Shown: positions 1 to 64,000 of the stretch, in pieces
How the letters are laid out: the number at the start of each line of letters is the position of its first letter
Position numbering within the stretch: the first letter of the stretch is position 1
Assembly: GCF_013315695.1 (NCBI RefSeq)
Contig: NZ_CP054356.1
Strand: one strand, 5' to 3'
From: Escherichia coli
Lineage (GTDB): Bacteria > Pseudomonadota > Gammaproteobacteria > Enterobacterales > Enterobacteriaceae
DNA: 64,000 bases
Made by a program: the position numbers and the translations under genes
The notes under the pieces: model-generated
Database searches by the model: none
What the model was told of the DNA's origin: nothing
What the model saw: the letters and a program-made list of their open reading frames with translations, nothing else

Positions 1-2
1 AT

Positions 3-389
3 TATATTGATGATGAAGATTACCGCCGGCGCATTCTGACCCAGCTTAATCGGGGAGAAAGTCGCCATGCCGTTGCCAGAGCCATCTGTCACGGTCAAAA
101 AGGTGAGATAAGAAAACGATATACCGACGGTCAGGAAGATCAACTGGGCACACTGGGGCTGGTCACTAACGCCGTCGTGTTATGGAACACTATTTATATG
201 CAGGCAGCCCTGGATCATCTCCGGGCGCAGGGTGAAACACTGAATGATGAAGATATCGCACGCCTCTCCCCGCTTTGCCACGGACATATCAATATGCTCG
301 GCCATTATTCCTTCACGCTGGCAGAACTGGTGACCAAAGGACATCTGAGACCATTAAAAGAGGCGTCAGAGGCAGAAAACGTTGCTTAA
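3..389 (+). CDS. tnpA: Tn3-family transposase TnpA, C-terminal fragment (5' part lies outside window)
   Basis: Open frame from window edge to stop at 387-389; C-terminal peptide (..LWNTIYMQAALDHLRAQGETLNDEDIARL..) matches recalled Tn3 TnpA C-terminus; followed directly by the Tn3 terminal IR. Confidence 0.8.
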   Translation, partial: YIDDEDYRRRILTQLNRGESRHAVARAICHGQKGEIRKRYTDGQEDQLGTLGLVTNAVVLWNTIYMQAALDHLRAQGETLNDEDIARLSPLCHGHINMLGHYSFTLAELVTKGHLRPLKEASEAENVA

Positions 390-422
390 CGTGAGTTTTC
401 GTTCCACTGAGCGTCAGACCCC
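385..422. mobile_element. Tn3-type 38-bp terminal inverted repeat (tnpA-proximal end of transposon)
   Basis: CTTAACGTGAGTTTTCGTTCCACTGAGCGTCAGACCCC is the reverse complement of the canonical Tn3 IR GGGGTCTGACGCTCAGTGGAACGAAAACTCACGTTAAG. Confidence 0.85.
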
Positions 423-956
423 GTTTTCATTCTAATGGTGTAGTAGTTTCACGTCACGCGCACGTGCATATTCTTCGAAAGCTTCGGCGTTAGCCGGTCA
501 ACCAGGGGTTTGAGGCCCAACCGTACGAGATCGTACGCTAAGTTCATTTTTTGAGCAGAAGAGGTGAGTAAAGAAAACGAGGGTTTTATTTACTCTTCCC
601 GTCAATGCCAGTAGCCATGCGGTTTCAGGGACTTTCAGTGTTAATAAACTCGGTAATCAAATCAACGTAAACCTGCCTAACAACGCCACGACTTTATTGA
701 CTTAAAATCATATAGTTAGCTTCTTAGCGTACGTTTCCGCTCCATTGGGCTTCAAACCCCACACCCAATGACATGAGAAAAGCTGGATCTGATTCTCAAA
801 ATGCTGGGATACCCATCGAGATGGAGAACTCAGTCAATGTTCCATTCTTTCTGAAATATGTGTGGGGACACTGATCTGTCGGGAGCCGGATGCGGTAGTT
901 CCGCAGGTCCGGTTCTGAGGAGGGGCCCGTCCGGGCAACCGGCGGGTCTACTCACC

Positions 957-1520
957 TCATCCCCCTACAACCACTCCCATTCGTTTAAGTATTTTTAAAC
1001 CTGCTTCCTGTGGTATCTTTATAGATAAGATCCTGTTTATCTCAGGATTTATATCGAGACCTTCTGTCATTGAAAAATCACAGTGAGACAAATCAGAATG
1101 TCTGAACTCTGTATTATTAAACTCCGAACCAGTAAAATCAGATTTACGAAGGTCTGTTTCCTCAAATAAACAATCACGGAAGCGACAGGATAAAAAAATA
1201 GATTTCTGTAACCGTAAACTAATAAAATCAACAAATCTCAAATCACAATTTACAAGAGAAAAAGTACAGGGAAACATAATGTCTGCTGCATTTACTCCTT
1301 GTAATAAACAATCTTTGAATTCACAGTCAATAAGTTTAAAAAAATTAAGTTTTAAATTCTTTATTGAGCAGTTTACGAAGCGACATTTTTCGAACTCACA
1401 ATCGCGAAAGTTAAAGTTGTCAAGCTGTATTCGTTCAAATATACAATTGTAATAATTTACACCTGATAATTCACTTTCACTGAGGTGTCGTTTTGTGATT
1501 CTTTTTTCTATTATATCCAT
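957..1520 (-). CDS. mcbG: Microcin B17 immunity protein McbG (pentapeptide-repeat protein)
   Basis: 187 aa, runs of pentapeptide repeats (..CEFEKCRFVNCSIKNLKLNFFKLIDCEFKDC..); last gene of mcbABCDEFG order. Confidence 0.9.
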   Translation of the reverse strand: MDIIEKRITKRHLSESELSGVNYYNCIFERIQLDNFNFRDCEFEKCRFVNCSIKNLKLNFFKLIDCEFKDCLLQGVNAADIMFPCTFSLVNCDLRFVDFISLRLQKSIFLSCRFRDCLFEETDLRKSDFTGSEFNNTEFRHSDLSHCDFSMTEGLDINPEINRILSIKIPQEAGLKILKRMGVVVGG

Positions 1521-1523
1521 GTG

Positions 1524-2255
1524 TCAGTCTCCTGTTCCCATAACTTCTTTAATAAATGCCTTTTCTGGAGTTGTTTCATTATTGGATTGAATAAAATCAC
1601 TCATATCAGAATAACGATTTATACTATTTTTTGAAAGCATATAGAAGGGGATTTTATCTCTTGTTAATTCATCAAAAATATGAGTTGAGAAAAATACCGT
1701 TTTCCCGTCAGCGGTGATCTTATTTATCAGTTCCCATAACATCATTCTGTACTGAATATCAATGCCTACAGTTGGTTCATCCAGTAAAAATAAACGGGCA
1801 TTTTTGCAAAGCGTTAGCATCAAAGATATGATAAGCCAACGCTTCTCTCCATAACTTACCGTGTAAGTCCTTTTACGTCTTATTTTATCATAGCGAATGA
1901 AAAAATTATCATTCCATTTATGATTAAGCTCTGTCCATGCCTGTTTTTTAGTTAACTTATTGAAGCAGCAAATCAAATCAAGAACCTCCTCATTCCTTAG
2001 TGTACCTGAAAGATTTATGACTTGAGGTAGACTTACTAATTCTCCACCAGAGAAATTTCGCTTGAGGGTCCCTTCATAATTACTGACTCCGCCCCTGATA
2101 AGGTTAAAAAGAGTGGTCTTCCCGGCTCCATTTTCTCCAAGCAGACCTATCAACTCTCCCTGCTCAATCTTAAGCGACAGATTATTGAAAACAGGGGGTA
2201 AATTTACTTTATATGAAAAGCTCAGAGAGTTGATTTCTAAAAGAGGTATGGTCAT
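1524..2255 (-). CDS. mcbF: Microcin B17 export/immunity ABC transporter ATP-binding protein McbF
   Basis: Walker A GENGAGKTT, ABC signature-like SGGE, Walker B LFLLDEP; position in operon. Confidence 0.9.
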   Translation of the reverse strand: MTIPLLEINSLSFSYKVNLPPVFNNLSLKIEQGELIGLLGENGAGKTTLFNLIRGGVSNYEGTLKRNFSGGELVSLPQVINLSGTLRNEEVLDLICCFNKLTKKQAWTELNHKWNDNFFIRYDKIRRKRTYTVSYGEKRWLIISLMLTLCKNARLFLLDEPTVGIDIQYRMMLWELINKITADGKTVFFSTHIFDELTRDKIPFYMLSKNSINRYSDMSDFIQSNNETTPEKAFIKEVMGTGD

Positions 2256-2977
2256 TGAGAACTCCAGACTGGCTCAGTTTTGAAGGTTAGTGCTGAAATA
2301 ATACTTATGATTAACATTATACTATAGAAAAATATCGTCATCAGAGACAACTCCTGGTCTGACTGGAGTATTGTAGAATAGATGGCGATAGGATTAACCT
2401 GATTTATCCAGTAAACGATCCCCTCATTATATTTTAATGATACAATTCCTGATACCATACAGACAGTTATTAATACAGAATAGATAGTGCTGGCTGTTTG
2501 GAATGTGACTCTGAACGATGCCATGAAAGTGAGTGAAACCATCATAAATGCATTTATGTATATCGATTTTAAAATAATCATTACTATTTGATAATCTGGA
2601 CTTGCCTGGAATCCTGTTAGTACGACTAAAATGAAAAAAAACACATACAAAATAGACATGATAAGTGAGGCTATTAATTGAGAACGAATAAATAATAGTC
2701 GACCATCCATATTATGCACGAAGGTAGCAATAAAACCACTTTCTCTTCTTCCGACCAGATACAGACAGTAATTAAACAGAACAACAGAAAAAGAAATGTA
2801 GCCTACAAACCATGATATTTGTTTTCCGAGCCATGCTGTATCACCATAATGAAGTTCAATTTCATTGAAATGAAGGAAAAAGAACAACACTGTAGGTGAC
2901 ATAATTGTCCATATTAAGCTGAAAGGGGTTCTGATTTGTTCCATCAGAAAAATTATCGCCATTTTTAATGTAACCAT
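2252..2977 (-). CDS. mcbE: Microcin B17 export/immunity ABC transporter permease McbE
   Basis: 241 aa highly hydrophobic multi-TM protein, translationally coupled to mcbF. Confidence 0.85.
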   Translation of the reverse strand: MVTLKMAIIFLMEQIRTPFSLIWTIMSPTVLFFFLHFNEIELHYGDTAWLGKQISWFVGYISFSVVLFNYCLYLVGRRESGFIATFVHNMDGRLLFIRSQLIASLIMSILYVFFFILVVLTGFQASPDYQIVMIILKSIYINAFMMVSLTFMASFRVTFQTASTIYSVLITVCMVSGIVSLKYNEGIVYWINQVNPIAIYSTILQSDQELSLMTIFFYSIMLIISIISALTFKTEPVWSSQ

Positions 2978-2986
2978 TTGTTATCC

Positions 2987-4177
2987 TTATGGGAATGGTA
3001 CCATCTTTGATTCTCTGACTTTAATACCGTCCCCGGTATGGTAAATTTTATTATTAATGTTTATTGCACCTGAGTTATTCATATGAAGGAAAAAATCAGG
3101 GCTTACTATTTTTGTGTACCAGACAAGGCTGTTACTTACTCTTTCCCTGGCATAGTAAACAAAAATATTATCAGAAATTTGTTGAAGATAGTTTAATAAA
3201 TTTGTGTCTGACGTAATATTTTCCTCAAGCGTTAACTTGACATCATCAGACAGTAGTACCGTATTTTCACACAAATCCGTAAACGACTCGTACTTGTTGC
3301 ATGACATAAAGTGACGCTGGTAACTATCAATAATGTCATCATCAGTATAACCGCCAATAAGAAAGTTGTGCAGGCATATATACGATTGCCACAATTCCAC
3401 TACGGATTTACAAAGTGCTTTTTTCAGACTATTAGCATAGGATAATCCGGTACTGTATTTTATTCGACTGATTTTGTTTTTTGTGCCATACAGGGTTAGT
3501 ACTGCGTGTCCAGGAGCTCCGGGCAGGGTGATATCGAAAATCCTGATATCTCCTTCTGACCTGAGAGCCAGTAAAATCTCATCTATATGATTTATGCCTG
3601 TTACTATTTCACTGGATATTTCAGTATTGGCTTTTCCCTGTAACCAGTAAAGAAGGAGGGACTGTCTCTCCATAAATTCACACAAGGAACCTTCTATGGC
3701 ATCGTTCAAACTACCATGAAAGCTACATCCGCATGTATCTCTGTCAGGATAAAATTTCAGATCATCTGCAGCGGTTATATTGTCGAGTGCAATTATGACT
3801 GCAGGTATTTCTTGTTGTTCAAGGCTAAACAGATTAAAGGCTCTGACCGTTTTAAATTTATGGGTTATGATTTCATCGCGGGTCAGTGATGAGATCTGAA
3901 AAAATGCTTCGGTAAAAGCCTTTGCAGCAGATGGAGGCATCATCTCATATAATGTTTTCTGACCACCGGTGACTATCTCATTAAAAAAATGACGGCGTTC
4001 AAAATATTCACCTATTGCCCCCTGAATTGACTTCAGAGTTTCACCGGCCGCGCTGGCTGGTGTAATACGCTCATAGTCCCATATCTGAGAAAACGTTGGC
4101 ATATTTCTGTTCAGTTTTGGACTCATGGCCATTGTGGCCGGCCATGCGGACATAAGGTTACTGTAGACATTTATCAT
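2987..4177 (-). CDS. mcbD: Microcin B17 synthetase subunit McbD (YcaO-type cyclodehydratase)
   Basis: 396 aa, operon position between mcbC and mcbE; size matches McbD. Confidence 0.85.
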   Translation of the reverse strand: MINVYSNLMSAWPATMAMSPKLNRNMPTFSQIWDYERITPASAAGETLKSIQGAIGEYFERRHFFNEIVTGGQKTLYEMMPPSAAKAFTEAFFQISSLTRDEIITHKFKTVRAFNLFSLEQQEIPAVIIALDNITAADDLKFYPDRDTCGCSFHGSLNDAIEGSLCEFMERQSLLLYWLQGKANTEISSEIVTGINHIDEILLALRSEGDIRIFDITLPGAPGHAVLTLYGTKNKISRIKYSTGLSYANSLKKALCKSVVELWQSYICLHNFLIGGYTDDDIIDSYQRHFMSCNKYESFTDLCENTVLLSDDVKLTLEENITSDTNLLNYLQQISDNIFVYYARERVSNSLVWYTKIVSPDFFLHMNNSGAININNKIYHTGDGIKVRESKMVPFP

Positions 4178-4976
4178 CGTTTACATCTCCAAAAAACTGA
4201 ACGATCAGTGGCGCTACAGTCCTCTGATCCAGATTCATTGTTTTTGCTACGTATGAATCGGTATATCCCGCCCATACCCGGTTTTTCAGTCCTATTTGAT
4301 CTGCAACCAATACTGCGTTCTGATACATCGAACCTGTTTCCATTAAGGCCATCCGGTATCCTCTGTAGCGATATTTGAACAAAGCTTTTTCAAAAATAAT
4401 GCAATAGACGAGAGCAAAATGGGGTTTACCAAGACGTTCCGAATCCCCACCGGACAGGCTTCGGTAGAGTGACTGAGTATTACATGTAGCAACAGGTTCC
4501 AGTGCCTGACTTAGCGGCAGGTAGTGATAAACATTAGTTCCTGCCTGCCAGTTTTCTGTATTTTCAGATAATCTGCATAAAAAAACTTCAATCGGGTACA
4601 ATGCCCCCCCAGAAGGATAAGGTCTTCTTACAGAGCCAGGATCAGGTGAGCTGAATGCATTGACTAATAACTTTTCAATAGTACGAATGGAAAGTTTATT
4701 TTTGTCGCAAAAGTTTATTCCTGATGGGAGCCTTTCACGACTAAAATTATGTGATGAGGATATGTTTATTACGGAGCTGAAACCTGGCCTGAAGAGAACT
4801 TCTTTATTTTCAAATTTCTCCAGATGGGCAAGAGGTACCGCGGACACGAAAGTTCGTTCAGCAAATTCGGGGAGGGAAGCAAAGTTACCTCTGACATGAA
4901 AATCTTTAACAATGGCCAGAACTTCAGGATCTGTGTAATGCGTTACTTCCACTAAAGAGAGTTCGTGTTTTGACAT
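4158..4976 (-). CDS. mcbC: Microcin B17 synthetase subunit McbC (FMN-dependent dehydrogenase)
   Basis: 272 aa, operon position; size matches McbC. Confidence 0.85.
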   Translation of the reverse strand: MSKHELSLVEVTHYTDPEVLAIVKDFHVRGNFASLPEFAERTFVSAVPLAHLEKFENKEVLFRPGFSSVINISSSHNFSRERLPSGINFCDKNKLSIRTIEKLLVNAFSSPDPGSVRRPYPSGGALYPIEVFLCRLSENTENWQAGTNVYHYLPLSQALEPVATCNTQSLYRSLSGGDSERLGKPHFALVYCIIFEKALFKYRYRGYRMALMETGSMYQNAVLVADQIGLKNRVWAGYTDSYVAKTMNLDQRTVAPLIVQFFGDVNDDKCLQ

Positions 4977-4977
4977 G

Positions 4978-5865
4978 TTATCTCTCCAGACAGCTGCAAG
5001 CCTGCCAGTGAATTACCGGCTCTTTACATAAAATACAGGTGATTAAATCAGCGCTAACAGATGACATAAAGTTATCGACATGACTTTTAACCAGTGAAGT
5101 ACCTGTCAACTCCTGAAGTCGCCGTTTTATTAAATGATAGCTGAATCCTCTTTCTGATTCGCCTAAAGCCAATGCTGGTAGTGTCATTTGGTATTTTTTC
5201 AGTAACTGAAGTAAGTTTGCCCAGGACATTTCGTTACGTCTGAAGCTTTTTTCTTCCCTGCTCAGCCATCTCTCTATATGACAAAAATGGCAGGGAGTAC
5301 CAAGATCAGGTGAATATACTCCATCTATCCTGAATGACTCCTTTAGGTAGTAGCTTTGGATGAAGGCAACACCAGGGTTACTTTCAAATTTTGAATAGAT
5401 TCTTTTTACAATGTCTGAATGATAGTTTTCGAGATGTAACCAGATTAGTGTTGAATCGCTCACATTAATATTATTATCTTTTATATCAATGATATGAGAA
5501 ACAAAAACACCATCAGATTTCCATTGTTCCCGGGCATTACTGAAAAGATGTGGAACATCGCTTATTATGACTGAGTTTACCCAGAGAGGTGATGTTTTCG
5601 TTTTATTTATCACGCCTGTGGTAATAAGAAACTCTTTGCCCTTGTCTTTATCAATAAGCGATTCGTCCAGTAGTTTATCAAGGAGGTATTCAGAAATAAT
5701 ACCCTGTTTGGATCGTAGGCTTTCGAGTACTTTTTTCATTCCCTCATGTGTAATGTCTACTGAAGAAATGTAGGTAATAAGCAGGGTCTTTGTATTTCTG
5801 GAAATTATCTCAAACGGCAGAATATTGATCATATCTTTTCCTTTTTTAATATCAGGGAGCACCAT
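4978..5865 (-). CDS. mcbB: Microcin B17 synthetase subunit McbB (zinc-binding scaffold)
   Basis: 295 aa, Cys-rich C-terminus (CHFCH..CILC..C.C), directly downstream of mcbA. Confidence 0.85.
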   Translation of the reverse strand: MVLPDIKKGKDMINILPFEIISRNTKTLLITYISSVDITHEGMKKVLESLRSKQGIISEYLLDKLLDESLIDKDKGKEFLITTGVINKTKTSPLWVNSVIISDVPHLFSNAREQWKSDGVFVSHIIDIKDNNINVSDSTLIWLHLENYHSDIVKRIYSKFESNPGVAFIQSYYLKESFRIDGVYSPDLGTPCHFCHIERWLSREEKSFRRNEMSWANLLQLLKKYQMTLPALALGESERGFSYHLIKRRLQELTGTSLVKSHVDNFMSSVSADLITCILCKEPVIHWQACSCLER

Positions 5866-5891
5866 GCTCCCTGAACGGTTAATTCAACGTA

Positions 5892-6101
5892 TCAGATATG
5901 TGAACCACTTCCGCCGCTGCCACCGTTTCCACCACTACAACCGTTGCTGCAACCACCACAACCGCCACCTTGACCACCGCAGCTACCGCCGCCGCCGCCG
6001 CCGCCACCACCACCAATGCCAACACCTAATGGAGACTGGCGTGATAATTTAAGAGCATCAACGGACAAAACTACACCAAATTCACTCGCTTTTAATTCCA
6101 T
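5892..6101 (-). CDS. mcbA: Microcin B17 precursor peptide McbA
   Basis: 69 aa MELKASEFGVVLSVDALKLSRQSPLGVGIGGGGGGGGGGSCGGQGGGCGGCSNGCSGGNGGSGGSGSHI; matches recalled McbA with leader plus Gly/Ser/Cys core. Confidence 0.97.
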   Translation of the reverse strand: MELKASEFGVVLSVDALKLSRQSPLGVGIGGGGGGGGGGSCGGQGGGCGGCSNGCSGGNGGSGGSGSHI

Positions 6102-6320
6102 AAGGACTCCTTTTTTAAGGGAAATTAATGCTTATGACATCTGAATAGTATGTTGGCCAACACTAGTTACTTGCCGTCATTAACTATATTTTGCAATGAT
6201 AATTTGAACTAAATTTGTACGCCTGTTAAATATTTAATAATAATATCAGTTGGTTATGTTTATGCTGTTATTGTTTTTTTACAAAAATTAATATTGTGTT
6301 TACATTTTGCTTTCAGTTGC
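6102..6320 (-). promoter_or_regulatory. mcbA upstream promoter region (AT-rich; expected site of the OmpR-dependent stationary-phase Pmcb promoter)
   Basis: AT-rich 200 bp directly 5' of mcbA on the minus strand; exact -35/-10 not assigned. Confidence 0.4.
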
Positions 6321-6630
6321 TGTCAGGATGTCACACTACCCCTTTAAGCCCCCACTGGTCTGGCAGGGCCGGGGGTGGGTAAGGTGAAACCTGTCAATCA
6401 GTACCGGCTTACGCCGGTATCATATGCAACAACTGAGTGCCGCCTTCCATATCATATCATTTGCCCGTTTCCCGCCGTGCAGATCCGGTTTCCGGCTGAA
6501 GTGGATCCAGACCTGATTTGTTGCTGAGTATCGGTAAAAGAGCGGCTTATAATCTATTCTGAAACATGGCAAGTGAATCTGGGCTGTATAATTCCGGCAA
6601 GTGTCATCTGTATTTAAAGGTCGTGTGAGT

Positions 6631-7083
6631 ATGAAATTTATGGAATGTGCTGTCCGGGATGTGATTTATGGGACCAATGTCCGTATTGTCAAACCGGTCA
6701 ACATTTATGAATGTGAACTCAGGGACAATGTGTTTGTCGGCCCCTTCGTTGAGATACAGAAAGGCTGTGTCATTGGTAGTGGAAGCCGGATACAGTCGCA
6801 CACGTTTATTTGTGAGAACGTAACACTGGGGGAGAACTGCTTCATTGGTCATAACGTGACGTTCGCCAACGATCTGTTTCGTTCAGGAGCACCAGATCCG
6901 TCACCGGATAACTGGATCAGCATTACCCTGGGGGATTCGGTTACTGTTGGCAGTGGAGCCATTATTCTGTCTCCGTATATATGCAGCGGAGCTGTTATTG
7001 GTGCGGGGGCAGTTGTAGTAAAACCGATTGAGAACAAAGGCATTTATGCAGGAAACCCGGCAAGACTGATCAGAATATTATGA
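6631..7083 (+). CDS. Hexapeptide-repeat (left-handed beta-helix) acyl/acetyltransferase
   Basis: Repeated [LIV]-G-x-x-x-x hexapeptides (IGHNVTF, LGDSVTVGSGAIILS, IGAGAVVV); ORF track starts at alternative GTG 6601, ATG at 6631 more likely. Confidence 0.75.
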   Translation: MKFMECAVRDVIYGTNVRIVKPVNIYECELRDNVFVGPFVEIQKGCVIGSGSRIQSHTFICENVTLGENCFIGHNVTFANDLFRSGAPDPSPDNWISITLGDSVTVGSGAIILSPYICSGAVIGAGAVVVKPIENKGIYAGNPARLIRIL

Positions 7084-7091
7084 AAAAGAAA

Positions 7092-7116
7092 AGGGCCGTT
7101 ACTGGCCCTTTTTATC
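7092..7116 (+). terminator. Rho-independent terminator after acyltransferase gene
   Basis: GGGCCGTTACTGGCCC hairpin followed by T-run just after stop codon. Confidence 0.55.
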
Positions 7117-7485
7117 AGAGGTAGGTCTGTGAATACGGCAGGTGTACAGAAATCGACTGCCGGGGATCGATTTCCAGGGCCGCCCGGTATTCTGCGTCAG
7201 TGATATCACCTTTTTTCAGTAAATAACCGAGAGCATCGTTTCCCAGCCCTGACAGTATGCGTATTCTGGCGATCCGGACTGGCAAATAACCCATCAAAAA
7301 CGTTATTGCCAGACATTGCGAACTCACCAATTTTGATTATTGGAGCCACTTTTTCATAAGTTCCGTGAAATTATTTCATAATAACGACCCTGTTTATTTT
7401 ATGTAATGACTGGCAATAAAATAACTTGATTAAGTTCCCTTTATCCAGCCTGATAGTGGATAAAGGAAACTCAATCATAATTTAA

Positions 7486-7839
7486 TTAGTTTATTAACTT
7501 CATCGCATTCTTTTTTGTCTCCTCATCACTTTTTTGCTCCGATTGTGAAGAGGACTGAATGATTGTTGAAGAATTTAAATCGGCCATCTCTTTTGGAAAT
7601 AGCGATCTCAATATATTCACGATATCTGAAAATGTGGTTTCTTTCGTCAGCAGTTCACATAAAAGGAAAGGGGCCCTGGGATCTTGTCTGTATAAGGCCA
7701 GACCTGCCGTCAGTGCAGCCCGGTTAAGGCGGCTGCGTTCCCCTTGCGGGATACTGTCCAGTGTATCACAAACAATTTTATCTGTTTGATTTACATCTGG
7801 ATTTAGCTTAAAGGCAATGGTTCTGCGCTTGTCCATCAT
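7486..7839 (-). CDS. parR: Plasmid partition adaptor ParR (StbB)
   Basis: 117 aa [47 protein letters not shown].. matches recalled R1/R100 ParR. Confidence 0.92.
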   Translation of the reverse strand: MMDKRRTIAFKLNPDVNQTDKIVCDTLDSIPQGERSRLNRAALTAGLALYRQDPRAPFLLCELLTKETTFSDIVNILRSLFPKEMADLNSSTIIQSSSQSEQKSDEETKKNAMKLIN

Positions 7840-8801
7840 TAATTACCTATGAGATACATACCGTTAACTAAATCATATTGAGAGTTATTGGTTTTAAAAA
7901 AACGTTCATCACGAATCTGTGTGTGTTTTTTTACTGCATCGCATATTAATTCTGCGCCACCACCTATAACCATAACATGAGTATAACCAGAAAATTCATT
8001 GAGTGTATTTAATACACGTTGCTCAAGTTTACGAAGTGCTTCATTCATTGCTTCGGTGACTATTGATATTTTATTCTCATCATTAATTCGTTGCTTCAGA
8101 TAGTTATTATCTTTTCTGTGAATAATTATATCGTCAGCAAGATAGCTACTTCCTTTTGTTCTCGCAAGAGAAAGGGCATCTTTTACTGCAGATGTGACCA
8201 GAGATACACCAAGAGATGAGTCTCCGTATATTTTACTGATTCCCGATAATTTCCCCATTACCTGAGAAATATCTAATGTGGTGCCCCCGAGATCTATAAT
8301 TAATAAAGAATCTAACTCATCCAGTTCTTGTAGAACTTCATAACCTGCCGGTATAGATTCAGGCATGACTTTTACATCTTTTATTGTGAATGTATCCCCA
8401 CCATTTAATGTAATTTTTTTCCGGAAGTTTGCTTTCTTACGCTCAATATTTTCCGTATTGGGTTGGTTATTCCTGTCGTAATACTCTGTCAGAGGAAGTG
8501 TGCAAACAATATCCACTTCGCTTACCGGCAGACCACTGGTCAGTAAGGCGTGGTGCACCGCAACGACATTAACGTCGCTGTATTGCCATGCGATATTGGT
8601 TGTGACTACAGCATCCGGGCTGATTGGATCAAATGAATACTGTTCGCCGTTCAGTGTGTAGTTAAAGACCTTTTTATCACCAAAAGAAACTGCCCACTCG
8701 CGTTTGAAGCTGTTCGGGCTAATGTGCTGTTTAATTGTTCCGTCGCTTTCCTGCCACTGTAGTTTGATGTTTGTTGAACCGTCATCAATGAATACCAACA
8801 T
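7839..8801 (-). CDS. parM: Plasmid partition actin-like ATPase ParM (StbA)
   Basis: 320 aa [25 protein letters not shown].. matches recalled R1 ParM. Confidence 0.95.
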
Positions 8802-8809
8802 TTATAAAA

Positions 8810-8975
8810 CTCCTTATGGTGTTTTTTTTGGTGTTTGTTTGGGTGTGTTTTGGGTTTTAAGTGGGTTTATTTGTCAAGTTTACCCCATTTTAACTATCAA
8901 TCAATGATTATTTGTCTTGTTTTGGTGTTTTATTGGGTTTGGAGTGGGTTGTTTTTGGGTTTTGTTTGGCGGATA
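8810..8975. promoter_or_regulatory. parC: parC centromere/promoter region (iterated ~11-bp repeats)
   Basis: Directly upstream of parM: multiple direct repeats of GGGTGTGTTTT / GGGTTTTAAGT / GGTGTTTTATT type flanking an AT-rich core. Confidence 0.7.
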
Positions 8976-8980
8976 ACAAA

Positions 8981-9290
8981 AGATGTCGCCGGGCTCCTCT
9001 TTTTACTGCGCCGGCTGACGCGGCGCGGCAGGAACGCTGCCTGTGGTCAGTGTCCCGCGTCCGGCCGGGCACGGGACGGGCGCTTTTACCGCTCCCGGCT
9101 GGCGTCGGTGACAGTGTACGCCAGCCCGTCGCCCTTTTCTGATGAGCGCCCTTCAAGCCGCTTTCGCGGCATAGCCTTGCCGTCAAAAAGACGACGGCTG
9201 CGGTATTCCACGGTCGGCCTGACCCGTTACCGGGCGCGGTGAACAGCCCACAGGCAGCGGGGAACGGGCGCCACAGGGGCGCCCTCCCGA
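8981..9290 (+). repeat. Leading-region structured repeat, family A copy 1 (Frpo/ssi-like candidate ssDNA promoter)
   Basis: About 310 bp nearly identical to 10288-10598; GC-rich with nested inverted repeats; sits directly upstream of an operon start. Confidence 0.6.
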
Positions 9291-9312
9291 TGCTCCTGTG
9301 AGGATAATTCCC

Positions 9313-10239
9313 ATGCCAAACTGGTGCTCGAATCGTATGTATTTTTCTGGTGAACCGGCACAGATCGCTGAGATTAAACGACTGGCCAGCGGTGCAGTCA
9401 CACCGTTTTATCGCCGCGCCACAAATGAAGGTATTCAGCTGTTTCTGGCCGGAAGTGCCGGACTTCTGCAGACCACTGAAGATGTGCGGTTTGAACCATG
9501 CCCCGGACTGACGGCTGCCGGACGTGGTGTTTTATCGCCGGAGAATATCACGTTCACCCGCTGGCTGAAGCACCTGCAGGACGGTGTACTGCTGGATGAG
9601 CAAAACTGCCTGATGCTGCATGAACTCTGGCTGCAGAGCGGTACTGGACAGCGTCGCTGGGAAGGGTTACCGGATGATGTCAGGGAAACTATCACTGTGC
9701 ATTTCACCGCAAAAAGAGGTGACTGGTGTGACATCTGGGGTAACGAGGATGTATCGGTGTGGTGGAACCGTCTGTGTGACAACGTACTGCCGGAAAAAAC
9801 CATGCCGTTTGACCTGCTGACGGTTTTGCCGACCCGCCTGGATATTGAAGTGAATGGCTTTAACGGCGGTGTTCTGAACGGTGTTCCTTCTGCATATCAC
9901 TGGTATACAGAACGGTATGGCGTGAAGTGGCCTTGTGGGTATGACCTGAATATCAGCAGTCAGGGGGAAAACTTCATTCAGGTAGATTTCGACACGCCGT
10001 GGTGTCAGCCGGAAAGCGACGTTGTTGCAGAATTAAGCCGCCGTTTCGGCTGCACGCTGGAGCACTGGTACGCCGAACAGGGCTGCAATTTCTGTGGCTG
10101 GCAGTTGTATGAGCGCGGAGAGCTTGTTGATGTGCTGTGGGGGGAACTGGAATGGTCTTCCCCGACAGATGACGATGAGCTGCCGGAAGTCACCGGACCT
10201 GCGTGGATAGTCGACAATGTGGCGCATTATGGCGGATGA
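9313..10239 (+). CDS. Hypothetical Trp/Cys-rich leading-region protein (about 308 aa)
   Basis: ORF with SD AGGA upstream of ATG 9313 (track gives alternative GTG 9298); motifs PNWCSNRMYF, WCDIWGNEDVSVWWNRLCDN, GCNFCGWQL; no family recognised with confidence. Confidence 0.6.
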   Translation: MPNWCSNRMYFSGEPAQIAEIKRLASGAVTPFYRRATNEGIQLFLAGSAGLLQTTEDVRFEPCPGLTAAGRGVLSPENITFTRWLKHLQDGVLLDEQNCLMLHELWLQSGTGQRRWEGLPDDVRETITVHFTAKRGDWCDIWGNEDVSVWWNRLCDNVLPEKTMPFDLLTVLPTRLDIEVNGFNGGVLNGVPSAYHWYTERYGVKWPCGYDLNISSQGENFIQVDFDTPWCQPESDVVAELSRRFGCTLEHWYAEQGCNFCGWQLYERGELVDVLWGELEWSSPTDDDELPEVTGPAWIVDNVAHYGG

Positions 10240-10287
10240 AGTATGACGGAGACGGGCGGGCAACCGCCCGTTTCTTTTCCGGTAAAG

Positions 10288-10598
10288 GATGTCGCCGTGC
10301 TCCTCTTTTTACTGCGCCGGCTGACGCGGCGCGGCATAAACGCTGCCTGTGGTCAGTGTCCCGCGTCCGGTGGGCACGGGACGGGCGCTTTTACCGCTCC
10401 CGGCTGGCGTCGGTGACAGTGTACGCCAGCCTGTCGCCCTTTTCTGATGAACGCCCTTCAAGCCGCTTTCGCGGCATAGCCTTGCCGTCAGAAAGACGAC
10501 GGCTGCGGTATTCCACGGTCGGCCTGACCCGTTACCGGACGCGGTGAACAGCCCACAGGCAGCGGGGAACGGGCACCACAGGGGTGCCCTCCCGGTGC
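10288..10598 (+). repeat. Leading-region structured repeat, family A copy 2 (Frpo/ssi-like)
   Basis: Near-identical to 8981-9290; ends just before RBS of methyltransferase gene. Confidence 0.6.
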
Positions 10599-10622
10599 CC
10601 TCTGTAAGAGAAGGAGTTTTGT

Positions 10623-11306
10623 ATGTCCCGTTTTGTCCTCGGTAACTGCATCGATGTTATGGCCCGTATTCCTGATAACGCCATTGATTTCATACTGACT
10701 GACCCGCCGTACCTCGTCGGTTTCCGTGACCGTTCCGGGCGCACCATTGCCGGTGATGTTAATGATGACTGGCTGCAACCTGCCAGCAATGAGATGTACC
10801 GCGTACTCAAAAAAGACGCGCTGATGGTCAGCTTCTACGGCTGGAACCGTGTCGATCGCTTTATGGCCGCCTGGAAACGCGCCGGATTCAGCGTGGCAGG
10901 GCACCTCGTGTTCACCAAAAACTACACATCCAAATCTGCGTATGTCGCGTACCGTCACGAATGCGCTTACATCCTGGCAAAGGGCAGTCCGGCCCGGCCC
11001 CGTAACCCTCTGCCGGATGTGCTGGGCTGGAAATATTCAGGCAATCGTCATCACCCGACGGAAAAGCCCGTTACCAGCCTGCAACCACTGATTGAGAGCT
11101 TCACACATCCGAACGCGATTGTGCTGGACCCGTTTGCAGGCAGCGGCTCAACCTGCGTCGCTGCCCTCCAGTCCGGACGCCGGTATATCGGTATCGAGCT
11201 GCTTGAACAGTATCACCGTGCCGGACAGCAACGACTGGCCGCCGTGCAACGGGCCATGCAGCAGGGGGCCGCGAATGATAACTGGTTTGAACCGGAGGCT
11301 GCGTAA
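10623..11306 (+). CDS. Orphan DNA methyltransferase (N6-adenine/N4-cytosine type, beta-class)
   Basis: Motif IV TDPPY precedes motif I DPFAGSGST; 227 aa; typical leading-region orphan MTase. Confidence 0.85.
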   Translation: MSRFVLGNCIDVMARIPDNAIDFILTDPPYLVGFRDRSGRTIAGDVNDDWLQPASNEMYRVLKKDALMVSFYGWNRVDRFMAAWKRAGFSVAGHLVFTKNYTSKSAYVAYRHECAYILAKGSPARPRNPLPDVLGWKYSGNRHHPTEKPVTSLQPLIESFTHPNAIVLDPFAGSGSTCVAALQSGRRYIGIELLEQYHRAGQQRLAAVQRAMQQGAANDNWFEPEAA

Positions 11307-11528
11307 ATGAACTATGCCGGACACGAAAAACTTCGCGCCGACGTGGCGGAGGTGGCCAACACCATGTGTGACCTTCGGGCCAGGCTGAACGATATGGAGC
11401 ATCGCTGTCGCTTTGATTCCGATGTGCTTGTTGAACGCCTGACACGCCAGACGCTGTATCGCGCCAATCGCCTGTTCATGGAGGCGTATACCGAAATTCT
11501 GGAACTGGATTCCTGCTTCAAAGATTGA
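11307..11528 (+). CDS. Hypothetical small protein (73 aa)
   Basis: ATG overlaps methyltransferase stop (TAAATG); operon context only. Confidence 0.5.
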   Translation: MNYAGHEKLRADVAEVANTMCDLRARLNDMEHRCRFDSDVLVERLTRQTLYRANRLFMEAYTEILELDSCFKD

Positions 11529-11541
11529 GAAGGAGACGAGA

Positions 11542-11976
11542 ATGTACGGAACATGCGAAACGCTATGCCGGGAGCTGGCAGCAAAGTATTCGGGAGACAC
11601 GCCACTGATGCTGGTTATCTGGTCCCCGGAAGAAATTCAGGCCCTCTCTGACGGAATGGATATTGCCCTGACCGATCATGAAATCAGGACTGTCCTGGCG
11701 CGCCTGGAGGACATCCCGGAAGACCAGCGGACTGAATCCGGTATTTCTTCCGGCGTGGCGATGGAGATCATCAATAACGTGAGCGAAAACCGCCAGGTGA
11801 CTGTCCCTGCTGAACTGCTGGCGTCCCTGATTCAGACCGCTGAACAGGCATTGTGGAAACGTGAATGGGCCGCCCGGGATCATGGCCTCGCCGTCCCGGA
11901 ATGCGTCACCCGCCGTCAGGCGGTGGTTAATCAGGTCCGCATCCTGCTGAAAAACAACACACACGAAAACGACTGA
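11542..11976 (+). CDS. Hypothetical leading-region protein, paralog of 13679-14098 (possibly DUF1380-type)
   Basis: Good RBS GAGAAGGAG; shares MY(G/C)T start and R-x-VTVPA-x-LL motif with ORF 13679. Confidence 0.6.
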   Translation: MYGTCETLCRELAAKYSGDTPLMLVIWSPEEIQALSDGMDIALTDHEIRTVLARLEDIPEDQRTESGISSGVAMEIINNVSENRQVTVPAELLASLIQTAEQALWKREWAARDHGLAVPECVTRRQAVVNQVRILLKNNTHEND

Positions 11977-12020
11977 TGTTATCGCCGCCTCCGGGCGGCG
12001 ATACAGGGAGTTCATGAATT

Positions 12021-12791
12021 ATGAATGAAATGCTGAATGCACTGATTTATCGCCACGCCAGCAACCTGTTGCTGGCGCAGGGCTGGCCGGAAGAGACGGA
12101 TGTTGACCAGCGTAACCCGAAGTATCCGGGCTGGATCAGCATTTACGTGCGGCTGGATGCGCCCCGGCTGGCGACGTTACTTATCAAGCGTCACGGCGGC
12201 GTACTGCCGCCGCTCCTGGCCTCTGCCATTCAGAAACTGACCGGAACCGGAGCGGAACTTGTTCTGTCCGGCAGTCAGTGGCAGTCGCTGCCGGTACTTC
12301 CGGCAGACGGAACGCAGGTGTCTTTCCCGTATGCCGGTGAGTGGCTGGCAGAGGACGAAATCAGGGCCGTTCTTGGTGCGGTACGCGATGCAGTATGCAG
12401 TGTCAGTTACCAGGTGGCAGAAGATGCGCGGCGTATCCGTGCGGCGCTGACCACCACCGGTCAGACGTTGCTGACCCGCCAGACGCGCCGCTTTCGCCTG
12501 GTGGTGAAGGAAAGCGATCACCCCTGCTGGCTCGATGAAGACGACGAAAACCTGCCCGTGGTGCTCGATGCCATCCTGAACCGGGGCGCTCGTTTTTCGT
12601 CGGTGGAAATGTATCTGGTCAGTGAGTGTGTGGAGCATATCCTGTCCAGTGGGCTGGCCTGCGATATGCTGCGTATACCGGATGAACCGCCCCGCCGCTG
12701 GTTTGACCGTGGTGTTCTGCGGGAGGTGGTCCGGGAAGCCCGGAACGAAATCCGCAGCATGGCGGATGCCCTGGCAAAAATCCGGAAATGA
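12021..12791 (+). CDS. Hypothetical protein (256 aa)
   Basis: RBS AGGGAG 10 nt upstream; codon usage consistent with neighbours; no family recognised. Confidence 0.55.
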
Positions 12792-12847
12792 TGACGCTGG
12801 CGGGGAAAAATCTCCGCCTTTTCCAGTCGGTCCCCGGAAAGAGCAAA

Positions 12848-13200
12848 AGGATGTCGCCGCAGGCTCCTCTTTACCCGGCCATGTGGGGCATGGCCTTGTG
12901 GGTTTTCAGTTATGTGGCCTCAGCGTCGTGTGCGGGCTGTGCCGTGCCTCCATCGTAGCCGGGCTTCTGCGGGCGGGTTGCAAGGTAAGGTGAACCGCTG
13001 CGGTCACCCGGTCCCTCCTTCCCGTCTGCCGTGATTTTCCGGTCGTTCACCCGCTCAGATTTCGCGGTCTCACCCTTCAACTCCCGTCAGCCGTGCGCGT
13101 CAGGCTGCGGCTTCCCTTGCGCCCTTGCAACCCTGCAGGCCCGGCAAAGATGGAGGCACGGCACCGCCCGGTGTCGCGGAATATGTGAACAACGGAGGAA
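12848..13200 (+). repeat. Divergent family-A-related structured element upstream of klcA
   Basis: Begins with the same AAGGATGTCGCCG..GCTCCTCTTT motif as family A copies, then diverges; GC-rich with inverted repeats. Confidence 0.45.
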
Positions 13201-13206
13201 AACATC

Positions 13207-13632
13207 ATGCAATATGCGAAACCTGTCACTCTGAACGTTGAAGAGTGTGACCGTCTCTCCTTTCTGCCTTACCTGTTTGGCAACGATTTTCTGTATGCCG
13301 AGGCGTATGTGTACGCGCTGGCGCAAAAAATGATGCCGGAATATCAGGGAGGCTTCTGGCATTTCATCCGCCTGCCGGACGGTGGCGGTTACATGATGCC
13401 GGATGGCGACCGTTTTCATCTGGTCAACGGTGAAAACTGGTTTGACCGCACTGTGAGTGCTGATGCCGCAGGTATCATCCTGACTTCCCTTGTGATTAAC
13501 CGCCAGTTGTGGCTGTACCACGACAGCGGGGATGCGGGACTGACACACCTTTACCGGATGCGCGATGCGCAGTTGTGGAGCCACATCGAATTTCACCCCG
13601 AATGCAATGCGATTTACGCGGCACTTGACTGA
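13207..13632 (+). CDS. klcA: Antirestriction protein KlcA/ArdB family
   Basis: 141 aa; size, leading-region position and motifs ([21 protein letters not shown]) consistent with recalled KlcA/ArdB. Confidence 0.65.
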
Positions 13633-13678
13633 TTAACGGACGGGGCGGCGATGCCGCCCCTGTAAAGGAGACGAGAAC

Positions 13679-14098
13679 ATGTACTGTACTGTTAAAGAAA
13701 TTATCCGCGAAGTGCTGGATACAGACGTGCCGGACAGTGAATGCGTTTTTGCCGTGGTGCTGACCCGTGGGGATGTGCGTCACATAGCCCAGGACTGGAG
13801 TCTGACAGACGATGAGCTGGAAACCGTCATGCAGCGGCTGGACGATGCCTTTGAGCATGGTGCTGATGTCAGCATTGTTCACGACGTTGTTCGTGAACTG
13901 ATGGAGGAAAAGCGCGTAAACCGTCTTGTAACAGTCCCTGCGGTGCTGCTGGAAAAAGTGATGGTGATGGCTGGTAGTGAAATTTATCGCCTCCATGCTG
14001 TAGGGAGCGAGAACGGGGGCGACGGTGACGCATTTGTCAGGGAAGAACGTGAGATTATGCGGGTGATGCGTCAGGCGCTGGACGGGGAGAATGGGTAA
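13679..14098 (+). CDS. Hypothetical leading-region protein, paralog of 11542-11976
   Basis: RBS AAAGGAGA; shared motifs with ORF 11542 (VTVPAVLLEKV). Confidence 0.6.
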   Translation: MYCTVKEIIREVLDTDVPDSECVFAVVLTRGDVRHIAQDWSLTDDELETVMQRLDDAFEHGADVSIVHDVVRELMEEKRVNRLVTVPAVLLEKVMVMAGSEIYRLHAVGSENGGDGDAFVREEREIMRVMRQALDGENG

Positions 14099-14289
14099 TG
14101 AATATCAGCAAGGAAACCCGCGAAATTCTGCGTAATTACAGGGCCGTGATTAATGCGCGGCGTCGTGAAATGGGGCAGAAACCGCTCACCACCGCGCAGA
14201 TTGTTGATGAAATATGTGATTTTGTGGTGAATCAGCAGGCTGTTTTCCTCGGTGGTCACTACATCCTTCAGGGCAGCAGGCACAGGTGA
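14098..14289 (+). CDS. Hypothetical small protein (63 aa)
   Basis: ATG overlaps previous stop (TAATG); operon context. Confidence 0.45.
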   Translation: MNISKETREILRNYRAVINARRREMGQKPLTTAQIVDEICDFVVNQQAVFLGGHYILQGSRHR

Positions 14290-14490
14290 TACAGGGCAGG
14301 CGGTGGAGGCCGCCTGTCAGCCCGCGCGAAAACCCCTGGCAGGCTGGCGCCTGCCGGAAGGGAAGCGGGCCACGCTGGCGCGTCGCCCGTTACCCTTCCC
14401 GTTTGTGATGTGTCCGGAATGTTTTTTCCTGATGTTATGTTTCTGTGGTTACTGTTCTTCTTCTTCCTCTTCTTTCCGTTCCTCTCCTGT

Positions 14491-15025
14491 TTATGCCTTT
14501 TCCGGGCGTCCCCCTGGCGGGGCGGGCTGTCGTGAACGGAGCCAGCGGAGCTGTCTCCGCCCTGGCGGGCTTCCATCCCTGACGCAAAACCCCGGGTTTG
14601 CAGCGACCGGAACGGTCGCGCCACCCCTGTCGCGCCGTGGCCTGCGCTCCCGGCATCCCGGCAAAAAGACGCCGGGATGTAAGGAGCAACGCCGTTTCGC
14701 AAACCGCGCTTCACGTCGTTGCAGCGGGTCCCTGCTCATTGCCTGCCGGGTGCCACACACCCGTATGAGTCCCTGTCGCCGGGGGCATAGACAGCCACAA
14801 CCTGCCGCACTGACTGTCCAGGGTAAATGAACAGCCCACAAAATTTTTTACCTAAAACCCGGTAAAAAATTTTGCGTTCTGCCCAGGACAGGTGCGTCAG
14901 GCCGTGGCAGTGATGCCCCTTGCGGCGAAGGTTCTCAAACGGGTGAAGTTCATACCACAGGGAATACAGCAGCAGGTTCCCGCGAAACGTCAAAACCGCG
15001 GCTCCCGAAACTCAACGGGTGATGT
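14491..15025 (+). repeat. Leading-region structured repeat, family B copy 1 (Frpo/ssi-like candidate ssDNA promoter)
   Basis: About 530 bp repeated at 17774-18300 and 23191-23740; contains perfect 14-bp inverted repeat CAAAATTTTTTACC/GGTAAAAAATTTTG (about 14839-14874). Confidence 0.6.
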
Positions 15026-15256
15026 TCTTTAAAAATCAGGATTTATTTCAGGCTCCGGCAATACGCATTTATGTGTTCTGTCAGTCATCCGGCTGGCAGG
15101 TAATGAAAACGCAGGAACAGAAGGAGGAAAACACCGGAAAGCGTCAGATGCAGATATGAAAAAAAGCAGGTCAGGGACCTGCTTAATCCACGCCGTAAGA
15201 ATTGTGCGACCAATTTTGACGGCATTGTTAACCAATTTGTCATAAGGAATCCATTT

Positions 15257-15487
15257 ATGACTGTAAGCATTGTTTCACCTTCCGCAGCGGCTGTAAAGCC
15301 CCGCCGTCATCCCCGTTTCAGACGCGAAGACATCCCCGCGCCGGAACTTGACCCCGTGCTGAAAGCCTTCGGGCGACACATTGCCCGGAGTTTTCGCCGG
15401 GGGCGTGGTGTACACATCCCCGCCATGAAAAACACGGCCTTCGGGCAGGTGCTCCGCACACTCGAACTGAAACGCGCTTTTAACTGA
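15257..15487 (+). CDS. Hypothetical small basic protein (76 aa, Arg-rich)
   Basis: RBS AAGGAA; first gene after family B copy 1; RRHPRFRRED..RSFRRGRG. Confidence 0.5.
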   Translation: MTVSIVSPSAAAVKPRRHPRFRREDIPAPELDPVLKAFGRHIARSFRRGRGVHIPAMKNTAFGQVLRTLELKRAFN

Positions 15488-15538
15488 TGAGGTGAGCCGC
15501 CCCGCGAGGGGCGGCAACAGACGGAAGGAGAACATTTT

Positions 15539-16900
15539 ATGACATTAGCAGCAATCACCATGACCGCCCCGGAAGCCGCCAGCCCTGTGCAGATGTACCG
15601 CGCGACCTACTCACCGGATGACAACAAACTGCGCCTGTATGCCGTGTCACGTCTTGACCCGGAGACGTATAAAAAAGTGCATGATGCCGGTTTTCGCTGG
15701 GCACCAGAACAGGCGCTGTTTGTGGCTCCAGCCTGGACACCGGGCCGGGAAGACGTGCTCCTCTCACTTGCCGGAGAGATTGAGGATGAAGACAGCACGC
15801 TCGCTGAACGTCAGGAAGCACGGGCGGAGCGGTTTACCGGATACAGCGGAAAGCGGGCCAGTGAATCCGCACAGGCACTTGATGAAGTGGAAAGACTGGC
15901 CGCGATGATCCCGCCCGGTCAGCCCATTCTTGTGGGGCATCACAGCGAACGCCGCGCCCGTCGTGATGCGCAGCGTATTGAAAACGGCATGAAACGTGCC
16001 GTGATGCTCTTTGAACGTGCGGAATACTGGGAAGAACGTGCGCGGTCGGCACTGCTTCACGCGAAGTATAAAGAACGTCCGGACGTTCGCTGGCGTCGTA
16101 TCAAAAAAATCGAAGCTGATTTGCGCAAGGCTGAAAAGACCATCGCACAGTCGCAGAAATATCTGACGATGTGGCGGGCTGAATCGCTGGATCTGAATAT
16201 GGCAAAACTCATCAGCAGTCATGACCATATCAGCGCCTGTTTCCCGCTGGATACGTATCCGCGCCCGGCAGAAAAAAGCCAGTATGAAGGAAGTCGATCG
16301 TTATGGTCGGCCCTGGATGATGACATCATCACCACGGAGCAGGCCCGCGAAATTGCGATCCGCTGTCATGAACGGCAGATTCAGCATCAGCAACGCTGGG
16401 TTAACCACTATCAGAACCGCCTGATCTATGAGCGTGCCATGCTGGACGAAAGCGGCGGCGTGGTTACCCGGACACAGGATTTTGAGCCGGGCGGACAGGT
16501 TTTCAGCCGGGGCGAGTGGCTGACCATCATCCGCGTGAACAAAAGCAACGGGGCGGTGAGTTCAGTCACAACGCCGAATTACAGTTTTCTCGGGTACAGC
16601 GGCACGATGAAAGTGACGCCCGATCGCATCACGGACTACAAAGCACCATCGGCAGAAGAGGCTGCCGTCGCCAGCCAGGCCGCGAAGCGTCCGCCGGTAG
16701 TCAACTATCCGGGGGAAGGTTTCCGGGAAATGACAAAGGCGCAGTGGGCCGCCCTGCCCCGGGACTGTAAGGCCGTGCGCAGTGTGGCAGAGACAGAAGA
16801 CCACGGGGCATACCGCTACCGCCGCACAATGGACAATAATTTCCGCCTGGTGAATGTGTATATCACCGACATGAAAATCACGGAAATCCCGCAGAAATAA
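15539..16900 (+). CDS. Hypothetical leading-region protein (453 aa)
   Basis: Strong RBS GAAGGAGA; long ORF with Arg/Glu-rich helical central region; no family assigned with confidence. Confidence 0.65.
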   Translation: MTLAAITMTAPEAASPVQMYRATYSPDDNKLRLYAVSRLDPETYKKVHDAGFRWAPEQALFVAPAWTPGREDVLLSLAGEIEDEDSTLAERQEARAERFTGYSGKRASESAQALDEVERLAAMIPPGQPILVGHHSERRARRDAQRIENGMKRAVMLFERAEYWEERARSALLHAKYKERPDVRWRRIKKIEADLRKAEKTIAQSQKYLTMWRAESLDLNMAKLISSHDHISACFPLDTYPRPAEKSQYEGSRSLWSALDDDIITTEQAREIAIRCHERQIQHQQRWVNHYQNRLIYERAMLDESGGVVTRTQDFEPGGQVFSRGEWLTIIRVNKSNGAVSSVTTPNYSFLGYSGTMKVTPDRITDYKAPSAEEAAVASQAAKRPPVVNYPGEGFREMTKAQWAALPRDCKAVRSVAETEDHGAYRYRRTMDNNFRLVNVYITDMKITEIPQK

Positions 16901-16946
16901 GGTATATCCCCCCGGGAAATCCCCGGGGGATGACGGAGATAATGAT

Positions 16947-17510
16947 ATGCACAGTCAGTTAAAAGAACGTATCCGGCTGATGCGCGCAAGGCTGGATAAC
17001 GCCGCGCCGGTTGCTGAAATCCGGGCTGAATCTCAGCTTTTTGTGACTCCTGCCCCGGTCTGTGATCGCCTGGTGACGCTGGCGGAGATCAGCAACCGTG
17101 ATCACATTCTGGAACCCTCTGCCGGCACCGGGGCCATACTGCGGGCGATTCGTCATGTCGCGCCGGGGGCCATGTGTGATGCGGTGGAGATTAACAGCGG
17201 GCTGGTCCGGTATCTGCGGGATAATTTTAACGGTGTCAGGGTTCAGTGTGGCGACTTCATGGAATGGCAGCCGGTGCAGTATTACAGCCGGATTATCATG
17301 AATCCGCCGTTCAGTCACGGGCAGGATATCCGGCATATCCTGCGGGCTTTTTCCCTGTTGCGTCCGGGTGGTGTGCTGGTTGCCGTCTGTCTGAACGGGC
17401 CGCGCCAGCAGGAGAAGCTGTTACCGTTTTCTGATGTCCGCGAGGTGCTGCCGTGCGGCACATTTGCTTATACCCGTGTTCCGACGATGATTATTCGTCT
17501 GCGTGCCTGA
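16947..17510 (+). CDS. Small orphan SAM-dependent DNA methyltransferase (N6-adenine type)
   Basis: Motif I EPSAGTGA and motif IV NPPF; 187 aa; RBS GGAG. Confidence 0.7.
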   Translation: MHSQLKERIRLMRARLDNAAPVAEIRAESQLFVTPAPVCDRLVTLAEISNRDHILEPSAGTGAILRAIRHVAPGAMCDAVEINSGLVRYLRDNFNGVRVQCGDFMEWQPVQYYSRIIMNPPFSHGQDIRHILRAFSLLRPGGVLVAVCLNGPRQQEKLLPFSDVREVLPCGTFAYTRVPTMIIRLRA

Positions 17511-17687
17511 TGACTCCGGGCAGGCGGGAGGATAAATGCCCGTCTGCCCGCGCCGGGAAAAGACCGCGCGCCGGTGGCGCTGAAAGGGGCCGCGCTTACG
17601 CGCCGCCCCTTTCATTACGCGGACGTTCTGCTGTGGGCTTCTGTCTTTTCAGACCTGTCATTTGCCTGTTACTGATGATGTTGTTGT

Positions 17688-17722
17688 TCCTGCTACTGCT
17701 ACTGCTACTGCTACTGCTACTG
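17688..17722. repeat. Tandem hexanucleotide repeat (TGCTAC)n, about 5 units
   Basis: CTGCTACTGCTACTGCTACTGCTACTGCTACTG in pyrimidine-rich tract preceding family B copy 2. Confidence 0.8.
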
Positions 17723-17773
17723 TTCTTCTTTTTTCTGCTGCTCTGATTACTGTCTGTTTTGTTGTTCTCCTGC

Positions 17774-18300
17774 TTATGCCTTTTCCGGGCGTCCCCCTGG
17801 CGGGGCGGGCTGTCGTGAACGGAGCCAGCGGAGCTGTCTCCGCCCTGGCGGGCTTCCATCCCTGACGCAAAAACCCGGGTTTGCAGCGACCGGAACGGTC
17901 GCGCCACCCTTGTCGCGCCGTGGCCTGCGCTCCCGGCATCCCGGCAAAAGACGCCGGGATGTAAGGAGCAACGCTGTTTCGCAAACCGCGCTTCACGTCG
18001 TTGCGGCGGGTCCCTGCCCGTTGTTCTGTCCGGTGCCATTCACCTGTTTAAGCCCCTGTCGCCGGGGGCTGATACAGCCACAACCTGCCGCACTGACTGT
18101 CCAGGGTAAATGAACAGCCCACAAAATTTTTTACCCAAAACCCGGTAAAAAATTTTGCGTTCTGCCCAGGACAGGTGCGTCAGGCCGTGGCAGTGATGCC
18201 CCATGCGGCGAAGGTTCTCAAACAGGTGATGGTGAATACCGGAGGGAACAAAAGGCAGGTCCCCGCAAAACGTCAAAACCGCGGCTCCCGAAACTCAACA
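17774..18300 (+). repeat. Leading-region structured repeat, family B copy 2 (Frpo/ssi-like), upstream of ssb
   Basis: Near-identical to 14491-15025 and 23191-23740. Confidence 0.6.
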
Positions 18301-18340
18301 GATGATGGGGGCTGAAAACATCAACAGAAGGAGACACATC

Positions 18341-18868
18341 ATGGCAGTTCGTGGCATTAACAAGGTCATTCTTGTCGGTCGTCTGGGAAAAGATCCGGAA
18401 GTCCGTTACATCCCCAACGGGGGCGCAGTGGCAAACCTGCAGGTGGCCACGTCAGAAACCTGGCGCGACAAACAGACGGGGGAAATGAAGGAGCAGACGG
18501 AATGGCACCGCGTGGTGCTGTTCGGCAAGCTCGCGGAAGTGGCAGGTGAATATCTGCGTAAGGGGGCGCAGGTCTACATTGAAGGCCAGCTTCGCACCCG
18601 TAGCTGGGAAGATAACGGTATTACCCGTTACGTCACCGAAATCCTTGTTAAAACCACGGGCACCATGCAGATGCTGGGGAGTGCACCACAGCAGAACGCT
18701 CAGGTGCAACCGCAGCCTCAGCAGAATGGTCAGTCACAGAGTGCTGACGCGACGAAAAAAGGGAGCGCGAAAACGAAAGGCCGTGGACGTAAGGCTGCGC
18801 AGCCGGAGCCTCAGCCGCAACCACCGGAGGGGGAGGATTACGGGTTTTCAGACGATATCCCGTTCTGA
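18341..18868 (+). CDS. ssb: Plasmid single-stranded DNA-binding protein SSB
   Basis: [23 protein letters not shown].. OB-fold N-terminus and acidic C-terminal tail DDIPF; track ORF extended to upstream ATG 18302. Confidence 0.95.
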
Positions 18869-18886
18869 CTGGCCTGACTGTGATAA

Positions 18887-19159
<273 letters not shown>

Positions 19160-19219
19160 GAGAGGTGCCGGACGGGGATCACGTCCGGCAGACATTAACT
19201 ACACAATAAGGGGATAGTC

Positions 19220-21184
19220 ATGTCAGTAACAAAGTCTGAACCAAAATCTACCCGTAAAGCAAGCCGTAAACCTGCAAAAACGCAGGAAACTGTCCTGTCT
19301 GCCCTGCTGGCGCAGACGGAGGAAGTGAGCGTGCCGCTGGCCTCGCTGATTAAGTCACCACTGAATGTGCGCACGGTGCCGTATTCTGCGGAGTCCGTCA
19401 GCGAACTGGCTGATTCCATTAAGGGGGTCGGCCTGCTGCAGAATCTGGTTGTTCATGCCCTGCCAGGTGACCGCCACGGTGTCGCCGCAGGTGGTCGCCG
19501 ACTGGCAGCACTCAACATGCTGGCAGAGCGTGGCATCATTCCGGCTGACTGGCCTGTCCGCGTGAAAATTATTCCGCAGGAACTGGCGACGGCCGCATCG
19601 ATGACCGAGAACGGTCATCGTCGGGATATGCACCCAGCCGAACAGATTGCCGGATTCTGTGCAATGGCGCAGGAAGGCAAAACACCTGCACAAATCGGTG
19701 ATTTGCTGGGCTATTCACCCCGCCACGTTCAGCGAATGCTGAAACTGGCTGACCTTGCGCCTGTCATCCTCGATGCGCTGGCAGAAGACCTCATCACCAC
19801 CGAGCACTGTCAGGCGCTGGCGCTGGAGAACGACACCGCGCGTCAGGTGCAGGTGTTTGAAGCCGCCTGTCAGTCGGGATGGGGCGGTAAACCGGAAGTA
19901 CAGACCATTCGTCGTCTGGTGACCGAAAGTGAAGTGGCGGTGGCAGGGAACAGTAAATTCCGCTTCGTGGGGGCTGATGCCTTCTCGCCAGATGAACTGC
20001 GCACTGACCTGTTCAGCGACGACGAGGGTGGCTATGTGGACTGCGTGGCGCTCGATGCCGCCCTGCTGGAAAAACTCCAGGCTGTTGCTGAACACCTTCG
20101 GGAAGCCGAAGGCTGGGGATGGTGCGCCGGACGCATGGAGCCTGTCGGTGAGTGCCGTGAGGATGCCGGAACATACCGCTGTCTGCCGGAGCCGGAAGCG
20201 GTGCTGACGGAGGCGGAAGAAGAACGTCTGAACGAACTGATGACGCGTTACGACGCGCTGGAAAACCAGTGTGAGGAATCTGACCTGCTGGAAGCAGAAA
20301 TGAAGCTGATGCGCTGCATGGCGAAGGTCAGGGCGTGGACGCCGGAGATGCGTGCCGGAAGCGGTGTGGTGGTGTCCTGGCGTTATGGCAACGTGTGTGT
20401 CCAGCGTGGTGTGCAGTTGCGCAGCGAGGATGATGCGGCTGACGACGCTGACCGCACGGAACAGGTGCAGGAGAAAGCGCCCGTGGAGGAAATCAGTCTG
20501 CCACTGCTGACGAAAATGTCTTCCGAACGCACGCTGGCAGTCCAGGCAGCACTGATGCAGCAACCGGACAAATCCCTGGCACTGCTGGCATGGACGCTCT
20601 GCCTGAATGTGTTTGGCAGCGGAGCGTACAGTAAACCAGCACAAATCAGCCTGGAATGTAAACATTATTCGCTGACCAGCGATGCGCCATCGGGGAAGGA
20701 CGGTGCCGCATTCCTGGCGCTGATGGCAGAAAAAGCCCGTCTTGCAGCCCTGTTACCGGAGGGATGGTCACGGGATATGACGACGTTCCTGTCACTCAGC
20801 CAGGAGGTACTGTTATCCCTGCTCAGTTTCTGCACCGCGTGCAGCATCCACGGCGTTCAGACCCGCGAGCATGGTCACACGTCACGCAGTCCGCTGGACT
20901 CGCTGGAGAGCGCTATCGGATTCCACATGCGCGACTGGTGGCAGCCGACGAAAGCAAACTTCTTCGGACACCTGCAAAAGCCGCAGATTATCGATGCCCT
21001 GAATGATGCCGGACTGTCCGGTGCTGCGCGGGACGCGGAGAAAATGAAGAAAGGCGATGCCGCTGAACATGCAGAGTTCCACATGAAAGACAACCGCTGG
21101 GTGCCTGGCTGGATGTGTACACCACGTCCACAGGCAGAGACGGAAACCACGGAGTACCGTGACGACCAGGCAGAAGCCGCCTGA
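19220..21184 (+). CDS. ParB-like nuclease domain protein (leading-region ParB/Srx homolog)
   Basis: 654 aa; N-terminal ParB-type region (..GLLQNLVVH.. GGRRLAALN..); conserved position between ssb and psiB. Confidence 0.7.
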
Positions 21185-21252
21185 CCGCCAGTCATAAACC
21201 ATTTATCACGCCGCCCTGCCGGAGACGGGGCGGCAGCAAGGGAGATACCGTG

Positions 21253-21687
21253 ATGAAAACTGAACTGACCCTGAATGTATTACAGACCATGAGCGCACAG
21301 GAATATGAAGATATCCGGGCTGCCGGAAGTGATGAACGTCGTGAACTCACACATGCCGTGATGCGGGAGCTGGATGCGCCGGATAACTGGACGATGAACG
21401 GCGAGTATGGCAGCGAGTTCGGCGGCTTTTTCCCCGTCCAGGTCCGTTTCACGCCTGCCCACGAACGTTTTCACCTGGCGTTATGTTCACCGGGCGATGT
21501 CTCTCAGGTCTGGGTGCTGGTTCTGGTGAATGCCGGTGGTGAGCCGTTTGCGGTGGTTCAGGTACAGCGGCGGTTTGCACCGGAAGCCGTCAGCCATTCA
21601 CTGGCACTGGCGGCGTCACTGGACGCGCAGGGGTACAGCGTCAGTGACATCATCCATATCCTGATGGCGGAAGGAGGTCAGGCATGA
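21253..21687 (+). CDS. psiB: Plasmid SOS inhibition protein PsiB
   Basis: [40 protein letters not shown].. matches recalled PsiB; ATG at 21253 (track starts at GTG 21250). Confidence 0.95.
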
Positions 21688-22403
21688 GCGCACGTTCACA
21701 GGCACTGGTTCCCCTCAGCGCAGAGCAACAGGCCGCATGGCGGGCGGTGGCGGAGACAGAAAAACGCCGCCACCAGGGAAACACGCTGGCGGAATATCCG
21801 TATGCGGGGGCGTTTTTCCGCTGTCTGAACGGAAGCCGCAGGATATCGCTGTCTGACCTGCGATTTTTCATGCCGTCCCTGACCGCAGAAGAACTGCGCG
21901 GCAACCGTTCTCAGTGGCTGTATGCCGTCGATGTGCTGATTGAAACTCAGGGCGAGGTCTGCCTTCTTCCCCTTCCCGGCGATGCAGCAGAGCGGCTGTT
22001 CCCGTCGGTGCGGTTCCGTGTCAGGGAGCGCAGTCGCCACAAATCCGCACTGGTCATGCAAAAGTACAGCCGCCAGCAGGCGAGGGAGGCAGAGCAGAAA
22101 GCCCGTGCGTACCAGGCGCTGGTCGCTCAGGCTGAAATCGAACTGGCATTCCATTCGCCGGAAACAGTCGGAAGCTGGCATGCCCGCTGGAGTGACCGGG
22201 TGGCAGAGCATGACCTGGAAACCCTGTTCTGGCAGTGGGGTGAGCGTTTTCCGTCACTGGCCGGAATGGAACGCTGGCAGTGGCAGGATATGCCGTTCTG
22301 GCAGGTTATTGCGGAAGCCAGTCTTGCAGCAAGAGAGGCCGGTCACGCTGTCCGTGAGATGGAGCGGTGGATGGTGCCGAACAAACTCCGGGAGGCGGCG
22401 TGA
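21684..22403 (+). CDS. psiA: Plasmid SOS inhibition protein PsiA
   Basis: 239 aa immediately downstream of and overlapping psiB stop. Confidence 0.85.
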
Positions 22404-22559
22404 TGCGGCAACAATCGCACAGATTACCCGTAAACAGCCTGAATGAGCGGGTTATTTTCAGGAAAAGTGAGTGTGGTCAGCGTGCAGGTATATGGGCTAT
22501 GATGTGCCCGGCGCTTGAGGCTTTCTGCCTCATGACGTGAAGGTGGTTTGTTACCGTGT

Positions 22560-22640
22560 TGTGTGGCAGAAAGAAGATAGCCCCGTAGTAAGTTAATTTT
22601 CATTAACCACCACGAGGCATCCCTATGTCTAGTCCACATC
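22560..22640 (-). ncRNA. Putative sok/flmB-type antisense RNA (approximate)
   Basis: Inferred from hok/mok architecture: antisense to mok leader; boundaries not determined. Confidence 0.3.
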
Positions 22641-22837
22641 AGGATAGCCTCTTACCGCGCTTTGCGCAAGGAGAAGAAGGCCATGAAACTACCACGAAGT
22701 TCCCTTGTCTGGTGTGTGTTGATCGTGTGTCTCACACTGTTGATATTCACTTATCTGACACGAAAATCGCTGTGCGAGATTCGTTACAGAGACGGACACA
22801 GGGAGGTGGCGGCTTTCATGGCTTACGAATCCGGTAA
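22625..22837 (+). CDS. mok: mok-like modulator-of-killing reading frame overlapping hok
   Basis: 70-aa ORF overlapping the hok frame, as in hok/sok and flm loci. Confidence 0.6.
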
Positions 22838-22841
22838 GTAG
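22683..22841 (+). CDS. hok: Hok/Gef-family membrane toxin (FlmA/Hok-like), 52 aa; below ORF-track size cut-off
   Basis: Translation [52 protein letters not shown] matches recalled Hok; TAG stop at 22839-22841. Confidence 0.92.
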
Positions 22842-22850
22842 CAACCTGGA

Positions 22851-22872
22851 GGCGGGCGCAGGCCCGCCTTTT
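22851..22872 (+). terminator. Rho-independent terminator of hok mRNA
   Basis: GGCGGGCGCAGGCCCGCC hairpin followed by TTTT. Confidence 0.7.
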
Positions 22873-23190
22873 CAGGGCTGATGCTGGTCTGACTGCACTG
22901 AAGCGCCTTTATAAAGGGGCTGCTGGTTCGCCGGTGGCCCCTTTCTCCTTGCTGGCATTGTACGGGCATGAACAACCAGACTGCCAGGAAGGCCGTTTCC
23001 CTCCGGGAACGGGGATGAACGTGCGCCTGCGGCGCCCGTTCTTTTCCCCCGCCTTCTCTGTTTATGACTTACCAGAAATCACATCACCTTCCCTTTGATT
23101 ATTCTCTTTTTCCTCCTGCTCTGACTCTGATTACTGCTCTGACTCTGATTACTGCTGCCCTGATTATTGTCTGTTTTGTTGTTCTCCTGC

Positions 23191-23740
23191 TTATGCCTTT
23201 TCCGGGCGTCCCCCTGGCGGGGCGGGCTGTCGTGAACGGAGCCAGCGAAGCTGTCTCCGCCCTGGCGGGCTTCCATCCCTGACGCAAAACCCCCGGCTTG
23301 CAGCGACTGTTCCGGTCGCGCCGCCTCTGTCGCGCCGTGGCCTGCGCTCCTGGCATCCCGGCAAAAGGCCGCCGGGATGTAAGGCGCAACGCCGTTTCGC
23401 AAACCGCGCTTCACGTCGTTGCGGCGGGTCCCTGCCCGTTGTTGTGTCCGGTGCCATTCACCTGTTTAAGCCCTGTCGCCGGGGCTGATAGTTGATACAA
23501 CCTGCCGCACTGACTGTCCGGTAAAATGAACAGCCCACAAAATTTTTTACCCAAAACCCGGTAAAAATTTTGCGTTCTGCTCCAGACAGGTGCGTCAGGC
23601 CGTGGCAGGTGATGCCCCTGCGGCGAAGGTTCTCAAACAGGTGATGGTGAATACCGGAGGAACAAAAGGCAGGTCCCCGCAAAACGTCAAAACCGCGGCT
23701 CCCGAAACTCAACAGATGATGGGGGCTGAAAACATCAGAT
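23191..23740 (+). repeat. Leading-region structured repeat, family B copy 3 (Frpo/ssi-like)
   Basis: Near-identical to copies 1 and 2; 3' end shares the ssb leader sequence up to about 10 nt before the RBS. Confidence 0.6.
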
Positions 23741-23752
23741 ACAGGAGGAATT

Positions 23753-24049
23753 ATGAGCGCATTTTCTTTTAACACCACTTATCAGCCAACAGGCGATCAG
23801 CAGAAAGACGCAATCGCACAAATCGGGATCATGCAGAATCGTGCTGTTCAGGCAAATCTTGCATATCAGAGCTGCCGGGATTCTGGTGCACTCTTTAAGG
23901 TGCTCCACCAGGTCAATAATGAGCTGCATGACTTACTGGATAGCCTGGAGAATCATACTCCTCTTGTCAGAAAAAACGCTGATGAGTTGATCGCGCTGTT
24001 ACTGCTTTTCACTCGGCAGGTTGGTCAGTCCCGAACTGACCTGATTTGA
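23753..24049 (+). CDS. Hypothetical protein (98 aa)
   Basis: RBS AGGAGG; first gene after family B copy 3. Confidence 0.5.
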   Translation: MSAFSFNTTYQPTGDQQKDAIAQIGIMQNRAVQANLAYQSCRDSGALFKVLHQVNNELHDLLDSLENHTPLVRKNADELIALLLLFTRQVGQSRTDLI

Positions 24050-24159
24050 TGGTCCTTCCCCTCGGAATTGTTGTCTTTTTGTTAACGATAACCGAGGGGG
24101 GATGATATTAAGCGAAAAAACTTTTATTAATTTTATGCCTTCATAAAGGAGTTACTGTT

Positions 24160-24981
24160 ATGCGATTAGCTTCCCGTTTTGGTCGATATAATTCTATTCG
24201 CCGTGAGCGCCCGTTAACGGATGACGAATTAATGCAGTTTGTTCCATCTGTCTTTTCTGGTGATAAACATGAATCCCGGAGTGAGCGTTATACATATATC
24301 CCAACCATCAATATCATCAATAAGTTACGTGATGAAGGTTTCCAGCCATTCTTTGCCTGTCAGAGTCGGGTTCGTGATTTGGGACGCCGCGAATACAGTA
24401 AACATATGTTACGTCTTCGCAGGGAAGGGCATATTAACGGGAAAGAAGTTCCTGAAATTATCCTGCTTAATTCACATGATGGTTCATCCAGTTATCAGAT
24501 GATCCCAGGAATTTTTCGTTTTGTCTGCACAAATGGCCTGGTGTGTGGGAATAATTTTGGCGAAATCCGCGTTCCACATAAAGGTGATATTGTCGGGCAG
24601 GTTATTGAGGGAGCGTATGAAGTGCTCGGTGTCTTTGATAAAGTCACTGAAAATATGGAGACAATGAAAGAGATACATCTTAACAGTGACGAACAACATT
24701 TATTTGGCAGAGCTGCATTGATGGCCAGGTACGAAGATGAAAATAAAACGCCAGTGACGCCAGAACAAATAATTACTCCCCGCCGTTGGGAGGATAAACA
24801 GAACGATCTCTGGACAACCTGGCAGCGGGTTCAGGAGAATATGATAAAAGGTGGATTATCGGGGCGAAGTGCCTCCGGTAAAAATACCAGAACAAGAGCC
24901 ATTACAGGCATTGACGGTGATATCCGAATCAACAAAGCATTATGGATGATTGCCGAACAGTTCAGGGAGTGGAAGTCATGA
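24160..24981 (+). CDS. Conserved leading-region protein (DUF932-like)
   Basis: 273 aa; conserved position next to orf169/oriT in F-like plasmids; family name from memory only. Confidence 0.5.
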   Translation: MRLASRFGRYNSIRRERPLTDDELMQFVPSVFSGDKHESRSERYTYIPTINIINKLRDEGFQPFFACQSRVRDLGRREYSKHMLRLRREGHINGKEVPEIILLNSHDGSSSYQMIPGIFRFVCTNGLVCGNNFGEIRVPHKGDIVGQVIEGAYEVLGVFDKVTENMETMKEIHLNSDEQHLFGRAALMARYEDENKTPVTPEQIITPRRWEDKQNDLWTTWQRVQENMIKGGLSGRSASGKNTRTRAITGIDGDIRINKALWMIAEQFREWKS

Positions 24982-25030
24982 TAATATAAGTAAAGCCCCG
25001 AAAAATTTTTCGGGGCTTTACTTATATTAT
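24981..25030. terminator. Perfect 50-bp palindrome (bidirectional terminator candidate) between convergent genes
   Basis: ATAATATAAGTAAAGCCCCGAAAAA / TTTTTCGGGGCTTTACTTATATTAT. Confidence 0.65.
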
Positions 25031-25277
25031 CATCCTGCGGCATTGCTGTGTCGTCTGATATGCCTCAATTTCATCAACTGGCTTTTCGGTAGTCTGTAAA
25101 TATTGTGCCCGCGAAAAATGGTCTGGCAGGAGGCTGCACAGTTACCGGATATATATAAGATGGGATCCCGCTTTGCGGGGCTTCGGCCAGTCAGCATTAT
25201 CACTCATATGATATTTTTGTGTGTGGCCTTCCATGCCGCTGTCGCGGCATAACCGGTATTTGACAATGTATACAATA

Positions 25278-25787
25278 TTAATTTTTCTGCACACTGTTAA
25301 TTTGGGAAAGTGATTTCTTCGTGGTCGGAACCCGGATGCCTTTACTGCTCTTTATCCAGGTATAAATCCGGTAAACCTCTGATGCGTAGGCAAGACGTCT
25401 CTGGTTCTGGCGTTCGGTCTTCCTGAATCCGGCATTGTATGCACCAACGGCCTCCCAGGAGACGCCCCATTTTTTAAAGGCTATTGCCAGATAATAAGCA
25501 CCGGTATAAATGTTCATGCAGGGATCTGTTGTCAGATGTTCCGGCTTAATTCCATAGCGGGCCAGTTCGTTAAAATGCTGGGAATCTACCTGCATCAGTC
25601 CGCTGCCATATCCCGTTACCGGATTAATACCGATGGCATTAACCCGGTAACGGGATTCTTTCCATGATATCGCTCTCAGTAAATCCGGGTCTATTTTGTA
25701 ATCCCGACCTGCAAGATCAAAGCAATCGGCGGCTTCGCAGATCCCATTTATAAACATCAGGCAGATTGCTAACATCCATTTTTTCAT
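25278..25787 (-). CDS. Lytic transglycosylase (F orf169/gene X-like)
   Basis: 169 aa with signal peptide and transglycosylase motifs (..ISWKESRY.. GLMQV.. AYNAG..); transcribed away from oriT. Confidence 0.85.
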
Positions 25788-25789
25788 TT

Positions 25790-26195
25790 TTCCACCTCTG
25801 GTGACTTTATCCGTAAATAATTTAACCTACTCCACAAAAAGGCTCAACAGGTTGGTGGTTCTCACCACCAAAAGCACCACACCCCACGCAAAAACAATTT
25901 TTTGCTGATTTTTCTTTATAAATAGAGTGTTATGAAAAATTAGTTTCTCTTACTCTCTTTATGATATTTAAAAAAGCGGTGTCGGCGCGGCTACAACAAC
26001 GCGCCGACACCGCTTTGTAGGGGTGGTACTGACTATTTTTATAAAAAACATCATTTTATATTAGGGGCGCTGCTAGCGGCGCGGTGTGTTTTTTTATAGG
26101 ATACCGCTAGGGGCGCTGCTAGCGGTGCGTCCCTGTTTGTATTATGAATTTTAGTGTTCCGAAATTAACTTTATTTTATGTTCAAAAAAGGTAAT
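25790..26195 (-). other. oriT: Origin of transfer oriT (F/R100-type); nic predicted on minus strand near 25878/25879
   Basis: Plus strand carries reverse complement of the F nic region (..CCAAAAGCACC|ACACCCCACGC..), adjacent inverted repeat GGTGGTTCTCACCACC, A/T-rich tracts, hairpin GCGGTGTCGGCGCG..CGCGCCGACACCGC, repeated AGGGGCGCTGCTAGCGG motifs (TraM-site candidates). Confidence 0.8.
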
Positions 26196-26200
26196 CTCTA

Positions 26201-26584
26201 ATGGCTAAGGTGAACCTGTATATCAGCAATGATGCCTATGAAAAAATAAATTCGATTATTGAGAAGCGTCGACAGGAAGGGGCAAGGGAAAAAGATGTCA
26301 GTTTTTCAGCAACAGCTTCAATGCTTCTTGAACTGGGGCTTCGTGTATATGAGGCTCAGATGGAGCGTAAAGAGTCTGCATTTAATCAGACTGAGTTTAA
26401 TAAATTGCTTCTTGAATGCGTTGTAAAAACACAATCATCAGTAGCGAAAATTTTGGGTATTGAGTCTCTCAGTCCTCATGTCTCCGGAAATCCAAAGTTT
26501 GAATATGCCAATATGGTTGAAGATATCAGGGAGAAGGTATCATCTGAGATGGAACGATTTTTTCCAAAAAATGATGATGAATAA
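26201..26584 (+). CDS. traM: Relaxosome protein TraM
   Basis: 127 aa MAKVNLYISNDAYEKINSIIEKRRQEGAREKDVSFSATASMLLELGL.. matches TraM. Confidence 0.95.
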   Translation: MAKVNLYISNDAYEKINSIIEKRRQEGAREKDVSFSATASMLLELGLRVYEAQMERKESAFNQTEFNKLLLECVVKTQSSVAKILGIESLSPHVSGNPKFEYANMVEDIREKVSSEMERFFPKNDDE

Positions 26585-26692
26585 AAGAAATTTGACTTCG
26601 TTCAAATATCAGAGTTTTTATGATTTAAAAAGGTGACAGTACGAAAGATAATTAGTATATTAATTACGTGGTTAATGCCACGTTAAAATTTG

Positions 26693-26775
26693 AATTTGAA
26701 AATCGCCGATGCAGGGAGTTCTCTCCTCCCCGCATCGACTGTCCATAGAATCCTTTGTGAGGAGGTTCCTATGTA
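26693..26775 (-). ncRNA. finP: FinP antisense RNA (approximate)
   Basis: Antisense to traJ leader/RBS; two stem-loops (e.g. CGATGCAGGGAG..CTCCCCGCATCG) and minus-strand U-tail (plus GAATTTGAAAATC). Confidence 0.6.
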
Positions 26776-27460
26776 TCCGATGGATCGTATTCAACAAAAA
26801 CATGCTCGTCAAATAGATCTGCTGGAAAATCTGACGGCAGTTATTCAGGATTATCCAAATCCAGCCTGTATCAGGGACGAAACTGGAAAATTTATTTTTT
26901 GCAATACGCTGTTTCATGAGTCATTTCTTACACAAGATCAAAGTGCTGAAAAATGGCTTCTGTCGCAGAGAGATTTTTATGAATTGATCTCTGTCACAGA
27001 GATGGAAGCATACAGGAATGAGCATACGCATCTTAATCTTGTAGAGGATGTTTTTATTCAGAACAGATTCTGGACAATATCTGTCCAGTCATTTCTTAAT
27101 GGACACAGAAATATTATTCTGTGGCAATTTTATGATGCTGCTCATGTTCGTCATAAAGACAGTTATAATCAAAAAACGATTGTCAGTGATGATATCAGAA
27201 ATATAATCAGAAGAATGAGTGATGATTCTTCTGTATCATCATATGTAAATGATGTATTTTACTTATATAGCACCGGAATCAGTCATAATGCTATAGCAAG
27301 AATATTAAACATATCCATCTCCACATCAAAGAAACACGCATCTCTGATATGCGACTACTTCTCTGTTTCTAATAAAGATGAGTTAATCATCTTACTCTAC
27401 AATAAAAAGTTTATTCATTATTTATACGAGAAGGCTATGTGTATCATAAATATGCGTTAA
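26771..27460 (+). CDS. traJ: Transfer operon activator TraJ
   Basis: ATG with RBS GAGGAGG; MYPMDRIQQKHARQIDLLENL..; track ORF extends upstream to 26690. Confidence 0.85.
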   Translation: MYPMDRIQQKHARQIDLLENLTAVIQDYPNPACIRDETGKFIFCNTLFHESFLTQDQSAEKWLLSQRDFYELISVTEMEAYRNEHTHLNLVEDVFIQNRFWTISVQSFLNGHRNIILWQFYDAAHVRHKDSYNQKTIVSDDIRNIIRRMSDDSSVSSYVNDVFYLYSTGISHNAIARILNISISTSKKHASLICDYFSVSNKDELIILLYNKKFIHYLYEKAMCIINMR

Positions 27461-27558
27461 TAAAGTGTTAATAAAATATAGACTTTCCGTCTATTTACCT
27501 TTTCTGATTATTCTGCAAACATAAGTGGTAACCAGAAGATAAACAGCGGGAGGTGTTA

Positions 27559-27954
27559 TTGAAAAGATTTGGTACACGTTCTGCAACAGGTAAGATGGTA
27601 AAACTAAAATTACCTGTAGATGTGGAAAGTCTATTAATTGAGGCAAGTAACAGAAGCGGAAGAAGTCGATCGTTTGAGGCAGTAATAAGACTTAAAGATC
27701 ATCTTCACCGCTATCCAAAGTTTAACAGGGCAGGAAATATCTATGGTAAGTCGCTGGTTAAGTATCTGACAATGCGTCTGGATGATGAAACTAACCAGCT
27801 ACTTATTGCAGCAAAAAATCGTAGTGGATGGTGTAAAACAGATGAGGCTGCAGACAGAGTTATTGATCATTTGATCAAGTTTCCTGATTTTTATAACTCG
27901 GAGATATTCAGGGAGGCAGATAAAGAGGAAGATATAACATTTAATACACTCTAG
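27559..27954 (+). CDS. traY: Relaxosome accessory protein TraY
   Basis: Ribbon-helix-helix protein (..FGTRSATGKMVKLKLPVDVESLL..); probable TTG start at 27559 after RBS GGGAGG (track: 27553). Confidence 0.85.
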   Translation: MKRFGTRSATGKMVKLKLPVDVESLLIEASNRSGRSRSFEAVIRLKDHLHRYPKFNRAGNIYGKSLVKYLTMRLDDETNQLLIAAKNRSGWCKTDEAADRVIDHLIKFPDFYNSEIFREADKEEDITFNTL

Positions 27955-27986
27955 TTTTATTCATTTATCCGAAATTGAGGTAACTT

Positions 27987-28346
27987 ATGAATACTGTTTT
28001 AAGTGTTCAGGGTGCTTCTGCGCCCGTCAAAAAGAAATCGTTTTTTTCTAAATTCACTCGTCTGAATATGCTTCGCCTGGTTCGTGCAGTGATCCCGGTT
28101 GCTGTTCTGATGATGTTGTTCCCTGAGTTAGCTATGGCTGCTGGTAAAGGCGACCTGATGGCTAAAGGTAACGATACGGTTAAGGCGACCTTCGGTAAGG
28201 ACTCCAGTATCGTTAAATGGGTTGTTCTGGCTGAGGTGCTGGTCGGTGCGGTCATGTACATGATGACCAAAAACGTCAAGTTCCTGGTCGGCTTTGCCAT
28301 CATCTCTGTATTTATTGCTGTGGGTATGAGCGTCGTTGGCCTCTGA
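27987..28346 (+). CDS. traA: F-pilin precursor TraA
   Basis: 119 aa propilin with long leader and hydrophobic mature pilin. Confidence 0.9.
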
Positions 28347-28360
28347 CAGGAAATAAAACG

Positions 28361-28672
28361 ATGTCGGGAGACGAGAATAAACTTAAGAAATATCGTTTCC
28401 CGGAAACACTGACCAACCAGAGCCGCTGGTTTGGCCTGCCACTGGATGAACTGATCCCCGCAGCAATCTGTGTTGGCTGGGGTATCACAACATCGAAATA
28501 TCTGTTCGGTATTGGTGCAGCGGTTCTGGTTTATTTCGGGATTAAAAAACTGAAAAAAGGGCGGGGCAGTTCCTGGTTACGTGACCTGATTTACTGGTAT
28601 ATGCCAACAGCCCTGCTGCGCGGTATTTTTCATAATGTTCCCGATTCGTGTTTCCGGCAGTGGATTAAATAG
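28361..28672 (+). CDS. traL: Pilus assembly protein TraL
   Basis: Size and order in tra operon. Confidence 0.85.
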
Positions 28673-28693
28673 AACTGATACCAGGATTGTTAT

Positions 28694-29260
28694 ATGGAAC
28701 ACGGTGCCCGTTTAAGTACCAGTCGTGTAATGGCCATCGCCTTTATATTTATGTCAGTGCTTATTGTTCTCAGCCTCTCTGTTAACGTCATTCAGGGGGT
28801 GAATAACTACCGCCTTCAGAATGAGCAACGCACTGCCGTGACGCCAATGGGATTTAATGTGCCCTTTGCCGTGTCACAGAACAGTGCCGATGCCTCTTAT
28901 TTGCAGCAGATGGCGCTGTCATTTATTGCCCTCCGTCTGAATGTCTCACCGGAAATCGTCGATGCCTCACATCAGGCGCTTCTGCAATATATCCGCCCGG
29001 GCGCACAGAACCAGATGAAAGTTATTCTGGCTGAAGAAGCGAAACTCATTAAAAAAGATAACGTGAATTCTGCTTTTTTCCAGACCAGTGTCCGTGTCTG
29101 GCCTCAGTATGGTCGTGTGGAAATCCGTGGAATTCGGAAAACATGGATTGGTAACTCCGAACCTTTTACTGATATCAAACATTACATCCTTATTCTGAAG
29201 CGGGAAAACGGGGTGACCTGGCTGGATAATTTCGGGGAAACAGACGATGAGAAAAAATAA
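28694..29260 (+). CDS. traE: Pilus assembly protein TraE
   Basis: Size and order. Confidence 0.85.
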
Positions 29261-29975
29261 TACGGCAATAATATTCGGCGGCCTGTTTTTTTCCTGCAGC
29301 GTGATGGCCGCAAACGGTACGCTGGCCCCCACTGTGGTGCCAATGGTGAACGGTGGTCAGGCCAGTATTGCCATCAGCAATACCAGCCCGAATCTGTTTA
29401 CCGTTCCCGGTGACCGGATTATCGCCGTGAACAGTCTGGATGGTGCCCTGACCAATAATGAGCAGACCGCCTCCGGCGGTGTGGTGGTGGCCACCGTCAA
29501 CAAAAAGCCCTTTACGTTCATTCTGGAAACAGAGCGTGGTCTGAACCTTTCCATTCAGGCTGTTCCCCGTGAAGGCGCGGGGCGTACCATTCAGCTGGTC
29601 AGTGACCTGCGCGGAACCGGAGAAGAAGCCGGAGCGTGGGAAACGTCCACGCCTTACGAATCCCTGCTTGTGACCATCAGCCAGGCTGTCCGTGGCGGAA
29701 AATTACCTGCAGGCTGGTATCAGGTTCCTGTGACAAAGGAAACCCTGCAGGCCCCGGCGGGGCTGTCTTCAGTGGCAGATTCCGTATGGACGGGGAATCA
29801 CCTGAAGATGGTCCGCTTTGCCGTGGAAAATAAAACGCTGTCTGCCCTGAATATCCGGGAAAGTGATTTCTGGCAGCCGGGAACCCGTGCCGTGATGTTC
29901 AGCCAGCCTGCCAGCCAGTTACTGGCAGGTGCGCGCATGGATGTGTATGTCATCCGTGACGGGGAGGGCAACTGA
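29247..29975 (+). CDS. traK: Type IV secretion secretin-like protein TraK
   Basis: Size and order; signal peptide. Confidence 0.85.
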
Positions 29976-31426
29976 TGGCCAGTATCAATACCATTGTGAA
30001 ACGCAAGCAGTACCTGTGGCTGGGGATTGTGGTTGTCGGTGCAGCCTCCGCGATTGGTGGGGTACTGTATCTGTCTGATGTGGACATGTCCGGTAACGGT
30101 GAGGCGGTGGCTGAACAGGAGCCTGTGCCGGATATGACAGGTGTGGTGGATACGACCTTTGATGACAAGGTGCGTCAGCATGCCACCACAGAGATGCAGG
30201 TGACGGCAGCGCAGATGCAGAAGCAGTATGAGGAAATCCGTCGTGAACTGGATGTCCTGAACAAACAGCGCGGTGATGACCAGCGTCGTATTGAAAAGCT
30301 GGGACAGGACAATGCCGCCCTGGCAGAGCAGGTAAAAGCCCTGGGTGCTAATCCCGTCACGGCGACCGGTGAGCCTGTACCTCAGATGCCTGCCTCACCG
30401 CCCGGGCCGGAAGGCGAACCACAGCCAGGAAACACCCCCGTATCCTTCCCGCCGCAGGGCAGCGTTGCTGTTCCACCGCCGACGGCGTTTTATCCCGGGA
30501 ATGGTGTCACGCCACCACCACAGGTGACGTACCAGTCTGTGCCGGTGCCTAACCGGATACAGCGTAAGGTGTTTACCCGTAATGAGGGAAAACAGGGACC
30601 ATCGCTGCCGTACATTCCGTCAGGAAGTTTTGCGAAAGCCATGCTGATTGAAGGGGCGGATGCCAATGCCTCAGTCACCGGTAATGAATCCACGGTGCCG
30701 ATGCAGTTGCGTATCACCGGCCTGGTGGAAATGCCGAACAGCAAGACGTATGACGCAACGGGATGTTTTGTGGGGCTGGAAGCCTGGGGGGATGTGTCCA
30801 GTGAACGTGCCATTGTACGCACCCGCAATATCAGTTGCCTGAAGGACGGCAAAACTATTGATATGCCGATTAAGGGGCATGTCAGCTTCCGGGGTAAAAA
30901 CGGTATCAAGGGCGAAGTGGTGATGCGTAACGGCAAAATCCTCGGCTGGGCATGGGGCGCGGGATTTGTTGACGGTATCGGTCAGGGAATGGAGCGCGCC
31001 TCCCAACCGGCTGTCGGGCTGGGTGCCACAGCCGCTTACGGGGCTGGTGATGTCCTGAAAATGGGTATCGGTGGCGGCGCATCGAAAGCCGCACAGACGC
31101 TCAGTGACTACTACATCAAACGTGCCGAACAGTATCACCCGGTGATACCGATTGGTGCGGGCAACGAAGTGACCGTGGTGTTCCAGGACGGCTTCCAGCT
31201 GAAAACCGTGGAGGAAATGGCGCTGGAGCAGTCACAGAGTACAGCGGAAGAGGGTAACCCGGAAAGCCCGGTGCCGAATCCTCCCTCGGCAGAAAGCCAC
31301 CTGAACGGTTTTAACACCGACCAGATGCTGAAACAGCTGGGCAATCTGAATCCGCAGCAGTTTATGTCCGGAGACAAGAACCCGCTGGGCGGGGATGCCG
31401 GCAAGGAGGGCGGAAATGGCGGGTGA
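29975..31426 (+). CDS. traB: Type IV secretion protein TraB (VirB10-like)
   Basis: 483 aa with Pro-rich region and VirB10-like C-terminus; order. Confidence 0.85.
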   Translation: MASINTIVKRKQYLWLGIVVVGAASAIGGVLYLSDVDMSGNGEAVAEQEPVPDMTGVVDTTFDDKVRQHATTEMQVTAAQMQKQYEEIRRELDVLNKQRGDDQRRIEKLGQDNAALAEQVKALGANPVTATGEPVPQMPASPPGPEGEPQPGNTPVSFPPQGSVAVPPPTAFYPGNGVTPPPQVTYQSVPVPNRIQRKVFTRNEGKQGPSLPYIPSGSFAKAMLIEGADANASVTGNESTVPMQLRITGLVEMPNSKTYDATGCFVGLEAWGDVSSERAIVRTRNISCLKDGKTIDMPIKGHVSFRGKNGIKGEVVMRNGKILGWAWGAGFVDGIGQGMERASQPAVGLGATAAYGAGDVLKMGIGGGASKAAQTLSDYYIKRAEQYHPVIPIGAGNEVTVVFQDGFQLKTVEEMALEQSQSTAEEGNPESPVPNPPSAESHLNGFNTDQMLKQLGNLNPQQFMSGDKNPLGGDAGKEGGNGG

Positions 31427-31982
31427 TGCACTGACATTCCGTGTGGCGTTTGTCGTTCGCTGGCTGCTGTGGGTCGTCAGGTTTGTGGTTATCTGGCCGC
31501 TGGCCACAATGGCCCTGATGGCTCTGTTTGTTTTATGGAAGGACAACACCACGCCGGGGAAATTACTGGTTAAGGAGATTAACTTCGTAAGACAAACAGC
31601 ACCTGCCGGACAGTTCCCGGTCAGTGAATGCTGGTTTTCTTCCTCTGATTCTTCAGGCAGATCAGAAATACAGGATATCTGCCATTACCGCGCGGCTGAT
31701 GCTGCAGATTATGTCAGGGAGACTGACCGGTCACTGATGCAACTGGTCACCGCATTCTGGGCAACGCTGGCACTGATGTATATGTCGTTTGCGGCAGGCA
31801 CCGGGAAATATCCGATGTGGCCCGGAAAAATGAAATGTGTCCGGGTGGGAACCGCAGATGAACATCTGAAGGAAGTTTATACGGAAGACGCTTCCCTGCC
31901 GGAAAAAATCAGGAAATGCCCTGTTTATTTCCATGATGACAGAACAAACAGAAGCAACGGAGATAAAAATGAACATGCGTAA
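31416..31982 (+). CDS. traP: Conjugal transfer protein TraP
   Basis: Order after traB; MAGDALTFRV.. start inferred (track 31395). Confidence 0.7.
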   Translation: MAGDALTFRVAFVVRWLLWVVRFVVIWPLATMALMALFVLWKDNTTPGKLLVKEINFVRQTAPAGQFPVSECWFSSSDSSGRSEIQDICHYRAADAADYVRETDRSLMQLVTAFWATLALMYMSFAAGTGKYPMWPGKMKCVRVGTADEHLKEVYTEDASLPEKIRKCPVYFHDDRTNRSNGDKNEHA

Positions 31983-32286
31983 TATTAATGTTATTACTGC
32001 CCGCGCTGTGCCGGATAAAAACGTATCAGATGATTTTATGCATGCTGTTCTCAGTAACTGCACCACAAGAATCGCACTTCCTGCGCCGAAGAAATTCAGT
32101 TCTGAATCATTGCCGCACAATTTTAATATGGCTGCTGTCGGAGTGATGAAGAAGGGTATGTCGATGAGTTTATTTTCTTCTCCGGGAAATACAGTAGTCT
32201 CCGGACAACCCTGTGCAGGAAAAACAAATCTGACAGTAGAGTTAATTTCTGCTGTTGTGGAGAGTAATAAAAAAGGAGAAGGGTAA
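31969..32286 (+). CDS. Small transfer-region protein in trbD/trbG position
   Basis: ORF between traP and traV; exact equivalence to F trbD/trbG not established. Confidence 0.5.
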   Translation: MNMRNINVITARAVPDKNVSDDFMHAVLSNCTTRIALPAPKKFSSESLPHNFNMAAVGVMKKGMSMSLFSSPGNTVVSGQPCAGKTNLTVELISAVVESNKKGEG

Positions 32287-32801
32287 TGAAACAGATTTCT
32301 TTATTTATTCCTCTGCTGGGAACCTTATTACTTTCCGGCTGTGCAGGAACGAACTCTGATTTTGAGTGTGATGCCACCACGTCAGATACCTGTATGACGA
32401 TGGAGCAGGCTAATGAGAAGGCCAAAAAACTGGAGCAGTCCTCAGAAGCAAAGCCGGTTGCGGCATCACTGCCGCGCCTGGCTGAAGGGAACTTCCGGAC
32501 CACGTCGGTGCAGGCCGTTGCGGCGACAACGCCGTCCCGCAGCAGGCCTGCGGTGACAGCACATCCGGAGCAGAAACTGCTGGCACCACGCCCGCTGTTT
32601 ACCGCTGCCCGGGAAGTGAAAACGGTTGTTCCGGTCAGTTCAGTTGCGCCGGTAACACCTCCCCGTCCGCTAAGAACGGGTGAGCAGACGGCTGCATTAT
32701 GGATAGCGCCTTATATTGATAATCAGGATGTTTATCATCAGCCATCCAGTGTGTTTTTTGTTATTAAACCGTCTGCGTGGGGAAAACCACGTATTAATTA
32801 A
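32286..32801 (+). CDS. traV: Outer-membrane lipoprotein TraV
   Basis: MKQISLFIPLLGTLLLSGCAGT.. lipobox and recalled TraV sequence. Confidence 0.92.
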   Translation: MKQISLFIPLLGTLLLSGCAGTNSDFECDATTSDTCMTMEQANEKAKKLEQSSEAKPVAASLPRLAEGNFRTTSVQAVAATTPSRSRPAVTAHPEQKLLAPRPLFTAAREVKTVVPVSSVAPVTPPRPLRTGEQTAALWIAPYIDNQDVYHQPSSVFFVIKPSAWGKPRIN

Positions 32802-32935
32802 CTGGCCCTGAAGTTGTATATCAGCCGGCAATGCCGGCGGGCTTTCTGTATTCAAAATCTGCCTGTAAAACGAGTGCCCTGTGCGTGAAAAGGGATGGGC
32901 GGTAGCGTGTCAGAACATGTCGGGAGGAATATTCC

Positions 32936-33157
32936 GTGAGTGATGAAGCCGATGAAGCATATTCAGTGACAGAACAACTGACCATGACAGGAATAAACCG
33001 GATACGCCAGAAAATAAATGTTCATGGTATTCCTGTTTATCTCTGTGAAGCATGCGGAAATCCTATTCCGGAAGCCCGGAGGAAAATATTTCCCGGTGTG
33101 ACGTTGTGCGTTGAATGTCAGGCGTATCAGGAAAGGCAGAGGAAACACTATGCATAA
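32936..33157 (+). CDS. traR: TraR (DksA-like zinc-finger protein)
   Basis: 73 aa with CEACGNPIPEARRK..CVEC four-Cys motif. Confidence 0.9.
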   Translation: MSDEADEAYSVTEQLTMTGINRIRQKINVHGIPVYLCEACGNPIPEARRKIFPGVTLCVECQAYQERQRKHYA

Positions 33158-33165
33158 ATCAGAAA

Positions 33166-33627
33166 ATGAAAAAAATAGATTTTATTCTGGATGAGCATGA
33201 GCAGATATTCAGAAAACAGGGTTCTTTGTGTATGGCACTGGGTAAGGGCTTTTTAGTTATAGCTATTCTTTGTGGTGTTGCCACATTCTGTGTTTCTGGC
33301 CTGTATCTGAAATCCCTGTGCCTGTCCGTTGCCTGCTGTTGTGGGGTATTCAGTCGTATTTTTAATTATTACAGCGTACCGGAGGAATCACGCATGGTAC
33401 TCAGTCGTCAGGAATTACTCCGGCTTATGCGTCTGACTGAAGACGTACCAGATGTGAGACAGGAACTGCTTAACCGTTTGTTGTCCGGTAAAAAACTGAC
33501 TGGTCGGGATGAACAGGATATCCGGCGTCTCTGGCAGGAGAAAGTGGATGCAATGCAGGAGTCTGCCACCCGTCAGCGTGAACAGGATACTATTCGGAAG
33601 TTTACTGAAGGGAATAAATCCGAATGA
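33166..33627 (+). CDS. Hypothetical membrane protein (accessory ORF between traR and traC)
   Basis: ATG 33166 (MKKIDFIL..), TM segment, charged C-terminus; AT-rich relative to flanking tra genes. Confidence 0.5.
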   Translation: MKKIDFILDEHEQIFRKQGSLCMALGKGFLVIAILCGVATFCVSGLYLKSLCLSVACCCGVFSRIFNYYSVPEESRMVLSRQELLRLMRLTEDVPDVRQELLNRLLSGKKLTGRDEQDIRRLWQEKVDAMQESATRQREQDTIRKFTEGNKSE

Positions 33628-33706
33628 GAATCTGCAGTGTTTTATGACCTCATAAGTTAACTGAAGGGATATTCAGTGATTAATATACAAGCGGAGATAA
33701 TAAAGA

Positions 33707-33925
33707 ATGCATACCTTTATTTTTCTTGTGCTGATAAAAAATATTAACGGTGGCGGAAGCTGGAATATTACACCCATGCCAAATACGGACGTATGCGTGC
33801 AGGTTCTTCGGACAATCGAAGCACATGGCGGCAGGGGCTTTGGAAATACAGGGGAGTGTATTGAAGTTAAAACAAATGAACCTTTGAACAGCGTGATGGA
33901 AACACTAAATGGTGGTGGGCAATGA
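33707..33925 (+). CDS. Hypothetical small protein (72 aa)
   Basis: ORF with N-terminal hydrophobic segment in traR-traC insert. Confidence 0.4.
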   Translation: MHTFIFLVLIKNINGGGSWNITPMPNTDVCVQVLRTIEAHGGRGFGNTGECIEVKTNEPLNSVMETLNGGGQ

Positions 33926-34300
33926 GTGCTTACTGCTTCGAAGGAAAATGAAATGAAGTCGATATATTTAAAATCTGTTCTGGCTTTTATATTTGTTGGC
34001 GTTATGGCTATGATTGTATGTATTCCTTTTTACATCGTTTACCTTGCGCAACAACCTGCAACACCAGAACAACTGACAGAGATTTTACAGGAAACTCCCT
34101 GTGCAGCAGAAGCATTTCAGGAGACACTTAATTATCAGTCTGAACCTTTAACACTTGGTAAGGCAAATAAAATCGCATCAGAATGCAGAAAAAGAAACGA
34201 AATGGCAGAGGTGAAACGTGTAAGAGAAAATGAGCGCAATAAGATTCGCGAAAAACAAATTCAGGCATTAAATGATGCTCATTCAGTAAAGGAACGTTAA
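33926..34300 (+). CDS. Hypothetical membrane protein (124 aa)
   Basis: ORF with TM segment and Lys/Arg/Glu-rich C-terminus in traR-traC insert. Confidence 0.45.
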   Translation: MLTASKENEMKSIYLKSVLAFIFVGVMAMIVCIPFYIVYLAQQPATPEQLTEILQETPCAAEAFQETLNYQSEPLTLGKANKIASECRKRNEMAEVKRVRENERNKIREKQIQALNDAHSVKER

Positions 34301-34425
34301 TCCTGGTTTCCTGTTAAAAGCCTCCATCTCTTATTTGTGCTGTGGTTTCAGGAATGGCACTGCGTGATATATCCACGGCCACAGACTGATATTTTCCTTT
34401 TTTAAACGCACTAAGGAATACTCAT

Positions 34426-37056
34426 ATGAGTAATAACCCACTTGAGGCCGTCACTCAGGCGGTTAACTCCCTCGTCACAGCACTGAAACTGCCTGACGAA
34501 TCCGCAAAGGCCAATGAAGTTCTGGGCGAAATGAGCTTCCCGCAGTTCAGCCGTCTGCTGCCGTACCGTGATTACAACCAGGAATCCGGTCTGTTCATGA
34601 ATGACACCACGATGGGCTTTATGCTGGAAGCCATTCCCATCAATGGGGCGAATAAGTCCATTGTGGAGGCACTCGATCACATGCTGCGCACCAAACTGCC
34701 GCGCGGTATTCCGTTGTGTATCCATCTGATGTCCAGTCAGCTGGTTGGTGACAGGATTGAATACGGGCTGCGTGAGTTCTCCTGGTCAGGTGAACAGGCT
34801 GAACGGTTTAACGCCATTACCCGTGCCTATTATATGAAAGCGGCAGCGACACAGTTCCCGCTGCCGGAGGGGATGAATCTGCCCCTGACCCTGCGCCATT
34901 ACCGGGTGTTTATCTCGTACTGTTCTCCCTCGAAGAAAAAAAGCCGGGCTGACATTCTGGAAATGGAAAATCTGGTGAAAATCATCCGTGCCTCTTTTCA
35001 CGGCGCAAAAATCACCACACAGACAGTGGATGCACAGGCTTTCATCGAGATTGTCGGGGAGATGATTAACCATAATCCGGACTCTCTGTACCCGAAAAGA
35101 CGTCAGCTGGACCCGTATTCTGATCTGAATTATCAGTGTGTGGAGGACAGTTTTGACCTGAATGTCCGGGCTGATTACCTGACGCTGGGCCTGCGTGAGA
35201 ACGGCAGGAACAGCACGGCCCGCATCCTGAATTTCCATCTGGCCCGTAACCCGGAAATCGCCTTCCTGTGGAACATGGCCGACAACTACAGCAATCTGCT
35301 GAACCCGGAAATGTCCATTTCCTGCCCGTTCATCCTGACGCTGACTCTGGTGGTGGAAGACCAGGTGAAAACCCACAGCGAAGCCAACCTGAAGTACATG
35401 GACCTGGAGAAGAAGTCGAAGACCTCCTATGCCAAATGGTTTCCGTCCGTGGAGAAAGAGGCGAAGGAGTGGGGGGAACTGCGCCAGCGGCTGGGCTCCG
35501 GCCAGTCTTCTGTCGTGTCCTACTTCCTCAACATCACAGCCTTCTGCAAGGACAATAATGAAACGGCACTGGAAGTGGAGCAGGACATCCTGAACAGCTT
35601 CCGTAAAAACGGTTTTGAGCTGATTTCACCGCGCTTTAACCACATGCGCAATTTCCTGACCTGCCTGCCCTTTATGGCCGGGAAAGGGCTGTTTAAACAG
35701 CTGAAAGAGGCCGGTGTGGTTCAGCGCGCAGAGAGCTTTAATGTGGCCAACCTGATGCCGTTAGTGGCGGATAACCCCCTGACACCGGCAGGTCTGCTGG
35801 CGCCCACCTACCGTAACCAGCTGGCGTTTATCGATATCTTCTTTAAGGGGATGAATAACACCAACTACAACATGGCGGTCTGTGGCACCTCCGGGGCCGG
35901 TAAAACCGGACTGATACAGCCACTTATCCGCAGCGTGCTGGACTCCGGGGGCTTTGCCGTGGTGTTCGACATGGGGGATGGCTACAAGTCCCTGTGTGAG
36001 AACATGGGGGGCGTATATCTGGACGGTGAAACCCTGCGTTTTAACCCGTTTGCGAACATCACCGATATCGACCAGTCAGCGGAGCGTGTCCGCGACCAGT
36101 TGTCGGTGATGGCCAGCCCCAACGGTAACCTGGATGAAGTGCATGAAGGTCTGCTGCTGCAGGCGGTCAAAGCCTCCTGGCTGGCCAAAAAGAATCAGGC
36201 GCGCATTGATGATGTGGTGAATTTCCTGAAAAACGCCAGTGACAGCGAGCAGTATGCCGGGTCACCGACCATCCGCAGCCGTCTGGATGAAATGATTGTG
36301 CTGCTTGACCAGTACACTGCCAACGGCACTTATGGCCGGTATTTTAACTCTGATGAGCCGTCCCTGCGGGATGATGCCAGAATGGTGGTGCTGGAGCTGG
36401 GTGGGCTGGAAGACCGTCCGTCCCTGCTTGTTGCGGTGATGTTCTCCCTTATTATCTACATCGAGAACAGGATGTACCGCACGCCGCGTACTCTCAAGAA
36501 ACTGAACGTCATTGATGAAGGCTGGCGTCTGCTGGACTTCAAAAATCGTAAAGTCGGTGAGTTTATTCAAAAAGGTTACCGCACCTGTCGCCGCCATACC
36601 GGTGCCTATATCACCATCACACAGAACATCGTCGACTTTGACTCTGACAAGGCCTCCAGTGCGGCCCGTGCGGCATGGGGTAACTCCTCCTACAAAATTA
36701 TCCTCAAACAGAGTGCGAAGGAGTTCGCGAAATATAACCAGTTATTCCCGGATCAGTTCCAGCCACTGCAGCGCGACATGATTGGCAAGTTTGGTGCGGC
36801 CAAAGACCAGTGGTTCAGTTCCTTCCTGCTGCAGGTGGAAAACCATTCCTCCTGGCACCGTCTGTTTGTGGACCCGTTAAGCCGCGCCATGTACAGCTCT
36901 GACGGCCCGGATTTTGAGTTTGTGCAGCAGAAACGCAGGGAGGGCCTGAGTATTCATGAGGCGGTGTGGCAGCTGGCGTGGAAGAAGTCAGGGCCGGAGA
37001 TGGCTTCGCTGGAAGCCTGGCTGGAAGAACATGAGAAATACAGGAGTGTTGCATGA
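34426..37056 (+). CDS. traC: Type IV secretion ATPase TraC (VirB4-like)
   Basis: 876 aa; Walker A GTSGAGKT; order. Confidence 0.95.
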   Translation: MSNNPLEAVTQAVNSLVTALKLPDESAKANEVLGEMSFPQFSRLLPYRDYNQESGLFMNDTTMGFMLEAIPINGANKSIVEALDHMLRTKLPRGIPLCIHLMSSQLVGDRIEYGLREFSWSGEQAERFNAITRAYYMKAAATQFPLPEGMNLPLTLRHYRVFISYCSPSKKKSRADILEMENLVKIIRASFHGAKITTQTVDAQAFIEIVGEMINHNPDSLYPKRRQLDPYSDLNYQCVEDSFDLNVRADYLTLGLRENGRNSTARILNFHLARNPEIAFLWNMADNYSNLLNPEMSISCPFILTLTLVVEDQVKTHSEANLKYMDLEKKSKTSYAKWFPSVEKEAKEWGELRQRLGSGQSSVVSYFLNITAFCKDNNETALEVEQDILNSFRKNGFELISPRFNHMRNFLTCLPFMAGKGLFKQLKEAGVVQRAESFNVANLMPLVADNPLTPAGLLAPTYRNQLAFIDIFFKGMNNTNYNMAVCGTSGAGKTGLIQPLIRSVLDSGGFAVVFDMGDGYKSLCENMGGVYLDGETLRFNPFANITDIDQSAERVRDQLSVMASPNGNLDEVHEGLLLQAVKASWLAKKNQARIDDVVNFLKNASDSEQYAGSPTIRSRLDEMIVLLDQYTANGTYGRYFNSDEPSLRDDARMVVLELGGLEDRPSLLVAVMFSLIIYIENRMYRTPRTLKKLNVIDEGWRLLDFKNRKVGEFIQKGYRTCRRHTGAYITITQNIVDFDSDKASSAARAAWGNSSYKIILKQSAKEFAKYNQLFPDQFQPLQRDMIGKFGAAKDQWFSSFLLQVENHSSWHRLFVDPLSRAMYSSDGPDFEFVQQKRREGLSIHEAVWQLAWKKSGPEMASLEAWLEEHEKYRSVA

Positions 37057-37439
37057 CCACAACGCAAAAAACGACTGATGTTACAGCCCCCCGACGCAGC
37101 CACTGGTGGTGGACGGTGCCGGGATGCCTGGCAATGGTGTTACTGAACGCAGCCGTCAGTTACGGCATTGTCAGACTGAACGCACCGGTGACTGCCGCCT
37201 TCAACATGAAACAGACTGTGGATGCATTTTTTGACAGCGCCAGTCAGAAACAACTGTCAGAAGCACAGTCAAAAGCCCTTTCAGCGCGTTTTAACACGGC
37301 ACTGGAAGCCAGCCTGCAGGCGTGGCAGCAGAAACACCACGCGGTCATTCTGGTGTCGCCTGCCGTGGTACAGGGGGCTCCGGATATCACCCGGGAAATC
37401 CAGCAGGATATTGCCCGGCGAATGAGAGCGGAACCATGA
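37053..37439 (+). CDS. trbI: Conjugal transfer protein TrbI
   Basis: Size and order. Confidence 0.8.
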   Translation: MTTTQKTTDVTAPRRSHWWWTVPGCLAMVLLNAAVSYGIVRLNAPVTAAFNMKQTVDAFFDSASQKQLSEAQSKALSARFNTALEASLQAWQQKHHAVILVSPAVVQGAPDITREIQQDIARRMRAEP

Positions 37440-38068
37440 GATGCCGGGGGCTGATTGCCCTGCTGATATGGGGGCAGAGTGTGGCCGCCGCCGATCTTGG
37501 CACCTGGGGCGATCTGTGGCCGGTAAAGGAGCCGGACATGCTGACGGTGATCATGCAGCGCCTGACGGCACTGGAGCAGTCCGGTGAGATGGGCCGGAAA
37601 ATGGATGCCTTTAAGGAGCGGGTGATCCGCAACAGTCTGCGGCCCCCTGCCGTGCCCGGTATCGGACGCACGGAGAAATACGGCAGCCGGTTGTTTGACC
37701 CGTCCGTCAGACTGGCTGCGGATATCCGGGATAACGAAGGGCGGGTGTTTGCCCGTCAGGGTGAAGTGATGAATCCGCTGCAGTATGTGCCTTTTAACCA
37801 GACGCTGTATTTCATCAATGGCGATGATCCGGCGCAGGTGGCCTGGATGAAACGCCAGACGCCGCCCACACTGGAGAGCAAAATTATCCTCGTGCAGGGC
37901 AGTATCCCGGAGATGCAGAAGTCTCTGGACAGCCGTGTTTACTTTGACCAGAACGGTGTGCTCTGCCAGCGCCTCGGCATTGATCAGGTCCCGGCACGGG
38001 TGAGCGCCGTTCCCGGCGATCGCTTCCTGAAGGTGGAATTTATTCCGGCAGAGGAGGGCAGAAAATGA
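37436..38068 (+). CDS. traW: Pilus assembly protein TraW
   Basis: ATG overlapping trbI stop (ATGA); signal peptide MRCRGLIALLIWGQSVAAA; track ORF starts upstream at 37322. Confidence 0.85.
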   Translation: MRCRGLIALLIWGQSVAAADLGTWGDLWPVKEPDMLTVIMQRLTALEQSGEMGRKMDAFKERVIRNSLRPPAVPGIGRTEKYGSRLFDPSVRLAADIRDNEGRVFARQGEVMNPLQYVPFNQTLYFINGDDPAQVAWMKRQTPPTLESKIILVQGSIPEMQKSLDSRVYFDQNGVLCQRLGIDQVPARVSAVPGDRFLKVEFIPAEEGRK

Positions 38069-39057
38069 AGCGAAGCCTGTGGCTGCTGATGTTATTCCTT
38101 CTCGCCGGTCATGTCCCTGCAGCGTCTGCGGATTCTGCCTGTGAGGGGCGTTTTGTAAACCCGATCACGGATATCTGCTGGAGCTGTATTTTCCCGCTCT
38201 CGCTGGGCAGTGTCAAAGTCAGTCAGGGTAAGGTCCCCGACACGGCGAACCCGTCGATGCCCATTCAGATTTGTCCGGCACCGCCGCCGCTGTTCAGGCG
38301 TATCGGGCTGGCCATTGGTTACTGGGAGCCGATGGCGCTGACGGACGTCACCCGGTCACCGGGATGCATGGTTAACCTGGGCTTCAGCCTGCCGGCTTTT
38401 GGTAAAACGGCACAGGGAACGGCGAAAAAGGATGAGAAGCAGGTGAACGGGGCGTTCTATCACGTTCACTGGTACAAATACCCGCTGACGTACTGGCTGA
38501 ACATCATCACATCGCTGGGCTGTCTGGAAGGTGGTGACCTGGATATCGCTTATCTTTCTGAAATTGACCCCACCTGGACGGACAGCAGCCTGACCACCAT
38601 TCTCAATCCGGAAGCTGTCATCTTTGCCAATCCGATAGCACAGGGGGCCTGTGCAGCAGATGCCATTGCCAGCGCCTTTAATATGCCTCTCGATGTTCTG
38701 TTCTGGTGTGCCGGTTCGCAGGGAAGTATGTACCCGTTCAATGGCTGGGTGAGTAATGAGTCCAGTCCGTTGCAGTCCTCCCTGCTGGTCAGTGAACGCA
38801 TGGCGTTCAAACTACACCGTCAGGGCATGATTATGGAAACCATCGGGAAAAATAACGCCGTCTGTAATGAATATCCGTCCCCAATCCTGCCCAAAGAACG
38901 CTGGCGTTATCAGATGGTGAATATGTATCCGGACAGCGGGCAGTGCCATCCGTTCGGGCGCAGTGTGATGCGCTGGGAGACGGGAAAAAATCCGCCCAAC
39001 ACAAAGAAAAACTTCGGCTACCTGATGTGGCGTAAACGTAACTGTGTATTCCTGTAA
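38065..39057 (+). CDS. traU: Pilus assembly protein TraU
   Basis: 330 aa with signal peptide; order. Confidence 0.9.
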   Translation: MKRSLWLLMLFLLAGHVPAASADSACEGRFVNPITDICWSCIFPLSLGSVKVSQGKVPDTANPSMPIQICPAPPPLFRRIGLAIGYWEPMALTDVTRSPGCMVNLGFSLPAFGKTAQGTAKKDEKQVNGAFYHVHWYKYPLTYWLNIITSLGCLEGGDLDIAYLSEIDPTWTDSSLTTILNPEAVIFANPIAQGACAADAIASAFNMPLDVLFWCAGSQGSMYPFNGWVSNESSPLQSSLLVSERMAFKLHRQGMIMETIGKNNAVCNEYPSPILPKERWRYQMVNMYPDSGQCHPFGRSVMRWETGKNPPNTKKNFGYLMWRKRNCVFL

Positions 39058-39080
39058 ATCATTTTAATGAATAAGAGGAA

Positions 39081-39392
39081 ATGAAAATGGCAACAATGGA
39101 CAGTAAATATATTCAGCACCTCAGGAAAATAAGTGCTGTGCTGCTCAGGCTGATAAGCAGAACATTAAAATTATTTCCTTTTGGTCTTGTAATGGTGCCC
39201 GTTATATTATTTTATTTTGCACCTGACAGTTTTCTCGCTGAAATTATTCATGAATGGAAGAAGGCAGATATATCAGAACAAGTGACACTTGTCAGATTAT
39301 ATCTGAAGGTGACATTTACATGTGCGTTTATGGCTGTTTTTCTCAATTATCTTTTTTCTGATGAGTTCATGCCTGTAAATAGCAGAAAGTGA
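39081..39392 (+). CDS. Hypothetical small membrane protein between traU and trbC
   Basis: 103 aa, RBS AGAGGAAATGAAA, two hydrophobic segments. Confidence 0.45.
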   Translation: MKMATMDSKYIQHLRKISAVLLRLISRTLKLFPFGLVMVPVILFYFAPDSFLAEIIHEWKKADISEQVTLVRLYLKVTFTCAFMAVFLNYLFSDEFMPVNSRK

Positions 39393-40039
39393 GAAATATC
39401 ATGAACCGGAAAATATTTGCACTTTTTGCTCTGACAGCAGGGATGCATCTTGCTGTTCATGCTTCAGAAAATGTGAACACACCTGAAAACCGCCAGTTCC
39501 TGAAGCAGCAGGAAAATTTAAGCAGACAACTGCGAGAGAAACCTGACCATCAGCTGAAAGCCTGGGCGGAGAAACAGGTGCTGGAAAACCCCCTTCAGCG
39601 TTCAGATAACCATTTTCTGGATGAGCTGGTTCGTAAACAGCAGGCTTCGCAGGACGGGAAACCCCGGCAGGGTGCCCTGTATTTTGTGTCGTTTTCCATT
39701 CCCGAAGAGGGGCTGAAACGGATGCTGGGCGAAACCCGGCACTACGGTATTCCGGCCACACTGCGGGGCATGGTGAACAATGACCTGAAGACCACCGCTG
39801 AAGCCGTGCTGTCCCTGGTGAAAGACGGCGCGACTGATGGTGTTCAGATCGACCCGACGCTGTTTTCACAGTACGGCATTCGCAGTGTACCGGCACTGGT
39901 GGTGTTCTGCAGTCAGGGATACGACATCATCCGGGGAAACCTGCGGGTCGGCCTGGCGCTGGAGAAAGTGGCCGCCACGGGTGACTGCCGGCAGGTGGCT
40001 CATGATTTACTGGCAGGGAAAGGAGATTCCGGGAAATGA
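39389..40039 (+). CDS. trbC: Pilus assembly protein TrbC
   Basis: Size, signal peptide, order. Confidence 0.85.
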   Translation: MRNIMNRKIFALFALTAGMHLAVHASENVNTPENRQFLKQQENLSRQLREKPDHQLKAWAEKQVLENPLQRSDNHFLDELVRKQQASQDGKPRQGALYFVSFSIPEEGLKRMLGETRHYGIPATLRGMVNNDLKTTAEAVLSLVKDGATDGVQIDPTLFSQYGIRSVPALVVFCSQGYDIIRGNLRVGLALEKVAATGDCRQVAHDLLAGKGDSGK

Positions 40040-41886
40040 AACGTATTTTACCTCTGATACTGGCTCTGGTTGCCGGCATGGCACAGGCTGACAGCAACAG
40101 TGATTACCGGGCCGGTTCTGATTTTGCCCGTCAGATTCAGGGGCAGGGTACAGGCAGTATTCAGGGCTTTAAGCCACAGGAGAGTATCCCCAGCTATAAC
40201 GCGAATCCGGACGAGACAAAATATTACGGTGGCGTGACTGCCGGCGGGGATGGCGGCCTGAAAAATGACGGCACCACGGAATGGGCGACCGGTGAAACCG
40301 GAAAAACCATCACAGAGTCCTTCATGAACAAGCCGAAAGACATTCTGTCACCGGATGCACCGTTCATTCAGACCGGCAGGGATGTGGTGAACCGGGCTGA
40401 CAGCATTGTGGGAAACACCGGGCAGCAGTGCAGTGCGCAGCAGATAAACCGCAGTGAGTTCACAAACTATACCTGTGAGCGGGACACGATGGTGGAGGAG
40501 TACTGCACACGGACTGCCAGTATCACCGGGGACTGGAAATACACGGATGAATATCGTGAAGTGACGATACCGCACTCACAGTTCCGGTTCAGTATGAACG
40601 GGCTGAAACTGGTGTTCAGTGTCACGGCTCCGGTAACCGGTACAGTGGAAAGTGCATCATTGTCTGTATACGCCGCTTTTTTCTTCCTGAACTCCCGTTA
40701 TACCTTCATGAATACAACCTTTAATGTCGGCCTGGCAAACGGGCAGTCGGATACTTACCCCCTGTCCGGGGCGACAGGTTTGCAGGTGACACAGGGGCAG
40801 GTTCTGACCGGTAGTGGCTGTACTGCTAACGGTAATTGCCTCCCGCACGGGAATGGTGACAGGAAAGTCTATGAATCGCTTGTCAGTGGTGCTTCCACCT
40901 TTACGCTGAAACTCAGGATGAAGGTCCGTGATAAAGAATGGGTTCCCCGGGTGGAGTGGGTGGAGAGTTGTCCGTTTAATAAAGCGGATGGCGTGCTGAC
41001 AGGCACTGAGTGTTCAGAGCCGGGTGGTACGAAAACCGGAGTGATGGAAGGTAAACCCTGGAACATCACACAGGCATGCTGGGCATACCGGGATAAATAT
41101 GTCACTCAGTCCGCAGATAACGGCACCTGTCAGAAATATGTCGATAATCCGGCCTGTACGCTGGCCTCACGTCAGTGCGCGTTTTATTCCGATGAGGGAA
41201 CCTGTCTGCATGAGTACGCCACGTACTCCTGCGAGTCCAGAACATCAGGAAAAGTGATGGTCTGTGGTGGTGATGTCTTCTGCCTTGACGGTGAATGCGA
41301 TAAGGCACAGAGCGGAAAAAACAGTGATTTTGGTGAAGCAGTATCACAGCTGGCTGCGCTTGCCGCCGCAGGTAAGGATGTTGCCGCCCTGAATGGTGTG
41401 GATGTCAGGGCTTTCACGGGTGAGGCGAAATTCTGCCGTAAGGCCGCAGCCGGCTTCAGTAACTGCTGTAAGGATGGCGGCTGGGGTCAGGATGTGGGGC
41501 TGGCGAAGTGCAACAGTGAAGAAAAGGCGCTGGGAAAGGCAAAGGACAACAAACTGACGGTGAGTGTGGGCGAGTTCTGCTCCCGGAAAGTGCTGGGTGT
41601 CTGTCTGCAGAAAAAGCGCAGCTACTGCCAGTTTGATTCGAAGCTGGCGCAGATAGTCCAGCAGCAGGGGCGTAACGGGCAGTTGCGTATCAGTTTTGGC
41701 AGTGCGAAGCATCCTGACTGTCGGGGGATTACGGTTGATGAGCTGCAGAAAATTCAGTTCGACAGACTGGATTTCACTAACTTCTACGAAGACCTGATGA
41801 ATAACCAGAAAATCCCGGACAGTGGCGTTCTGACGCAGAAAGTGAAAGAGCAGATTGCTGACCAGCTGAAACAGGCAGGACAGTAA
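40036..41886 (+). CDS. traN: Mating-pair stabilisation protein TraN
   Basis: 616 aa Cys-rich outer-membrane protein; order. Confidence 0.9.
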   Translation: MKRILPLILALVAGMAQADSNSDYRAGSDFARQIQGQGTGSIQGFKPQESIPSYNANPDETKYYGGVTAGGDGGLKNDGTTEWATGETGKTITESFMNKPKDILSPDAPFIQTGRDVVNRADSIVGNTGQQCSAQQINRSEFTNYTCERDTMVEEYCTRTASITGDWKYTDEYREVTIPHSQFRFSMNGLKLVFSVTAPVTGTVESASLSVYAAFFFLNSRYTFMNTTFNVGLANGQSDTYPLSGATGLQVTQGQVLTGSGCTANGNCLPHGNGDRKVYESLVSGASTFTLKLRMKVRDKEWVPRVEWVESCPFNKADGVLTGTECSEPGGTKTGVMEGKPWNITQACWAYRDKYVTQSADNGTCQKYVDNPACTLASRQCAFYSDEGTCLHEYATYSCESRTSGKVMVCGGDVFCLDGECDKAQSGKNSDFGEAVSQLAALAAAGKDVAALNGVDVRAFTGEAKFCRKAAAGFSNCCKDGGWGQDVGLAKCNSEEKALGKAKDNKLTVSVGEFCSRKVLGVCLQKKRSYCQFDSKLAQIVQQQGRNGQLRISFGSAKHPDCRGITVDELQKIQFDRLDFTNFYEDLMNNQKIPDSGVLTQKVKEQIADQLKQAGQ

Positions 41887-41909
41887 GGTATGGAAAATAA
41901 CCGGGGGAA

Positions 41910-42170
41910 ATGATGAAAGTCATATTCACGTCGAACCGTTTTATTGATTTTCTTATCCGGCTTTTGATTACAGCGATTGTCATTTCCCCGGTAATTATCT
42001 GGTCGTGGGATACGGTAAAAGAAACCACTGCAGGTGAGATGCTTGCTGCTTGTTTTGTTATTTTTTACTCCGGTGTGCTCCTGTTTATTCTGTATTTTTG
42101 TTTTTCTGCCCTGACTGGCCTGCAGAAAGATGATGAAAGAAAAAATGATGAAAGGAATGAAGATGAATAA
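41910..42170 (+). CDS. trbE: Conjugal transfer protein TrbE
   Basis: 86 aa membrane protein; order. Confidence 0.8.
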   Translation: MMKVIFTSNRFIDFLIRLLITAIVISPVIIWSWDTVKETTAGEMLAACFVIFYSGVLLFILYFCFSALTGLQKDDERKNDERNEDE

Positions 42171-42906
42171 AGCATTACTGCCACTGTTACTCTGCTGCTT
42201 TATTTTTCCGGCGTCAGGGAAAGATGCAGGCTGGCAGTGGTATAACGAGAAAATAAATCCGAAGGAAAAAGAAAATAAACCTGTACCTGCAGCCCCCCGT
42301 CAGGAGCCGGATATTATGCAGAAACTGGCCGCGCTGCAGACGGCAACAAAGCGGGCGCTGTACGAAGCCATTCTGTATCCCGGCGTGGATAATTTTGTGA
42401 AATATTTCCGGCTGCAGAATTACTGGACTCAGCAGGCCGGGCTTTTCACCATGAGTGCTAAAAAGGCCATGCTGGCACATCCCGAACTGGACTATAACCT
42501 GCAGTACAGCCATTACAACGGCACGGTACGGAACCAGCTGGCGGCAGACCAGGCGCAGCAGCGACAGGCCATTGCGAAACTGGCTGAACACTACGGCATC
42601 ATGTTTTTTTACCGGGGGCAGGACCCCATCGACGGGCAACTGGCGCAGGTCATTAATGGCTTCCGGGATACGTATGGTCTGAGTGTTATTCCCGTTTCCG
42701 TGGATGGCGTGATTAATCCGCTGTTGCCGGATTCCCGGACTGACCAGGGGCAGGCGCAGCGCCTCGGCGTGAAATATTTCCCGGCCATGATGCTGGTTGA
42801 CCCGAAACAGGGCAGTGTTCGCCCGTTATCATACGGCTTTATTTCGCAGGACGACCTGGCAAAACAATTCCTGAACGTTTCTGAAGATTTTAAACCGAAT
42901 TTTTAA
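42163..42906 (+). CDS. traF: Pilus assembly protein TraF (thioredoxin-like fold)
   Basis: MNKALLPLLLCCFIFPASG signal peptide; track ORF starts upstream at 42130. Confidence 0.85.
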   Translation: MNKALLPLLLCCFIFPASGKDAGWQWYNEKINPKEKENKPVPAAPRQEPDIMQKLAALQTATKRALYEAILYPGVDNFVKYFRLQNYWTQQAGLFTMSAKKAMLAHPELDYNLQYSHYNGTVRNQLAADQAQQRQAIAKLAEHYGIMFFYRGQDPIDGQLAQVINGFRDTYGLSVIPVSVDGVINPLLPDSRTDQGQAQRLGVKYFPAMMLVDPKQGSVRPLSYGFISQDDLAKQFLNVSEDFKPNF

Positions 42907-42919
42907 CCAAAGGTTATAT

Positions 42920-43264
42920 ATGCATACAGGGGATTTGTGTTTTTTTACAGGTGCCAGCCTGTTTATCGTGGGGGTTGTTGGTTATTTCTTTACAGGACCA
43001 AATAATAAAGGAGTTTATCTGCTGAGCTCGTTTGTCTTCTTTGTAGTAAATGTCATAAGTGTATGTATGCTGCCAGATAATTTCTTGTTTCTTTGTGGTG
43101 CGGTTATGAATCAGTGTGCCGTACCGGTTGTTTCAATGGCAGTCAGTACCATACCGGTTATCACGAAGTTTGACAGTTTCAGAAGGATGTTTGTTTGTAT
43201 TATGTTGTCATCAGCATGGTCCGGAGTGATGTGGTTTTTTATAAGGGGGCTTATGACAGGCTAA
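42920..43264 (+). CDS. trbA: Conjugal transfer protein TrbA
   Basis: 114 aa membrane protein in trbA position. Confidence 0.7.
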   Translation: MHTGDLCFFTGASLFIVGVVGYFFTGPNNKGVYLLSSFVFFVVNVISVCMLPDNFLFLCGAVMNQCAVPVVSMAVSTIPVITKFDSFRRMFVCIMLSSAWSGVMWFFIRGLMTG

Positions 43265-43382
43265 GTCATATAAAACGGTAATAAAAACCATACAAAATAA
43301 TGAGGTTGATCTGATTAATATCACACAAACGCGAATATTACAGACATGAATACTCTCATGTAAATAATAACCGGAGTTTAAC

Positions 43383-43667
43383 ATGATAAGTAAACGCAGA
43401 TTCTCTTTACCACGGCTTGATATTACGGGAATGTGGGTATTTTCCCTGGGTGTCTGGTTTCATATCGTCGCCCGTCTTGTTTACAGCAAACCCTGGATGG
43501 CTTTTTTTCTGGCGGAGTTGATTGCGGCCATCCTTGTGCTGTTCGGCGCATACCAGGTGCTGGATGCATGGATTGCACGTGTCAGCCTGGAAGAGCGTGA
43601 GGCACTGGAAGCCAGGCAACAGGCCATGATGGAAGGGCAGCAGGAGGGCGGACATGTCTCTCACTAA
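43383..43667 (+). CDS. traQ: Pilin chaperone TraQ
   Basis: 94 aa membrane protein; size and order. Confidence 0.8.
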   Translation: MISKRRFSLPRLDITGMWVFSLGVWFHIVARLVYSKPWMAFFLAELIAAILVLFGAYQVLDAWIARVSLEEREALEARQQAMMEGQQEGGHVSH

Positions 43668-44199
43668 ATTACTGCCGGTCATTTTGTTGATGATGGCCAC
43701 AGGTGTGCAGGCCTCCACCCGGGATGAAATTGAACGACTCTGGAATCCGCAGGGTATGGCCGTGCAGCCTGCACAACCGGCAGCAGACACATCAGCCAGA
43801 ACAGAAAAGCCGGCTCCCCGCTGGTTCCGCCTCAGCAACGGCAGGCAGGTTAACCTGGCCGACTGGAAGGTGGTGCTGTTTATGCAGGGGCATTGCCCTT
43901 ACTGTCACCAGTTTGACCCGGTACTGAAACAGCTGGCACAGCAGTACGGCTTTTCCGTTTTTCCCTACACCCTGGATGGTCAGGGGGATACCGCCTTTCC
44001 GGAAGCATTACCGGTGCCACCGGACGTGATGCAGACCTTCTTCCCGAATATCCCGGTGGCCACACCGACCACCTTCCTGGTCAACGTCAACACACTTGAG
44101 GCATTACCGCTTTTGCAGGGGGCAACGGATGCCGCCAGTTTTATGGCGCGGATGGATACCGTTCTGCAGATGTACGGAGAGGAAAAAGGTACGAAATAA
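43654..44199 (+). CDS. trbB: Periplasmic disulfide isomerase-like TrbB
   Basis: Thioredoxin motif CPYC; signal peptide. Confidence 0.85.
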   Translation: MSLTKLLPVILLMMATGVQASTRDEIERLWNPQGMAVQPAQPAADTSARTEKPAPRWFRLSNGRQVNLADWKVVLFMQGHCPYCHQFDPVLKQLAQQYGFSVFPYTLDGQGDTAFPEALPVPPDVMQTFFPNIPVATPTTFLVNVNTLEALPLLQGATDAASFMARMDTVLQMYGEEKGTK

Positions 44200-44203
44200 G
44201 CAG

Positions 44204-44476
44204 GTGGTGTTACTCATTGCCGGAATATCCGGCATCGCGACGGGAATAATCGTCAGCCTGAATATCCCCTTTATCCGTCAGGGGCTTTTTTATCCCGCCA
44301 GCCCTGTGGAAATTGTCGTTTCGCTGTGTCTTACCTTTTCTGTTTCTGTTGTGTTTTTTGTGGGGGCAATTGTGGGATGGATTTCGGTGTCTGAAATATA
44401 TTACAGCCGCATGAACGGCCTGAATGAATCATCGGAAATATCAGAGGAAACTTATAATGAAAGAAAAAAGAAATGA
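44204..44476 (+). CDS. trbJ: Conjugal transfer protein TrbJ
   Basis: Probable GTG start just after trbB stop; about 90 aa membrane protein; track ORF 44096 is in the same frame. Confidence 0.6.
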   Translation: MVLLIAGISGIATGIIVSLNIPFIRQGLFYPASPVEIVVSLCLTFSVSVVFFVGAIVGWISVSEIYYSRMNGLNESSEISEETYNERKKK

Positions 44477-44849
44477 TGCGGAACTAAAAAACAGAAAAAC
44501 TAAACGGGATTATGATTATGAACGCAGGGTTTCTGATATATATTTTGATCTGTTTTTTGTGTTCGTTGCTGCCGGAACTTTTTTATGGGTGATTATGCAT
44601 AGTATTTTTGATGCCTGTATTGATTCGTGGAAAGCTGACCCGGAATTAAATAATTTTCGTTATATGTGGAACATCCTGATGTATGTCATTCCGTATACGT
44701 TATGGGCGTTTGCAGGTGGATTTCTTATCGTATACGTCAGGAACCCTTTAAATGAATTAATAAACGGGGGGATCAGAATATTCCGGCTGAAACGCCGTAT
44801 GCGCCGGGAGAACAAATTAAGGGAGGGTGGCAATAATGCTTCGCATTAA
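44457..44849 (+). CDS. trbF: Conjugal transfer protein TrbF
   Basis: ATG 44457 (MKEKRNDAEL..), membrane protein; order. Confidence 0.65.
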   Translation: MKEKRNDAELKNRKTKRDYDYERRVSDIYFDLFFVFVAAGTFLWVIMHSIFDACIDSWKADPELNNFRYMWNILMYVIPYTLWAFAGGFLIVYVRNPLNELINGGIRIFRLKRRMRRENKLREGGNNASH

Positions 44850-46209
44850 ACCTCTTCTGGTTCTTTGTGCCGCTTTACTGACGGTCACACCCGCAGCGTC
44901 AGCGGATGTGAACAGCGACATGAATCAGTTCTTTAATAAGCTGGGATTTGCTTCCAATACCACACAACCGGGCGTCTGGCAGGGGCAGGCCGCCGGGTAT
45001 GCCTATGGTGGCTCCCTGTATGCCCGCACCCAGGTCAAAAATATCCAGCTGATTTCCATGACGCTGCCGGATATCAATGCCGGATGTGGCGGCATCGACG
45101 CCTATCTCGGCTCGTTCAGTTTTATTAATGGCGATCAGTTGCAGCGTTTTGTTAAGCAGATTATGAGCAACGCTGCCGGTTACTTTTTTGACCTTGCCCT
45201 GCAGGCAACGGTGCCGGAAATCAAAACCGCAAAAGACTTCCTGCAGAAAATGGCAAGCGACATTAACAGTATGAACCTCAGCTCCTGTCAGGTGGCGCAG
45301 GGGATTGTCGGAGGATTATTTCCTCAGACTCAGGTGTCACAGCAGAAGGTCTGTCAGGACATTGCCGGTGAGAGCAATATTTTTGCTGACTGGGCCGCGT
45401 CCCGTCAGGGCTGCACGGTCGGAGGACAGTCATCGTCTGTTCGTGACAAGGCCAGTGACAAAGATAAGGAACGGGTGCTGAAGAACATCAATATCATCTG
45501 GGACTCGCTGTCCAAAAACAGGATGCTTGATGGTAACAAAGAACTGAAAGAATTTATTATGACGCTCACCGGTACGCTGATTTTTGGGGAAGACAGCGAG
45601 ATTACCCCCCTGCCGGCGCGTACCACTGACCGCGATATCCTCCGGGCGATTATGGAGGGGGGAACGGCAAAAGTTTATCACTGCAACGATTCGGACAAGT
45701 GTCTGAAGGTGGTGGCGGATGCAAATGTGACCATCGCCCGGGATAAAGCCCTGAAATCACAGATTACAAAACTGCTCACCAGTATTCAGAATAAAGCGGT
45801 GAGTGATACTCCACTGGATGACAGGGAAAAAGGCTTCATTTCCAGCACCACCGTCCCCGTCTTTAAATATCTTATTGACCCGCAGATGCTCGGTGTGTCC
45901 AGCAGCGTGGTTTACCAGCTGACGGACTATATCGGCTACGACATCATGCTCCAGTACATTCAGGAACTGCTTCAGCAGGCCCGGGCCATGATTGCCACCG
46001 GGAACTATCCACAGACCGTGCTGGACAGTGTGCTGGAGAATCTGAATCAGGCACAGCAACAGATTGCGGTTTTCCAGGGGCAGGTAAAGGTCCAGCAGGA
46101 TGCATTGCTGGTTGTTGACCGTCAGATGAGCTACATGCGCCAGCAGCTTTCCGCCCGCATGCTCAGCCGTTACCAGAACAACTATCACTTCGGAGGGAGC
46201 ACGCTGTGA
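44836..46209 (+). CDS. traH: Pilus assembly protein TraH
   Basis: MLRIKPLLVLCAALLTVTPAASA signal peptide; 457 aa. Confidence 0.9.
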   Translation: MLRIKPLLVLCAALLTVTPAASADVNSDMNQFFNKLGFASNTTQPGVWQGQAAGYAYGGSLYARTQVKNIQLISMTLPDINAGCGGIDAYLGSFSFINGDQLQRFVKQIMSNAAGYFFDLALQATVPEIKTAKDFLQKMASDINSMNLSSCQVAQGIVGGLFPQTQVSQQKVCQDIAGESNIFADWAASRQGCTVGGQSSSVRDKASDKDKERVLKNINIIWDSLSKNRMLDGNKELKEFIMTLTGTLIFGEDSEITPLPARTTDRDILRAIMEGGTAKVYHCNDSDKCLKVVADANVTIARDKALKSQITKLLTSIQNKAVSDTPLDDREKGFISSTTVPVFKYLIDPQMLGVSSSVVYQLTDYIGYDIMLQYIQELLQQARAMIATGNYPQTVLDSVLENLNQAQQQIAVFQGQVKVQQDALLVVDRQMSYMRQQLSARMLSRYQNNYHFGGSTL

Positions 46210-49028
46210 ATGAAGTCTATGTGATTGCCGGTGGTGAGTGGTTAAGCAATAACCTGAACGCCATTGCCGCCTTTATGGGGACCCGGACGTGGGATTCCAT
46301 CGAAAAAATTGCGCTCACATTGTCTGTTCTCGCGGTGGCCGTGATGTGGGTACAGCGGCACAACGTGATGGATTTGCTGGGCTGGGTGGCCGTGTTTGTG
46401 CTTATCAGCCTGCTGGTTAATGTCCGTACATCGGTGCAGATTATTGATAACAGTGACCTGGTCAAAGTTCACCGGGTGGATAATGTGCCGGTCGGACTGG
46501 CGATGCCACTTTCACTGACGACCCGTATCGGGCATGCAATGGTGGCCAGTTACGAGATGATATTCACCCAGCCGGACAGTGTCACCTACAGCAAAACGGG
46601 GATGCTGTTCGGCGCAGAACTGGTATCAAAAAGCACCGACTTTTTGTCCCGCAATCCGGAAATCGCCAATCTTTTTCAGGATTATGTGCAGAACTGTGTG
46701 ATGGGGGATATTTACCTGAACCACAAATACACGCTGGAGGAGCTGATGGCCTCCGCTGATCCCTACACGCTGATTTTTTCCCGCCCCAGTCCGCTGCGGG
46801 GCGTTTACGACAGCAATAATAATTTCGTGACCTGTAAGGACGCGTCGGTTTCGCTGAAAGACAAGCTGAATCTGGACACACAGAGTGGCGGAAAAACCTG
46901 GCATTATTATGCCCAGCAGTTATTTGGTGGTCGCCCTGATCCGAACCTGTTGTTCAGTACGCTGATTGGCGACAGTTACAGTTACTTCTATGGCTCAAGT
47001 AAATCAGCCAGCCAGATCATCCGCCAGAATGTCACCATCAATGCGCTGAAGGAGGGGATCACCAGTTATGCCGCACGTAATGGTGATTCGGCCAGCCTGG
47101 TGAATCTGGCCACCACATCATCGATGGAGAAGCAACGTCTGGCACATGTCTCCATCGGTCATGTGGCGATGCGGACACTGCCCATGACGCAGACCATCCT
47201 GACGGGGATCGCCATCGGTATTTTCCCGCTCCTGGTACTGGCGGCTGTCTTCAACAAACTGACGCTGTCCGTCCTGAAAGGCTATGTGTTTGCCCTGATG
47301 TGGTTGCAGTCATGGCCAATGTTGTACGCCATTCTGAACAGTGCCATGACATTTTATGCGAAGCAGAACGGTGCACCGGTGGTGCTCTCAGAAATTTCAC
47401 AGATACAGCTGAAATACTCCGATCTGGCTTCCACTGCCGGGTATCTTTCCATGATGATCCCGCCATTATCCTGGATGATGGTCAGGGGACTCGGGGCCGG
47501 ATTTTCCAGTGTGTACAGCCATTTCGCTTCCTCTGCTATCAGCCCGACCGCCAGTGCGGCAGGCAGTGTGGTTGACGGTAATTACTCCTACGGCAACATG
47601 CAGACGGAAAACGTGAACGGCTTCAGCTGGAGCACCAACAGCACCACGTCGTTTGGTCAGATGATGTACCAGACCGGCAGTGGCGCAACTGCCACACAGA
47701 CCCGTGACGGTAATATGGTGATGGATGCGAGCGGGGCGATGTCCCGGTTACCGGTTGGTATCAATGCAACGCGTCAGATTGCAGCGGCACAACAGGAAAT
47801 GGCCCGGGAGGCGTCGAACAGAGCAGAAAGCGCCCTGCATGGGTTCAGCAGCAGTATTGCCAGTGCCTGGAACTCGCTCAGCCAGTTTGGTTCTAACCGG
47901 GGGAGCAGTGATTCTGTCACAGGTGGTGCTGACAGCACGATGAGCGCACAGGACTCCATGATGGCCAGCCGTATGCGCAGTGCAGTGGAAAGCTATGCGA
48001 AGGCGCATAATATCAGTAATGAGCAGGCGACTCAGGAACTGGCATCCAGAAGTACGAGAACTTCTGCCGGGATGTATGGAGATGCTCATGCTGAATGGGG
48101 GGTTAAACCTAAAATTCTTGGTGTTGGTGGAGGATTAGGCGTTAGAGGTGGTGGTCGGGCTGGTATTGATTGGGAAGATAATGATGCGCATACGGCAAGT
48201 AGTAATACTCAGTCGAGCCATAATGCTCGTCATGATATCGATGCCAGAGCTACACAAGACTTTAAAGAGGCCAGCGATTACTTTACCAGTCGCAAGGTCA
48301 GTGAGTCCGGCAGCCATACTGACAATAATGCTGATTCCCGTGTGGATCAGTTGTCTGCAGCCCTGAATTCAGCGAAGCAGAGTTACGACCAGTACACGAC
48401 GAATATGACCCGCAGCCATGAATATGCTGAAATGGCATCCCGTACTGAAAGCATGAGTGGGCAGATGAGTGAAGACCTGTCGCAACAGTTTGCACAGTAT
48501 GTAATGAAACACGCGCCACAGGATGCAGAAGCTATTCTGACAAACACCAGTTCACCGGAGATTGCAGAACGTCGTCGGGCGATGGCCTGGTCTTTTGTGC
48601 AGGAACAGGTACAGCCTGGTGTTGATAATGCCTGGCGGGAATCCCGTGGTGATATTGGTAAAGGAATGGAGAGCGTACCTTCGGGTGGTGGCAGTCAGGA
48701 TATTATTGCTGACCATCAGGGACATCAGGCCATTATTGAGCAAAGAACGCAGGACAGTAATATCCGTAATGATGTAAAACATCAGGTTGATAATATGGTC
48801 ACAGAATATAAAGGGAATATAGGTGATACTCAGAACAGCGTACGTGGCGAGGAAAATATTGTAAGAGGACAGTATTCTGAACTGCAGAATCACCATAAAA
48901 CAGAGGCATTATCTCAGAATAATAAATATAATGAAGAAAAGTCGGCTCAGGAAAGAATGCCCGGGGCTGACAGTCCACAGGAACTTATGAAAAGGGCAAA
49001 GGAATATCAGGATAAGTATAAGCAATAA
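46206..49028 (+). CDS. traG: Mating-pair stabilisation / entry-exclusion protein TraG
   Basis: 940 aa, N-terminal multi-TM domain and large periplasmic domain. Confidence 0.92.
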   Translation: MNEVYVIAGGEWLSNNLNAIAAFMGTRTWDSIEKIALTLSVLAVAVMWVQRHNVMDLLGWVAVFVLISLLVNVRTSVQIIDNSDLVKVHRVDNVPVGLAMPLSLTTRIGHAMVASYEMIFTQPDSVTYSKTGMLFGAELVSKSTDFLSRNPEIANLFQDYVQNCVMGDIYLNHKYTLEELMASADPYTLIFSRPSPLRGVYDSNNNFVTCKDASVSLKDKLNLDTQSGGKTWHYYAQQLFGGRPDPNLLFSTLIGDSYSYFYGSSKSASQIIRQNVTINALKEGITSYAARNGDSASLVNLATTSSMEKQRLAHVSIGHVAMRTLPMTQTILTGIAIGIFPLLVLAAVFNKLTLSVLKGYVFALMWLQSWPMLYAILNSAMTFYAKQNGAPVVLSEISQIQLKYSDLASTAGYLSMMIPPLSWMMVRGLGAGFSSVYSHFASSAISPTASAAGSVVDGNYSYGNMQTENVNGFSWSTNSTTSFGQMMYQTGSGATATQTRDGNMVMDASGAMSRLPVGINATRQIAAAQQEMAREASNRAESALHGFSSSIASAWNSLSQFGSNRGSSDSVTGGADSTMSAQDSMMASRMRSAVESYAKAHNISNEQATQELASRSTRTSAGMYGDAHAEWGVKPKILGVGGGLGVRGGGRAGIDWEDNDAHTASSNTQSSHNARHDIDARATQDFKEASDYFTSRKVSESGSHTDNNADSRVDQLSAALNSAKQSYDQYTTNMTRSHEYAEMASRTESMSGQMSEDLSQQFAQYVMKHAPQDAEAILTNTSSPEIAERRRAMAWSFVQEQVQPGVDNAWRESRGDIGKGMESVPSGGGSQDIIADHQGHQAIIEQRTQDSNIRNDVKHQVDNMVTEYKGNIGDTQNSVRGEENIVRGQYSELQNHHKTEALSQNNKYNEEKSAQERMPGADSPQELMKRAKEYQDKYKQ

Positions 49029-49043
49029 TGCTGTTTTTGGGAG

Positions 49044-49529
49044 ATGATAATGAGATGTTTAACCCATATTACTCTGGTAACGGTGATACAGTTTATCGCC
49101 TGTTATCTGGCTGGTTGGGGGAATGCCGAAACAATTTTTATGCTGTTCTTCATAGTACTATGGCAGGGACTGTTTATATGGTTGTTCTCTCAAATACGAA
49201 AAAAACGGAATGTGTCGGATGAGTTTAAGTTTAGTAAAGGCGTTTGGTATATAACGATGCCAGTATCTTCCTTACTCTCTCCATTATTAAGCCTGATGGT
49301 TTTTATCATTGGTACACTATACGAATTAAGGCGAGTTAGTGGTTGTGTAAGCGTAAGAGAATGGATGCAATCTCAGGTAAATGAACAAACTAATGAAGAT
49401 TTGCATCTGGATTTTGATAATATGGATTTTCATCGTACTAATCCTGCAACAGGGTTACCTATGTCAGGTATTGGTGTGGATATCGGTGGTAATTCATATG
49501 GTTATAGTTCAAAACGATATGATGAGTGA
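49044..49529 (+). CDS. traS: Entry exclusion protein TraS
   Basis: Hydrophobic inner-membrane protein directly after traG. Confidence 0.75.
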   Translation: MIMRCLTHITLVTVIQFIACYLAGWGNAETIFMLFFIVLWQGLFIWLFSQIRKKRNVSDEFKFSKGVWYITMPVSSLLSPLLSLMVFIIGTLYELRRVSGCVSVREWMQSQVNEQTNEDLHLDFDNMDFHRTNPATGLPMSGIGVDIGGNSYGYSSKRYDE

Positions 49530-49574
49530 ATCTTAATTTGTATATTATGACGTTTTATTCAATATGAAGGAACA

Positions 49575-50309
49575 TTGATGAAAATGAAAAAATTGATGAT
49601 GGTTGCACTGGTCAGTTCCACTCTGGCCCTTTCAGGGTGTGGTGCGATGAGCACAGCAATCAAGAAGCGTAACCTTGAGGTGAAGACTCAGATGAGTGAG
49701 ACCATCTGGCTTGAACCCGCCAGCGAACGCACGGTATTTCTGCAGATCAAAAACACGTCTGATAAAGACATGAGTGGGCTGCAGGGCAAAATTGCTGATG
49801 CTGTGAAAGCAAAAGGATATCAGGTGGTGACTTCTCCGGATAAAGCCTACTACTGGATTCAGGCGAATGTGCTGAAGGCTGATAAGATGGATCTGCGGGA
49901 GTCTCAGGGATGGCTGAACCGTGGTTATGAAGGCGCAGCTGTTGGTGCAGCGTTAGGTGCCGGTATTACCGGCTATAACTCAAATTCTGCCGGTGCCACA
50001 CTCGGTGTAGGCCTTGCTGCTGGTCTGGTGGGTATGGCTGCAGATGCGATGGTGGAAGATGTGAACTATACCATGATCACGGATGTACAGATTGCAGAGC
50101 GTACTAAGGCAACGGTGACAACGGATAATGTTGCCGCCCTGCGTCAGGGCACATCAGGTGCGAAAATTCAGACCAGTACTGAAACAGGTAACCAGCATAA
50201 ATACCAGACCCGTGTGGTTTCAAATGCGAACAAGGTTAACCTGAAATTTGAAGAGGCGAAGCCTGTTCTCGAAGACCAACTGGCCAAATCAATCGCAAAT
50301 ATTCTCTGA
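49575..50309 (+). CDS. traT: Surface exclusion / serum-resistance lipoprotein TraT
   Basis: [21 protein letters not shown] lipobox; matches TraT. Confidence 0.95.
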
Positions 50310-50511
50310 ACCTCGTCAGGAGGCTGATCTGACCGGCCTCCTTGCTGACGCCTCGCGTTGCTCGTTGTCCAACCCCGGGATGTAACAAAATAAATTTTGT
50401 CACCTCCCGGCGTTTCCGAAATAAATATGAAAACACTGAGCGGTTGTGCAAATTCTTTGTGCGACCGTGAAGTGTTGCCGGCGAAGCCGGGATCTTCCGG
50501 AGAAAGTCATT

Positions 50512-51249
50512 ATGACATCAGACAATATCGCTGAATATGTTGGTGAGAATAATCAATTTACTGAGAAGCCTGTAACTGAATACCCCCCGGTGATACAGGA
50601 TAATACAGTGACCACTAAAGACTATCTGTACAGCAATAATATTGATACTGACCTTTTAGTGGTTATCGGAGGGCTTATTGTTATATTGTTTCTCATGATG
50701 CTTATCATGTACTTTATTAATTCTCTCAGGCATAAGGAATTAACTGAAATACTGGAAAAAATATCTTTTCCTGAAAAATCCGGGAGCAATTTGCTTAAAC
50801 CGGAGGCGGTCAGCTGTAATTTGTTGTCCCTGTGTGTGCTGGCACCGGTACTCTGTACACCCAGAAAGCTGGCAGAAGTCTCCAGGGAGATCATCGTGGC
50901 GAGTGCGCAGGAAATTGCATGGACGCCGGGGAGCAGTCGTATTGATGGTCATCAGGGCGAAAATATTACCTGGTCTCTGTCATCGCAGTCTCCTGCCGAT
51001 AAGTATGATCTCATCAATAAAACCTCCCGTGTTTCTCCTGACAGTGGCCGTTTTTATGAACCGGACACAGTTCTGGATCACCGTGAACGGGTACGCCTTT
51101 TTATTCAGATCCAGTTTCCGCACGGGAGTGACTGGTCTGAAGTATTGCGACTGACTGACATTGTTACAGAGAAGGTCTCTTCCGGCAGGGCTGCAGGCGG
51201 GTATCACCACCGGCATACAGGGTACACCTGGTCTGTTTCTGTGAATTAA
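50512..51249 (+). CDS. Hypothetical membrane-anchored protein inserted between traT and traD
   Basis: RBS GGAG before ATG 50512; one TM helix ([22 protein letters not shown]); AT-rich. Confidence 0.5.
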
Positions 51250-51299
51250 CCCCACATCATCCTTTTCTGCCCTGTTCCAGATTTTCCCGGAGTTTCATC

Positions 51300-53525
51300 A
51301 TGAGTTTTAACGCAAAGGATATGACCCAGGGCGGTCAGATTGCGTCCATGCGTATCCGCATGTTCAGCCAGATCGCCAATATCATGCTTTACTGCCTGTT
51401 TATTTTTTTCTGGATACTCGTTGGTCTGATTTTATGGGTAAAAATAAGCTGGCAGACGTTTGTGAACGGCTGTATTTACTGGTGGTGTACCACGCTGGAA
51501 GGCATGCGGGATTTAATCAAGTCCCAGCCAGTATATGAGATCCAGTATTACGGCAAAACCTTCCGGATGAACGCTGCCCAGGTACTGCATGATAAATATA
51601 TGATCTGGTGCGGAGAGCAGCTATGGTCCGCATTCGTTCTGGCCACAGTTGTGGCACTGGTTATTTGCCTGATCACCTTCTTTGTTGTCTCCTGGATTCT
51701 GGGGCGTCAGGGTAAACAACAGAGCGAAAATGAAGTCACAGGTGGTCGTCAGCTGACAGACAATCCGAAAGACGTTGCCCGGATGCTGAAAAAAGACGGC
51801 AAGGACTCCGATATCCGGATTGGCGACCTGCCGATTATCCGGGATTCCGAAATCCAGAACTTCTGTCTGCACGGCACGGTCGGGGCCGGTAAGTCGGAGG
51901 TTATCCGTCGTCTGGCCAACTATGCCCGTCAGCGCGGTGATATGGTGGTGATTTATGACCGTTCAGGGGAATTTGTTAAAAGTTACTATGATCCCTCCAT
52001 CGATAAAATCCTGAATCCGCTGGATGCCCGCTGTGCCGCATGGGATTTGTGGAAGGAGTGCCTGACACAGCCGGATTTTGATAATACCGCAAATACTCTG
52101 ATCCCTATGGGTACAAAAGAGGACCCGTTCTGGCAGGGTTCAGGACGTACCATTTTTGCGGAAGCGGCGTACCTGATGCGTAATGACCCCAACCGCAGCT
52201 ACAGCAAACTGGTGGACACACTGCTTTCCATCAAAATTGAAAAACTGCGTACCTTCCTGCGTAATTCACCGGCAGCCAACCTGGTGGAAGAGAAAATTGA
52301 GAAAACGGCGATTTCCATCCGTGCTGTGCTGACCAACTACGTGAAAGCCATCCGTTACCTGCAGGGGATTGAGCATAACGGTGATCCCTTCACCATCCGT
52401 GACTGGATGCGTGGTGTCCGGGAAGATCAGAAAAACGGCTGGCTGTTTATTTCGTCGAACGCCGACACCCATGCCTCCCTGAAGCCTGTGATCTCCATGT
52501 GGCTGTCCATTGCCATTCGTGGTCTGCTGGCAATGGGAGAAAACCGTAACCGTCGTGTGTGGTTTTTCTGTGATGAGTTACCCACGTTACACAAACTGCC
52601 GGATCTGGTGGAGATCCTGCCGGAAGCCCGTAAGTTCGGTGGCTGTTATGTGTTTGGTATCCAGTCCTATGCCCAGCTGGAAGATATCTACGGTGAGAAA
52701 GCGGCGGCCACGCTGTTTGACGTCATGAACACCCGTGCTTTTTTCCGTTCCCCGAGCCATAAGATTGCAGAGTTCGCTGCCGGTGAGATTGGTGAGAAAG
52801 AGCACCTGAAAGCCAGCGAGCAGTATTCCTACGGTGCTGACCCGGTACGTGACGGGGTATCGACCGGTAAGGATATGGAGCGTCAGACGCTGGTCAGTTA
52901 TTCCGACATTCAGTCTCTGCCGGATCTGACCTGCTATGTCACTCTGCCCGGACCGTATCCGGCAGTCAAACTCTCTCTGAAATATCAGGCACGACCGAAG
53001 GTCGCTCCGGAGTTTATTCCGCGTGACATCAACCCGGAAATGGAGAACCGTCTGAGTGCCGTACTTGCCGCAAGGGAAGCAGAAGGTCGTCAGATGGCCA
53101 GCCTCTTTGAACCGGAGGTTGCCTCCGGAGAAGATGTGACTCAGGCTGAACAGCCACAACAGCCACAACAGCCACAACAGCCACAACAGCCACAACAGCC
53201 ACAACAGCCACAACAGCCACAACAGCCACAACAGCCACAACAGCCAGTGTCTTCTGTCATCAATGATAAGAAGTCAGATGCAGGTGTGAGTGTTCCGGCA
53301 GGGGGGATCGAGCAGGAGCTGAAAATGAAACCGGAAGAAGAGATGGAACAGCAACTGCCACCCGGGATCAGTGAATCCGGTGAAGTGGTGGATATGGCCG
53401 CTTATGAGGCATGGCAACAGGAAAATCATCCGGACATCCAGCAGCATATGCAGCGTCGTGAAGAGGTGAACATTAATGTGCACCGGGAGCGCGGGGAGGA
53501 TGTTGAGCCGGGAGATGATTTCTGA
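51300..53525 (+). CDS. traD: Type IV coupling protein TraD
   Basis: 741 aa; Walker A GTVGAGKS; C-terminal QPQ repeats. Confidence 0.95.
53151..53246 (+). repeat. Tandem 9-bp repeat (CAGCCACAA)x10 encoding (QPQ)n in TraD C-terminal tail
   Basis: Ten perfect tandem units visible at 53151-53240. Confidence 0.9.
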
Positions 53526-56500
53526 TGTTGAGTTTCAGCGTTGTTAAATCGGCAGGCAGTGCCGGAAACTATTACACCGACAAGGATAATTACTATGTGC
53601 TGGGCAGCATGGGAGAACGCTGGGCTGGTCAGGGGGCTGAACAGCTTGGGCTGCAGGGCAGCGTCGATAAGGATGTTTTTACCCGTCTTCTGGAGGGCAG
53701 GCTGCCGGACGGGGCGGATTTAAGCCGCATGCAGGATGGCAGTAATAAGCATCGTCCCGGCTACGACCTGACCTTCTCCGCCCCCAAAAGTGTCTCCATG
53801 ATGGCCATGCTCGGGGGGGATAAACGTCTTATTGATGCACATAACCAGGCCGTGGATTTTGCTGTCCGTCAGGTGGAGGCGCTGGCTTCCACACGGGTGA
53901 TGACGGACGGACAGTCAGAAACGGTGCTGACCGGTAATCTGGTGATGGCACTGTTTAACCATGACACCAGTCGCGATCAGGACCCACAGTTACACACGCA
54001 TGTAGTGGTGGCTAATGTCACGCAGCATAACGGCGAGTGGAAGACACTGAGCAGTGACAAAGTGGGGAAAACCGGATTTTCCGAGAACGTGCTAGCGAAC
54101 CGGATTGCGTTCGGGAAAATATATCAGAGTGAGTTACGTCAGCGCGTTGAGGCGCTGGGTTATGAAACCGAAGTGGTCGGTAAGCACGGTATGTGGGAGA
54201 TGCCGGGCGTACCGGTGGAGGCCTTTTCCAGTCGTTCACAGGCTATCAGGGAGGCCGTCGGTGAAGACGCCTCGCTGAAATCCCGGGATGTGGCGGCACT
54301 GGATACGCGAAAATCCAAACAGCACGTCGATCCGGAAATCAGAATGGCTGAATGGATGCAGACGCTGAAGGAAACCGGGTTCGACATCCGGGCATATCGT
54401 GACGCGGCGGATCAGCGTGCGGAGATCCGCACGCAGGCGCCCGGGCCTGCTTCACAGGACGGGCCGGATGTGCAGCAGGCGGTGACACAGGCGATTGCCG
54501 GATTAAGTGAACGAAAAGTGCAGTTCACGTATACGGACGTGCTGGCCAGGACGGTCGGCATACTGCCGCCGGAAAATGGTGTGATTGAACGGGCACGCGC
54601 CGGTATCGATGAGGCCATCAGCCGTGAGCAGCTTATCCCCCTCGACCGTGAGAAGGGGCTGTTCACATCAGGAATTCATGTGCTCGATGAGCTGTCCGTC
54701 CGGGCACTCAGTCGTGACATCATGAAACAGAACCGGGTGACCGTACATCCGGAGAAAAGTGTCCCCCGGACGGCTGGTTACAGCGATGCGGTCAGTGTTC
54801 TGGCACAGGACCGTCCGTCGCTGGCCATTGTGTCCGGGCAGGGCGGTGCAGCCGGGCAGCGTGAGCGGGTGGCTGAACTGGTCATGATGGCCCGGGAGCA
54901 GGGGCGGGAGGTGCAGATTATCGCTGCTGACCGTCGCTCGCAGATGAACCTGAAGCAGGATGAACGGCTGTCCGGTGAGCTGATAACCGGACGTCGTCAG
55001 CTGCAGGAGGGCATGGTCTTCACGCCGGGCAGTACTGTTATCGTCGACCAGGGCGAAAAACTCTCCCTGAAAGAGACGTTAACCCTGCTGGACGGTGCCG
55101 CACGTCATAACGTACAGGTCCTGATAACCGACAGCGGGCAGCGAACCGGTACAGGCAGTGCGCTGATGGCCATGAAGGATACCGGGGTGAACACGTATCG
55201 CTGGCAGGGCGGAGAACAGCGACCGGCAACCATCATCAGTGAACCGGACCGGAATGTCCGCTATGACCGGCTGGCCGGAGATTTTGCGGCCAGCGTGAAA
55301 GCCGGAGAAGAGAGCGTGGCACAGGTCAGCGGGGTACGGGAACAGGCCATACTGACACAGGCCATTCGCAGTGAGCTGAAAACACAGGGCGTGCTCGGAC
55401 ACCCGGAGGTGACCATGACCGCCCTGTCACCGGTCTGGCTGGACAGCCGGAGCCGTTATCTGCGGGATATGTACCGACCGGGGATGGTGATGGAGCAGTG
55501 GAACCCGGAGACACGCAGTCATGACCGCTATGTTATCGACCGGGTGACGGCGCAGAGTCACAGCCTGACCCTGCGGGATGCGCAGGGCGAAACGCAGGTG
55601 GTGCGTATTTCCTCCCTGGACAGCAGCTGGTCGCTGTTCCGGCCGGAAAAAATGCCGGTGGCAGACGGCGAGCGACTGAGGGTGACAGGGAAAATTCCCG
55701 GACTCCGCGTCTCCGGCGGTGACCGCCTGCAGGTGGCATCCGTCAGTGAAGATGCGATGACGGTTGTTGTGCCGGGGCGGGCTGAACCGGCCACCCTGCC
55801 TGTGGCTGATTCACCGTTCACGGCACTGAAGCTGGAGAACGGCTGGGTGGAAACGCCCGGGCATTCCGTCAGTGACAGTGCGACGGTGTTTGCCTCCGTC
55901 ACACAGATGGCAATGGACAACGCCACCCTGAACGGTCTGGCCCGCAGCGGTCGTGATGTCCGGCTGTATTCCTCACTGGATGAAACCCGTACTGCGGAAA
56001 AACTTGCCCGCCATCCCTCCTTTACGGTGGTTTCTGAGCAGATAAAGGCGCGGGCCGGTGAGACATCGCTGGAAACCGCTATCAGTCTGCAGAAAACCGG
56101 GCTGCACACGCCGGCACAGCAGGCCATTCATCTGGCCCTTCCTGTGCTGGAAAGTAAAAACCTGGCCTTCAGCATGGTGGACCTGCTGACAGAGGCGAAG
56201 TCGTTTGCTGCAGAAGGAACCGGTTTTACTGAACTGGGAGGGGAAATCAATGCGCAGATAAAACGCGGTGACTTACTGTATGTGGATGTGGCAAAAGGCT
56301 ATGGCACAGGCCTGCTGGTTTCCCGTGCGTCGTATGAGGCAGAAAAAAGTATTCTTCGCCATATTCTCGAAGGTAAGGAGGCGGTCACGCCGCTGATGGA
56401 GAGAGTACCCGGCGAACTCATGGAGACGTTAACGTCGGGACAGCGTGCCGCCACCCGTATGATACTGGAAACGTCCGACCGTTTCACGGTGGTACAGGGT

Positions 56501-58795
56501 TATGCCGGTGTGGGTAAGACCACACAGTTCCGGGCGGTGATGTCAGCCGTGAACATGCTGCCGGCGAGTGAGCGTCCCCGAGTTGTGGGGCTGGGGCCCA
56601 CGCACCGTGCGGTCGGTGAGATGCGCAGCGCCGGCGTGGATGCACAGACGCTGGCGTCCTTTCTGCATGACACGCAGCTGCAGCAGCGCAGCGGAGAAAC
56701 GCCGGATTTCAGCAACACGCTGTTCCTGCTCGATGAGAGCTCAATGGTGGGCAATACCGACATGGCACGGGCATACGCCCTGATTGCGGCCGGTGGCGGT
56801 CGTGCCGTGGCCAGTGGTGACACGGACCAGCTGCAGGCCATCGCGCCCGGTCAGCCTTTCCGTCTCCAGCAGACGCGCAGTGCTGCCGATGTGGTCATCA
56901 TGAAGGAGATTGTGCGTCAGACGCCGGAACTGCGGGAGGCGGTATACAGCCTGATTAACCGGGATGTGGAAAGGGCACTGTCCGGGCTTGAGAGTGTGAA
57001 ACCGTCTCAGGTTCCCCGTCAGGAGGGCGCATGGGCACCGGAGCACTCCGTGACGGAGTTCAGTCACAGCCAGGAAGCGAAACTGGCAGAAGCGCAGCAG
57101 AAGGCGATGCTGAAAGGTGAGACTTTTCCGGATGTCCCCATGACACTGTATGAAGCCATTGTCCGCGACTATACCGGCAGGACACCGGAAGCACGGGAGC
57201 AGACGCTGATTGTCACGCACCTGAATGAGGACCGGCGCGTACTGAACAGCATGATTCATGATGCACGGGAAAAGGCCGGTGAGCTGGGGAAAGAGCAGGT
57301 CATGGTGCCTGTCCTGAACACAGCGAATATACGTGACGGGGAGCTGCGTCGTCTCTCCACCTGGGAGAATAACCCGGATGCCCTTGCCCTGGTGGATAGT
57401 GTGTATCACCGGATTGCCGGTATCAGCAAGGATGACGGGCTGATAACCCTGGAGGATGCGGAAGGTAACACGCGGCTGATTTCGCCCCGGGAGGCGGTGG
57501 CTGAAGGTGTCACACTGTACACCCCGGACAAAATCCGGGTGGGGACCGGCGACCGGATGCGCTTCACGAAGAGTGACCGGGAGCGCGGTTATGTGGCCAA
57601 CAGCGTCTGGACGGTGACAGCGGTTTCCGGTGACAGTGTCACGCTGTCAGACGGACAGCAGACCCGGGTGATTCGCCCCGGCCAGGAGCGGGCAGAGCAA
57701 CATATTGACCTGGCTTATGCCATCACCGCCCACGGTGCGCAGGGGGCGAGTGAAACCTTTGCCATCGCGCTTGAAGGCACGGAAGGTAACCGGAAACTGA
57801 TGGCCGGCTTTGAGTCAGCCTACGTGGCCCTGTCGCGTATGAAGCAGCATGTGCAGGTGTACACCGATAACCGTCAGGGCTGGACGGATGCCATTAACAA
57901 TGCCGTACAGAAAGGAACTGCCCACGATGTGCTGGAGCCGAAACCGGACCGGGAGGTCATGAATGCGCAGCGGCTGTTCAGTACGGCACGGGAACTGCGG
58001 GACGTGGCGGCAGGCCGTGCCGTTCTCCGTCAGGCAGGGCTGGCCGGGGGAGACAGCCCTGCACGGTTTATTGCACCGGGACGTAAATATCCGCAGCCGT
58101 ATGTGGCACTGCCGGCGTTTGACCGTAACGGCAAGTCAGCTGGTATCTGGCTGAACCCACTGACCACGGATGACGGAAACGGGCTGCGGGGATTCAGTGG
58201 TGAAGGACGGGTGAAAGGCAGCGGGGATGCGCAGTTCGTGGCCCTGCAGGGCAGCCGTAACGGAGAGAGCCTGCTGGCTGATAATATGCAGGATGGCGTC
58301 CGGATTGCCCGTGATAATCCTGACAGCGGTGTGGTGGTGAGAATTGCCGGTGAAGGTCGTCCGTGGAATCCCGGTGCCATCACCGGTGGCCGCGTGTGGG
58401 GGGATATCCCGGATAACAGCGTCCAGCCGGGGGCCGGAAATGGCGAACCGGTCACGGCAGAGGTACTGGCACAGCGGCAGGCTGAAGAGGCCATCCGCCG
58501 TGAAACGGAACGCCGCGCAGATGAAATTGTCAGGAAAATGGCAGAGAACAAACCTGACCTGCCGGATGGCAAAACAGAGCTGGCTGTCAGGGATATTGCC
58601 GGACAGGAGCGTGACCGGTCTGCCATATCTGAACGGGAAACCGCACTGCCGGAGAGTGTGCTGCGTGAATCACAACGGGAGCGGGAAGCGGTCCGGGAGG
58701 TTGCCCGGGAAAATCTGCTGCAGGAGCGTCTGCAGCAGATGGAGCGGGATATGGTTCGTGACCTGCAGAAAGAGAAAACCCTGGGCGGAGACTGA
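53525..58795 (+). CDS. traI: Relaxase/helicase TraI
   Basis: 1756 aa; N-terminal relaxase (..SAGSAGNYYTDKDNYYVLGS.. HTHVVVANV), helicase Walker A GYAGVGKT; matches recalled F TraI. Confidence 0.97.
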   Translation: MLSFSVVKSAGSAGNYYTDKDNYYVLGSMGERWAGQGAEQLGLQGSVDKDVFTRLLEGRLPDGADLSRMQDGSNKHRPGYDLTFSAPKSVSMMAMLGGDKRLIDAHNQAVDFAVRQVEALASTRVMTDGQSETVLTGNLVMALFNHDTSRDQDPQLHTHVVVANVTQHNGEWKTLSSDKVGKTGFSENVLANRIAFGKIYQSELRQRVEALGYETEVVGKHGMWEMPGVPVEAFSSRSQAIREAVGEDASLKSRDVAALDTRKSKQHVDPEIRMAEWMQTLKETGFDIRAYRDAADQRAEIRTQAPGPASQDGPDVQQAVTQAIAGLSERKVQFTYTDVLARTVGILPPENGVIERARAGIDEAISREQLIPLDREKGLFTSGIHVLDELSVRALSRDIMKQNRVTVHPEKSVPRTAGYSDAVSVLAQDRPSLAIVSGQGGAAGQRERVAELVMMAREQGREVQIIAADRRSQMNLKQDERLSGELITGRRQLQEGMVFTPGSTVIVDQGEKLSLKETLTLLDGAARHNVQVLITDSGQRTGTGSALMAMKDTGVNTYRWQGGEQRPATIISEPDRNVRYDRLAGDFAASVKAGEESVAQVSGVREQAILTQAIRSELKTQGVLGHPEVTMTALSPVWLDSRSRYLRDMYRPGMVMEQWNPETRSHDRYVIDRVTAQSHSLTLRDAQGETQVVRISSLDSSWSLFRPEKMPVADGERLRVTGKIPGLRVSGGDRLQVASVSEDAMTVVVPGRAEPATLPVADSPFTALKLENGWVETPGHSVSDSATVFASVTQMAMDNATLNGLARSGRDVRLYSSLDETRTAEKLARHPSFTVVSEQIKARAGETSLETAISLQKTGLHTPAQQAIHLALPVLESKNLAFSMVDLLTEAKSFAAEGTGFTELGGEINAQIKRGDLLYVDVAKGYGTGLLVSRASYEAEKSILRHILEGKEAVTPLMERVPGELMETLTSGQRAATRMILETSDRFTVVQGYAGVGKTTQFRAVMSAVNMLPASERPRVVGLGPTHRAVGEMRSAGVDAQTLASFLHDTQLQQRSGETPDFSNTLFLLDESSMVGNTDMARAYALIAAGGGRAVASGDTDQLQAIAPGQPFRLQQTRSAADVVIMKEIVRQTPELREAVYSLINRDVERALSGLESVKPSQVPRQEGAWAPEHSVTEFSHSQEAKLAEAQQKAMLKGETFPDVPMTLYEAIVRDYTGRTPEAREQTLIVTHLNEDRRVLNSMIHDAREKAGELGKEQVMVPVLNTANIRDGELRRLSTWENNPDALALVDSVYHRIAGISKDDGLITLEDAEGNTRLISPREAVAEGVTLYTPDKIRVGTGDRMRFTKSDRERGYVANSVWTVTAVSGDSVTLSDGQQTRVIRPGQERAEQHIDLAYAITAHGAQGASETFAIALEGTEGNRKLMAGFESAYVALSRMKQHVQVYTDNRQGWTDAINNAVQKGTAHDVLEPKPDREVMNAQRLFSTARELRDVAAGRAVLRQAGLAGGDSPARFIAPGRKYPQPYVALPAFDRNGKSAGIWLNPLTTDDGNGLRGFSGEGRVKGSGDAQFVALQGSRNGESLLADNMQDGVRIARDNPDSGVVVRIAGEGRPWNPGAITGGRVWGDIPDNSVQPGAGNGEPVTAEVLAQRQAEEAIRRETERRADEIVRKMAENKPDLPDGKTELAVRDIAGQERDRSAISERETALPESVLRESQREREAVREVARENLLQERLQQMERDMVRDLQKEKTLGGD

Positions 58796-58814
58796 TACAG
58801 GAAGACAAACACTG

Positions 58815-59561
58815 ATGACAACGGATAACACGAACACGACACGTAACGATTCACTGGCTGCACGGACCGATACCTGGTTGCAGTCGTTTCTGGTCTGGTC
58901 ACCCGGACAGCGGGATATCATCAAAACGGTGGCGCTGGTGCTGATGGTACTGGACCACATCAATCTGATATTCCAGCTGAAGCAGGAATGGATGTTTCTG
59001 GCCGGGCGAGGAGCCTTTCCGCTGTTTGCCCTGGTGTGGGGGCTGAATCTGTCCCGTCATGCGCATATCCGGCAACCGGCCATTAACCGGCTGTGGGGAT
59101 GGGGAATTATTGCCCAGTTCGCATATTATCTGGCCGGCTTTCCCTGGTATGAGGGGAATATCCTGTTTGCCTTTGCAGTGGCGGCACAGGTGCTGACGTG
59201 GTGTGAAACGCGCAGTGGGTGGCGTACAGCAGCGGCCATTCTTCTGATGGCCCTGTGGGGGCCTTTGTCCGGCACCAGTTACGGCATTGCCGGGCTGCTG
59301 ATGCTGGCGGTCAGTTACCGACTGTACCGGGCGGAAGACAGAGCGGAACGTCTGGCGCTGGTCGCCTGCCTGCTGGCTGTTATTCCGGCGCTTAACCTTG
59401 CCACCAGTGATGCAGCGGCGGTGGCTGGTCTTGTGATGACGGTGCTGACCGTTGGTCTGGTGTCCTGTGCAGGAAAATCATTACCCCGTTTCTGGCCCGG
59501 GGATTTTTTCCCGGTATTCTACGCCTGTCATCTGGCTGTGCTGGGCGTTCTGGCGCTGTGA
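58815..59561 (+). CDS. traX: Pilin N-acetylase TraX
   Basis: ATG 58815 (MTTDNTNTTRNDSL..), multi-TM protein; track ORF begins upstream inside traI. Confidence 0.85.
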   Translation: MTTDNTNTTRNDSLAARTDTWLQSFLVWSPGQRDIIKTVALVLMVLDHINLIFQLKQEWMFLAGRGAFPLFALVWGLNLSRHAHIRQPAINRLWGWGIIAQFAYYLAGFPWYEGNILFAFAVAAQVLTWCETRSGWRTAAAILLMALWGPLSGTSYGIAGLLMLAVSYRLYRAEDRAERLALVACLLAVIPALNLATSDAAAVAGLVMTVLTVGLVSCAGKSLPRFWPGDFFPVFYACHLAVLGVLAL

Positions 59562-59615
59562 CGGGTGTGGTATCTTTGACCGTAACAGGATGATTCGTCA
59601 GAGGCAGAACACAGC

Positions 59616-60173
59616 ATGACAGAGCAGAAGCGACCGGTACTGACACTGAAGCGGAAAACGGAAGGGGAGACGCCTGTCCGCAGGCGGAAAACCATCATCA
59701 ATGTCACCACGCCACCAAAGTGGAAGGTGAAAAAGCAGAAGCTGGCCGAGAAAGCAGCCCGGGAAGCGGAGCTGGCGGCAAAAAAAGCGCAGGCCAGACA
59801 GGCGCTGTCCATTTATCTGACGCTGCCCTCGCTGGATGAGGCGGTGAACACTCTGAAACCCTGGTGGCCGGGATTGTTTGACGGTAACACGCCCAGGCTT
59901 CTTGCCTGTGGTATCCGGGAGGTTTTACTGGATGAGGTGTTTCAGCGGAATATCCCGCTCTCTCATAAAAAACTCAGCCGGGCGCTGAAAGCTATCACCC
60001 GTTCGGAAAGTTATCTGTGTGCAATGAAAGCCGGCGCCTGCCGCTATGATACGGAAGGCTATGTGACAGAACATATCACACAGGAAGAAGAACAGTATGC
60101 GCAGGCGCGCCTGGAAAAGGTGCGCAGACAGAACCGGATCAAGGATGAGCTGCGGGCGATCCTGGCGGAATAA
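59616..60173 (+). CDS. finO: Fertility inhibition RNA chaperone FinO (apparently intact)
   Basis: 185 aa basic protein [59 protein letters not shown].. Confidence 0.92.
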
Positions 60174-60324
60174 AAGAGCCCTCTGTATGACAGAGGGCAA
60201 CAGCGAGAAAAAATCGGGAAAACAGAAATCCAGAGTTTTGATGGAGAAAACACCCAACCGTTCAGGGATGTTTCAGAATGTTTCTGACATAATCCGGGAG
60301 CCGGGTCAAGAGGGGGGATAAAAA

Positions 60325-60528
60325 ATGGCTGTATCCAGTGGATTATCTGAGCACAGCGGTATTTATCGCTATCAGCGCGTGGGGCGTCATGCCGTCCGTC
60401 AGGAGATTCGTGGTTTTTTCAGGGAAGCCGCTGAGGCCTGGCAGAATGCGGCCCGGCTGGCACCCTGTGAAGCATGGCGGGATTTTGCCCTGAAGAGGGC
60501 ATCTGCATGCCGGTGTAAGTGCCGATAA
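60325..60528 (+). CDS. Hypothetical small protein (67 aa)
   Basis: ORF with RBS AGAGGGGGGA; no family assigned. Confidence 0.35.
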   Translation: MAVSSGLSEHSGIYRYQRVGRHAVRQEIRGFFREAAEAWQNAARLAPCEAWRDFALKRASACRCKCR

Positions 60529-61269
60529 AAATAACCCCCGTCGCGGAGCTCCGGGGGATCAGGCTTATATGGCAGATCGTTATTATTATAGTGGTGTAAG
60601 AAGGAGTTGCCCTGTCTTTCAAACGGACATCACAGAGTTAACATATTTCACATCCCGGGTAAGCCAGCAGGGATAAAAAATGTGATGAATTTCAAGAAGC
60701 AGAAGGTGACAGTAGCATGCATAACAGTACGGTTATGTCCGGTGAATCTGACAGACAGCCGGGCTGTATTCGCGGCAGGATAAAGAAAAACCGGGAGATG
60801 ACTCTCCCGGTCCGTCTTATCGCTAATCCCCTGAGCAGGGCATGTATGACTTATCTATGACCGTTATATTCAGCGCCACATCCGGTAGCCTGCGATATAA
60901 CACAGTTATCCTATCAGTAAGAGCAGGTATGATGAATACACGGAGATTAAAAATATAATCTCCGTCACATGTTACCCCCGGAAACCGGTAACGCCGTCAC
61001 GGGAAATACGTGACAGAAAAAGCAGCCTCCGTTACTCCAGGTATCAGAAGGCTGAATAATGCATGAGACTTTGTTTCTTATGTGTCTGGTCAGGCTGGCT
61101 GACCAGCGTTTTTAGTAACACATAGCCATATGTGTATTAAGCCACCTCATCTTATTTTGTCGAATTGATCACAATTCAACGGTTTATTTTTGGCGTGATA
61201 CGTGAGCCGTTATTCATCCCGGCATGGAATTCATGCAATCACGAAAAGTAATCAGTGACGGAGAGTAAA

Positions 61270-61731
61270 ATGAAGAAATATATACCAGTGGTATTATTTG
61301 TTTTTTCATGTCAGGTATTTTCTGCTGATATTCATGGACGGGTTGTGCGTGTTCTGGATGGTGATACCATTGACGTCATGTTATCTCAGCATCCGGTGCG
61401 TGTCCGTCTTGTTAATATTGATGCACCTGAAAAGAAACAGGACTATGGCCGGTGGTCTGAAAAAATAATGAAATCTCTGATTGCGGGAAAAACGGTTACT
61501 GTCACATATTTTCAGCGAGATCGTTATGGTCGTATTCTCGGGCAGGTTTATGCACCAGACGGAATGAATGTTAATCATTTTATGGTCCGTGCAGGCGCTG
61601 CATGGGTTTATGAGCAGTACAACACCGATCCTGTTCTTCCCGTCCTGCAGGGAGAAGCACGACAGCAGAAACGTGGTCTGTGGGCAGACAGCGCTCCTGT
61701 TCCGCCCTGGGTATGGCGCTCACGGAAATAA
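61270..61731 (+). CDS. nuc: Secreted thermonuclease-family (SNase-like) endonuclease
   Basis: Signal peptide MKKYIPVVLFVFSCQVFSA; motifs VRVLDGDTIDV, VRLVNIDAPE, RYGRILGQV, GLW typical of SNase fold. Confidence 0.85.
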   Translation: MKKYIPVVLFVFSCQVFSADIHGRVVRVLDGDTIDVMLSQHPVRVRLVNIDAPEKKQDYGRWSEKIMKSLIAGKTVTVTYFQRDRYGRILGQVYAPDGMNVNHFMVRAGAAWVYEQYNTDPVLPVLQGEARQQKRGLWADSAPVPPWVWRSRK

Positions 61732-61818
61732 TGATATTTCTGTGGCTATTGAGTTCTCATTGAAATGCGATATTTAAAAGCATGAAGCATATTACATTAT
61801 TAACTTATTTCTCTGTTA

Positions 61819-62218
61819 ATGAAAGGTGAACAAATGAACTATCAGGCAGTATCAGAATTAATCACATCGTCTAATCATAATGTTCTTATAGTGTGGGACT
61901 CAGCTTCTGAAGTTGATGGTTTTTTAAATAAACTGAATATCACTGATTATAAGTATTATGATTTCAGCCAGATTTACAGTTGTTCTGACAGAACATTAAA
62001 TGATTATGCGGTTATTTTTTATCAGGGATGCACTGAACGCCAGTGAGCATATTATTATTTTAAATTGTACAGGATGGCCTGATTTGAATAATGAATCTGC
62101 CGTCATGCAGTTTGCCAGAGTGGCACGAAAATCAGGAAAACAACTGATAGTCGCAGTAAGAGAACAGGATATGAAAAAAATGGAAGCAGAGTCTGGAAGG
62201 ATCATAAAAATCCACTGA
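61819..62218 (+). pseudogene. Frameshifted paralog of ORF 62371-62808 (two overlapping ORF fragments 61819-62046 and 62000-62218)
   Basis: Fragment 1 aligns to N-terminal half and fragment 2 to C-terminal half of the intact paralog (..SEHIIILNCTGWPDLNNESAVMQFARVARKSGKQLIVAV..); frame change near T-run around 62020. Confidence 0.6.
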
Positions 62219-62370
62219 CGCCTTCGCGTTGCTCAGTTGTCCAACCCCGGGGACGGGAAAAAGCAAGTTTTCCCCGTCCCCGGCGTTTCTGAATAAAAAC
62301 CGGGAAATGGTGGCACAGGGGGAAAGCCGGAACCACCTGTATCCAGATTTTATCTCATAATGGTGAATAT

Positions 62371-62808
62371 ATGAAATATGATGATGTGTCAGAATTGATG
62401 ATTAAATGTGAACACAACATTCTTATTGTTGGTAATACTTACTCCCGAGTTGATAATTTTTTTAAGGGGTATTCTGTACCAGATTCTAAATATTATGATT
62501 TCACTCAGATTAACAGTGATTCAGATGCAGAGAGAAATGATCATGCCGTCTCCTTTATCAGGGATGCAATGAATAGTGAAGAGCATATAATTATTTTTAA
62601 TTGTGTTGGGTGGCCTGATTTAGGTGGTGGATCAGCAGTATCGCAGTTTGCAATGATGGCCAGAAAATTTGGTAAACAACTTATTGTCGCTGTAAGTGAA
62701 AAGGATGCCATAAAATTAAAAGACAACTTTAATATTATTGGAACGTTGTCATATGGTAAAGAAAATTTTATTGCCATGAGCCATACGAAAAGCGAGTTCT
62801 GTAGTTAA
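62371..62808 (+). CDS. Hypothetical protein (145 aa), intact paralog of the upstream frameshifted gene
   Basis: ORF with conserved ..IIIFNCVGWPDLGGGSAVSQFAMMARKFGKQLIVAV.. core; AT-rich. Confidence 0.6.
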   Translation: MKYDDVSELMIKCEHNILIVGNTYSRVDNFFKGYSVPDSKYYDFTQINSDSDAERNDHAVSFIRDAMNSEEHIIIFNCVGWPDLGGGSAVSQFAMMARKFGKQLIVAVSEKDAIKLKDNFNIIGTLSYGKENFIAMSHTKSEFCS

Positions 62809-62950
62809 AAGCGGGAAATGGAGGTAATGGTCAGCAACAGGGAATGTGGTATTATCGCGGCGGGTGTCTGAGCCTTTCTGGTTCAGGCAAGACGCAGGTA
62901 CCAGAAATGCGAAGACCCCACTTGTTAATCCATTAACTCGTGAGGCCTGC

Positions 62951-63010
62951 ATGAAGTACGTAGCACTACTGATTGTAGCCTCTTCCTTGCAGAGAGGTCA
63001 AAGTTTATGA
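62951..63010 (+). CDS. pndC/mok-like leader reading frame (19 aa) translationally coupled to toxin gene
   Basis: ATG 62951; stop TGA overlaps toxin ATG (ATGA); architecture as in pnd/srnB loci. Confidence 0.5.
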   Translation: MKYVALLIVASSLQRGQSL

Positions 63011-63156
63011 CGAAATATACCCTTATCGGGTTGCTCGCCGTGTGCGCCACGGTGTTGTGTTTTTCACTGATATTCAGGGAACGGTTATGTGAGCTGAATA
63101 TTCACAGGGGAAATACAGTGGTGCAGGTAACTCTGGCCTACGAAGCACGGAAGTAA
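63007..63156 (+). CDS. pndA: Hok-family toxin PndA/SrnB-like, 49 aa; below ORF-track size cut-off
   Basis: Translation MTKYTLIGLLAVCATVLCFSLIFRERLCELNIHRGNTVVQVTLAYEARK; matches recalled PndA/SrnB core. Confidence 0.88.
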   Translation: MTKYTLIGLLAVCATVLCFSLIFRERLCELNIHRGNTVVQVTLAYEARK

Positions 63157-63440
63157 GCTGCCGGGCGGGGGCGGAAGTCCCCGCTTTCCGGAAGTGTGGG
63201 GTATTTCAGGGGCAGACACCCGACATGCCAGAAACCGCCGGTCCCGCCCGGGGCCGGCACACAGGTTAAGGCATTTCCTGTTTTTTCAGCCATTTCGCAA
63301 CAAAAATCACATTAAACAACAGTAATCAGACATGATTTGTGCGCCAACACAGATCTTCGTCACAATTCTCAAGTCGCTGATTTCAAAAAACTGTAGTATC
63401 CTCTGCGAAACGATCCCTGTCTGAGAAGAGAGGAGGCGAG

Positions 63441-63698
63441 ATGTCGCAGACAGTAAATGCAGAGACTTCCTCATCGGGAAAAAAACGACCTTACAGAAGG
63501 GGTAATCCTGTTCCTGCGAGAGAACGACAAAAAGCGTCTCTTGCAAGAAGGAGTGCCACTCATAAAGCGTTTCATGCCGTCATTCAGCTTCGACTGAAAG
63601 AAAAGTTAAGTGAGCTTGCTGATGAAGACGGGATCACTCAGGCACAGATGCTTGAGTGGCTGATAGAGTCAGAGGTTAAGCGCAGAAAATCTTTGTGA
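63441..63698 (+). CDS. copB: RepFII copy-number repressor CopB (RepA2)
   Basis: 85 aa [37 protein letters not shown].. resembles recalled CopB/RepA2. Confidence 0.85.
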
Positions 63699-63792
63699 AT
63701 ATTTGCGTTTCTTGCTGTTTCAGTGATGAGATGTTAGATTGCTGATCGTTTTAAGGAATTTTGTGGCTGGCCACGCCGTAAGGTGGCAGGGA

Positions 63793-63885
63793 ACTGGTTC
63801 TGATGTGGATTTACAGGAGCCAGAAAAGCAAAAACCCCGATAATCTTCTTCAACTTTGGCGAGTACGAAAAGATTACCGGGGCCC
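63793..63885 (-). ncRNA. copA: CopA antisense RNA of RepFII replicon (approximate)
   Basis: Target stem-loop on plus strand CCCCGATAATCTTCTTCAACTTTGGCGAGTACGAAAAGATTACCGGGG in repA leader; boundaries approximate. Confidence 0.5.
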
Positions 63886-63933
63886 ACTTAAACCGTATAG
63901 CCAACAATTCAGCTATGCGGGGAGTATAGTTAT

Positions 63934-64000
63934 ATGCCCGGAAAAGTTCAAGACTTCTTTCTGTGCTCGCTCCTTCTGCGCATTGTAAGTGCAGGATGGT
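63934..64000 (+). CDS. tap: RepA leader peptide Tap, 5' part (continues beyond window)
   Basis: ATG 63934; [22 protein letters not shown].. matches recalled R1/R100 tap. Confidence 0.7.

Follow-up and report, generated by a model that had tools for sequence, protein, structure and literature searches.

A small hydrophobic protein gene between traU and trbC of F-like plasmids: a conserved, dispensable tra-operon gene carried as deeply diverged alleles

Introduction

Why should a gene sit between traU and trbC in one F-like plasmid and not in F? In F the trbC start follows the traU stop after only 8 nt, with no open reading frame (ORF) between them. In the DNA analysed here, a stretch of 64,000 nucleotides from Escherichia coli (assembly GCF_013315695.1, contig NZ_CP054356.1; hereafter the window), the same two genes are separated by 343 bp of AT-rich sequence (34% GC), and a small ORF fills the gap. 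A sequence-only reading of the window had drawn attention to this frame, had remarked that the interval is minimal in F, as it indeed is, and had suggested that the ORF could be an unannotated small membrane component. Here we ask whether the frame is a gene, whether it is new, what kind of protein it would make, and what that protein might do for a plasmid whose relatives manage without it.

Results

An open reading frame fills the gap between traU and trbC

The features of the locus are as follows.

38065..39057, + strand: traU, the upstream neighbour (98% amino-acid identity to F, 100% to pHNMPC51), with its TAA stop at 39055–39057
39056..39460, + strand: low-GC segment (33–37%), delimited by composition profile, alignment to F and blastn breakpoints
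39073..39079, + strand: Shine-Dalgarno motif AAGAGGA, read from the sequence
39081..39392, + strand: small ORF in its longest frame, from the first in-frame ATG, 103 aa, TGA stop (ORF list)
39087..39392, + strand: likeliest coding sequence, from the second ATG, 101 aa plus TGA, equal to RefSeq WP_000224418.1 and with the start used in the pKF3-70 annotation
39401..40039, + strand: trbC, the downstream neighbour, with an ATG start and 212 aa as annotated in F, R100 and pKF3-70

The coordinates and the 103-aa length given by the earlier reading agree exactly with the ORF list, and the ribosome-binding site that it called plausible is there. Which ATG does this site serve? Its GAGG core lies 2 nt before the ATG at 39081 and 8 nt before the ATG at 39087, and because of this spacing the second ATG is the better start. 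The 101-aa form is therefore likely to be the product rather than the 103-aa form, and it is the one that RefSeq annotates. An AGGA/GAGG-type motif lies 7–9 nt before the start in 10 of 13 alleles examined, namely in all F-like alleles except the pSLT type, in which the motif abuts the annotated GTG start, and in three of the six IncX-type or unplaced alleles.

The ORF is closely packed against its downstream neighbour. It stops 8 nt before the trbC start, and the translation-initiation region of trbC lies inside its 3' end. The mechanical ORF list extends trbC upstream to a GTG at 39389; judged by the annotations of F, R100 and pKF3-70, the ATG at 39401 is most likely the true start. No promoter-like site was found in 38500–39900, the sole terminator-like site in that range lies inside trbC, and there is none between traU and trbC. 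Since nothing of either kind parts the ORF from traU or trbC, it probably shares a transcript, driven by the tra operon promoter, with the pilus and mating-pair genes.

Comparison with F shows the ORF to be part of a larger swapped segment. Homology between the window and F ends at the traU stop codon and restarts near codon 21 of trbC (39461); the intervening segment (39056..39460) measures 405 bp in the window and 70 bp in F, and holds the ORF together with the first ~20 trbC codons, which encode the signal peptide. The swap thus also brings a TrbC signal peptide different from that of F. Against pHNMPC51, downstream homology restarts at the trbC start codon itself, 39401. The GC content of the ORF interval (33–37%) stands against about 55% on both flanks. 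At the next junction downstream the window has no insert: traN begins at 40036, before trbC has ended at 40039.

A 12-nt near-repeat, ATTCCTGTAAAT at 39048–39059 (the end of traU) and ATGCCTGTAAAT at 39369–39380 (near the end of the ORF), has its copies 321 nt apart and brackets most of the inserted segment. We considered it as an insertion scar and set the idea aside: a deletion from one copy to the other would leave a junction unlike that of F, and the repeat is probably a matter of chance.

The frame is conserved as protein and is a genuine gene

A short, AT-rich frame without a match to any known family could be a chance opening in a spacer or regulatory region. Its length already speaks against this: at 34% GC stop codons are frequent, and when the 343-bp interval was shuffled 5000 times with its dinucleotide composition preserved, an ORF of at least 101 aa appeared only 6 times. 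Nor does the interval look regulatory, as it contains no Rfam match near threshold and, as noted above, no promoter-like site. More telling is the conservation of the frame in other plasmids. A tblastn search with the ORF product found family members in 2013 plasmid records, 1155 of them at ≥95% identity and 849 at <60%. Coverage reached at least 80% in 1757 of the 2013, and full-length intact copies dominate.

In six of six F-like plasmids (pKF3-70, R100, pHNMPC51, p67_89, pRHB33-C09_2 and a pSLT-type plasmid) the slot directly after traU is occupied by a family member. The R100 copy is 97% identical to the window protein; the others are far more distant (pRHB33-C09_2 50%, pHNMPC51 44%, p67_89 42%, pSLT type 32%), and each is an annotated ORF. 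Diverged homologues such as these are recognisable at the protein level only, and they occupy the same position. Apart from the R100 copy, the F-like alleles are 28–50% identical to one another, and although they differ so much the reading frame is kept; seven alleles align over their full length, with 11 invariant residues. By the Nei-Gojobori method pN is smaller than pS in all diverged comparisons, with omega about 0.3–0.5 where dS is near saturation, and for a pair of IncX-type members omega is as low as 0.10. When 1.84 billion cluster representatives were searched with a family profile, 46 matched, 27 of them with E < 1e-10 and the best at 4e-41, which indicates a family that is narrow but real.

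This protein conservation across alleles effectively refutes a chance frame, a reading to which we give almost no weight. The frame thereby also passes the check proposed by the earlier reading, for which a frame not kept in related plasmids would have told against a gene. On the same comparisons, the ORF is shown to be a genuine protein-coding gene, selectively maintained, for a small hydrophobic protein predicted to fold as a helical hairpin.

The gene is already catalogued, without a family or a function

The gene is not new. Its exact 101-aa sequence is RefSeq WP_000224418.1, a 'hypothetical protein' that is annotated in all RefSeq records examined, so the suggestion that the component had escaped annotation does not hold. 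The R100 version is WP_000224416.1. The exact-sequence cluster has 1034 members on more than 1000 contigs, and the window allele occurs in 824 of 5426 complete E. coli genomes (15%), almost always on a plasmid; the window-allele records listed among these genomes are all labelled hypothetical protein. UniProt carries sister alleles under the name 'Conjugative transfer protein' (Q08JF9, Q93GM9 from pSLT, G9G1B9 and L0ARK8), and a few NCBI entries are named 'putative yfdA'. All of these are the same protein or family in the same position after traU, and none has a family model. The gene is thus an ordinary conserved hypothetical one that has been present in R100-type sequences for decades.

Searches for a more informative relative gave little. 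The best Pfam match, DUF3810, scored 11 bits where the cut-off is 28, and no NCBIfam match exceeded 14 bits, the cut-offs there being 300. A profile search of the PDB gave a best E of 0.21, which is not significant, and Foldseek with the AlphaFold model gave best E-values of 7.2 in the PDB and 2.1 in BFVD, a collection of predicted viral structures. Membership of a known anti-phage defence or phage superinfection-exclusion family was considered and rejected: PADLOC gave no match, PHROGs gave one weak match (E 0.05, for the pSLT allele alone), and the viral-fold search gave nothing significant.

In the literature searched the gene is not mentioned; the ORF is absent from 'Five shades of F', from a 2026 preprint on transfer-operon diversity, and from the Tra subunit-swap, pEntH10407 and pRS218 papers, and a search for 'yfdA' together with traU found no paper.

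The product is predicted to be an inner-membrane hairpin with a conserved loop

Two hydrophobic helices had been proposed from the sequence, and both hydropathy and modelling bear them out. Kyte-Doolittle peaks fall at residues 29–47 (2.02) and 70–88 (1.74) in the numbering of the 103-aa form, and an AlphaFold2 model, built from an 18-sequence family alignment, has helices at residues 6–44, 47–59 and 62–90 with a mean pLDDT of 85.9. The segments of the 101-aa protein are listed below.

39087..39167, + strand: N-terminal basic amphipathic helix, residues 1–27 (AlphaFold helix 6–44), predicted cytoplasmic
39168..39221, + strand: predicted first transmembrane helix, residues 28–45 (hydropathy 2.02), with conserved P31 and F42-Y43-F44
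39222..39308, + strand: inter-helix loop, residues 46–74, with the short helix 47–59, predicted periplasmic
39309..39356, + strand: predicted second transmembrane helix, residues 75–90 (hydropathy 1.74; AlphaFold helix 62–90)

In the model the amphipathic helix runs on into the first hydrophobic helix. Residues 1–27 contain five Lys or Arg and one Asp, and a sixth positive charge comes from Lys28, on the margin of the first hydrophobic helix. Across the family both tails carry a net positive charge, and the segment between the helices ranges from neutral to acidic. Taken with the hydropathy, this charge bias predicts, by the positive-inside rule, an inner-membrane protein with both termini in the cytoplasm and the loop in the periplasm.

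Conservation concentrates on P31, F42-Y43-F44, P46, W57, I/V66, L73-K74 and F81, of which P46, W57, I/V66, L73 and K74 belong to the loop, and the length of the loop hardly varies: 16 of the 18 sequences in the family alignment have 29 residues. Among the 19 unique sequences of the class of more than 95% identical variants, just one site is clearly multi-allelic: residue 59, in the loop predicted to be periplasmic, where the Lys59 of the window (39261–39263) gives way to Asn, Met or Ser. The other positions that vary within the allele are scattered, show few changes and form no clear hot spot in the loop.

The gene is dispensable, and its alleles move as a cassette

Does F-type transfer need this protein? 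Some 1439 records have an uninterrupted F-type traU–trbC junction, and a family member is present in 2013 of about 4400 records with such traU/trbC genes (about 46%). We considered and rejected the ORF as a core or essential component of the F-type machine, because F and these 1439 other records run traU directly into trbC; on this distribution, basic F-type transfer is shown not to need the ORF. Of the suggested small membrane component, then, the real gene for a small hydrophobic protein stands and the core part does not.

The alleles themselves have a history different from that of their neighbours. Between the window and pHNMPC51 the substitution rates are these.

traW, window versus pHNMPC51: dS 0.013, dN 0.002
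traU, window versus pHNMPC51: dS 0.05, dN 0.001
ORF, window versus pHNMPC51: dS 1.06, dN 0.49

With a dS of 1.06 for the ORF against 0.05 for traU and 0.013 for traW, the alleles are much more ancient than the plasmid backbones around them. TraU and TraW are 100% identical between plasmids whose ORF alleles differ by more than 50%, a contrast that also tells against a tightly co-adapted structural subunit and so against the word component in its narrower sense. Together, the diverged alleles and near-identical flanks show that the alleles are swapped as a cassette by homologous recombination in the conserved flanks. Two plasmids preserve the footprints of such exchange between allele types: in NZ_LR130558 (locus L002, 1785–2914) a duplicated traU 3' end separates two diverged tandem alleles, and in p67_89 (locus L006, 2489–3290) a single allele precedes a traU 3' remnant and then an F-type traU–trbC junction.

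In other plasmids the traU–trbC and trbC–traN intervals also gather further accessory ORFs, IS1 and HNH endonuclease genes. One record, CP088603.1, has IS1A inside the traU–trbC interval, so the slot tolerates disruption. At the trbC–traN junction an HNH endonuclease gene is found in pHNMPC51 (L004, 4043–4862), in the pSLT-type plasmid (L005, 3463–3882) and in p67_89 (L006, 3925–4743); it looks like a free-standing homing-endonuclease insertion in the tra operon. A 123-aa hypothetical ORF accompanies it in pHNMPC51 and p67_89, and the pSLT-type plasmid has the endonuclease alone. The window itself has another accessory-gene slot at 32936–34300: the stretch from traR to traC holds several extra ORFs of the R100 type, whose counterparts in R100 are annotated as hypothetical proteins. 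Among the R100 ORFs, YfhA, after traR, is absent from F (pEntH10407 paper).

Such a permissive slot invites the thought that the ORF is a functionless passenger, a foreign remnant that is kept since trbC translation has come to need its 3' end. The foreign base composition and dispensability in F would fit, as would the unrelated ORFs, the IS1 and the nearby homing-endonuclease genes that the slot collects, and the trbC initiation region does lie within the 3' end of the ORF. A remnant kept for its last codons would not, however, be expected to retain its frame, length, ribosome-binding site and loop length across alleles whose synonymous divergence is saturated, nor to show pN below pS throughout, the omega of 0.10 among IncX-type members, and the predominance of full-length intact copies (1757 of 2013 records). 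We regard a passenger as improbable.

The family extends to a second class of conjugation machine

The profile search also found distant members in IncX-type transfer clusters, which are VirB-like rather than F-type. One, the protein P0062, matches that of the window at 39% identity across 72 aa and has a 77% identical relative in the IncX5 plasmid pBK31567. Both lie downstream of virB11 and a coupling-protein gene and upstream of genes for a thermonuclease and topB; also upstream of the member is a Cag12-family gene in pBK31567 and a TrbM/KikA-family gene on the P0062 contig. The members P0084 and P0067 likewise adjoin VirB8–11 and Cag12 genes. An IncX-type member at ≥80% coverage occurs in only 58 plasmid records. 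These placements show that the family occurs in two unrelated classes of conjugation machine.

The small ORF is not the only gene with this double distribution. A 253-aa ORF in the traU–trbC hot spot of pRHB33-C09_2 (L003, 1050–1811) is 44% identical (E 8e-67) to a 257-aa ORF that lies two genes downstream of a family member on an IncX-like contig (L010, 4824–5597); accessory genes are thus shared between F-like and IncX-like plasmids. In some F-like plasmids a soluble-looking companion of 150–173 aa directly follows the small ORF (L004, 2860–3381; L003, 2835–3287). The two versions of the companion are 30% identical, the window has none, and in the database protein P0052 membrane protein and companion are fused in frame. 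Neither the companion, nor the 253- and 257-aa ORFs, nor the IncX neighbours matched an informative family or a solved relative.

Discussion

What would a dispensable hairpin protein do in a conjugation operon? Several small proteins of tra operons resemble it in part. TrbE (86 aa, encoded between traN and traF) is likewise small, from low-GC DNA, with two hydrophobic helices and in the same operon; unlike the ORF, it is present in F, and it is reportedly non-essential for F transfer. The window copy, trbE at 41910–42170, gives the operon a second small hydrophobic product with two helices, again from DNA of low GC content (about 40%). Kinship between the two was rejected, BLASTP giving no alignment and hhalign a probability of 0.3%. 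TraS, the entry-exclusion protein of F-like plasmids, is small, hydrophobic and inner-membrane, and comes from low-GC DNA in deeply diverged alleles among otherwise similar plasmids, all of which can be said of the ORF product by resemblance of pattern. The location differs, TraS being encoded between traG and traT and the ORF after traU, 10 kb upstream of traS; the window plasmid already has traS and traT, and hhalign gives a probability of 0.4% against the window TraS, so kinship was rejected here too. Comparable too are the extra ORFs of pED208 (orfX1–4) and those between traR and traC of R100, likewise uncharacterised accessory ORFs in tra operons and absent from F. The likeness is one of setting, and the present family is much more widespread and reaches into IncX-type clusters. 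Other F-family plasmids also carry uncharacterised ORFs within their tra regions (bioRxiv 10.1101/2023.12.05.570194).

TraQ offers a different kind of precedent. It is the F pilin chaperone, a 94-aa protein of the inner membrane encoded in the same operon; its target is itself a membrane protein, and F pilin accumulation requires it. By analogy, the ORF product could be an assembly helper, a small inner-membrane chaperone or adaptor for, say, the pilin pool or TrbC export, that raises piliation or transfer in R100-type plasmids. It is encoded among the pilus-assembly genes traW, traU and trbC, 8 nt before the last of these; by hydropathy and model it is an inner-membrane hairpin like pilin itself; and the swapped segment carries a different TrbC signal peptide as well. 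A pool of pilin in the membrane is common to F-type and IncX-type systems, and could serve as the partner in both contexts. The uncharacterised tra-region ORFs of pED208 have been suspected of TraQ-like roles, yet they are not needed for pilin accumulation (bioRxiv 10.1101/2023.12.05.570194). Several observations pull the other way. F needs TraQ, whereas it lacks the ORF, and F and the 1439 other records without it are transfer-proficient types; alleles more than 50% different sit beside identical TraU and TraW with no sign of co-adaptation; and the family is rare among IncX plasmids. We therefore consider an assembly helper rather unlikely, if worth keeping in mind.

The reading we prefer, tentatively and at somewhat less than an even chance, is that of a portable accessory membrane protein of the 'moron' type. 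The product would be made alongside the transfer apparatus and inserted in the inner membrane, its tails facing the cytoplasm and its conserved loop the periplasm, and it would act only when the apparatus is expressed, with a partner not confined to machines of the F type. There it may guard or tune the donor envelope, or mediate conflict between plasmids or between pilus and phage. An accessory factor fits better than a co-adapted subunit because deep polymorphism is found beside unchanging TraU and TraW, and also because of the presence/absence variation, the foreign base composition and the independence from machine type. A structural subunit of the secretion machine is, by the same evidence, probably not what the gene encodes. 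The suggestion of a guarding or conflict role in particular draws on the polymorphism, the presence and absence, the foreign composition and the occurrence with two machine types, and the high divergence of the alleles could instead reflect merely weak constraint on a small membrane protein.

A bolder version, which we hold to be doubtful, would make the gene an overlooked specificity or immunity determinant of conjugative plasmids, its diverged, recombining alleles held under balancing selection. Each allele might then block a different pilus-dependent phage, exclude or inhibit a different competing plasmid, or shield the donor from a different transfer-linked envelope insult, and the determinant would work in both F-type and VirB-type (IncX) systems. 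If so, a new player in plasmid conflict would be present on roughly half of the IncF resistance and virulence plasmids.

Read more soberly, the gene does not represent a new kind of system, and only its cross-system distribution and its ancient, recombining alleles are mildly surprising. In E. coli, Klebsiella, Salmonella and Shigella, resistance and virulence genes are carried mainly by F-like plasmids, whose tra operon is among the best-studied bacterial gene clusters, yet this operon holds a conserved gene without a name, a family model or a phenotype. Dispensable, carried as ancient recombining alleles, and present in an unrelated type of machine, this gene is an inexpensive target for a knockout.

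Follow-up and report, generated by a model that had tools for sequence, protein, structure and literature searches.

The gene described here lies between traT and traD in an F-like transfer operon of Escherichia coli, and its closest described counterpart is yhfA of plasmid R100, the product of which (WP_000199905.1) has the same length (245 aa; 738 bp) and is encoded in the same traT-traD slot, behind the same leader and the same ribosome site. In an earlier study, plasmid ORFs were compared with R100, the protein was named YhfA, and F was found to have no similar ORF (PMC2762410). AlphaFold DB/UniProt entries are also named "YhfA" (e.g., A0A8E6JR21), and every current annotation seen for the ORF reads "hypothetical protein." A search of the literature retrieved only the name YhfA and one RNA-seq table, with no functional work. 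The plasmid gene is presumably unrelated to the chromosomal E. coli gene of the same name.

A more distant counterpart is found in Klebsiella IncFIIK plasmids (P0103-type; pUHKPC33-113.638kb and others of pKpQIL size). This homologue shares the slot, the leader hairpins, the layout, and the invariant residues with the E. coli protein but is only 23% identical to it overall, is shorter (229 aa), and contains more cysteines.

Among other proteins of such transfer systems, TraS of F-like plasmids resembles YhfA in being a small inner-membrane protein that belongs to the same variable island, exists as discrete allele types, and is encoded by AT-rich DNA. The two proteins nevertheless show no sequence similarity, and a comparison of YhfA with TraS models gave no match in NCBIfam or Pfam. 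YhfA also differs in combining a single helix with a large soluble domain and in having an allele type that is unlinked to the TraS type, and the traS slot is already filled, at this locus, by an ORF at 49044..49529. TraJ of the IncHI1 plasmid R27, a membrane protein encoded beside the coupling-protein gene of an F-type mating system, is reportedly needed for transfer, whereas YhfA is evidently not required for F-type transfer because F lacks yhfA.

We analyzed a 64,000-nucleotide stretch of E. coli DNA (contig NZ_CP054356.1 of RefSeq assembly GCF_013315695.1), referred to below as the window, in which an original prediction had pointed to a membrane-anchored ORF inserted between traT and traD, with a possible role in exclusion or as cargo.

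Results

Identity of the gene and coding evidence

The ORF is yhfA, a known gene of the promoter-distal part of the R100-type (IncFII) F-like transfer operon. Over approximately 1 kb around it, the DNA matches pUTI89, pRS218, and numerous further E. coli plasmids at 100% identity, and the window allele is the pUTI89 variant (WP_000199901.1). The R100 allele is separated from it by 9.5 non-synonymous differences, with the N-terminal part 99% and the C-terminal part 95% identical, a difference that is not of substance. The gene, its neighbors, and its signals are located in the window as follows:

49044..49529, + strand: R100-type ORF at the traS position, 161 aa, AT-rich (R100 ORF match; 37.2% GC)
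49575..50309, + strand: traT, the upstream neighbor (NCBIfam NF010291 TraT equivalog, 546 bits; 100% identical to R100 TraT)
50499..50502, + strand: Shine-Dalgarno sequence GGAG, 9 nt before the ATG at 50512 (read from the sequence)
50512..51249, + strand: yhfA-type ORF, 245 aa plus stop (ORF list; annotated CDS in pUTI89 and R100; dN/dS)
50583..50588, + strand: C6 homopolymer inside the yhfA ORF (sequence; point of frame change in the decayed copy of L009)
51300..53525, + strand: traD (coupling protein), the downstream neighbor (ORF list and annotation)

The reading frame extends over 738 bp, from the ATG at 50512 to a stop codon ending at 51249, and exactly the same CDS is called by RefSeq annotators in pUTI89 and R100. 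It is the ATG-initiated portion of a longer, 267-aa GTG ORF. The GTG at 50446 was rejected as the start for lack of a ribosome site and because the ATG at 50512 is the annotators' choice; an AGA/GGAG motif is retained in the homologous leaders. The ORF claimed in the original prediction is present at its full 245 aa and with a GGAG ribosome site, but the accompanying description of it as AT-rich fits only its first 95 codons (35.1% GC), which resemble the traS-position ORF in this respect, and neither codons 96 to 245 (52.2%, equal to traD) nor the ORF as a whole (45.4%). Taken together, the dN/dS values and an architecture kept at 21 to 32% identity indicate that the ORF is a genuine gene, not a chance ORF.

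The traS-position ORF is 99% identical to its R100 counterpart and 21 to 29% identical to the other TraS types examined; RefSeq lists it as a "hypothetical protein," and it has no NCBIfam match. On the other side of yhfA, traD is preceded by a ribosome site (GGAG at 51289-51292). A terminator scan of the 50-nt gap between yhfA and traD yielded no terminator-like site, and a promoter scan upstream of the yhfA ORF yielded no convincing sigma-70 site. Near the C-terminus of TraD, window positions 53154-53243, inside traD, encode ten tandem PQQ repeats (QPQQPQQ...), the length of which could vary among plasmids.

The order traG, traS-like gene, traT, ORF, traD, traI was constant at every locus read with flanking sequence, the exception being L005, in which the family member is separated from traD by a DUF2726 ORF. 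All YhfA family members with a readable neighborhood are located upstream of traD, on the same strand and after a structured leader. In the next spacer of the operon, traD and traI abut in the window and in R100, and F carries a vapBC toxin-antitoxin pair on the opposite strand (L002 3967-4592), as do L009 and L010, so that this spacer is also dimorphic.

Distribution among plasmids

With a coverage of 80% or more of the yhfA ORF, PLSDB yields 1,796 plasmids. The traT-traD junction had been described as normally short, which is true of F-type plasmids (approximately 1,890 PLSDB records) but not of the approximately 1,790 records with the ORF. About half of E. coli F-like plasmids carry yhfA. 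The ORF is present in 1,156 of 5,426 complete E. coli genomes, where 1,397 of its 1,401 places are plasmid-borne. Another 2,324 plasmids, for the most part conjugative ones of Klebsiella, contain the Klebsiella-type homologue (P0103). When 1.84 billion representative proteins were searched with the family profile, the search gave only 67 matches, nearly all of which were fragments of the YhfA family, and revealed no family member in any other identifiable setting; one match to a thyroglobulin-type repeat was discarded as spurious. On these searches, the family is taxonomically narrow yet very abundant.

As a sequence feature, yhfA is ordinary, having stood in the R100 record for decades and being present in about one fifth of complete E. 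coli genomes. It is a known gene that belongs to the canonical IncFII backbone and does not represent a novel insertion there. The notion of an unusual insertion is contradicted by R100 itself, the canonical IncFII plasmid, which has the same gene at the same place, and by the divergent homologues that share the slot.

Probable ancestry and repeated loss

The window and F are collinear, with near-identical sequence, from the end of traT to approximately position 50491 and rejoin approximately 20 nt before the traD ATG; the divergent stretch in between measures about 805 bp in the window and 60 bp in F. We considered whether the 60-bp spacer of F is a recognizable remnant of the ORF and rejected this, as the alignment is limited to roughly the final 20 nt ahead of traD. 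Homologues at 21 to 32% identity are found in the same traT-ORF-traD slot in L005 (an E. coli plasmid with a TraD only 49% identical to that of the window), L006 (a Klebsiella grimontii plasmid), L016 (a pKpQIL-size Klebsiella pneumoniae plasmid), and L011 and L012 (two further E. coli lineages). In the short junction of Klebsiella plasmids, the leader and some 40 initial codons of the ORF are retained and the next 650 bp are missing, and approximately 650 Klebsiella plasmids show this remnant of about 40 codons; on the pattern of retained codons, the Klebsiella short junctions are shown to be internal deletions of the ORF. Because divergent homologues share the slot and these short junctions are deletions, the ORF-bearing arrangement is probably ancestral; losses of the gene have occurred repeatedly, through deletions, frameshifts, or insertions of IS elements. 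Loss of yhfA is also the most likely history of the other short-junction plasmids and of F, for which we infer it.

Decayed copies were encountered in L009, which is frameshifted at the C6 run, and in L010, where an internal deletion removes the start of the membrane helix, and the protein database contains many truncated YhfA clusters. The frame change of L009 within the C6 run (50583-50588) could reflect slippage or a sequencing error. In two plasmids, IS66-family and ISEc8 insertions interrupt the 5' part of yhfA and leave a 3' fragment beside traD (L007 2856-3880, CP048936; pEntH10407 ORF080-083).

The traT-traD spacer also houses unrelated ORFs, namely, a 203-aa ORF in L009 (2155-2766), an 86-aa ORF in L010 (2573-2833), and the DUF2726 ORF in L005 (4436-4939), and an NCBIfam search with these ORFs gave no match. 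Small accessory genes have a hot spot in this spacer.

Structured leader and expression

The DNA between the traT stop codon and the ribosome site of the ORF corresponds to a structured leader, within which two distal hairpins were distinguished:

50310..50495, + strand: structured leader, from the traT stop to the ORF ribosome site (folding z-score; conservation in F and R100-type plasmids)
50432..50476, + strand: long leader hairpin (compensatory changes between the E. coli and Klebsiella types)
50478..50490, + strand: short hairpin CCGGC-GAA-GCCGG (one compensatory pair, GC to CG)

The 200-nt interval from traT to the ORF has a minimum free energy of -78.2 kcal/mol, with a z-score of -4.68 relative to shuffled controls, and the leader (50310-50495) forms four to five hairpins. 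It is common to F, where it directly precedes traD, and to R100-type and Klebsiella plasmids, where it precedes yhfA; in the alignment, the F-type and R100-type sequences part just 3' of the hairpin at 50478-50490. Between the E. coli and Klebsiella types, the hairpin at 50432-50476 shows two double-sided and four single-sided pair changes and no broken pair, and the covariation of the two distal hairpins provides modest support, as it amounts to roughly one evolutionary contrast. The hairpin element that had been noted upstream of the ORF is hence real, in the form of a structured leader with compensatory pair changes. An Rfam search with the leader gave no match. In L009, an additional ORF separates traT from the leader, so that the leader is carried along with yhfA/traD. 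The element could act on the distal tra genes at the level of read-through, stability, or translation.

In RNA-seq data for pBIC1a, the hypothetical gene between traT and traD had an RPKM of 8, with traD at 7 and traT at 282 (PMC6286996); pBIC1a is one Klebsiella-type plasmid, and we infer from plasmid type alone that its ORF is a family member, because plasmids of that type carry the P0103-type homologue. These values suggest that yhfA is transcribed with traD and not with the strongly expressed traS and traT.

Protein architecture and fold

The product of the yhfA-type ORF is predicted to be a bitopic membrane protein with three parts:

50512..50652, + strand: residues 1-47, acidic hypervariable tail, predicted periplasmic (charge, allele identity, AlphaFold pLDDT)
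50653..50721, + strand: residues 48-70, single transmembrane helix (hydropathy, basic flank, model helix)
50797..51246, + strand: residues 96-245, conserved alpha/beta domain, predicted cytoplasmic (predicted model)

The tail contains 2 basic residues (K+R) against 9 acidic ones (D+E), has an AlphaFold pLDDT below 50, and is only 22 to 33% identical between allele types. Across the 19 residues 48-66, Kyte-Doolittle hydropathy averages 3.2, and the AlphaFold model places a helix at residues 46-84. The N-terminal transmembrane helix of the original prediction is recovered as one strong helix, but at residues 48-70, with the 47-residue acidic tail preceding it. All full-length members (11/11) share one layout, in which an acidic tail (about 45 residues) is followed by a single helix, a basic stretch, and a domain (about 145 residues); in each of the 11, the tail has 1 to 4 K+R and 6 to 9 D+E, and the basic flank lies C-terminal to the helix. 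By the positive-inside rule alone, the tail would be periplasmic and the conserved domain cytoplasmic. The domain contains 3 to 7 cysteines across members, one of which is conserved, and this fits a reducing compartment.

When the C-terminal domain was modeled alone, it reached a pLDDT of 83.1 and a pTM of 0.83, and its elements follow in the model the order beta-alpha-beta-beta, long loop, beta-alpha-beta-beta. Residues 99-117 had been a candidate for a second membrane helix, which was rejected since they form a confident core beta-strand in the model. The alignment identifies P139, G140, R143, D145, W154, G179, P184, G229, G230, G237, and T239 as invariant, and the window ORF has the family motifs PG-R-D, W, GG, and GYT.

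Searches for a known relative were largely negative. Neither the query nor any of the 11 aligned members matched Pfam; in NCBIfam, the query and the divergent members gave nothing meaningful, and no curated conjugation family matched. Only marginal matches, in the transmembrane region, were obtained from PADLOC and PHROGs, the PADLOC-DB defense models returning none for the query and one such marginal match for L005 (E = 0.0056). The YhfA profile found no match among PDB sequences (best E = 0.52), and Foldseek against AFDB50 returned YhfA itself and about a dozen uncharacterized proteins at 10 to 16% identity, from Enterobacter, Citrobacter, Kosakonia, Pantoea, and Pseudomonas syringae; A0AAW8HD37, A0AAP9QIY0, and A0A8T8CB46 are examples of these structural relatives. 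No solved fold convincingly matches the YhfA domain in the PDB sequence-profile and Foldseek AFDB50 searches. In comparison with the TraT lipoproteins, YhfA has an acidic N-terminus with neither a signal peptide nor a lipobox cysteine, and it gave no PF05818 match.

Evolutionary rates and allele types

For the window, R100, and L008, dN/dS of the C-terminal domain is 0.17 to 0.19, and the domain is under purifying selection. Over the whole yhfA ORF, dN/dS is 0.24 to 0.29, compared with 0.03 to 0.08 for traD; in the first 95 codons, dN exceeds dS, on very few substitutions. The identity of neighboring proteins and of the two parts of YhfA to those of the window (%) was as follows:

L006: TraS 29, TraT 83, TraD 82, YhfA N-terminal part 22, YhfA C-terminal part 29
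L011: TraT 95, TraD 97, YhfA N-terminal part 33, YhfA C-terminal part 92
L008: TraS 21, TraT 100, TraD 99, YhfA N-terminal part 91, YhfA C-terminal part 91
F: TraS 28, TraT 100, TraD 99, YhfA absent

On these comparisons, YhfA is constrained yet fast-evolving, with an N-terminal part that occurs in discrete allele types. These types do not correspond to the TraS type, and TraD bears no mark of the presence of YhfA.

Discussion

The explanation that we prefer, tentatively and with low confidence, is that YhfA is a dispensable inner-membrane accessory factor co-expressed with TraD. Its site of action would be the cytoplasmic side of the donor's inner membrane, where YhfA would modulate the coupling protein TraD or the inner-membrane transfer platform and so tune transfer without being required for it. 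Consistent with this are the synteny with traD, which is retained even where TraD is only 49% identical (L005), the apparent co-expression with traD, and the predicted topology, and its dispensability is supported by the lack of the gene in F and the existence of decayed copies. A partnership with TraD is, however, less easily reconciled with the 99% identity between the TraD proteins of the window and of F, which lacks yhfA, with no sign of co-adaptation, and with the far faster evolution of YhfA (29% against 82% identity in L006), which is unusual for a stable partner in a conserved machine. The synteny could also reflect an insert-tolerant site, given the unrelated ORFs found in the same spacer elsewhere.

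The main rival, which we regard as rather doubtful, is that YhfA is a conflict-interface protein that acts beside traS and traT in the plasmid-bearing (recipient) cell. What the variable periplasmic tail would recognize or block is an incoming transfer apparatus, a plasmid in competition, or a phage that depends on the pilus; beside traS and traT, YhfA would then constitute a third determinant of specificity. YhfA indeed changes faster than TraT as well as TraD (29% against 83% and 82% in L006), its allele types are discrete over the 95 N-terminal residues (33% identity there and 92% in the C-terminal part in L011), and dN exceeds dS in this part, on few changes. The N-terminal part is AT-rich in the manner of traS (35.1% and 37.2% GC), and the gene belongs to the most variable island of the operon, where it is polymorphic for presence and absence. 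On the other hand, YhfA has no similarity to TraS, TraT, or any PADLOC defense model, its conserved domain is predicted to be cytoplasmic and thus away from an incoming apparatus, its N-terminal type is independent of the TraS type (TraS 21% and YhfA 91% identical in L008), and its expression in pBIC1a is 35 times below that of traT. Classical exclusion in R100 and F is reportedly attributed to traS and traT alone. The exclusion role that had been suggested from the position of the ORF is possible; YhfA has no TraS or TraT similarity, its allele type is not linked to TraS, and the pBIC1a ORF at this position is transcribed at the level of traD and not at that of traS and traT.

It is unlikely, in our estimation, that yhfA is hitch-hiking cargo unrelated to conjugation, that is, a host- or niche-directed membrane protein residing in a tolerant, transcribed spacer. 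Unrelated ORFs do occupy the same spacer in L009, L010, and L005, the spacer that follows in F contains a vapBC module, and the gene has often been lost without loss of the transfer genes. Free cargo would, however, be expected in other contexts, and none was seen among the 67 matches in 1.84 billion proteins; the family is almost confined to F-like plasmids (1,397 of 1,401 places in E. coli are on plasmids), and every readable context is traT-traD, across lineages in which TraD differs by up to 51%. The earlier suggestion of cargo retains some merit in that the gene is absent from F and dispensable there, and "accessory or cargo-like" is a fair description. That yhfA is decaying or functionless and is maintained by linkage, without selection for a protein function, is very unlikely, for although frameshifted, deleted, and IS-interrupted copies are common, truncated clusters are numerous in the protein database, and dN/dS for yhfA lies at three to nine times the traD value, the C-terminal domain has a dN/dS of 0.17 to 0.19 and a confident, compact predicted fold, and frame and architecture are intact at 21 to 32% identity in Klebsiella, Raoultella, and E. 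coli lineages.

Beyond the accessory factor co-expressed with TraD that we prefer, a bolder and decidedly speculative proposal, in which we place little confidence, is that YhfA may be an unrecognized component of F-like conjugation with a fold that lacks a characterized relative, either a regulator of TraD or a third, allele-specific determinant in conflicts between plasmids or between plasmids and phages. If this were true, the presence or absence of yhfA would divide the resistance plasmids of E. coli and Klebsiella into two behavioral classes. The gene is among the few in F-like transfer operons that have neither a family nor a recognizable fold, and it occurs in thousands of IncFII and IncFIIK plasmids of clinical importance that confer resistance or virulence, among them pUTI89-like plasmids and those of pKpQIL size. 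The approximately even split between plasmids that have yhfA and plasmids that have lost it, on near-identical traT and traD flanks, constitutes a natural experiment, which could show whether yhfA influences transfer rate, exclusion, phage sensitivity, or plasmid cost.

Follow-up and report, generated by a model that had tools for sequence, protein, structure and literature searches.

A repeat in the traD gene of F-like plasmids has already been published in three forms (PMC3245843; PMC6459517; PMC6402710). Within the C-terminal extension of F-like TraD proteins, which is described as unstructured, a variable "QQP motif" was reported by Lang et al. (2011, Mol Microbiol; PMC3245843, Discussion and Figure 8), with 5 Q/P residues in F and 23 in R1. 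In Salmonella Typhimurium, the traD gene of plasmid pSLT contains a 9-bp VNTR (PSLT104) that was sized by PCR at 5 to 19 copies in 220 isolates and serves as a lineage marker (Hiley et al., 2019, PLoS One; PMC6459517). Finally, 61 and 11 CAACAGCCA repeats in traD are among the few tra-region differences between the IncFII plasmids pNDM-EC16-50 and pSJ_94, respectively (PMC6402710).

The array considered here lies in traD of a microcin-B17 IncF plasmid of Escherichia coli of about 72 kb, from which the window, i.e., the whole stretch of 64,000 nucleotides that was analysed, is taken, mcb genes included. It resembles the QQP motif in being a Gln/Pro repeat at the same position of the same protein, in an extension described as unstructured that precedes the TraM interaction domain, but it is longer (32 Q/P residues), and the earlier work dealt with a handful of reference plasmids, none of them near-isogenic, and did not discuss a VNTR at the DNA level. 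The pSLT VNTR occupies the homologous position and also encodes QPQ (in LT2 pSLT the array is perfect, with 10.8 copies), whereas its unit is CAGCCGCAA, with the Pro codon CCG, in place of CAGCCACAA, and the two TraD proteins are ~84% identical. The unit of pNDM-EC16-50 and pSJ_94 is identical to that of the window, CAACAGCCA being a rotation of CAGCCACAA, but there it was a single comparison made in passing, and the window holds 10 units. Literature searches with the unit string returned unrelated papers only, those combining TraD with disorder nothing relevant, and those on the QQP motif little of use beyond PMC3245843. What is added here is breadth, together with a clearer view of the speed of change between near-isogenic plasmids, an outcome that is unsurprising for a perfect VNTR.

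By string comparison, ten exact CAGCCACAA units fill positions 53151 to 53240 of the window and are followed by CAGCCA, up to 53246 (Table 1). The earlier note had described a perfect ten-unit repeat at 53151–53246 encoding (QPQ)10 in the C-terminal extension of TraD. The exactness holds, with the precision that the full units stop at 53240 and the rest is a partial unit; the in-frame translation, ...GEDVTQAE(QPQ)10QPVSSV..., gives (QPQ)10 plus QP, and the placement agrees with the TrwB ATPase structures (1e9r and 1gl6), which align to TraD residues 161–573 only. The VNTR/QQP motif is defined by a tandem 9-bp Gln/Pro unit, CAACAGCCA or its CCG variant, between ...TQAE and VS(S/P)..., and the array of the window agrees with this. 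Tandem Repeats Finder delimits the array at 53149–53246 (period 9, 10.9 copies, 100% matches, 0% indels, score 196) and ranks it as the top-scoring tandem repeat of the whole window, and a three-unit probe gives 8 overlapping matches at the array and none in 100 dinucleotide-preserving shuffles. Other tandem repeats in the window are a perfect (CTGCTA)5.5 at 17690–17722, where no ORF is convincing, and, at 23116–23166, 2.3 to 3 copies of an 18-bp unit.

Table 1. Coordinates, in the window, of the traD array, its host gene and the neighbouring and microcin genes.
Feature	Position	Strand	Basis or remark
Microcin B17 operon	1524–6101	–	
McbB	4978–5865	–	TIGR04424, 289 bits
McbA precursor ORF	5892–6101	–	ends ...GIGGGGGGGGGGSCGGQGGGCGGCSNGCSGGNGGSGGSGSHI
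TraT	49575–50309		upstream of traD
traD, F-type type IV coupling protein, 741 aa	51300–53525	+	NF010254, TIGR02759
Folded cytoplasmic ATPase/DNA-binding domain of TraD, residues 172–561	51813–52982	+	Pfam PF10412; repeat outside
Predicted disordered linker of TraD, residues 602–684	53103–53351	+	AlphaFold2 pLDDT; repeat inside
9-bp VNTR, 10 CAGCCACAA + partial eleventh unit CAGCCA	53151–53246	+	TraD residues 618–649
Last 8 residues of TraD, DVEPGDDF	53499–53522	+	counterpart of the TraM-binding tip of F TraD
traI relaxase/helicase, 1756 aa	53525–58795	+	NF010263, 3329 bits; immediately 3' of traD
TraX	58815–59561		downstream of traI
FinO	59616–60173		downstream of traX

The ORF carrying the array scores well above the cut-offs of the traD models of NCBIfam (NF010254, 1676 bits, cut-off 1221; TIGR02759, 836 bits, cut-off 521); its product contains the Pfam domains TraD_N (residues 32–128) and TrwB_AAD_bind (172–561), and the Walker A motif GTVGAGKS, in which G192, G197, K198 and S199 are invariant in 26 homologues. 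The gene order, traT – orf – traD – traI – traX – finO, is that of an F-type tra region. At the traX–finO gap (59562–59615) the window is without the ~1 kb that encodes an alpha/beta hydrolase in R100-like relatives (L001–L007), and its finO region is only ~87% identical to theirs. The mcb operon indicates that the source plasmid is pMccB17-like; the operon also holds genes for a SagB-like dehydrogenase, a YcaO/SagD-like cyclodehydratase and an ABC ATPase, and the Gly10 run of McbA corresponds to a perfect (CCG)6.7 repeat at 5986–6005. Over its first 25 kb the window shares 99.9% identity with NZ_CP095528.1 and siblings (99.7–99.9% across the sibling microcin-B17 plasmids), yet at ~51300–54750 most of these siblings (L008–L018) have other traD/traI alleles than the window: the 1850 nt before the repeat contain 53 mismatches, and the 1500 nt after it 95. 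CP056405.1 alone has the allele of the window (1 mismatch upstream, 0 downstream). The distal part of the tra region is thus a recombinant mosaic. In two sibling microcin-B17 plasmids, NZ_CP145141.1 (L012) and NZ_CP024888.1 (L014), an ISEc23 element (IS66 family) sits at the place of traD and no intact traD is annotated, and they still hold 4 and 17 units, respectively; both plasmids are probably transfer-defective.

A 576-bp query across the array hit 3,976 PLSDB plasmid records and 2,802 of 5,426 complete E. coli genomes, and the span of the traD tail was recorded in two evenly spaced samples, of 56 PLSDB plasmids and 57 complete E. coli genomes (113 records). The difference from the window is a multiple of 9 bp in 56/56 spans of the first sample, which comprises 19 distinct lengths, and in 56/57 spans of the second, which comprises 17; in the two samples pooled, the tail occurs in at least 19 lengths. 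The sole exception, a span of 539 in NZ_CP100504.1 (H147), is due to a frameshift in traD or to an erroneous 1-bp indel, and looks like the latter. The commonest span, 504 bp, was found in 12/56 and 13/57 records, and the one such record that was fetched contains an F-type allele with a single unit. Two cautions apply to counting. A score-ranked BLAST list is biased towards long arrays, since the bit scores of two overlapping pieces are summed, and it therefore served for the maximum and for isogenic pairs only, not for the distribution; moreover, counts based on spans are one unit off for F-type alleles, which have an extra 9-nt "DVP" insertion upstream, so that exact counts were restricted to fetched sequence and to records whose flanks are at least 98% identical.

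Counted directly in public assemblies, in which long arrays may be miscounted, the window-type alleles contain 1, 1, 1, 3, 4, 6, 9, 10, 11, 12, 13, 14, 14, 14, 15, 17, 18, 20, 21, 22, 23, 27 and 30 units, and the F-type alleles 1, 5 and 9. All 26 counted arrays consist of whole 9-bp units between intact conserved flanks, the 8 tails that were translated remain in frame to the same stop, and every array among the 26 fetched stretches is internally pure except one hybrid, described below. Eleven sibling microcin-B17 plasmids display 10 different unit counts. In all three window-type alleles with one unit (L006, L016 and L017) the trailing CAGCCA is replaced by the synonymous CAGCCT, which does not occur in any longer array. 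Among the complete E. coli genomes, 34 of 3,275 traD-tail matches are chromosomal (e.g., at 3.94 Mb in strain Origami2-DE3), and presumably represent integrated F-type elements.

Extensive copy-number polymorphism is found even between near-identical plasmids, in which 0 to 3 mismatches in 16–31 kb of flanking sequence go with a difference of 1 to 19 units. Two plasmids from one pig farm (NZ_CP075482.1 and NZ_CP075466.1), without a mismatch over 30.8 kb, have 14 and 18 units, and their record lengths are exactly 36 bp apart; two from the same hospital series (NZ_CP079124.1 and NZ_CP079135.1), with 2 mismatches over 30.8 kb, have 14 and 15 units and record lengths exactly 9 bp apart. Likewise, L004 and L005 have 13 and 6 units with 1 mismatch over 16.5 kb, and L003 and L006 have 20 and 1 with 3 mismatches over 16.5 kb. 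The array thus changes much faster than point substitutions build up, and the length variability that the earlier note had expected is borne out, the homologous array running from 1 to 30 units instead of being invariant.

As to the place of the array in the protein, the AlphaFold2 model of TraD, which is of moderate quality (mean pLDDT 62, alignment of 26 sequences), shows coil without secondary structure and pLDDT below 50 over residues 602–684, low pLDDT being a mere proxy for disorder; helices are predicted at 699–722, and confidence peaks across 690–710. The array is taken to belong to a low-complexity, probably disordered tether. A PDB sequence search with TraD matched the TrwB ATPase domain only, the TraD tail peptide of the published TraM complex being too short for that library. 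Among 26 TraD proteins (59–98% identity), the linker between the conserved LFEP and GGxEQEL motifs is 31–101 aa long, unconserved and rich in P/A/T/S/Q. QPQ seeds are found in the linkers of the F, pSLT and R100-like branches, as well as in those of two remoter homologues (P0023 and P0025, 77–78% identity in the alignment), and most remaining relatives, Klebsiella-type included, have a P/A/T-rich linker in place of QPQ. Unlike the linker, the ...GDDF tip is conserved across TraD homologues, and the C-terminal sequence does not differ among the compared alleles at any repeat number, F-type alleles included.

Specificity for TraM is set by the last 8 residues of TraD, at the end of a tail that is predicted to be flexible (PMC3159463). 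The array lies outside the ATPase domain and ~85 residues upstream of this tip, and is therefore part of the tether and not of the recognition site. This refines the claim that the tail bears on coupling-protein/relaxosome specificity: the extension is indeed implicated (PMC3245843; PMC3159463), with the nuance that the repeat contributes tether and the terminal residues the determinant. If fully extended in a polyproline-II-like form, at ~0.31 nm per residue, the QPQ tract would measure an estimated ~1.6 nm with 1 unit, 10 nm with 10 and 29 nm with 30. In the proline-rich spacers of envelope-spanning proteins such as TonB, too, a length-tolerant, low-complexity Pro segment is placed between an anchored and a distal interaction domain, although the analogy is one of function only, since protein, compartment and sequence are all different.

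The explanation that best accommodates these observations, and that we hold to be highly probable, is that of an in-frame traD VNTR, prone to slippage, within a flexible tether of loosely constrained length. Identical 9-bp direct repeats are classic substrates of replication slippage. Since the units are identical in DNA, we infer that slippage gains and loses whole units, and recombination inside the array may now and then do likewise; the reading frame would be preserved in every case, and the only thing to change would be the length of the tether, which would link the membrane-anchored hexameric ATPase body to the C-terminal tip, the part that contacts TraM at oriT. The Pro codon goes with the allele of the flanks, being CCA in window-type arrays and CCG throughout the F-type and pSLT arrays, and this allele-specific codon, together with the whole-unit changes and the purity of the arrays, fits repeated gain and loss with homogenisation of each array. 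The one hybrid array (NZ_CP074408.1, L011) consists of a window-type upstream flank, 20 CAGCCACAA units, 2 CAGCCGCAA units, a CAGCCG tail and the F-type downstream flank VSPAINDKKSDSGVN, which points to a crossover inside the repeat and hence to a contribution of recombination as well. The distribution suggests that arrays of many units change faster and that one-unit alleles, such as that of F, are locked; that 504 bp is the commonest span, with a single unit in the record that was fetched, is in keeping with slippage being rare until a threshold of units is reached. Given that many lengths are tolerated, most of the length variation is probably close to neutral. An on/off phase-variable contingency gene was also considered and rejected: the unit lies inside the coding sequence and is a multiple of three, and 112 of the 113 sampled lengths are off by multiples of 9, so that the locus is unable to switch on and off and alters tether length alone.

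A different kind of contingency locus would be one in which a hypermutable tether length tunes TraD, with regard to relaxosome docking, mobilisation of non-cognate plasmids and entry of R17-type RNA phages, and in which fluctuating selection maintains the diversity. Allelic diversity is indeed extreme, even inside one plasmid lineage, and long pure arrays persist, with up to 30 units here and 61 published (PMC6402710); furthermore, Lang et al. noted that F and R1 differ in QQP length as well as in the dependence of R17 infection on the relaxosome, and proposed a phage-driven diversification of F-like coupling proteins (PMC3245843). However, slippage in a tolerant linker accounts for all the observations made here, natural plasmids span 1 to 30 units and more, linker length and sequence are unconserved family-wide, and the literature search turned up no relation between length and phenotype. 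Nor does the preserved frame speak for selection, since any change by whole 9-bp units leaves it intact. We consider such tuning unlikely, while granting it a small share of the probability; if it were true, populations of F-like plasmids would explore trade-offs among docking of their own relaxosome, promiscuous mobilisation and susceptibility to the RNA phages of the F pilus that depend on TraD.

The slippage-prone tether also has to be weighed against the view that the true copy number is fairly constant and that its variation is mostly an artefact of a repeat exceeding short reads, which we regard as very improbable. Short-read assemblies do suffer at this locus: the representative of a protein cluster of "partial" TraD (P0017, 596 aa, 4,849 members) ends in ...GEGVTQA, exactly at the start of the repeat, evidently because short-read contigs break there; arrays of more than ~15 units outrun 150-bp reads, and the sampled span of 539, which is no multiple of 9, suggests a sequence error. 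Nevertheless, the 5 to 19 repeats of pSLT traD were obtained by PCR sizing, independently of any assembly (PMC6459517), the tract lengths of F and R1 differ as well (PMC3245843), the arrays are all clean with their flanks intact, and differences between near-identical backbones extend to arrays of 1–10 units, short enough to be covered by a single read.

That the repeat acts instead as a DNA or RNA element (a protein-binding site or a regulatory structure), or serves the 217-aa minus-strand ORF that crosses it (52587–53240), can practically be dismissed, since the unit has no self-complementarity, the array is mid-way in a long operon and within a strongly supported coding sequence, the QPQ reading is kept across arrays with the differing Pro codons CCA and CCG, which points to conservation at the protein and not at the nucleotide level, and the antisense ORF is treated as spurious: its TTG start lies within the repeat, no Pfam family matches it, and it is open only because the reverse complement TTGTGGCTG is stop-free in every frame.

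The array outpaces everything else on these plasmids in its rate of change, which makes it a sensitive marker for plasmid epidemiology, albeit one prone to homoplasy, and one to be masked when it is judged whether two plasmids are "identical". It breaks short-read assemblies, leaving thousands of "partial" TraD entries and rendering copy numbers from short reads unreliable, and it spreads TraD over many protein accessions distinct in tether length alone. The value of the finding is mainly practical, and for the biology of F-like plasmids the array marks the flexible tether of their coupling protein.

Follow-up and report, generated by a model that had tools for sequence, protein, structure and literature searches.

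AS-pc02 is listed in Rfam as RF02876, with the description 'Antisense to pHK01_099', and is recorded there as an antisense transcript from pHK01, an IncFII plasmid; its primary description is cited in PMC11980398 as Jiang et al. 2017 (FEMS Microbiol Ecol 93:fix090), and RT-PCR with canonical-sequence primers has detected the RNA in vesicles from an STEC strain (PMC12370729). The gene to which it is antisense encodes an ANR family protein and carries the older annotation yigA, the gene order in plasmid pS88 being finO-yigA-yigB-repA2 (PMC3438092). Canonical copies of AS-pc02 score 170-205 bits and comprise 81 nt of intergenic DNA together with the last 104 nt of the ANR open reading frame (ORF), as in the plasmid sequence L003, where AS-pc02 occupies 2894-3078 and the ANR coding sequence 2785-2997; the 3' end of these copies does not lie at an obvious terminator. 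In the majority arrangement finO is followed by the gene for a transcriptional regulator of the ANR family (70 aa), then by an intergenic stretch of ~245 bp and nuc, with the conserved segment beginning 1-4 nt after the ANR stop codon. The antisense RNAs FinP, CopA and Sok of F-like plasmids overlap the translation start region of their targets, and their functions are proven.

Here we describe the corresponding region in a 64,000-nt stretch of an F-like conjugative plasmid of Escherichia coli (hereafter the window), elsewhere in which FinP, CopA and Sok are all present. The genes around the region of interest all lie on the plus strand, in the order traI (53525-58795), traX, finO (59616-60173), a 67-aa yigA-type ORF (60325-60528) and a thermonuclease-family gene, nuc (61271-61732), 3' of which are found two small ORFs, hok/sok, repA2 (63441-63698) and CopA. 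A preliminary description of this DNA had placed a nuclease gene 3' of the gap, in agreement with the annotation of identical plasmids as encoding a thermonuclease family protein (CDS 4971-5432 of L001). The yigA-type ORF, which forms the left border of the gap, is a divergent allele of the ANR family: it shares 48% amino acid identity (E = 2e-14) with the ANR family regulator common in F-like plasmids, and scores 29 bits against the NCBIfam model ANR_neg_reg, for which the cut-off is 32. Between this ORF and nuc lie ~742 bp of non-coding DNA. Dozens of E. coli plasmids of 64-212 kb are 100% identical to the window over 60300-61400, and in these the gap is unannotated. Our analysis identifies the gap as a non-coding spacer with strong predicted terminators, joined to a conserved start of AS-pc02, and as a real but fairly ordinary feature of the plasmid.

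Comparison with the finO-repA intervals of other F-like plasmids, as the preliminary description had proposed, proved the most informative approach. Homology to the canonical arrangement at the DNA level extends over 60288-60500 (59% identity) and 61010-61287 (66% identity) with none between, indicating that 60529-61010 is extra relative to the majority arrangement. The gap thus has two parts, a lineage-specific, non-coding spacer of ~480 bp (60529-61010) and a conserved backbone part (61010-61270) that contains the 5' end of AS-pc02 on the minus strand, a terminator-like hairpin (T3) on the plus strand, and the promoter and ribosome-binding region of nuc. A sensitive DNA search of 72,556 plasmid records found 3,556 that match some of the gap and only 234 that match most of it, the others aligning solely over ~125 bp (61016-61141) at 72-89% identity. 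The spacer itself occurs in 251 of the 72,556 records, equivalent to ~7% of F-like plasmids with the core; NZ_CP024888.1 and p1303_109 are examples of plasmids with the cassette. Among 5,426 complete E. coli genomes it is found in 219, nearly always plasmid-borne. The variant yigA/ANR allele is present at an amino acid identity of at least 90% in 244 plasmid records, all other plasmid matches falling below 60%; the shared distribution of allele and spacer indicates that together they form one cassette.

Relatives of the spacer are few. A piece of 270-290 bp, comprising the 3' end of yigA, the hairpin designated T1 below and the next ~150-170 bp, occurs at 80-83% identity in another plasmid type, where it sits between hok and aphA; the copy in CP069530 keeps the core of the T1 stem. 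Phages contained no relatives, and neither did a collection with a single genome for each species, searched with a 21-mer that both known versions share; a metagenome scan returned 30 contigs that all carry these same two versions and no further types. The spacer is present once per plasmid, with no further copy in the window, and only 6 of its 228 places are on E. coli chromosomes. An origin as a MITE or insertion sequence remnant was considered and rejected, as no inverted repeat bounds 60529 and 61010 and there are no dispersed copies.

The preliminary description had suggested that the region could hold small RNAs, terminators or a decayed gene. The first two proposals find support, from Rfam homology and from prediction respectively (see below), but the third does not. 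The spacer contains 11-16 stop codons per frame per 247 codons, and a clade at 96-97% differs from the window by two indels, one of +3 (TTA) at 60579 and one of -2 at 60736-60737, the latter of which breaks both a 58-aa and a 47-aa ORF. Substitutions among spacer variants show no third-position bias, the spacer has no match in Pfam or NCBIfam, and concatenated six-frame segments of at least 20 aa have none in 5.8 billion protein clusters. Because every frame is interrupted by stop codons, indels disrupt the frames and no related protein was found, we do not regard the spacer as a decayed gene. The statement that 60530-61260 contains no ORF of at least 60 aa holds on the ORF listing; a TTG-initiated 67-aa ORF on the minus strand (60419-60622), antisense to yigA and with no Pfam or NCBIfam family match, overlaps the first 93 nt of that interval.

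The region around the ribosome-binding site and start of yigA (60301-60335) recurs on the plus strand as an imperfect 35-nt copy at 60654-60690, which includes the exact 13-mer GGGATAAAAAATG; its local alignment score of 33.5 was reached by none of 300 shuffles (21.0 +/- 2.6), and a stop codon follows directly. We rejected the idea that this represents a second, decayed yigA, since similarity past the 35 nt is not significant (p = 0.10-0.27), and tblastn with four ANR proteins recovered the intact yigA ORF only. This copied translation start might be taken as a sign that the spacer once was, or still contains, a small unannotated protein-coding gene, as might the annotation here of the 47-aa ORF by one depositor. 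A further candidate is a type I toxin-like ORF of 26 aa (60519-60599) with a hydrophobic tail ending LIWQIVIIIVV, inside which the sole indel among variants is the +3 nt; in a toxin-antitoxin version it would lie opposite a minus-strand RNA of ~50 nt running to T1 from a perfect TATAAT (60590-60585), situated 28 nt upstream of the T1 hairpin. The coding evidence above nevertheless makes either kind of gene very improbable: the yigA similarity is limited to 35 nt, the +3 indel reflects slippage within a stretch of (TTA)n, and no Rfam toxin-antitoxin family matches at E <= 1. The 26-aa toxin was itself discarded, because it lacks a Shine-Dalgarno sequence and any Rfam or Pfam support, and a hydrophobic stretch of 11-13 residues would not suffice for a membrane helix.

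The hairpin-rich character reported for the interval is well founded. Each of the four hairpins quoted in the preliminary description was found at its given position, namely CCCCCG...CGGGGG (60535-60557), ACCGGGAGA-TGAC-TCTCCCGGT (60790-60811), ACGGAGATTA-AAAATA-TAATCTCCGT (60940-60965) and CTGGTCAG-GCTGG-CTGACCAG (61086-61106). Counting perfect hairpins with a stem of at least 6 and a loop of 3-12, the interval 60530-61260 contains 9, compared with 2.66 +/- 1.70 per 731-bp sliding window across the same 64 kb, and only 0.4% of such sliding windows reach this number. A comparable hairpin density is seen elsewhere in the 64 kb only in the oriT/traJ area near 26 kb. Relative to dinucleotide shuffles, folding gave z = -3.8 for the plus strand (751 nt) and z = -2.7 for the minus strand (581 nt), and the region 60100-61800 contains 6 terminator-like sites where shuffles contain 1.6 +/- 1.4.

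Three of the hairpins (T1, T2 and T3) have the sequence characteristics of an intrinsic terminator, i.e. a GC-rich stem-loop and a U-rich tract. Two of these are oriented for the minus strand. T1 (60526-60557, -17.5 kcal/mol) consists of the first quoted hairpin, with six G-C pairs, followed by UUAUUUUUAU; its minus-strand U-tract, TTATTTTTAT, overlaps the yigA stop codon. T2 (60779-60813) has the form GGACCGGGAGAG-UCAU-CUCCCGGUUU followed by UUCUUUAU, with an 11-pair stem of -18.5 to -20.5 kcal/mol that is directly trailed on the minus strand by the U-rich sequence TTCTTTAT. In a ranking of terminator-like sites on both strands of the 64 kb, which returned 54 sites, T2 is listed fourth and is the third-strongest distinct hairpin; T1 was not captured by this ranking and is known from a separate terminator scan and from folding. 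A third minus-strand site (60178-60198, GCCCTCTGTCATACAGAGGGC TCTTTTATTC, -16.2 kcal/mol), seventh of the 54, lies just 3' of the finO stop codon, outside the coordinates of the preliminary description. Here too the U-tract is found exclusively on the minus strand, and the site comes last in a series of three minus-strand terminator-like sites. As the annotated genes are all on the plus strand, T1, T2 and the finO-proximal site can serve only unannotated minus-strand transcripts. The proposal that the region holds terminators is accordingly borne out at the level of prediction: of the nine strongest terminator-like sites in the 64 kb, three fall between finO and nuc.

Variation between plasmids bears on both sites within the spacer. 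In a comparison of 20 haplotypes drawn from plasmids and gut metagenomes, 5-9% of the positions in each segment show substitutions, the exception being 60758-60862 around T2, where there are none. Purifying selection on this 105-nt stretch is suggested, and suggested only, by a scan-corrected p of 0.06-0.10; the stretch could also be a recombination tract. At T1, a paired double substitution (60542 C>T with 60550 T>G) yields a U-G pair on the plus strand only, a hint that T1 may matter in plus-strand RNA.

The conserved right part of the gap contains the Rfam homology on which the small RNA proposal is based. AS-pc02 matches the minus strand at 60951-61093 with 53.5 bits (E = 3e-11), above the gathering score of 40, and this element of the preliminary description stands to that extent; true conservation is, however, limited to the 5' half. 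Homology covers only model positions 1 to ~85 of 185 (61093 to 61010, ~85 nt), beyond which the alignment has low posterior probability, a 38-nt deletion and unrelated spacer sequence, and nothing in the window is homologous to the 3' helices of the model. Because the homology stops at ~61010, 480 bp from the yigA stop codon (60528), the antisense overlap with the ANR gene is absent here. We mapped the 5' structure of the Rfam model on an alignment of 14 distinct sequences representing both arrangements. The 5' helices are 90.4% paired over these sequences, helix 2 only 67%, and two pairs are changed on both sides; covariation is modest, in that 17-23 of 500 shuffles do as well. In helix 4, two G-U pairs are invariant, additional G-U/U-G pairs occur and one A-U pair is exchanged for G-C; this helix cannot be formed on the plus strand. 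Since its G-U pairs would be C-A mismatches on the plus strand, the conserved structure appears to belong to a minus-strand RNA.

Promoter evidence for such an RNA is limited. Sigma-70 promoter prediction found none inside the gap, and a position-weight scan found candidates at roughly background density, for which reason we claim no promoter as established. The putative AS-pc02 promoter (61112-61140, minus strand) consists of TTAATA, 17 nt and TACTAA, preceded by TGT, with a predicted start at ~61105; it is weak by consensus and its score of 7.3 is no better than background, but the block GTATTAAG...AGTA-CACA at this position is conserved in the alignment with canonical loci. The best promoter-like score of the region, 10.7, belongs to the plus strand, where a consensus TATAAT (60954-60959) lies in the AT-rich loop of H3, a perfect 10-bp hairpin corresponding to the third of those quoted. 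Two perfect 6-bp hairpins, H4 (GTTACC...GGTAAC, 60971-60992) and H5 (GTCACG...CGTGAC, 60996-61014), mark the right end of the spacer.

The fourth quoted hairpin, followed by CGTTTTT, is T3 (61086-61113), a plus-strand site with an 8-pair stem of -13.9 kcal/mol that ranks ninth of the 54 and inside which the AS-pc02 model starts. Its stem persists in divergent plasmids, with a compensatory C-G to T-A exchange at pair 2, and from its sequence and position T3 is likely to be the 3' end of yigA transcripts. As T1 has no plus-strand U-tract, transcripts of yigA should enter the spacer. It follows that the whole gap might be read as a long 3' UTR of the yigA mRNA, including read-through from tra and finO, in which the hairpins block 3' exonucleases or serve for processing, minus-strand transcription is irrelevant, and a 3'-UTR-derived small RNA possibly ends at T3, one candidate being an RNA of ~148 nt from the TATAAT in the H3 loop (start ~60966) to 61113. 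Such a reading, which we regard as unlikely, draws on the plus-strand orientation of the neighbouring genes, on T3 being the first good plus-strand terminator after yigA, on the stronger plus-strand folding score, on the plus-strand position of the best promoter-like site, on the plus-strand pairing retained by the T1 double substitution, and on a G-T pair in the canonical T3 stem that is tolerated on the plus strand only. It does not account for the orientation of T1, T2 and the finO-proximal hairpin, each of which has its U-tract on the minus strand, so that A-tracts precede the hairpins on the plus strand; this pattern fits a minus-strand terminator and has no role in a plus-strand stabiliser. 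Nor does it account for the invariant G-U pairs of the AS-pc02 helices, which exist on the minus strand only. The 3' UTR and the transcription boundary considered next are not mutually exclusive.

On balance, and with modest confidence, we favour the view that the gap is a transcriptional boundary, separating the tra-finO-yigA block from the nuc/hok/repA block, the in vivo use of its promoters and terminators being inferred from their sequences. On the plus strand, transcripts of yigA, together with read-through from tra and finO, would pass T1 and end at T3 (61113). On the minus strand, RNA initiated at the AS-pc02 promoter (~61100) would cross H5, H4 and H3 and end at T2, giving a transcript of ~315 nt; read-through past T2 would end at T1, exactly at the yigA stop codon, and the finO-proximal hairpin would provide a further back-up. 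The two minus-strand intrinsic terminators, T2 and T1, would then be the main functional content of the spacer cassette, and yigA, finO and the tra genes would be insulated from antisense transcription. If the minus-strand RNA is stopped before it reaches yigA and finO in this way, AS-pc02 is uncoupled here from its usual target.

A more specific proposal, that the cassette encodes at least one undescribed small RNA acting in trans on yigA or on the translation of nuc, is doubtful. One candidate would be the ~315-nt AS-pc02 derivative, or an RNA of ~160 nt starting from H3, with a new 3' domain ending at T2; another would be a short minus-strand RNA ending at T1. In either case cis-antisense control of yigA might have been replaced by base-pairing in trans, mediated by the 13 nt (60670-60682) complementary to the ribosome-binding site and start of yigA. 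A minus-strand RNA from T2 to T1 was evaluated in this role and rejected, its duplex energy with the yigA start region being no better than that of shuffles (p = 0.066). The alternative target would be nuc, whose ribosome-binding site, GTGACGGAGAGTAAA, and ATG at 61271 occupy 61255-61273: the 3' arm of H3 (60956-60968) is complementary to this ribosome-binding site at 12 of 13 positions, with a duplex energy of -21.7 kcal/mol that is reached by 0.1% of background windows.

The region upstream of nuc (61118-61177) contains two palindromes, ACACATA-GCCA-TATGTGT (61118-61135) and GAATTG-ATCA-CAATTC (61162-61177), and a degenerate CRP-like site, TGTCGAATTGATCACA (61158-61173), with 2 mismatches. 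In canonical plasmids the homologous place carries an exact TGTGA-N6-TCACA, the core of the CRP consensus. These features raise the question of whether the hairpins matter as DNA, that is as a recombination junction and protein-binding region, comprising nuc operators and cruciform-prone palindromes, at which cargo is exchanged and the RNA features are incidental. Related plasmids indeed have at least five different breakpoints inside the interval, at ~60589 (with type I restriction-modification genes next), at 60704-60730, at 60851 (adjoining an IS66 element) and at ~60930-60968 (followed by cirA), with the allele boundary at 61010 as a further one, and the palindromes lie where canonical plasmids have the exact CRP-type sequence. 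We nevertheless consider this explanation improbable. Breakpoints are to be expected in any non-essential intergenic DNA; the spacer is bounded by neither a recombinase or transposase gene nor terminal repeats, and, with so few chromosomal locations, is not a dispersed repeat; and the CRP-like site of the window, at 2 mismatches, is not beyond chance.

Were the boundary to operate as proposed, ~7% of F-like plasmids with this locus, including many found in clinical and STEC E. coli, would have an AS-pc02 that is disconnected from the ANR-family gene, and the set of terminators would keep antisense transcription out of the last part of the transfer operon. The locus would also offer a natural 'uncoupled' allele for testing the roles of AS-pc02 and of the plasmid ANR protein. 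For annotators, an Rfam AS-pc02 match here does not imply the antisense relationship expressed in the family name. Beyond the uncoupled AS-pc02 and the terminators, the region is ordinary plasmid intergenic DNA. Intrinsic terminators are a familiar kind of element, as are antisense RNAs of plasmids; we are aware of no earlier description of the spacer, but nothing in it would surprise a plasmid biologist.

Comparison with known systems places the locus as follows. The FinP/traJ, CopA/repA and Sok/hok pairs resemble it in consisting of short, structured minus-strand RNAs opposite plus-strand genes, with intrinsic terminators, but differ in that the RNA or RNAs predicted here would overlap no ORF. 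The canonical yigA(ANR)-yigB(nuc) region, represented by pSMS35_130 (NC_010488.1) and pNZRM4165, is closer: it has the same order finO - yigA - nuc, its DNA from the ANR stop codon to the nuc start is homologous (~66%), and a minus-strand terminator-like hairpin follows finO in both. It differs in the length of its gap (~245 bp as against 742 bp here), in its yigA protein, to which that of the window is 48% identical, and in the TGTGA-N6-TCACA element, which is exact there and degenerate here. The closest relative is AS-pc02 itself, with which the window copy shares its location on the minus strand between yigA/ANR and nuc, its start at the T3 hairpin, a score above the Rfam threshold and, it appears, 5' helices 1, 3 and 4 with their minus-strand-specific G-U pairs. 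In contrast to canonical copies, however, the 3' 100 nt antisense to the end of ANR are replaced by the unrelated spacer, and the ANR-like ORF lies 480 bp away behind two terminators, so that the antisense relationship for which the family is named is lost here. Having neither the ANR overlap nor the 3' half, the copy in the window is best regarded as a truncated, re-contextualised variant of AS-pc02 rather than as a regular member of the family.

The region immediately upstream of nuc, the thermonuclease-family gene that closes the non-coding gap (start 61271), differs between the two arrangements of this locus. In the canonical arrangement, i.e. that of the majority of F-like plasmids, an exact CRP-type palindrome (TGTGA-N6-TCACA) is present at 3145-3160 of locus L003 and at the homologous place in nine other loci, approximately 80-100 nt 5' to the start codon of nuc; its counterpart in the window (61158-61173) carries two mismatches. 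This palindrome suggests that the plasmid nuclease of canonical F-like plasmids is under catabolite control. A 1,170-bp metagenome contig (L038) is of the window type to approximately 61079 and contains the exact TGTGA-N6-TCACA beyond, and may be a recombinant of the two arrangements with its crossover inside the conserved core (61010-61270). Variation is also found at the place of window 61113, where three loci of the same clade (L010, L034 and L042) contain an 11-nt tandem duplication, AGTAACACATA, that immediately follows the U-tract of the predicted terminator-like hairpin T3 (61086-61113), within the putative promoter of the antisense RNA AS-pc02.

The nuc ribosome-binding site (61255-61270) lies 290 nt downstream of H3, a perfect 10-bp hairpin, and is complementary at 12 of 13 positions to the H3 3' arm (hairpin region 60940-60968), giving a duplex of -21.7 kcal/mol that 0.1% of background windows reach. 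The H3 5' arm in turn resembles the ribosome-binding site itself (ACGGAGATTAAAA vs ACGGAGAGTAAAA). This complementarity could represent an anti-Shine-Dalgarno arrangement or be due to chance.

H3 lies within the lineage-specific left part of the gap (the spacer, 60529-61010), at which cargo often joins, as seen in the compared loci L007 (pAST217_1), L009 and L035, L013, and L008. In these, type I restriction-modification genes follow from approximately window position 60589 and cirA from approximately 60930-60968, and IS66-family elements occur at 60851 and also within nuc at approximately 61276. Within the spacer, at 60654-60690, the translation start region of yigA (60301-60335) is also repeated imperfectly over 35 nt in direct orientation. 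This copy includes an exact GGGATAAAAAATG, is directly followed by a stop codon, and has a score reached by none of 300 shuffles.

The yigA ORF itself (60325-60528), at the left border of the gap, is a divergent allele of the ANR (AraC negative regulator) family, 48% identical to that of most F-like plasmids, and is labelled a hypothetical protein because its NCBIfam score is just under the cut-off (29 vs 32 bits). Plasmid ANR alleles are either at least 90% identical to the window allele (244 records) or less than 60% identical, with no intermediates. The 14 variable sites of the window-type allele are split 2/5/7 across codon positions, so that third-position bias is weak.

Elsewhere in the window, two small ORFs after nuc (75 and 72 aa; 61819-62218) jointly constitute one frameshifted tandem paralogue of the next ORF (145 aa, 62371-62808; 52% identity, E = 2e-43). 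The strongest terminator-like hairpin (24989-25022, -23.8 kcal/mol) is a 14-bp perfect palindrome, AGTAAAGCCCCGAAAAATTTTTCGGGGCTTTACT, symmetric on both strands. Three further Rfam AS-series antisense RNAs exceed threshold on the minus strand, i.e. AS-pc01 (15161-15262; barely, at 79.4 vs 79), AS-traG (46925-47010) and AS-traI (56374-56450). Two sok-type matches (22509-22685 and 62862-63017) indicate that the window has two hok/sok loci. Only one other region, 25950-27600, is as hairpin-rich as the gap (8-9 perfect hairpins per 731 bp), and the Rfam traJ 5' UTR and FinP matches inside it (26666-26777) identify it as the oriT/traM/traJ control region.

Follow-up and report, generated by a model that had tools for sequence, protein, structure and literature searches.

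What do two adjacent AT-rich genes close to the replication control region of an F-type plasmid encode, and why is the upstream one split into two overlapping frames? These genes lie at the downstream end of the window, by which we mean the whole 64,000-nucleotide stretch of Escherichia coli DNA that was analyzed (contig NZ_CP054356.1 of assembly GCF_013315695.1), whose source replicon is an F-type resistance plasmid. A preliminary description had taken them for tandem paralogs, the upstream one either a pseudogene or a slippery site, and had speculated about a recent acquisition and a nucleotide-handling or immunity domain. Our best explanation, to which we assign a probability of about 0.7, is that the two genes are an ancient allelic pair from a branch of plasmid mini-ATPases that has lost its Walker motifs, brought together as a mosaic tandem in which copy 1 (upstream) would be a pseudogene and copy 2 (downstream) a non-catalytic accessory protein.

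Location and organization of the two genes

The window end carries the classical IncF backbone genes traI, traX and finO (59616-60173) on the plus strand, followed on the same strand by a small conserved ORF of the IncF backbone (60325-60528) and a signal-peptide-bearing gene of the thermonuclease (SNase) family (61255-61731). Copy 1 and copy 2, also on the plus strand, lie between this gene and hok/sok, which is represented by an Rfam match to sok (62862-63017) and by the plus-strand Hok ORF (63007-63156); farther downstream are repA2/copB (63441-63698, plus strand) and the CopA RNA (63826-63916, minus strand). Many E. coli IncF plasmids matched a 2-kb query spanning the locus at 100% identity, and the whole arrangement was present in 86 PLSDB records. 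The GC content of the two copies is 0.34-0.35 versus ~0.60 in traI, bearing out the reported drop far below the tra backbone. A family HMM run against the six-frame translation of the window found no further copies, and a promoter and terminator scan of the locus gave no signal exceeding shuffled expectation.

Copy 1 (61834-62218) is broken by a +1 frameshift. Its 5' part (61834-62046) begins at the ATG at 61834, which is preceded by the Shine-Dalgarno (SD) sequence AAGGTGA (61823-61829), and its frame passes through a run of six T residues (62015-62020; five in intact alleles), the site of the +1 insertion, to a premature TGA at 62044-62046. The 3' part (IRDALNASEHIIILNCTGWPDL...IKIH*, 62021-62218) continues in the +1 frame and is covered by a 72-aa PGAP ORF (62000-62218, WP_023150739.1). 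The upstream gene had been started at 61819, an in-frame ATG further upstream; 61834 is the most likely start, given its SD sequence, and PGAP uses the equivalent ATG in intact alleles such as that of pPA45B (WP_001109264.1, 127 aa). When one T is deleted from the run, copy 1 becomes a single ORF of 127 aa, so that the size of ~145 aa given for both genes holds for copy 2 and not for the intact upstream type. Copy 2 (62371-62808, plus strand) is intact and encodes a 145-aa protein (WP_000872609.1) with the SD sequence GGTGA 4 nt before its ATG; both copies thus keep good SD sequences.

The T-deleted copy 1 product and copy 2 share 58% identity over 117 residues (BLASTP E 7e-48), and the family HMM matches both halves of copy 1 (E 1.8e-19 and 8e-26). 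These data confirm that the two genes are adjacent tandem paralogs and that the upstream one is frameshifted at the T-run by a single-base insertion. The shared core EHIII(L/F)NC(T/V)GWPDL..SAV.QFA..ARK.GKQLIVAV is exactly as it had been described, with IIILNC in copy 1 versus IIIFN77C in copy 2. The conserved glycine motif reported with it did not hold up, the GGGS sequence not being shared and NNES standing in copy 1.

Assignment to a family of small P-loop proteins

Scans of both window proteins against Pfam, NCBIfam, PHROGs and PADLOC gave no meaningful match. A word-indexed search of 5.8 billion proteins returned only close relatives from Escherichia, Shigella, Citrobacter and a metagenome, all annotated as hypothetical protein and many of them truncated. 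More distant relatives were reached with a 10-sequence profile, which was run by hmmsearch against 1.84 billion representative proteins and gave 47 matches. These include 140-165-aa proteins with 18-29% identity that carry a canonical Walker A motif (ILVxGxTGxGKS; GxxGxGK[ST]) and a Walker B motif (TLILD); the profile reaches Walker-intact members such as P0066 (E 5e-15). When the IncF clade was compared by HHalign with 14 Walker-intact members, the match covered 131 columns with 99.6% probability (E 6e-24). Among 21 aligned sequences, Y41, F44, K102 and I105 are invariant and D43, E71, K99 and S88 nearly so, and the window proteins have the form common to the family, a single domain of ~130-180 aa with SKY(Y/F)DF and ARKxGK(R/Q)LIV.

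Structure prediction pointed in the same direction. An AF2 model from the 21-sequence alignment (pLDDT 80.2, pTM 0.78) has a beta-alpha repeat core and best matches RecA/DnaB/KaiC-type P-loop folds; it forms a three-layer alpha/beta structure whose central parallel sheet can be superposed on RecA, AAA+ and ABC cores. Foldseek against AFDB50 returned only family members, some annotated as ATP-binding protein, and then generic P-loop proteins. A PDB sequence search found no match for the degenerate clade, and with a mixed profile its matches were confined to P-loop-local stretches; likewise, the only Pfam models matched by the Walker-intact members were generic P-loop ones, by way of the Walker A region. 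Because the hmmsearch relatives, the HHalign result and the AF2 model with its Foldseek matches agree, we assign copies 1 and 2 to an unnamed family of stand-alone predicted mini P-loop NTPases of ~150 aa. The preliminary description had left room for a homology search to give the genes a mundane known function; the HMM search led to uncharacterized mini P-loop relatives.

Loss of the Walker motifs

The window proteins lack the nucleotide-binding motifs of these relatives. The Walker A pattern GxxxxGK[ST] is absent, with GNTYSRVD in copy 2 (G21-NTYSRVD28) and WDSASEVD in copy 1 versus GxTGxGK[ST] in the relatives, and Walker B is likewise absent, IIIFN77C and IIILNC standing in place of LILD. 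This holds for the whole clade of IncF plasmids in which the gene is finO-proximal: its consensus has changed from GxTGxGK[ST] to GN(T/S)xSx(V/I)D in Walker A, the Lys being replaced by Val or Ile and the Ser/Thr by Asp, and from hhhhD to IIFN in Walker B, where Asp has become Asn. NTP binding and hydrolysis have very probably been lost in the IncF clade, a prediction made because the Walker motifs are gone. The idea of a Rossmann-like nucleotide-handling domain was right in spirit as regards the fold, which is that of P-loop proteins, and is unsupported as regards nucleotide handling, since the Walker Lys, Ser/Thr and Asp are replaced.

The clade has nonetheless kept the family-specific motifs SKYYDF, RDAxN and ARKxGKQLIVAV. 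Its members share 41 invariant columns, which include the replaced Walker regions, NC(V/T)GW and S25/D28, and have invariant motifs of their own (RDA.N, NC.GW.D and ARK..KQLIVAV). The loss of catalytic residues together with the retention of the family strand and helix motifs fits a retained partner interface, and the most likely role of intact copy 2 is that of a plasmid accessory protein, dispensable and non-catalytic, that acts through binding.

Selection and decay of the two genes

Ratios of dN/dS were 0.2-0.4 within and between the copy types, the value within the copy 1 type resting on very few substitutions, and such ratios argue for a functional protein over evolutionary time. Decay is also frequent. 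Among the 797 PLSDB records matching copy 2, 346 (~43%) are partial, many keeping residues 77-144 alone, and copy 1 has been inactivated independently in several ways. From the partial matches and the fragment proteins it follows that selection acts weakly or only under some conditions, and the genes may be near neutral; we read the gene as conditionally useful and readily lost.

The same observations bear on the possibility that both copies are relics without function, left by a mini-ATPase that was once active, and drift in an AT-rich, variable region silenced by H-NS. The absence of the catalytic motifs, the repeated inactivation of copy 1, the high share of partial copy 2 matches with the many fragment proteins, and expression signals that do not rise above chance would all be expected of such relics. 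Against drift stand dN/dS of 0.2-0.4 maintained over dS of up to ~1.5, the invariant columns of the degenerate clade, those in its replaced Walker regions among them, the intact ORFs that hold one position even where the proteins of two plasmids share no more than 58-62% identity, and the good SD sequences on both genes. We therefore consider it unlikely that both genes are relics, and the IncF finO-proximal genes are better described, from these substitution patterns, as a catalytically dead branch of the family still under purifying selection.

Genomic contexts of the family

All relatives examined lie on conjugative elements of Enterobacterales. Every context examined has type IV secretion system (T4SS), coupling protein (T4CP), relaxase or Rep genes, and 715 of 797 (copy 2 matches) and 722 of 741 PLSDB records were typed as conjugative. 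Walker-intact members are found between the coupling protein gene and pilN of IncI2 plasmids, where they are annotated as 'sigma 54-interacting transcriptional regulator', 'ATP-binding protein' or 'YfdA protein'; on IncI-gamma/K plasmids, again as 'YfdA'; in an IncI-like cluster for a type IVb pilus, flanked by the genes of a PilQ-like ATPase and PilR; between virB2 and virB3 of a Rep3 plasmid; and between traU and trbC in ~280 IncF plasmids. Others lie directly upstream of topB, the gene for topoisomerase III, in IncX-like backbones, with an ATGA or GTGA stop-start overlap in three loci (L013, L023 and L024) and with SNase, PcfJ, Hha, H-NS and DUF2726 genes nearby. The contexts of these active relatives make T4SS and type IV pilus (T4P) ATPases, coupling proteins and topoisomerase III candidate partners.

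The degenerate clade, on the other hand, is always in the finO-to-hok/repA2 interval of IncFII-type replicons, and IncF plasmids from Citrobacter and a metagenome have the gene in the same finO-to-repA2 position with proteins only 58-62% identical. All family members are AT-rich relative to their surroundings (27-39% GC in every plasmid context). Since this AT-richness is family-wide, the low GC content is a family trait and provides no evidence of the recent arrival that had been suggested from it, and the shared position of such diverged proteins speaks against that suggestion as well.

With a partner surface kept and NTP cycling gone, the Walker-dead IncF proteins might conceivably act as decoy or dominant-negative subunits, an idea that we hold to be a long shot. 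If it were true, the finO-adjacent proteins could modulate transfer of their own plasmid or interfere with co-resident IncI2, IncX and other IncF plasmids that use an active mini-ATPase in their T4SS, T4P or topB modules; this would be a new protein-based mechanism of fertility inhibition or plasmid competition and would for the first time assign a function to the active mini-ATPase family.

A second proposal, raised in the preliminary description, is that the copies are immunity proteins or inhibitors of the adjacent secreted thermonuclease. In many IncF plasmids they do lie directly 3' of the SNase-family gene, as in the window, and an SNase gene is two genes upstream of the intact relative in L023 and L024. 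Linkage is far from obligate, however: most contexts have no nuclease (IncI2, IncF traU-trbC, L005, L010, L011, L020, L022), none is adjacent to the family gene in L005, L010, L011, L017-L020 or L022, and in L003 hha and a DUF2726 gene stand between the two. Moreover, the nuclease has a signal peptide and the copies do not, and the ancestry of the copies lies among P-loop NTPases, so that an immunity function is very improbable.

Distribution of the frameshift

PLSDB was searched with 71-72-nt probes centered on the T-run. DNA of the copy 1 type was present in 226 plasmid records, of which 72 matched the five-T (T5) probe exactly and 43 the six-T (T6) probe; ~100 further diverged alleles have the T5 length, as judged from PLSDB identity bands, with run lengths confirmed in few loci. 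In RefSeq complete E. coli genomes, the region was found in 192 of 5,426, and 49 records had the exact T6 sequence. Plasmid pPA45B harbors the same tandem pair at 99.75% DNA identity, but with T5 and the intact 127-aa copy 1, and pFHI_NMBU_11_02 and pSTEC2018_607-c carry a lone intact gene of the copy 1 type. The two-frame organization is thus not conserved among homologs, as had been asked of related plasmids, and a single ORF with T5 is the majority state. The 2-kb matches listed are 99.9-100% identical, which suggests that the T6 plasmids form one clone. On the T6 background further lesions have appeared, namely T7 plus a substitution in pA1705-NDM and an extra 46-bp deletion in pMTY10008_IncF, by which the frame is restored and the core strand (IRDALNASEHIIILNCTG) is lost; pRHB24-C04_2, with T5, has a different frameshift upstream.

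Could the T-run instead regulate full-length copy 1, through a programmed +1 ribosomal frameshift, through transcriptional slippage or as a phase-variable switch? A tRNA-Phe in the P site could shift its pairing from UUU to UUU inside U6, and T5, T6 and T7 alleles all occur. Against such regulation stand the majority T5 allele with its one ORF, the near identity of the listed T6 plasmids with its hint of a single clone, and the additional lesions in the T6 lineage, one of which removes the core strand. Inspection of the slip site showed an ordinary UAU, neither a stop nor rare, as the 0-frame codon in the A site, and no obvious upstream SD-like stimulator was seen by eye; a tract of 5-7 T is also shorter than typical contingency tracts. 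Regulation of this kind is scarcely credible, and the slippery-site option of the preliminary description gives way to its pseudogene option. Hardly credible, too, is the reading of T6 as a homopolymer sequencing or assembly error in a plasmid with one intact ORF: long-read assemblies often contain single-base errors in homopolymers, but the same T6 recurs in the 43 PLSDB and 49 complete-genome records from many laboratories, dozens of independent assemblies, a systematic error is unlikely in a run as short as 6 bases, and the 46-bp deletion allele regains its frame only on the T6 background. The T5 majority and the further decay of T6 derivatives indicate a recent pseudogene rather than a programmed slip, and we take copy 1 of the window to be a recent, ordinary pseudogene with one extra T in a T5 run, limited to a single plasmid lineage.

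Origin of the tandem pair

Copy 1 and copy 2 differ by dS of ~1.4-1.5 and dN of ~0.37. A recent in-situ duplication is contradicted by this divergence and by the mosaic structure of the locus. In BLAST comparisons, window positions 61200-62313 match copy-1-only plasmids at 97% and positions 62215-62798 match copy-2-only plasmids at ~90%, and both kinds of plasmid resume their match at 62797; in the copy-2-only plasmids, hha lies upstream of the gene, together with a DUF2726 gene in L003 and with a primase-like gene in L005. The two matches overlap at 62215-62313, within a ~100-bp backbone segment (62213-62313) that is common to thousands of IncF plasmids and forms the junction of the copy 1 and copy 2 modules. 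This segment contains a GC-rich hairpin (CCGGGGACGGGAAAA...TTTTCCCCGTCCCCGG, 62247-62283, plus strand), which has no U-tail and a z-score of only -2.0. An imperfect ~28-bp direct repeat brackets the copy 2 module on the plus strand, its upstream copy (tttctgaataaaaaccgggaaatggtgg) at 62286-62313 and its downstream copy (ttctgtagttaaaagcgggaaatggagg) at 62797-62824, the latter holding the final codons of copy 2 together with its stop (..EFCS*); a single place in locus L007 (2805-2832) matches both.

On this evidence, the tandem pair is best explained by recombination of plasmids of the copy 1 type and the copy 2 type at the shared hairpin segment. Alternatively, the tandem pair may be ancestral and the single-copy plasmids may have arisen from it by deletions.

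As a separate observation, the database protein P0031 is a hybrid with the N-terminal part of copy 1 and the C-terminal part of copy 2, indicating that the copies also undergo unequal recombination with each other.

Discussion

The reading that we prefer, an allelic pair from a Walker-dead branch of plasmid mini-ATPases, can be set out as a sequence of steps. A small plasmid gene would have diverged long ago into two allelic types, which came to stand side by side in the variable stretch between finO and hok/repA2. Both types would descend from the ~150-aa stand-alone P-loop NTPases of conjugative Enterobacterales plasmids, and the IncF finO-proximal clade appears to have lost the catalytic motifs while keeping the family motifs under purifying selection. 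In one clonal plasmid lineage, a single T would then have been inserted in the T5 run of copy 1. As to present function, we infer that intact copy 2 works by binding, without NTP hydrolysis, as a small dispensable accessory or adaptor of the plasmid transfer or DNA-processing machinery. The data show the anatomy of the genes, their homology, the loss of the motifs, the pseudogene status of copy 1 and the mosaic origin of the pair; the binding role and the link to transfer are inferred, and sequence alone permits no strong claim on function.

In itself, a paralog that has been frameshifted in a variable part of a plasmid is an ordinary finding. The wider interest lies in an unnamed, widespread ~150-aa P-loop family encoded within or beside the transfer modules of IncI2, IncF and IncX-like plasmids, in hundreds of sequenced plasmids. 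IncI2 plasmids are of the kind that carry mcr-1. The mini-ATPase family is undescribed: Pfam and NCBIfam have no model for it, and the annotation as a sigma 54-interacting transcriptional regulator on IncI2 plasmids is mistaken. In the literature searched, we found no paper that names the protein accessions or characterizes the family, and no mention of 'yfdA' together with IncI2. A 2026 preprint uses the F-plasmid 'yfdA' only as a marker of a leading-region locus and draws no link to the mini-ATPase family, and a comparative-genomics paper on F-like plasmids and an IncX3 deletion study hold nothing attributable to the family. A joint study of active and dead family members could bring to light an auxiliary step in conjugation or in the processing of plasmid DNA, for which the coupling to topB is a concrete lead.

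The closest systems for comparison are the Walker-intact relatives, namely the R721/IncI2 'YfdA' proteins (WP_001220543.1 and WP_015387353.1), the IncF traU-trbC protein QMA90631.1, annotated as 'ATP-binding protein', and the ORFs upstream of topB in IncX-like plasmids. The window proteins are like them in full-length homology, size, predicted fold and AT-richness and in the motifs SKY(Y/F)DF and ARKxGK(R/Q)LIV. They differ in that Walker A is without its Lys and Ser/Thr and Walker B without its Asp, and in their location: the relatives are in T4SS or T4P operons or upstream of topB, whereas the window proteins are encoded outside the transfer operon, between finO/nuclease and hok/repA2.

Two other proteins were considered and rejected. 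BrxF, a small stand-alone BREX ATPase (158 positions in the PADLOC models), is similar in size, and its profile aligns near full-length but weakly with Walker-intact relatives (P0068, E 0.0024; IncI2 YfdA, E 0.0058); these matches are below a reliable threshold, no stretch of them passes alone, the window proteins have no match, and BREX genes are present in none of the contexts. The similarity of VakA to the relatives is too weak.

Farther away are the RecA/DnaB/KaiC-type ASCE NTPases that were compared, the T7 gp4 helicase domain (1cr0), KaiC (8dba), archaellum FlaH (4yds) and PH0284 (2dr3). The window proteins share only 8-13% identity with them and lack their nucleotide-binding motifs; ABC and AAA+ ATPases score nearly as high as the RecA type, so that the class within ASCE is not secure. 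By analogy, with homology no deeper than the superfamily, the IncF proteins resemble NTPase-derived pseudoenzymes such as the catalytically dead RecA-like Elp4/5/6 and the Rad51 paralogs.

In the window, copy 2 (62371-62808), the intact downstream member of the tandem pair, ends in ..SEFCS*, with its stop codon (62806-62808) lying within the downstream repeat, while copy-2-type genes of single-copy plasmids extend 4-12 codons beyond this point (..SELTGGKRR..). Since 82 bp of the single-copy plasmid locus L003 (3087-3168) are missing from the window at the end of copy 2, the C-terminus of the window's copy 2 is the product of the junction. Between the two copies lies a GC-rich segment of roughly 100 bp (62213-62313), a copy of which is contained in >5,000 plasmid records, often with DUF2726 genes immediately 5' of it. 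Inside this segment is a hairpin (62247-62283) with a stem of 15-16 bp and without a U-tail. In the window, the segment appears to be a recombination junction joining alternative gene cassettes 5' of hok.

Hybrid and deleted forms of the tandem genes were also found. The 145-aa protein P0031, from E. coli contigs (the largest 112 kb), is of copy-1 type over residues 1-75 and of copy-2 type over the rest; evidently, the tandem copies recombined unequally and so collapsed into one intact gene, of which P0031 is the product. In pMTY10008_IncF, which has the T6 background (one extra T in the T5 run of copy 1), the frame was restored by a 46-bp deletion bounded by short GGATG repeats, and the resulting 112-aa product (locus L002, 2545-2883; annotated as 'hypothetical protein') is without the central strand of the fold.

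Upstream of the thermonuclease gene, the minus strand at 60951-61093 matches the Rfam family AS-pc02 (RF02876, 'antisense to pHK01_099') with 53.5 bits (gathering score, 40). It fills part of the gap from a small ORF (60325-60528) to the thermonuclease gene.

Relatives with intact Walker motifs occupy other plasmid settings. On the IncF plasmid pRHB42-C02_2, the mini-ATPase and a second ORF both lie between traU and trbC, and the pair looks like a two-gene cassette inserted into the F-type transfer operon. This second ORF (L019, 5450-5902; 150 aa), 3' of the mini-ATPase, is unannotated. On the IncI2 plasmid pAH59-40, a 178-aa member (L017, 4935-5471) lies between the coupling protein gene and pilN and is labeled by PGAP, as in many other IncI2 plasmids, a 'sigma 54-interacting transcriptional regulator'. 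Because it is a stand-alone P-loop protein without a DNA-binding or regulatory domain, this label is probably a misannotation from a P-loop-local match.

At three further plasmid loci, the relative overlaps the topoisomerase III gene by 4 nt (L013, 958-1446/1443-3668; L023, 6001-6459/6456-8624; L024, 3290-3748/3745-5913), the overlap at the topoisomerase III start codon being ATGA or GTGA. Genes for an SNase, PcfJ, an SprT-like protein and Hha are found near these pairs. The overlap with the start codon suggests that the Walker-intact relatives are translationally coupled and functionally linked to TopB.
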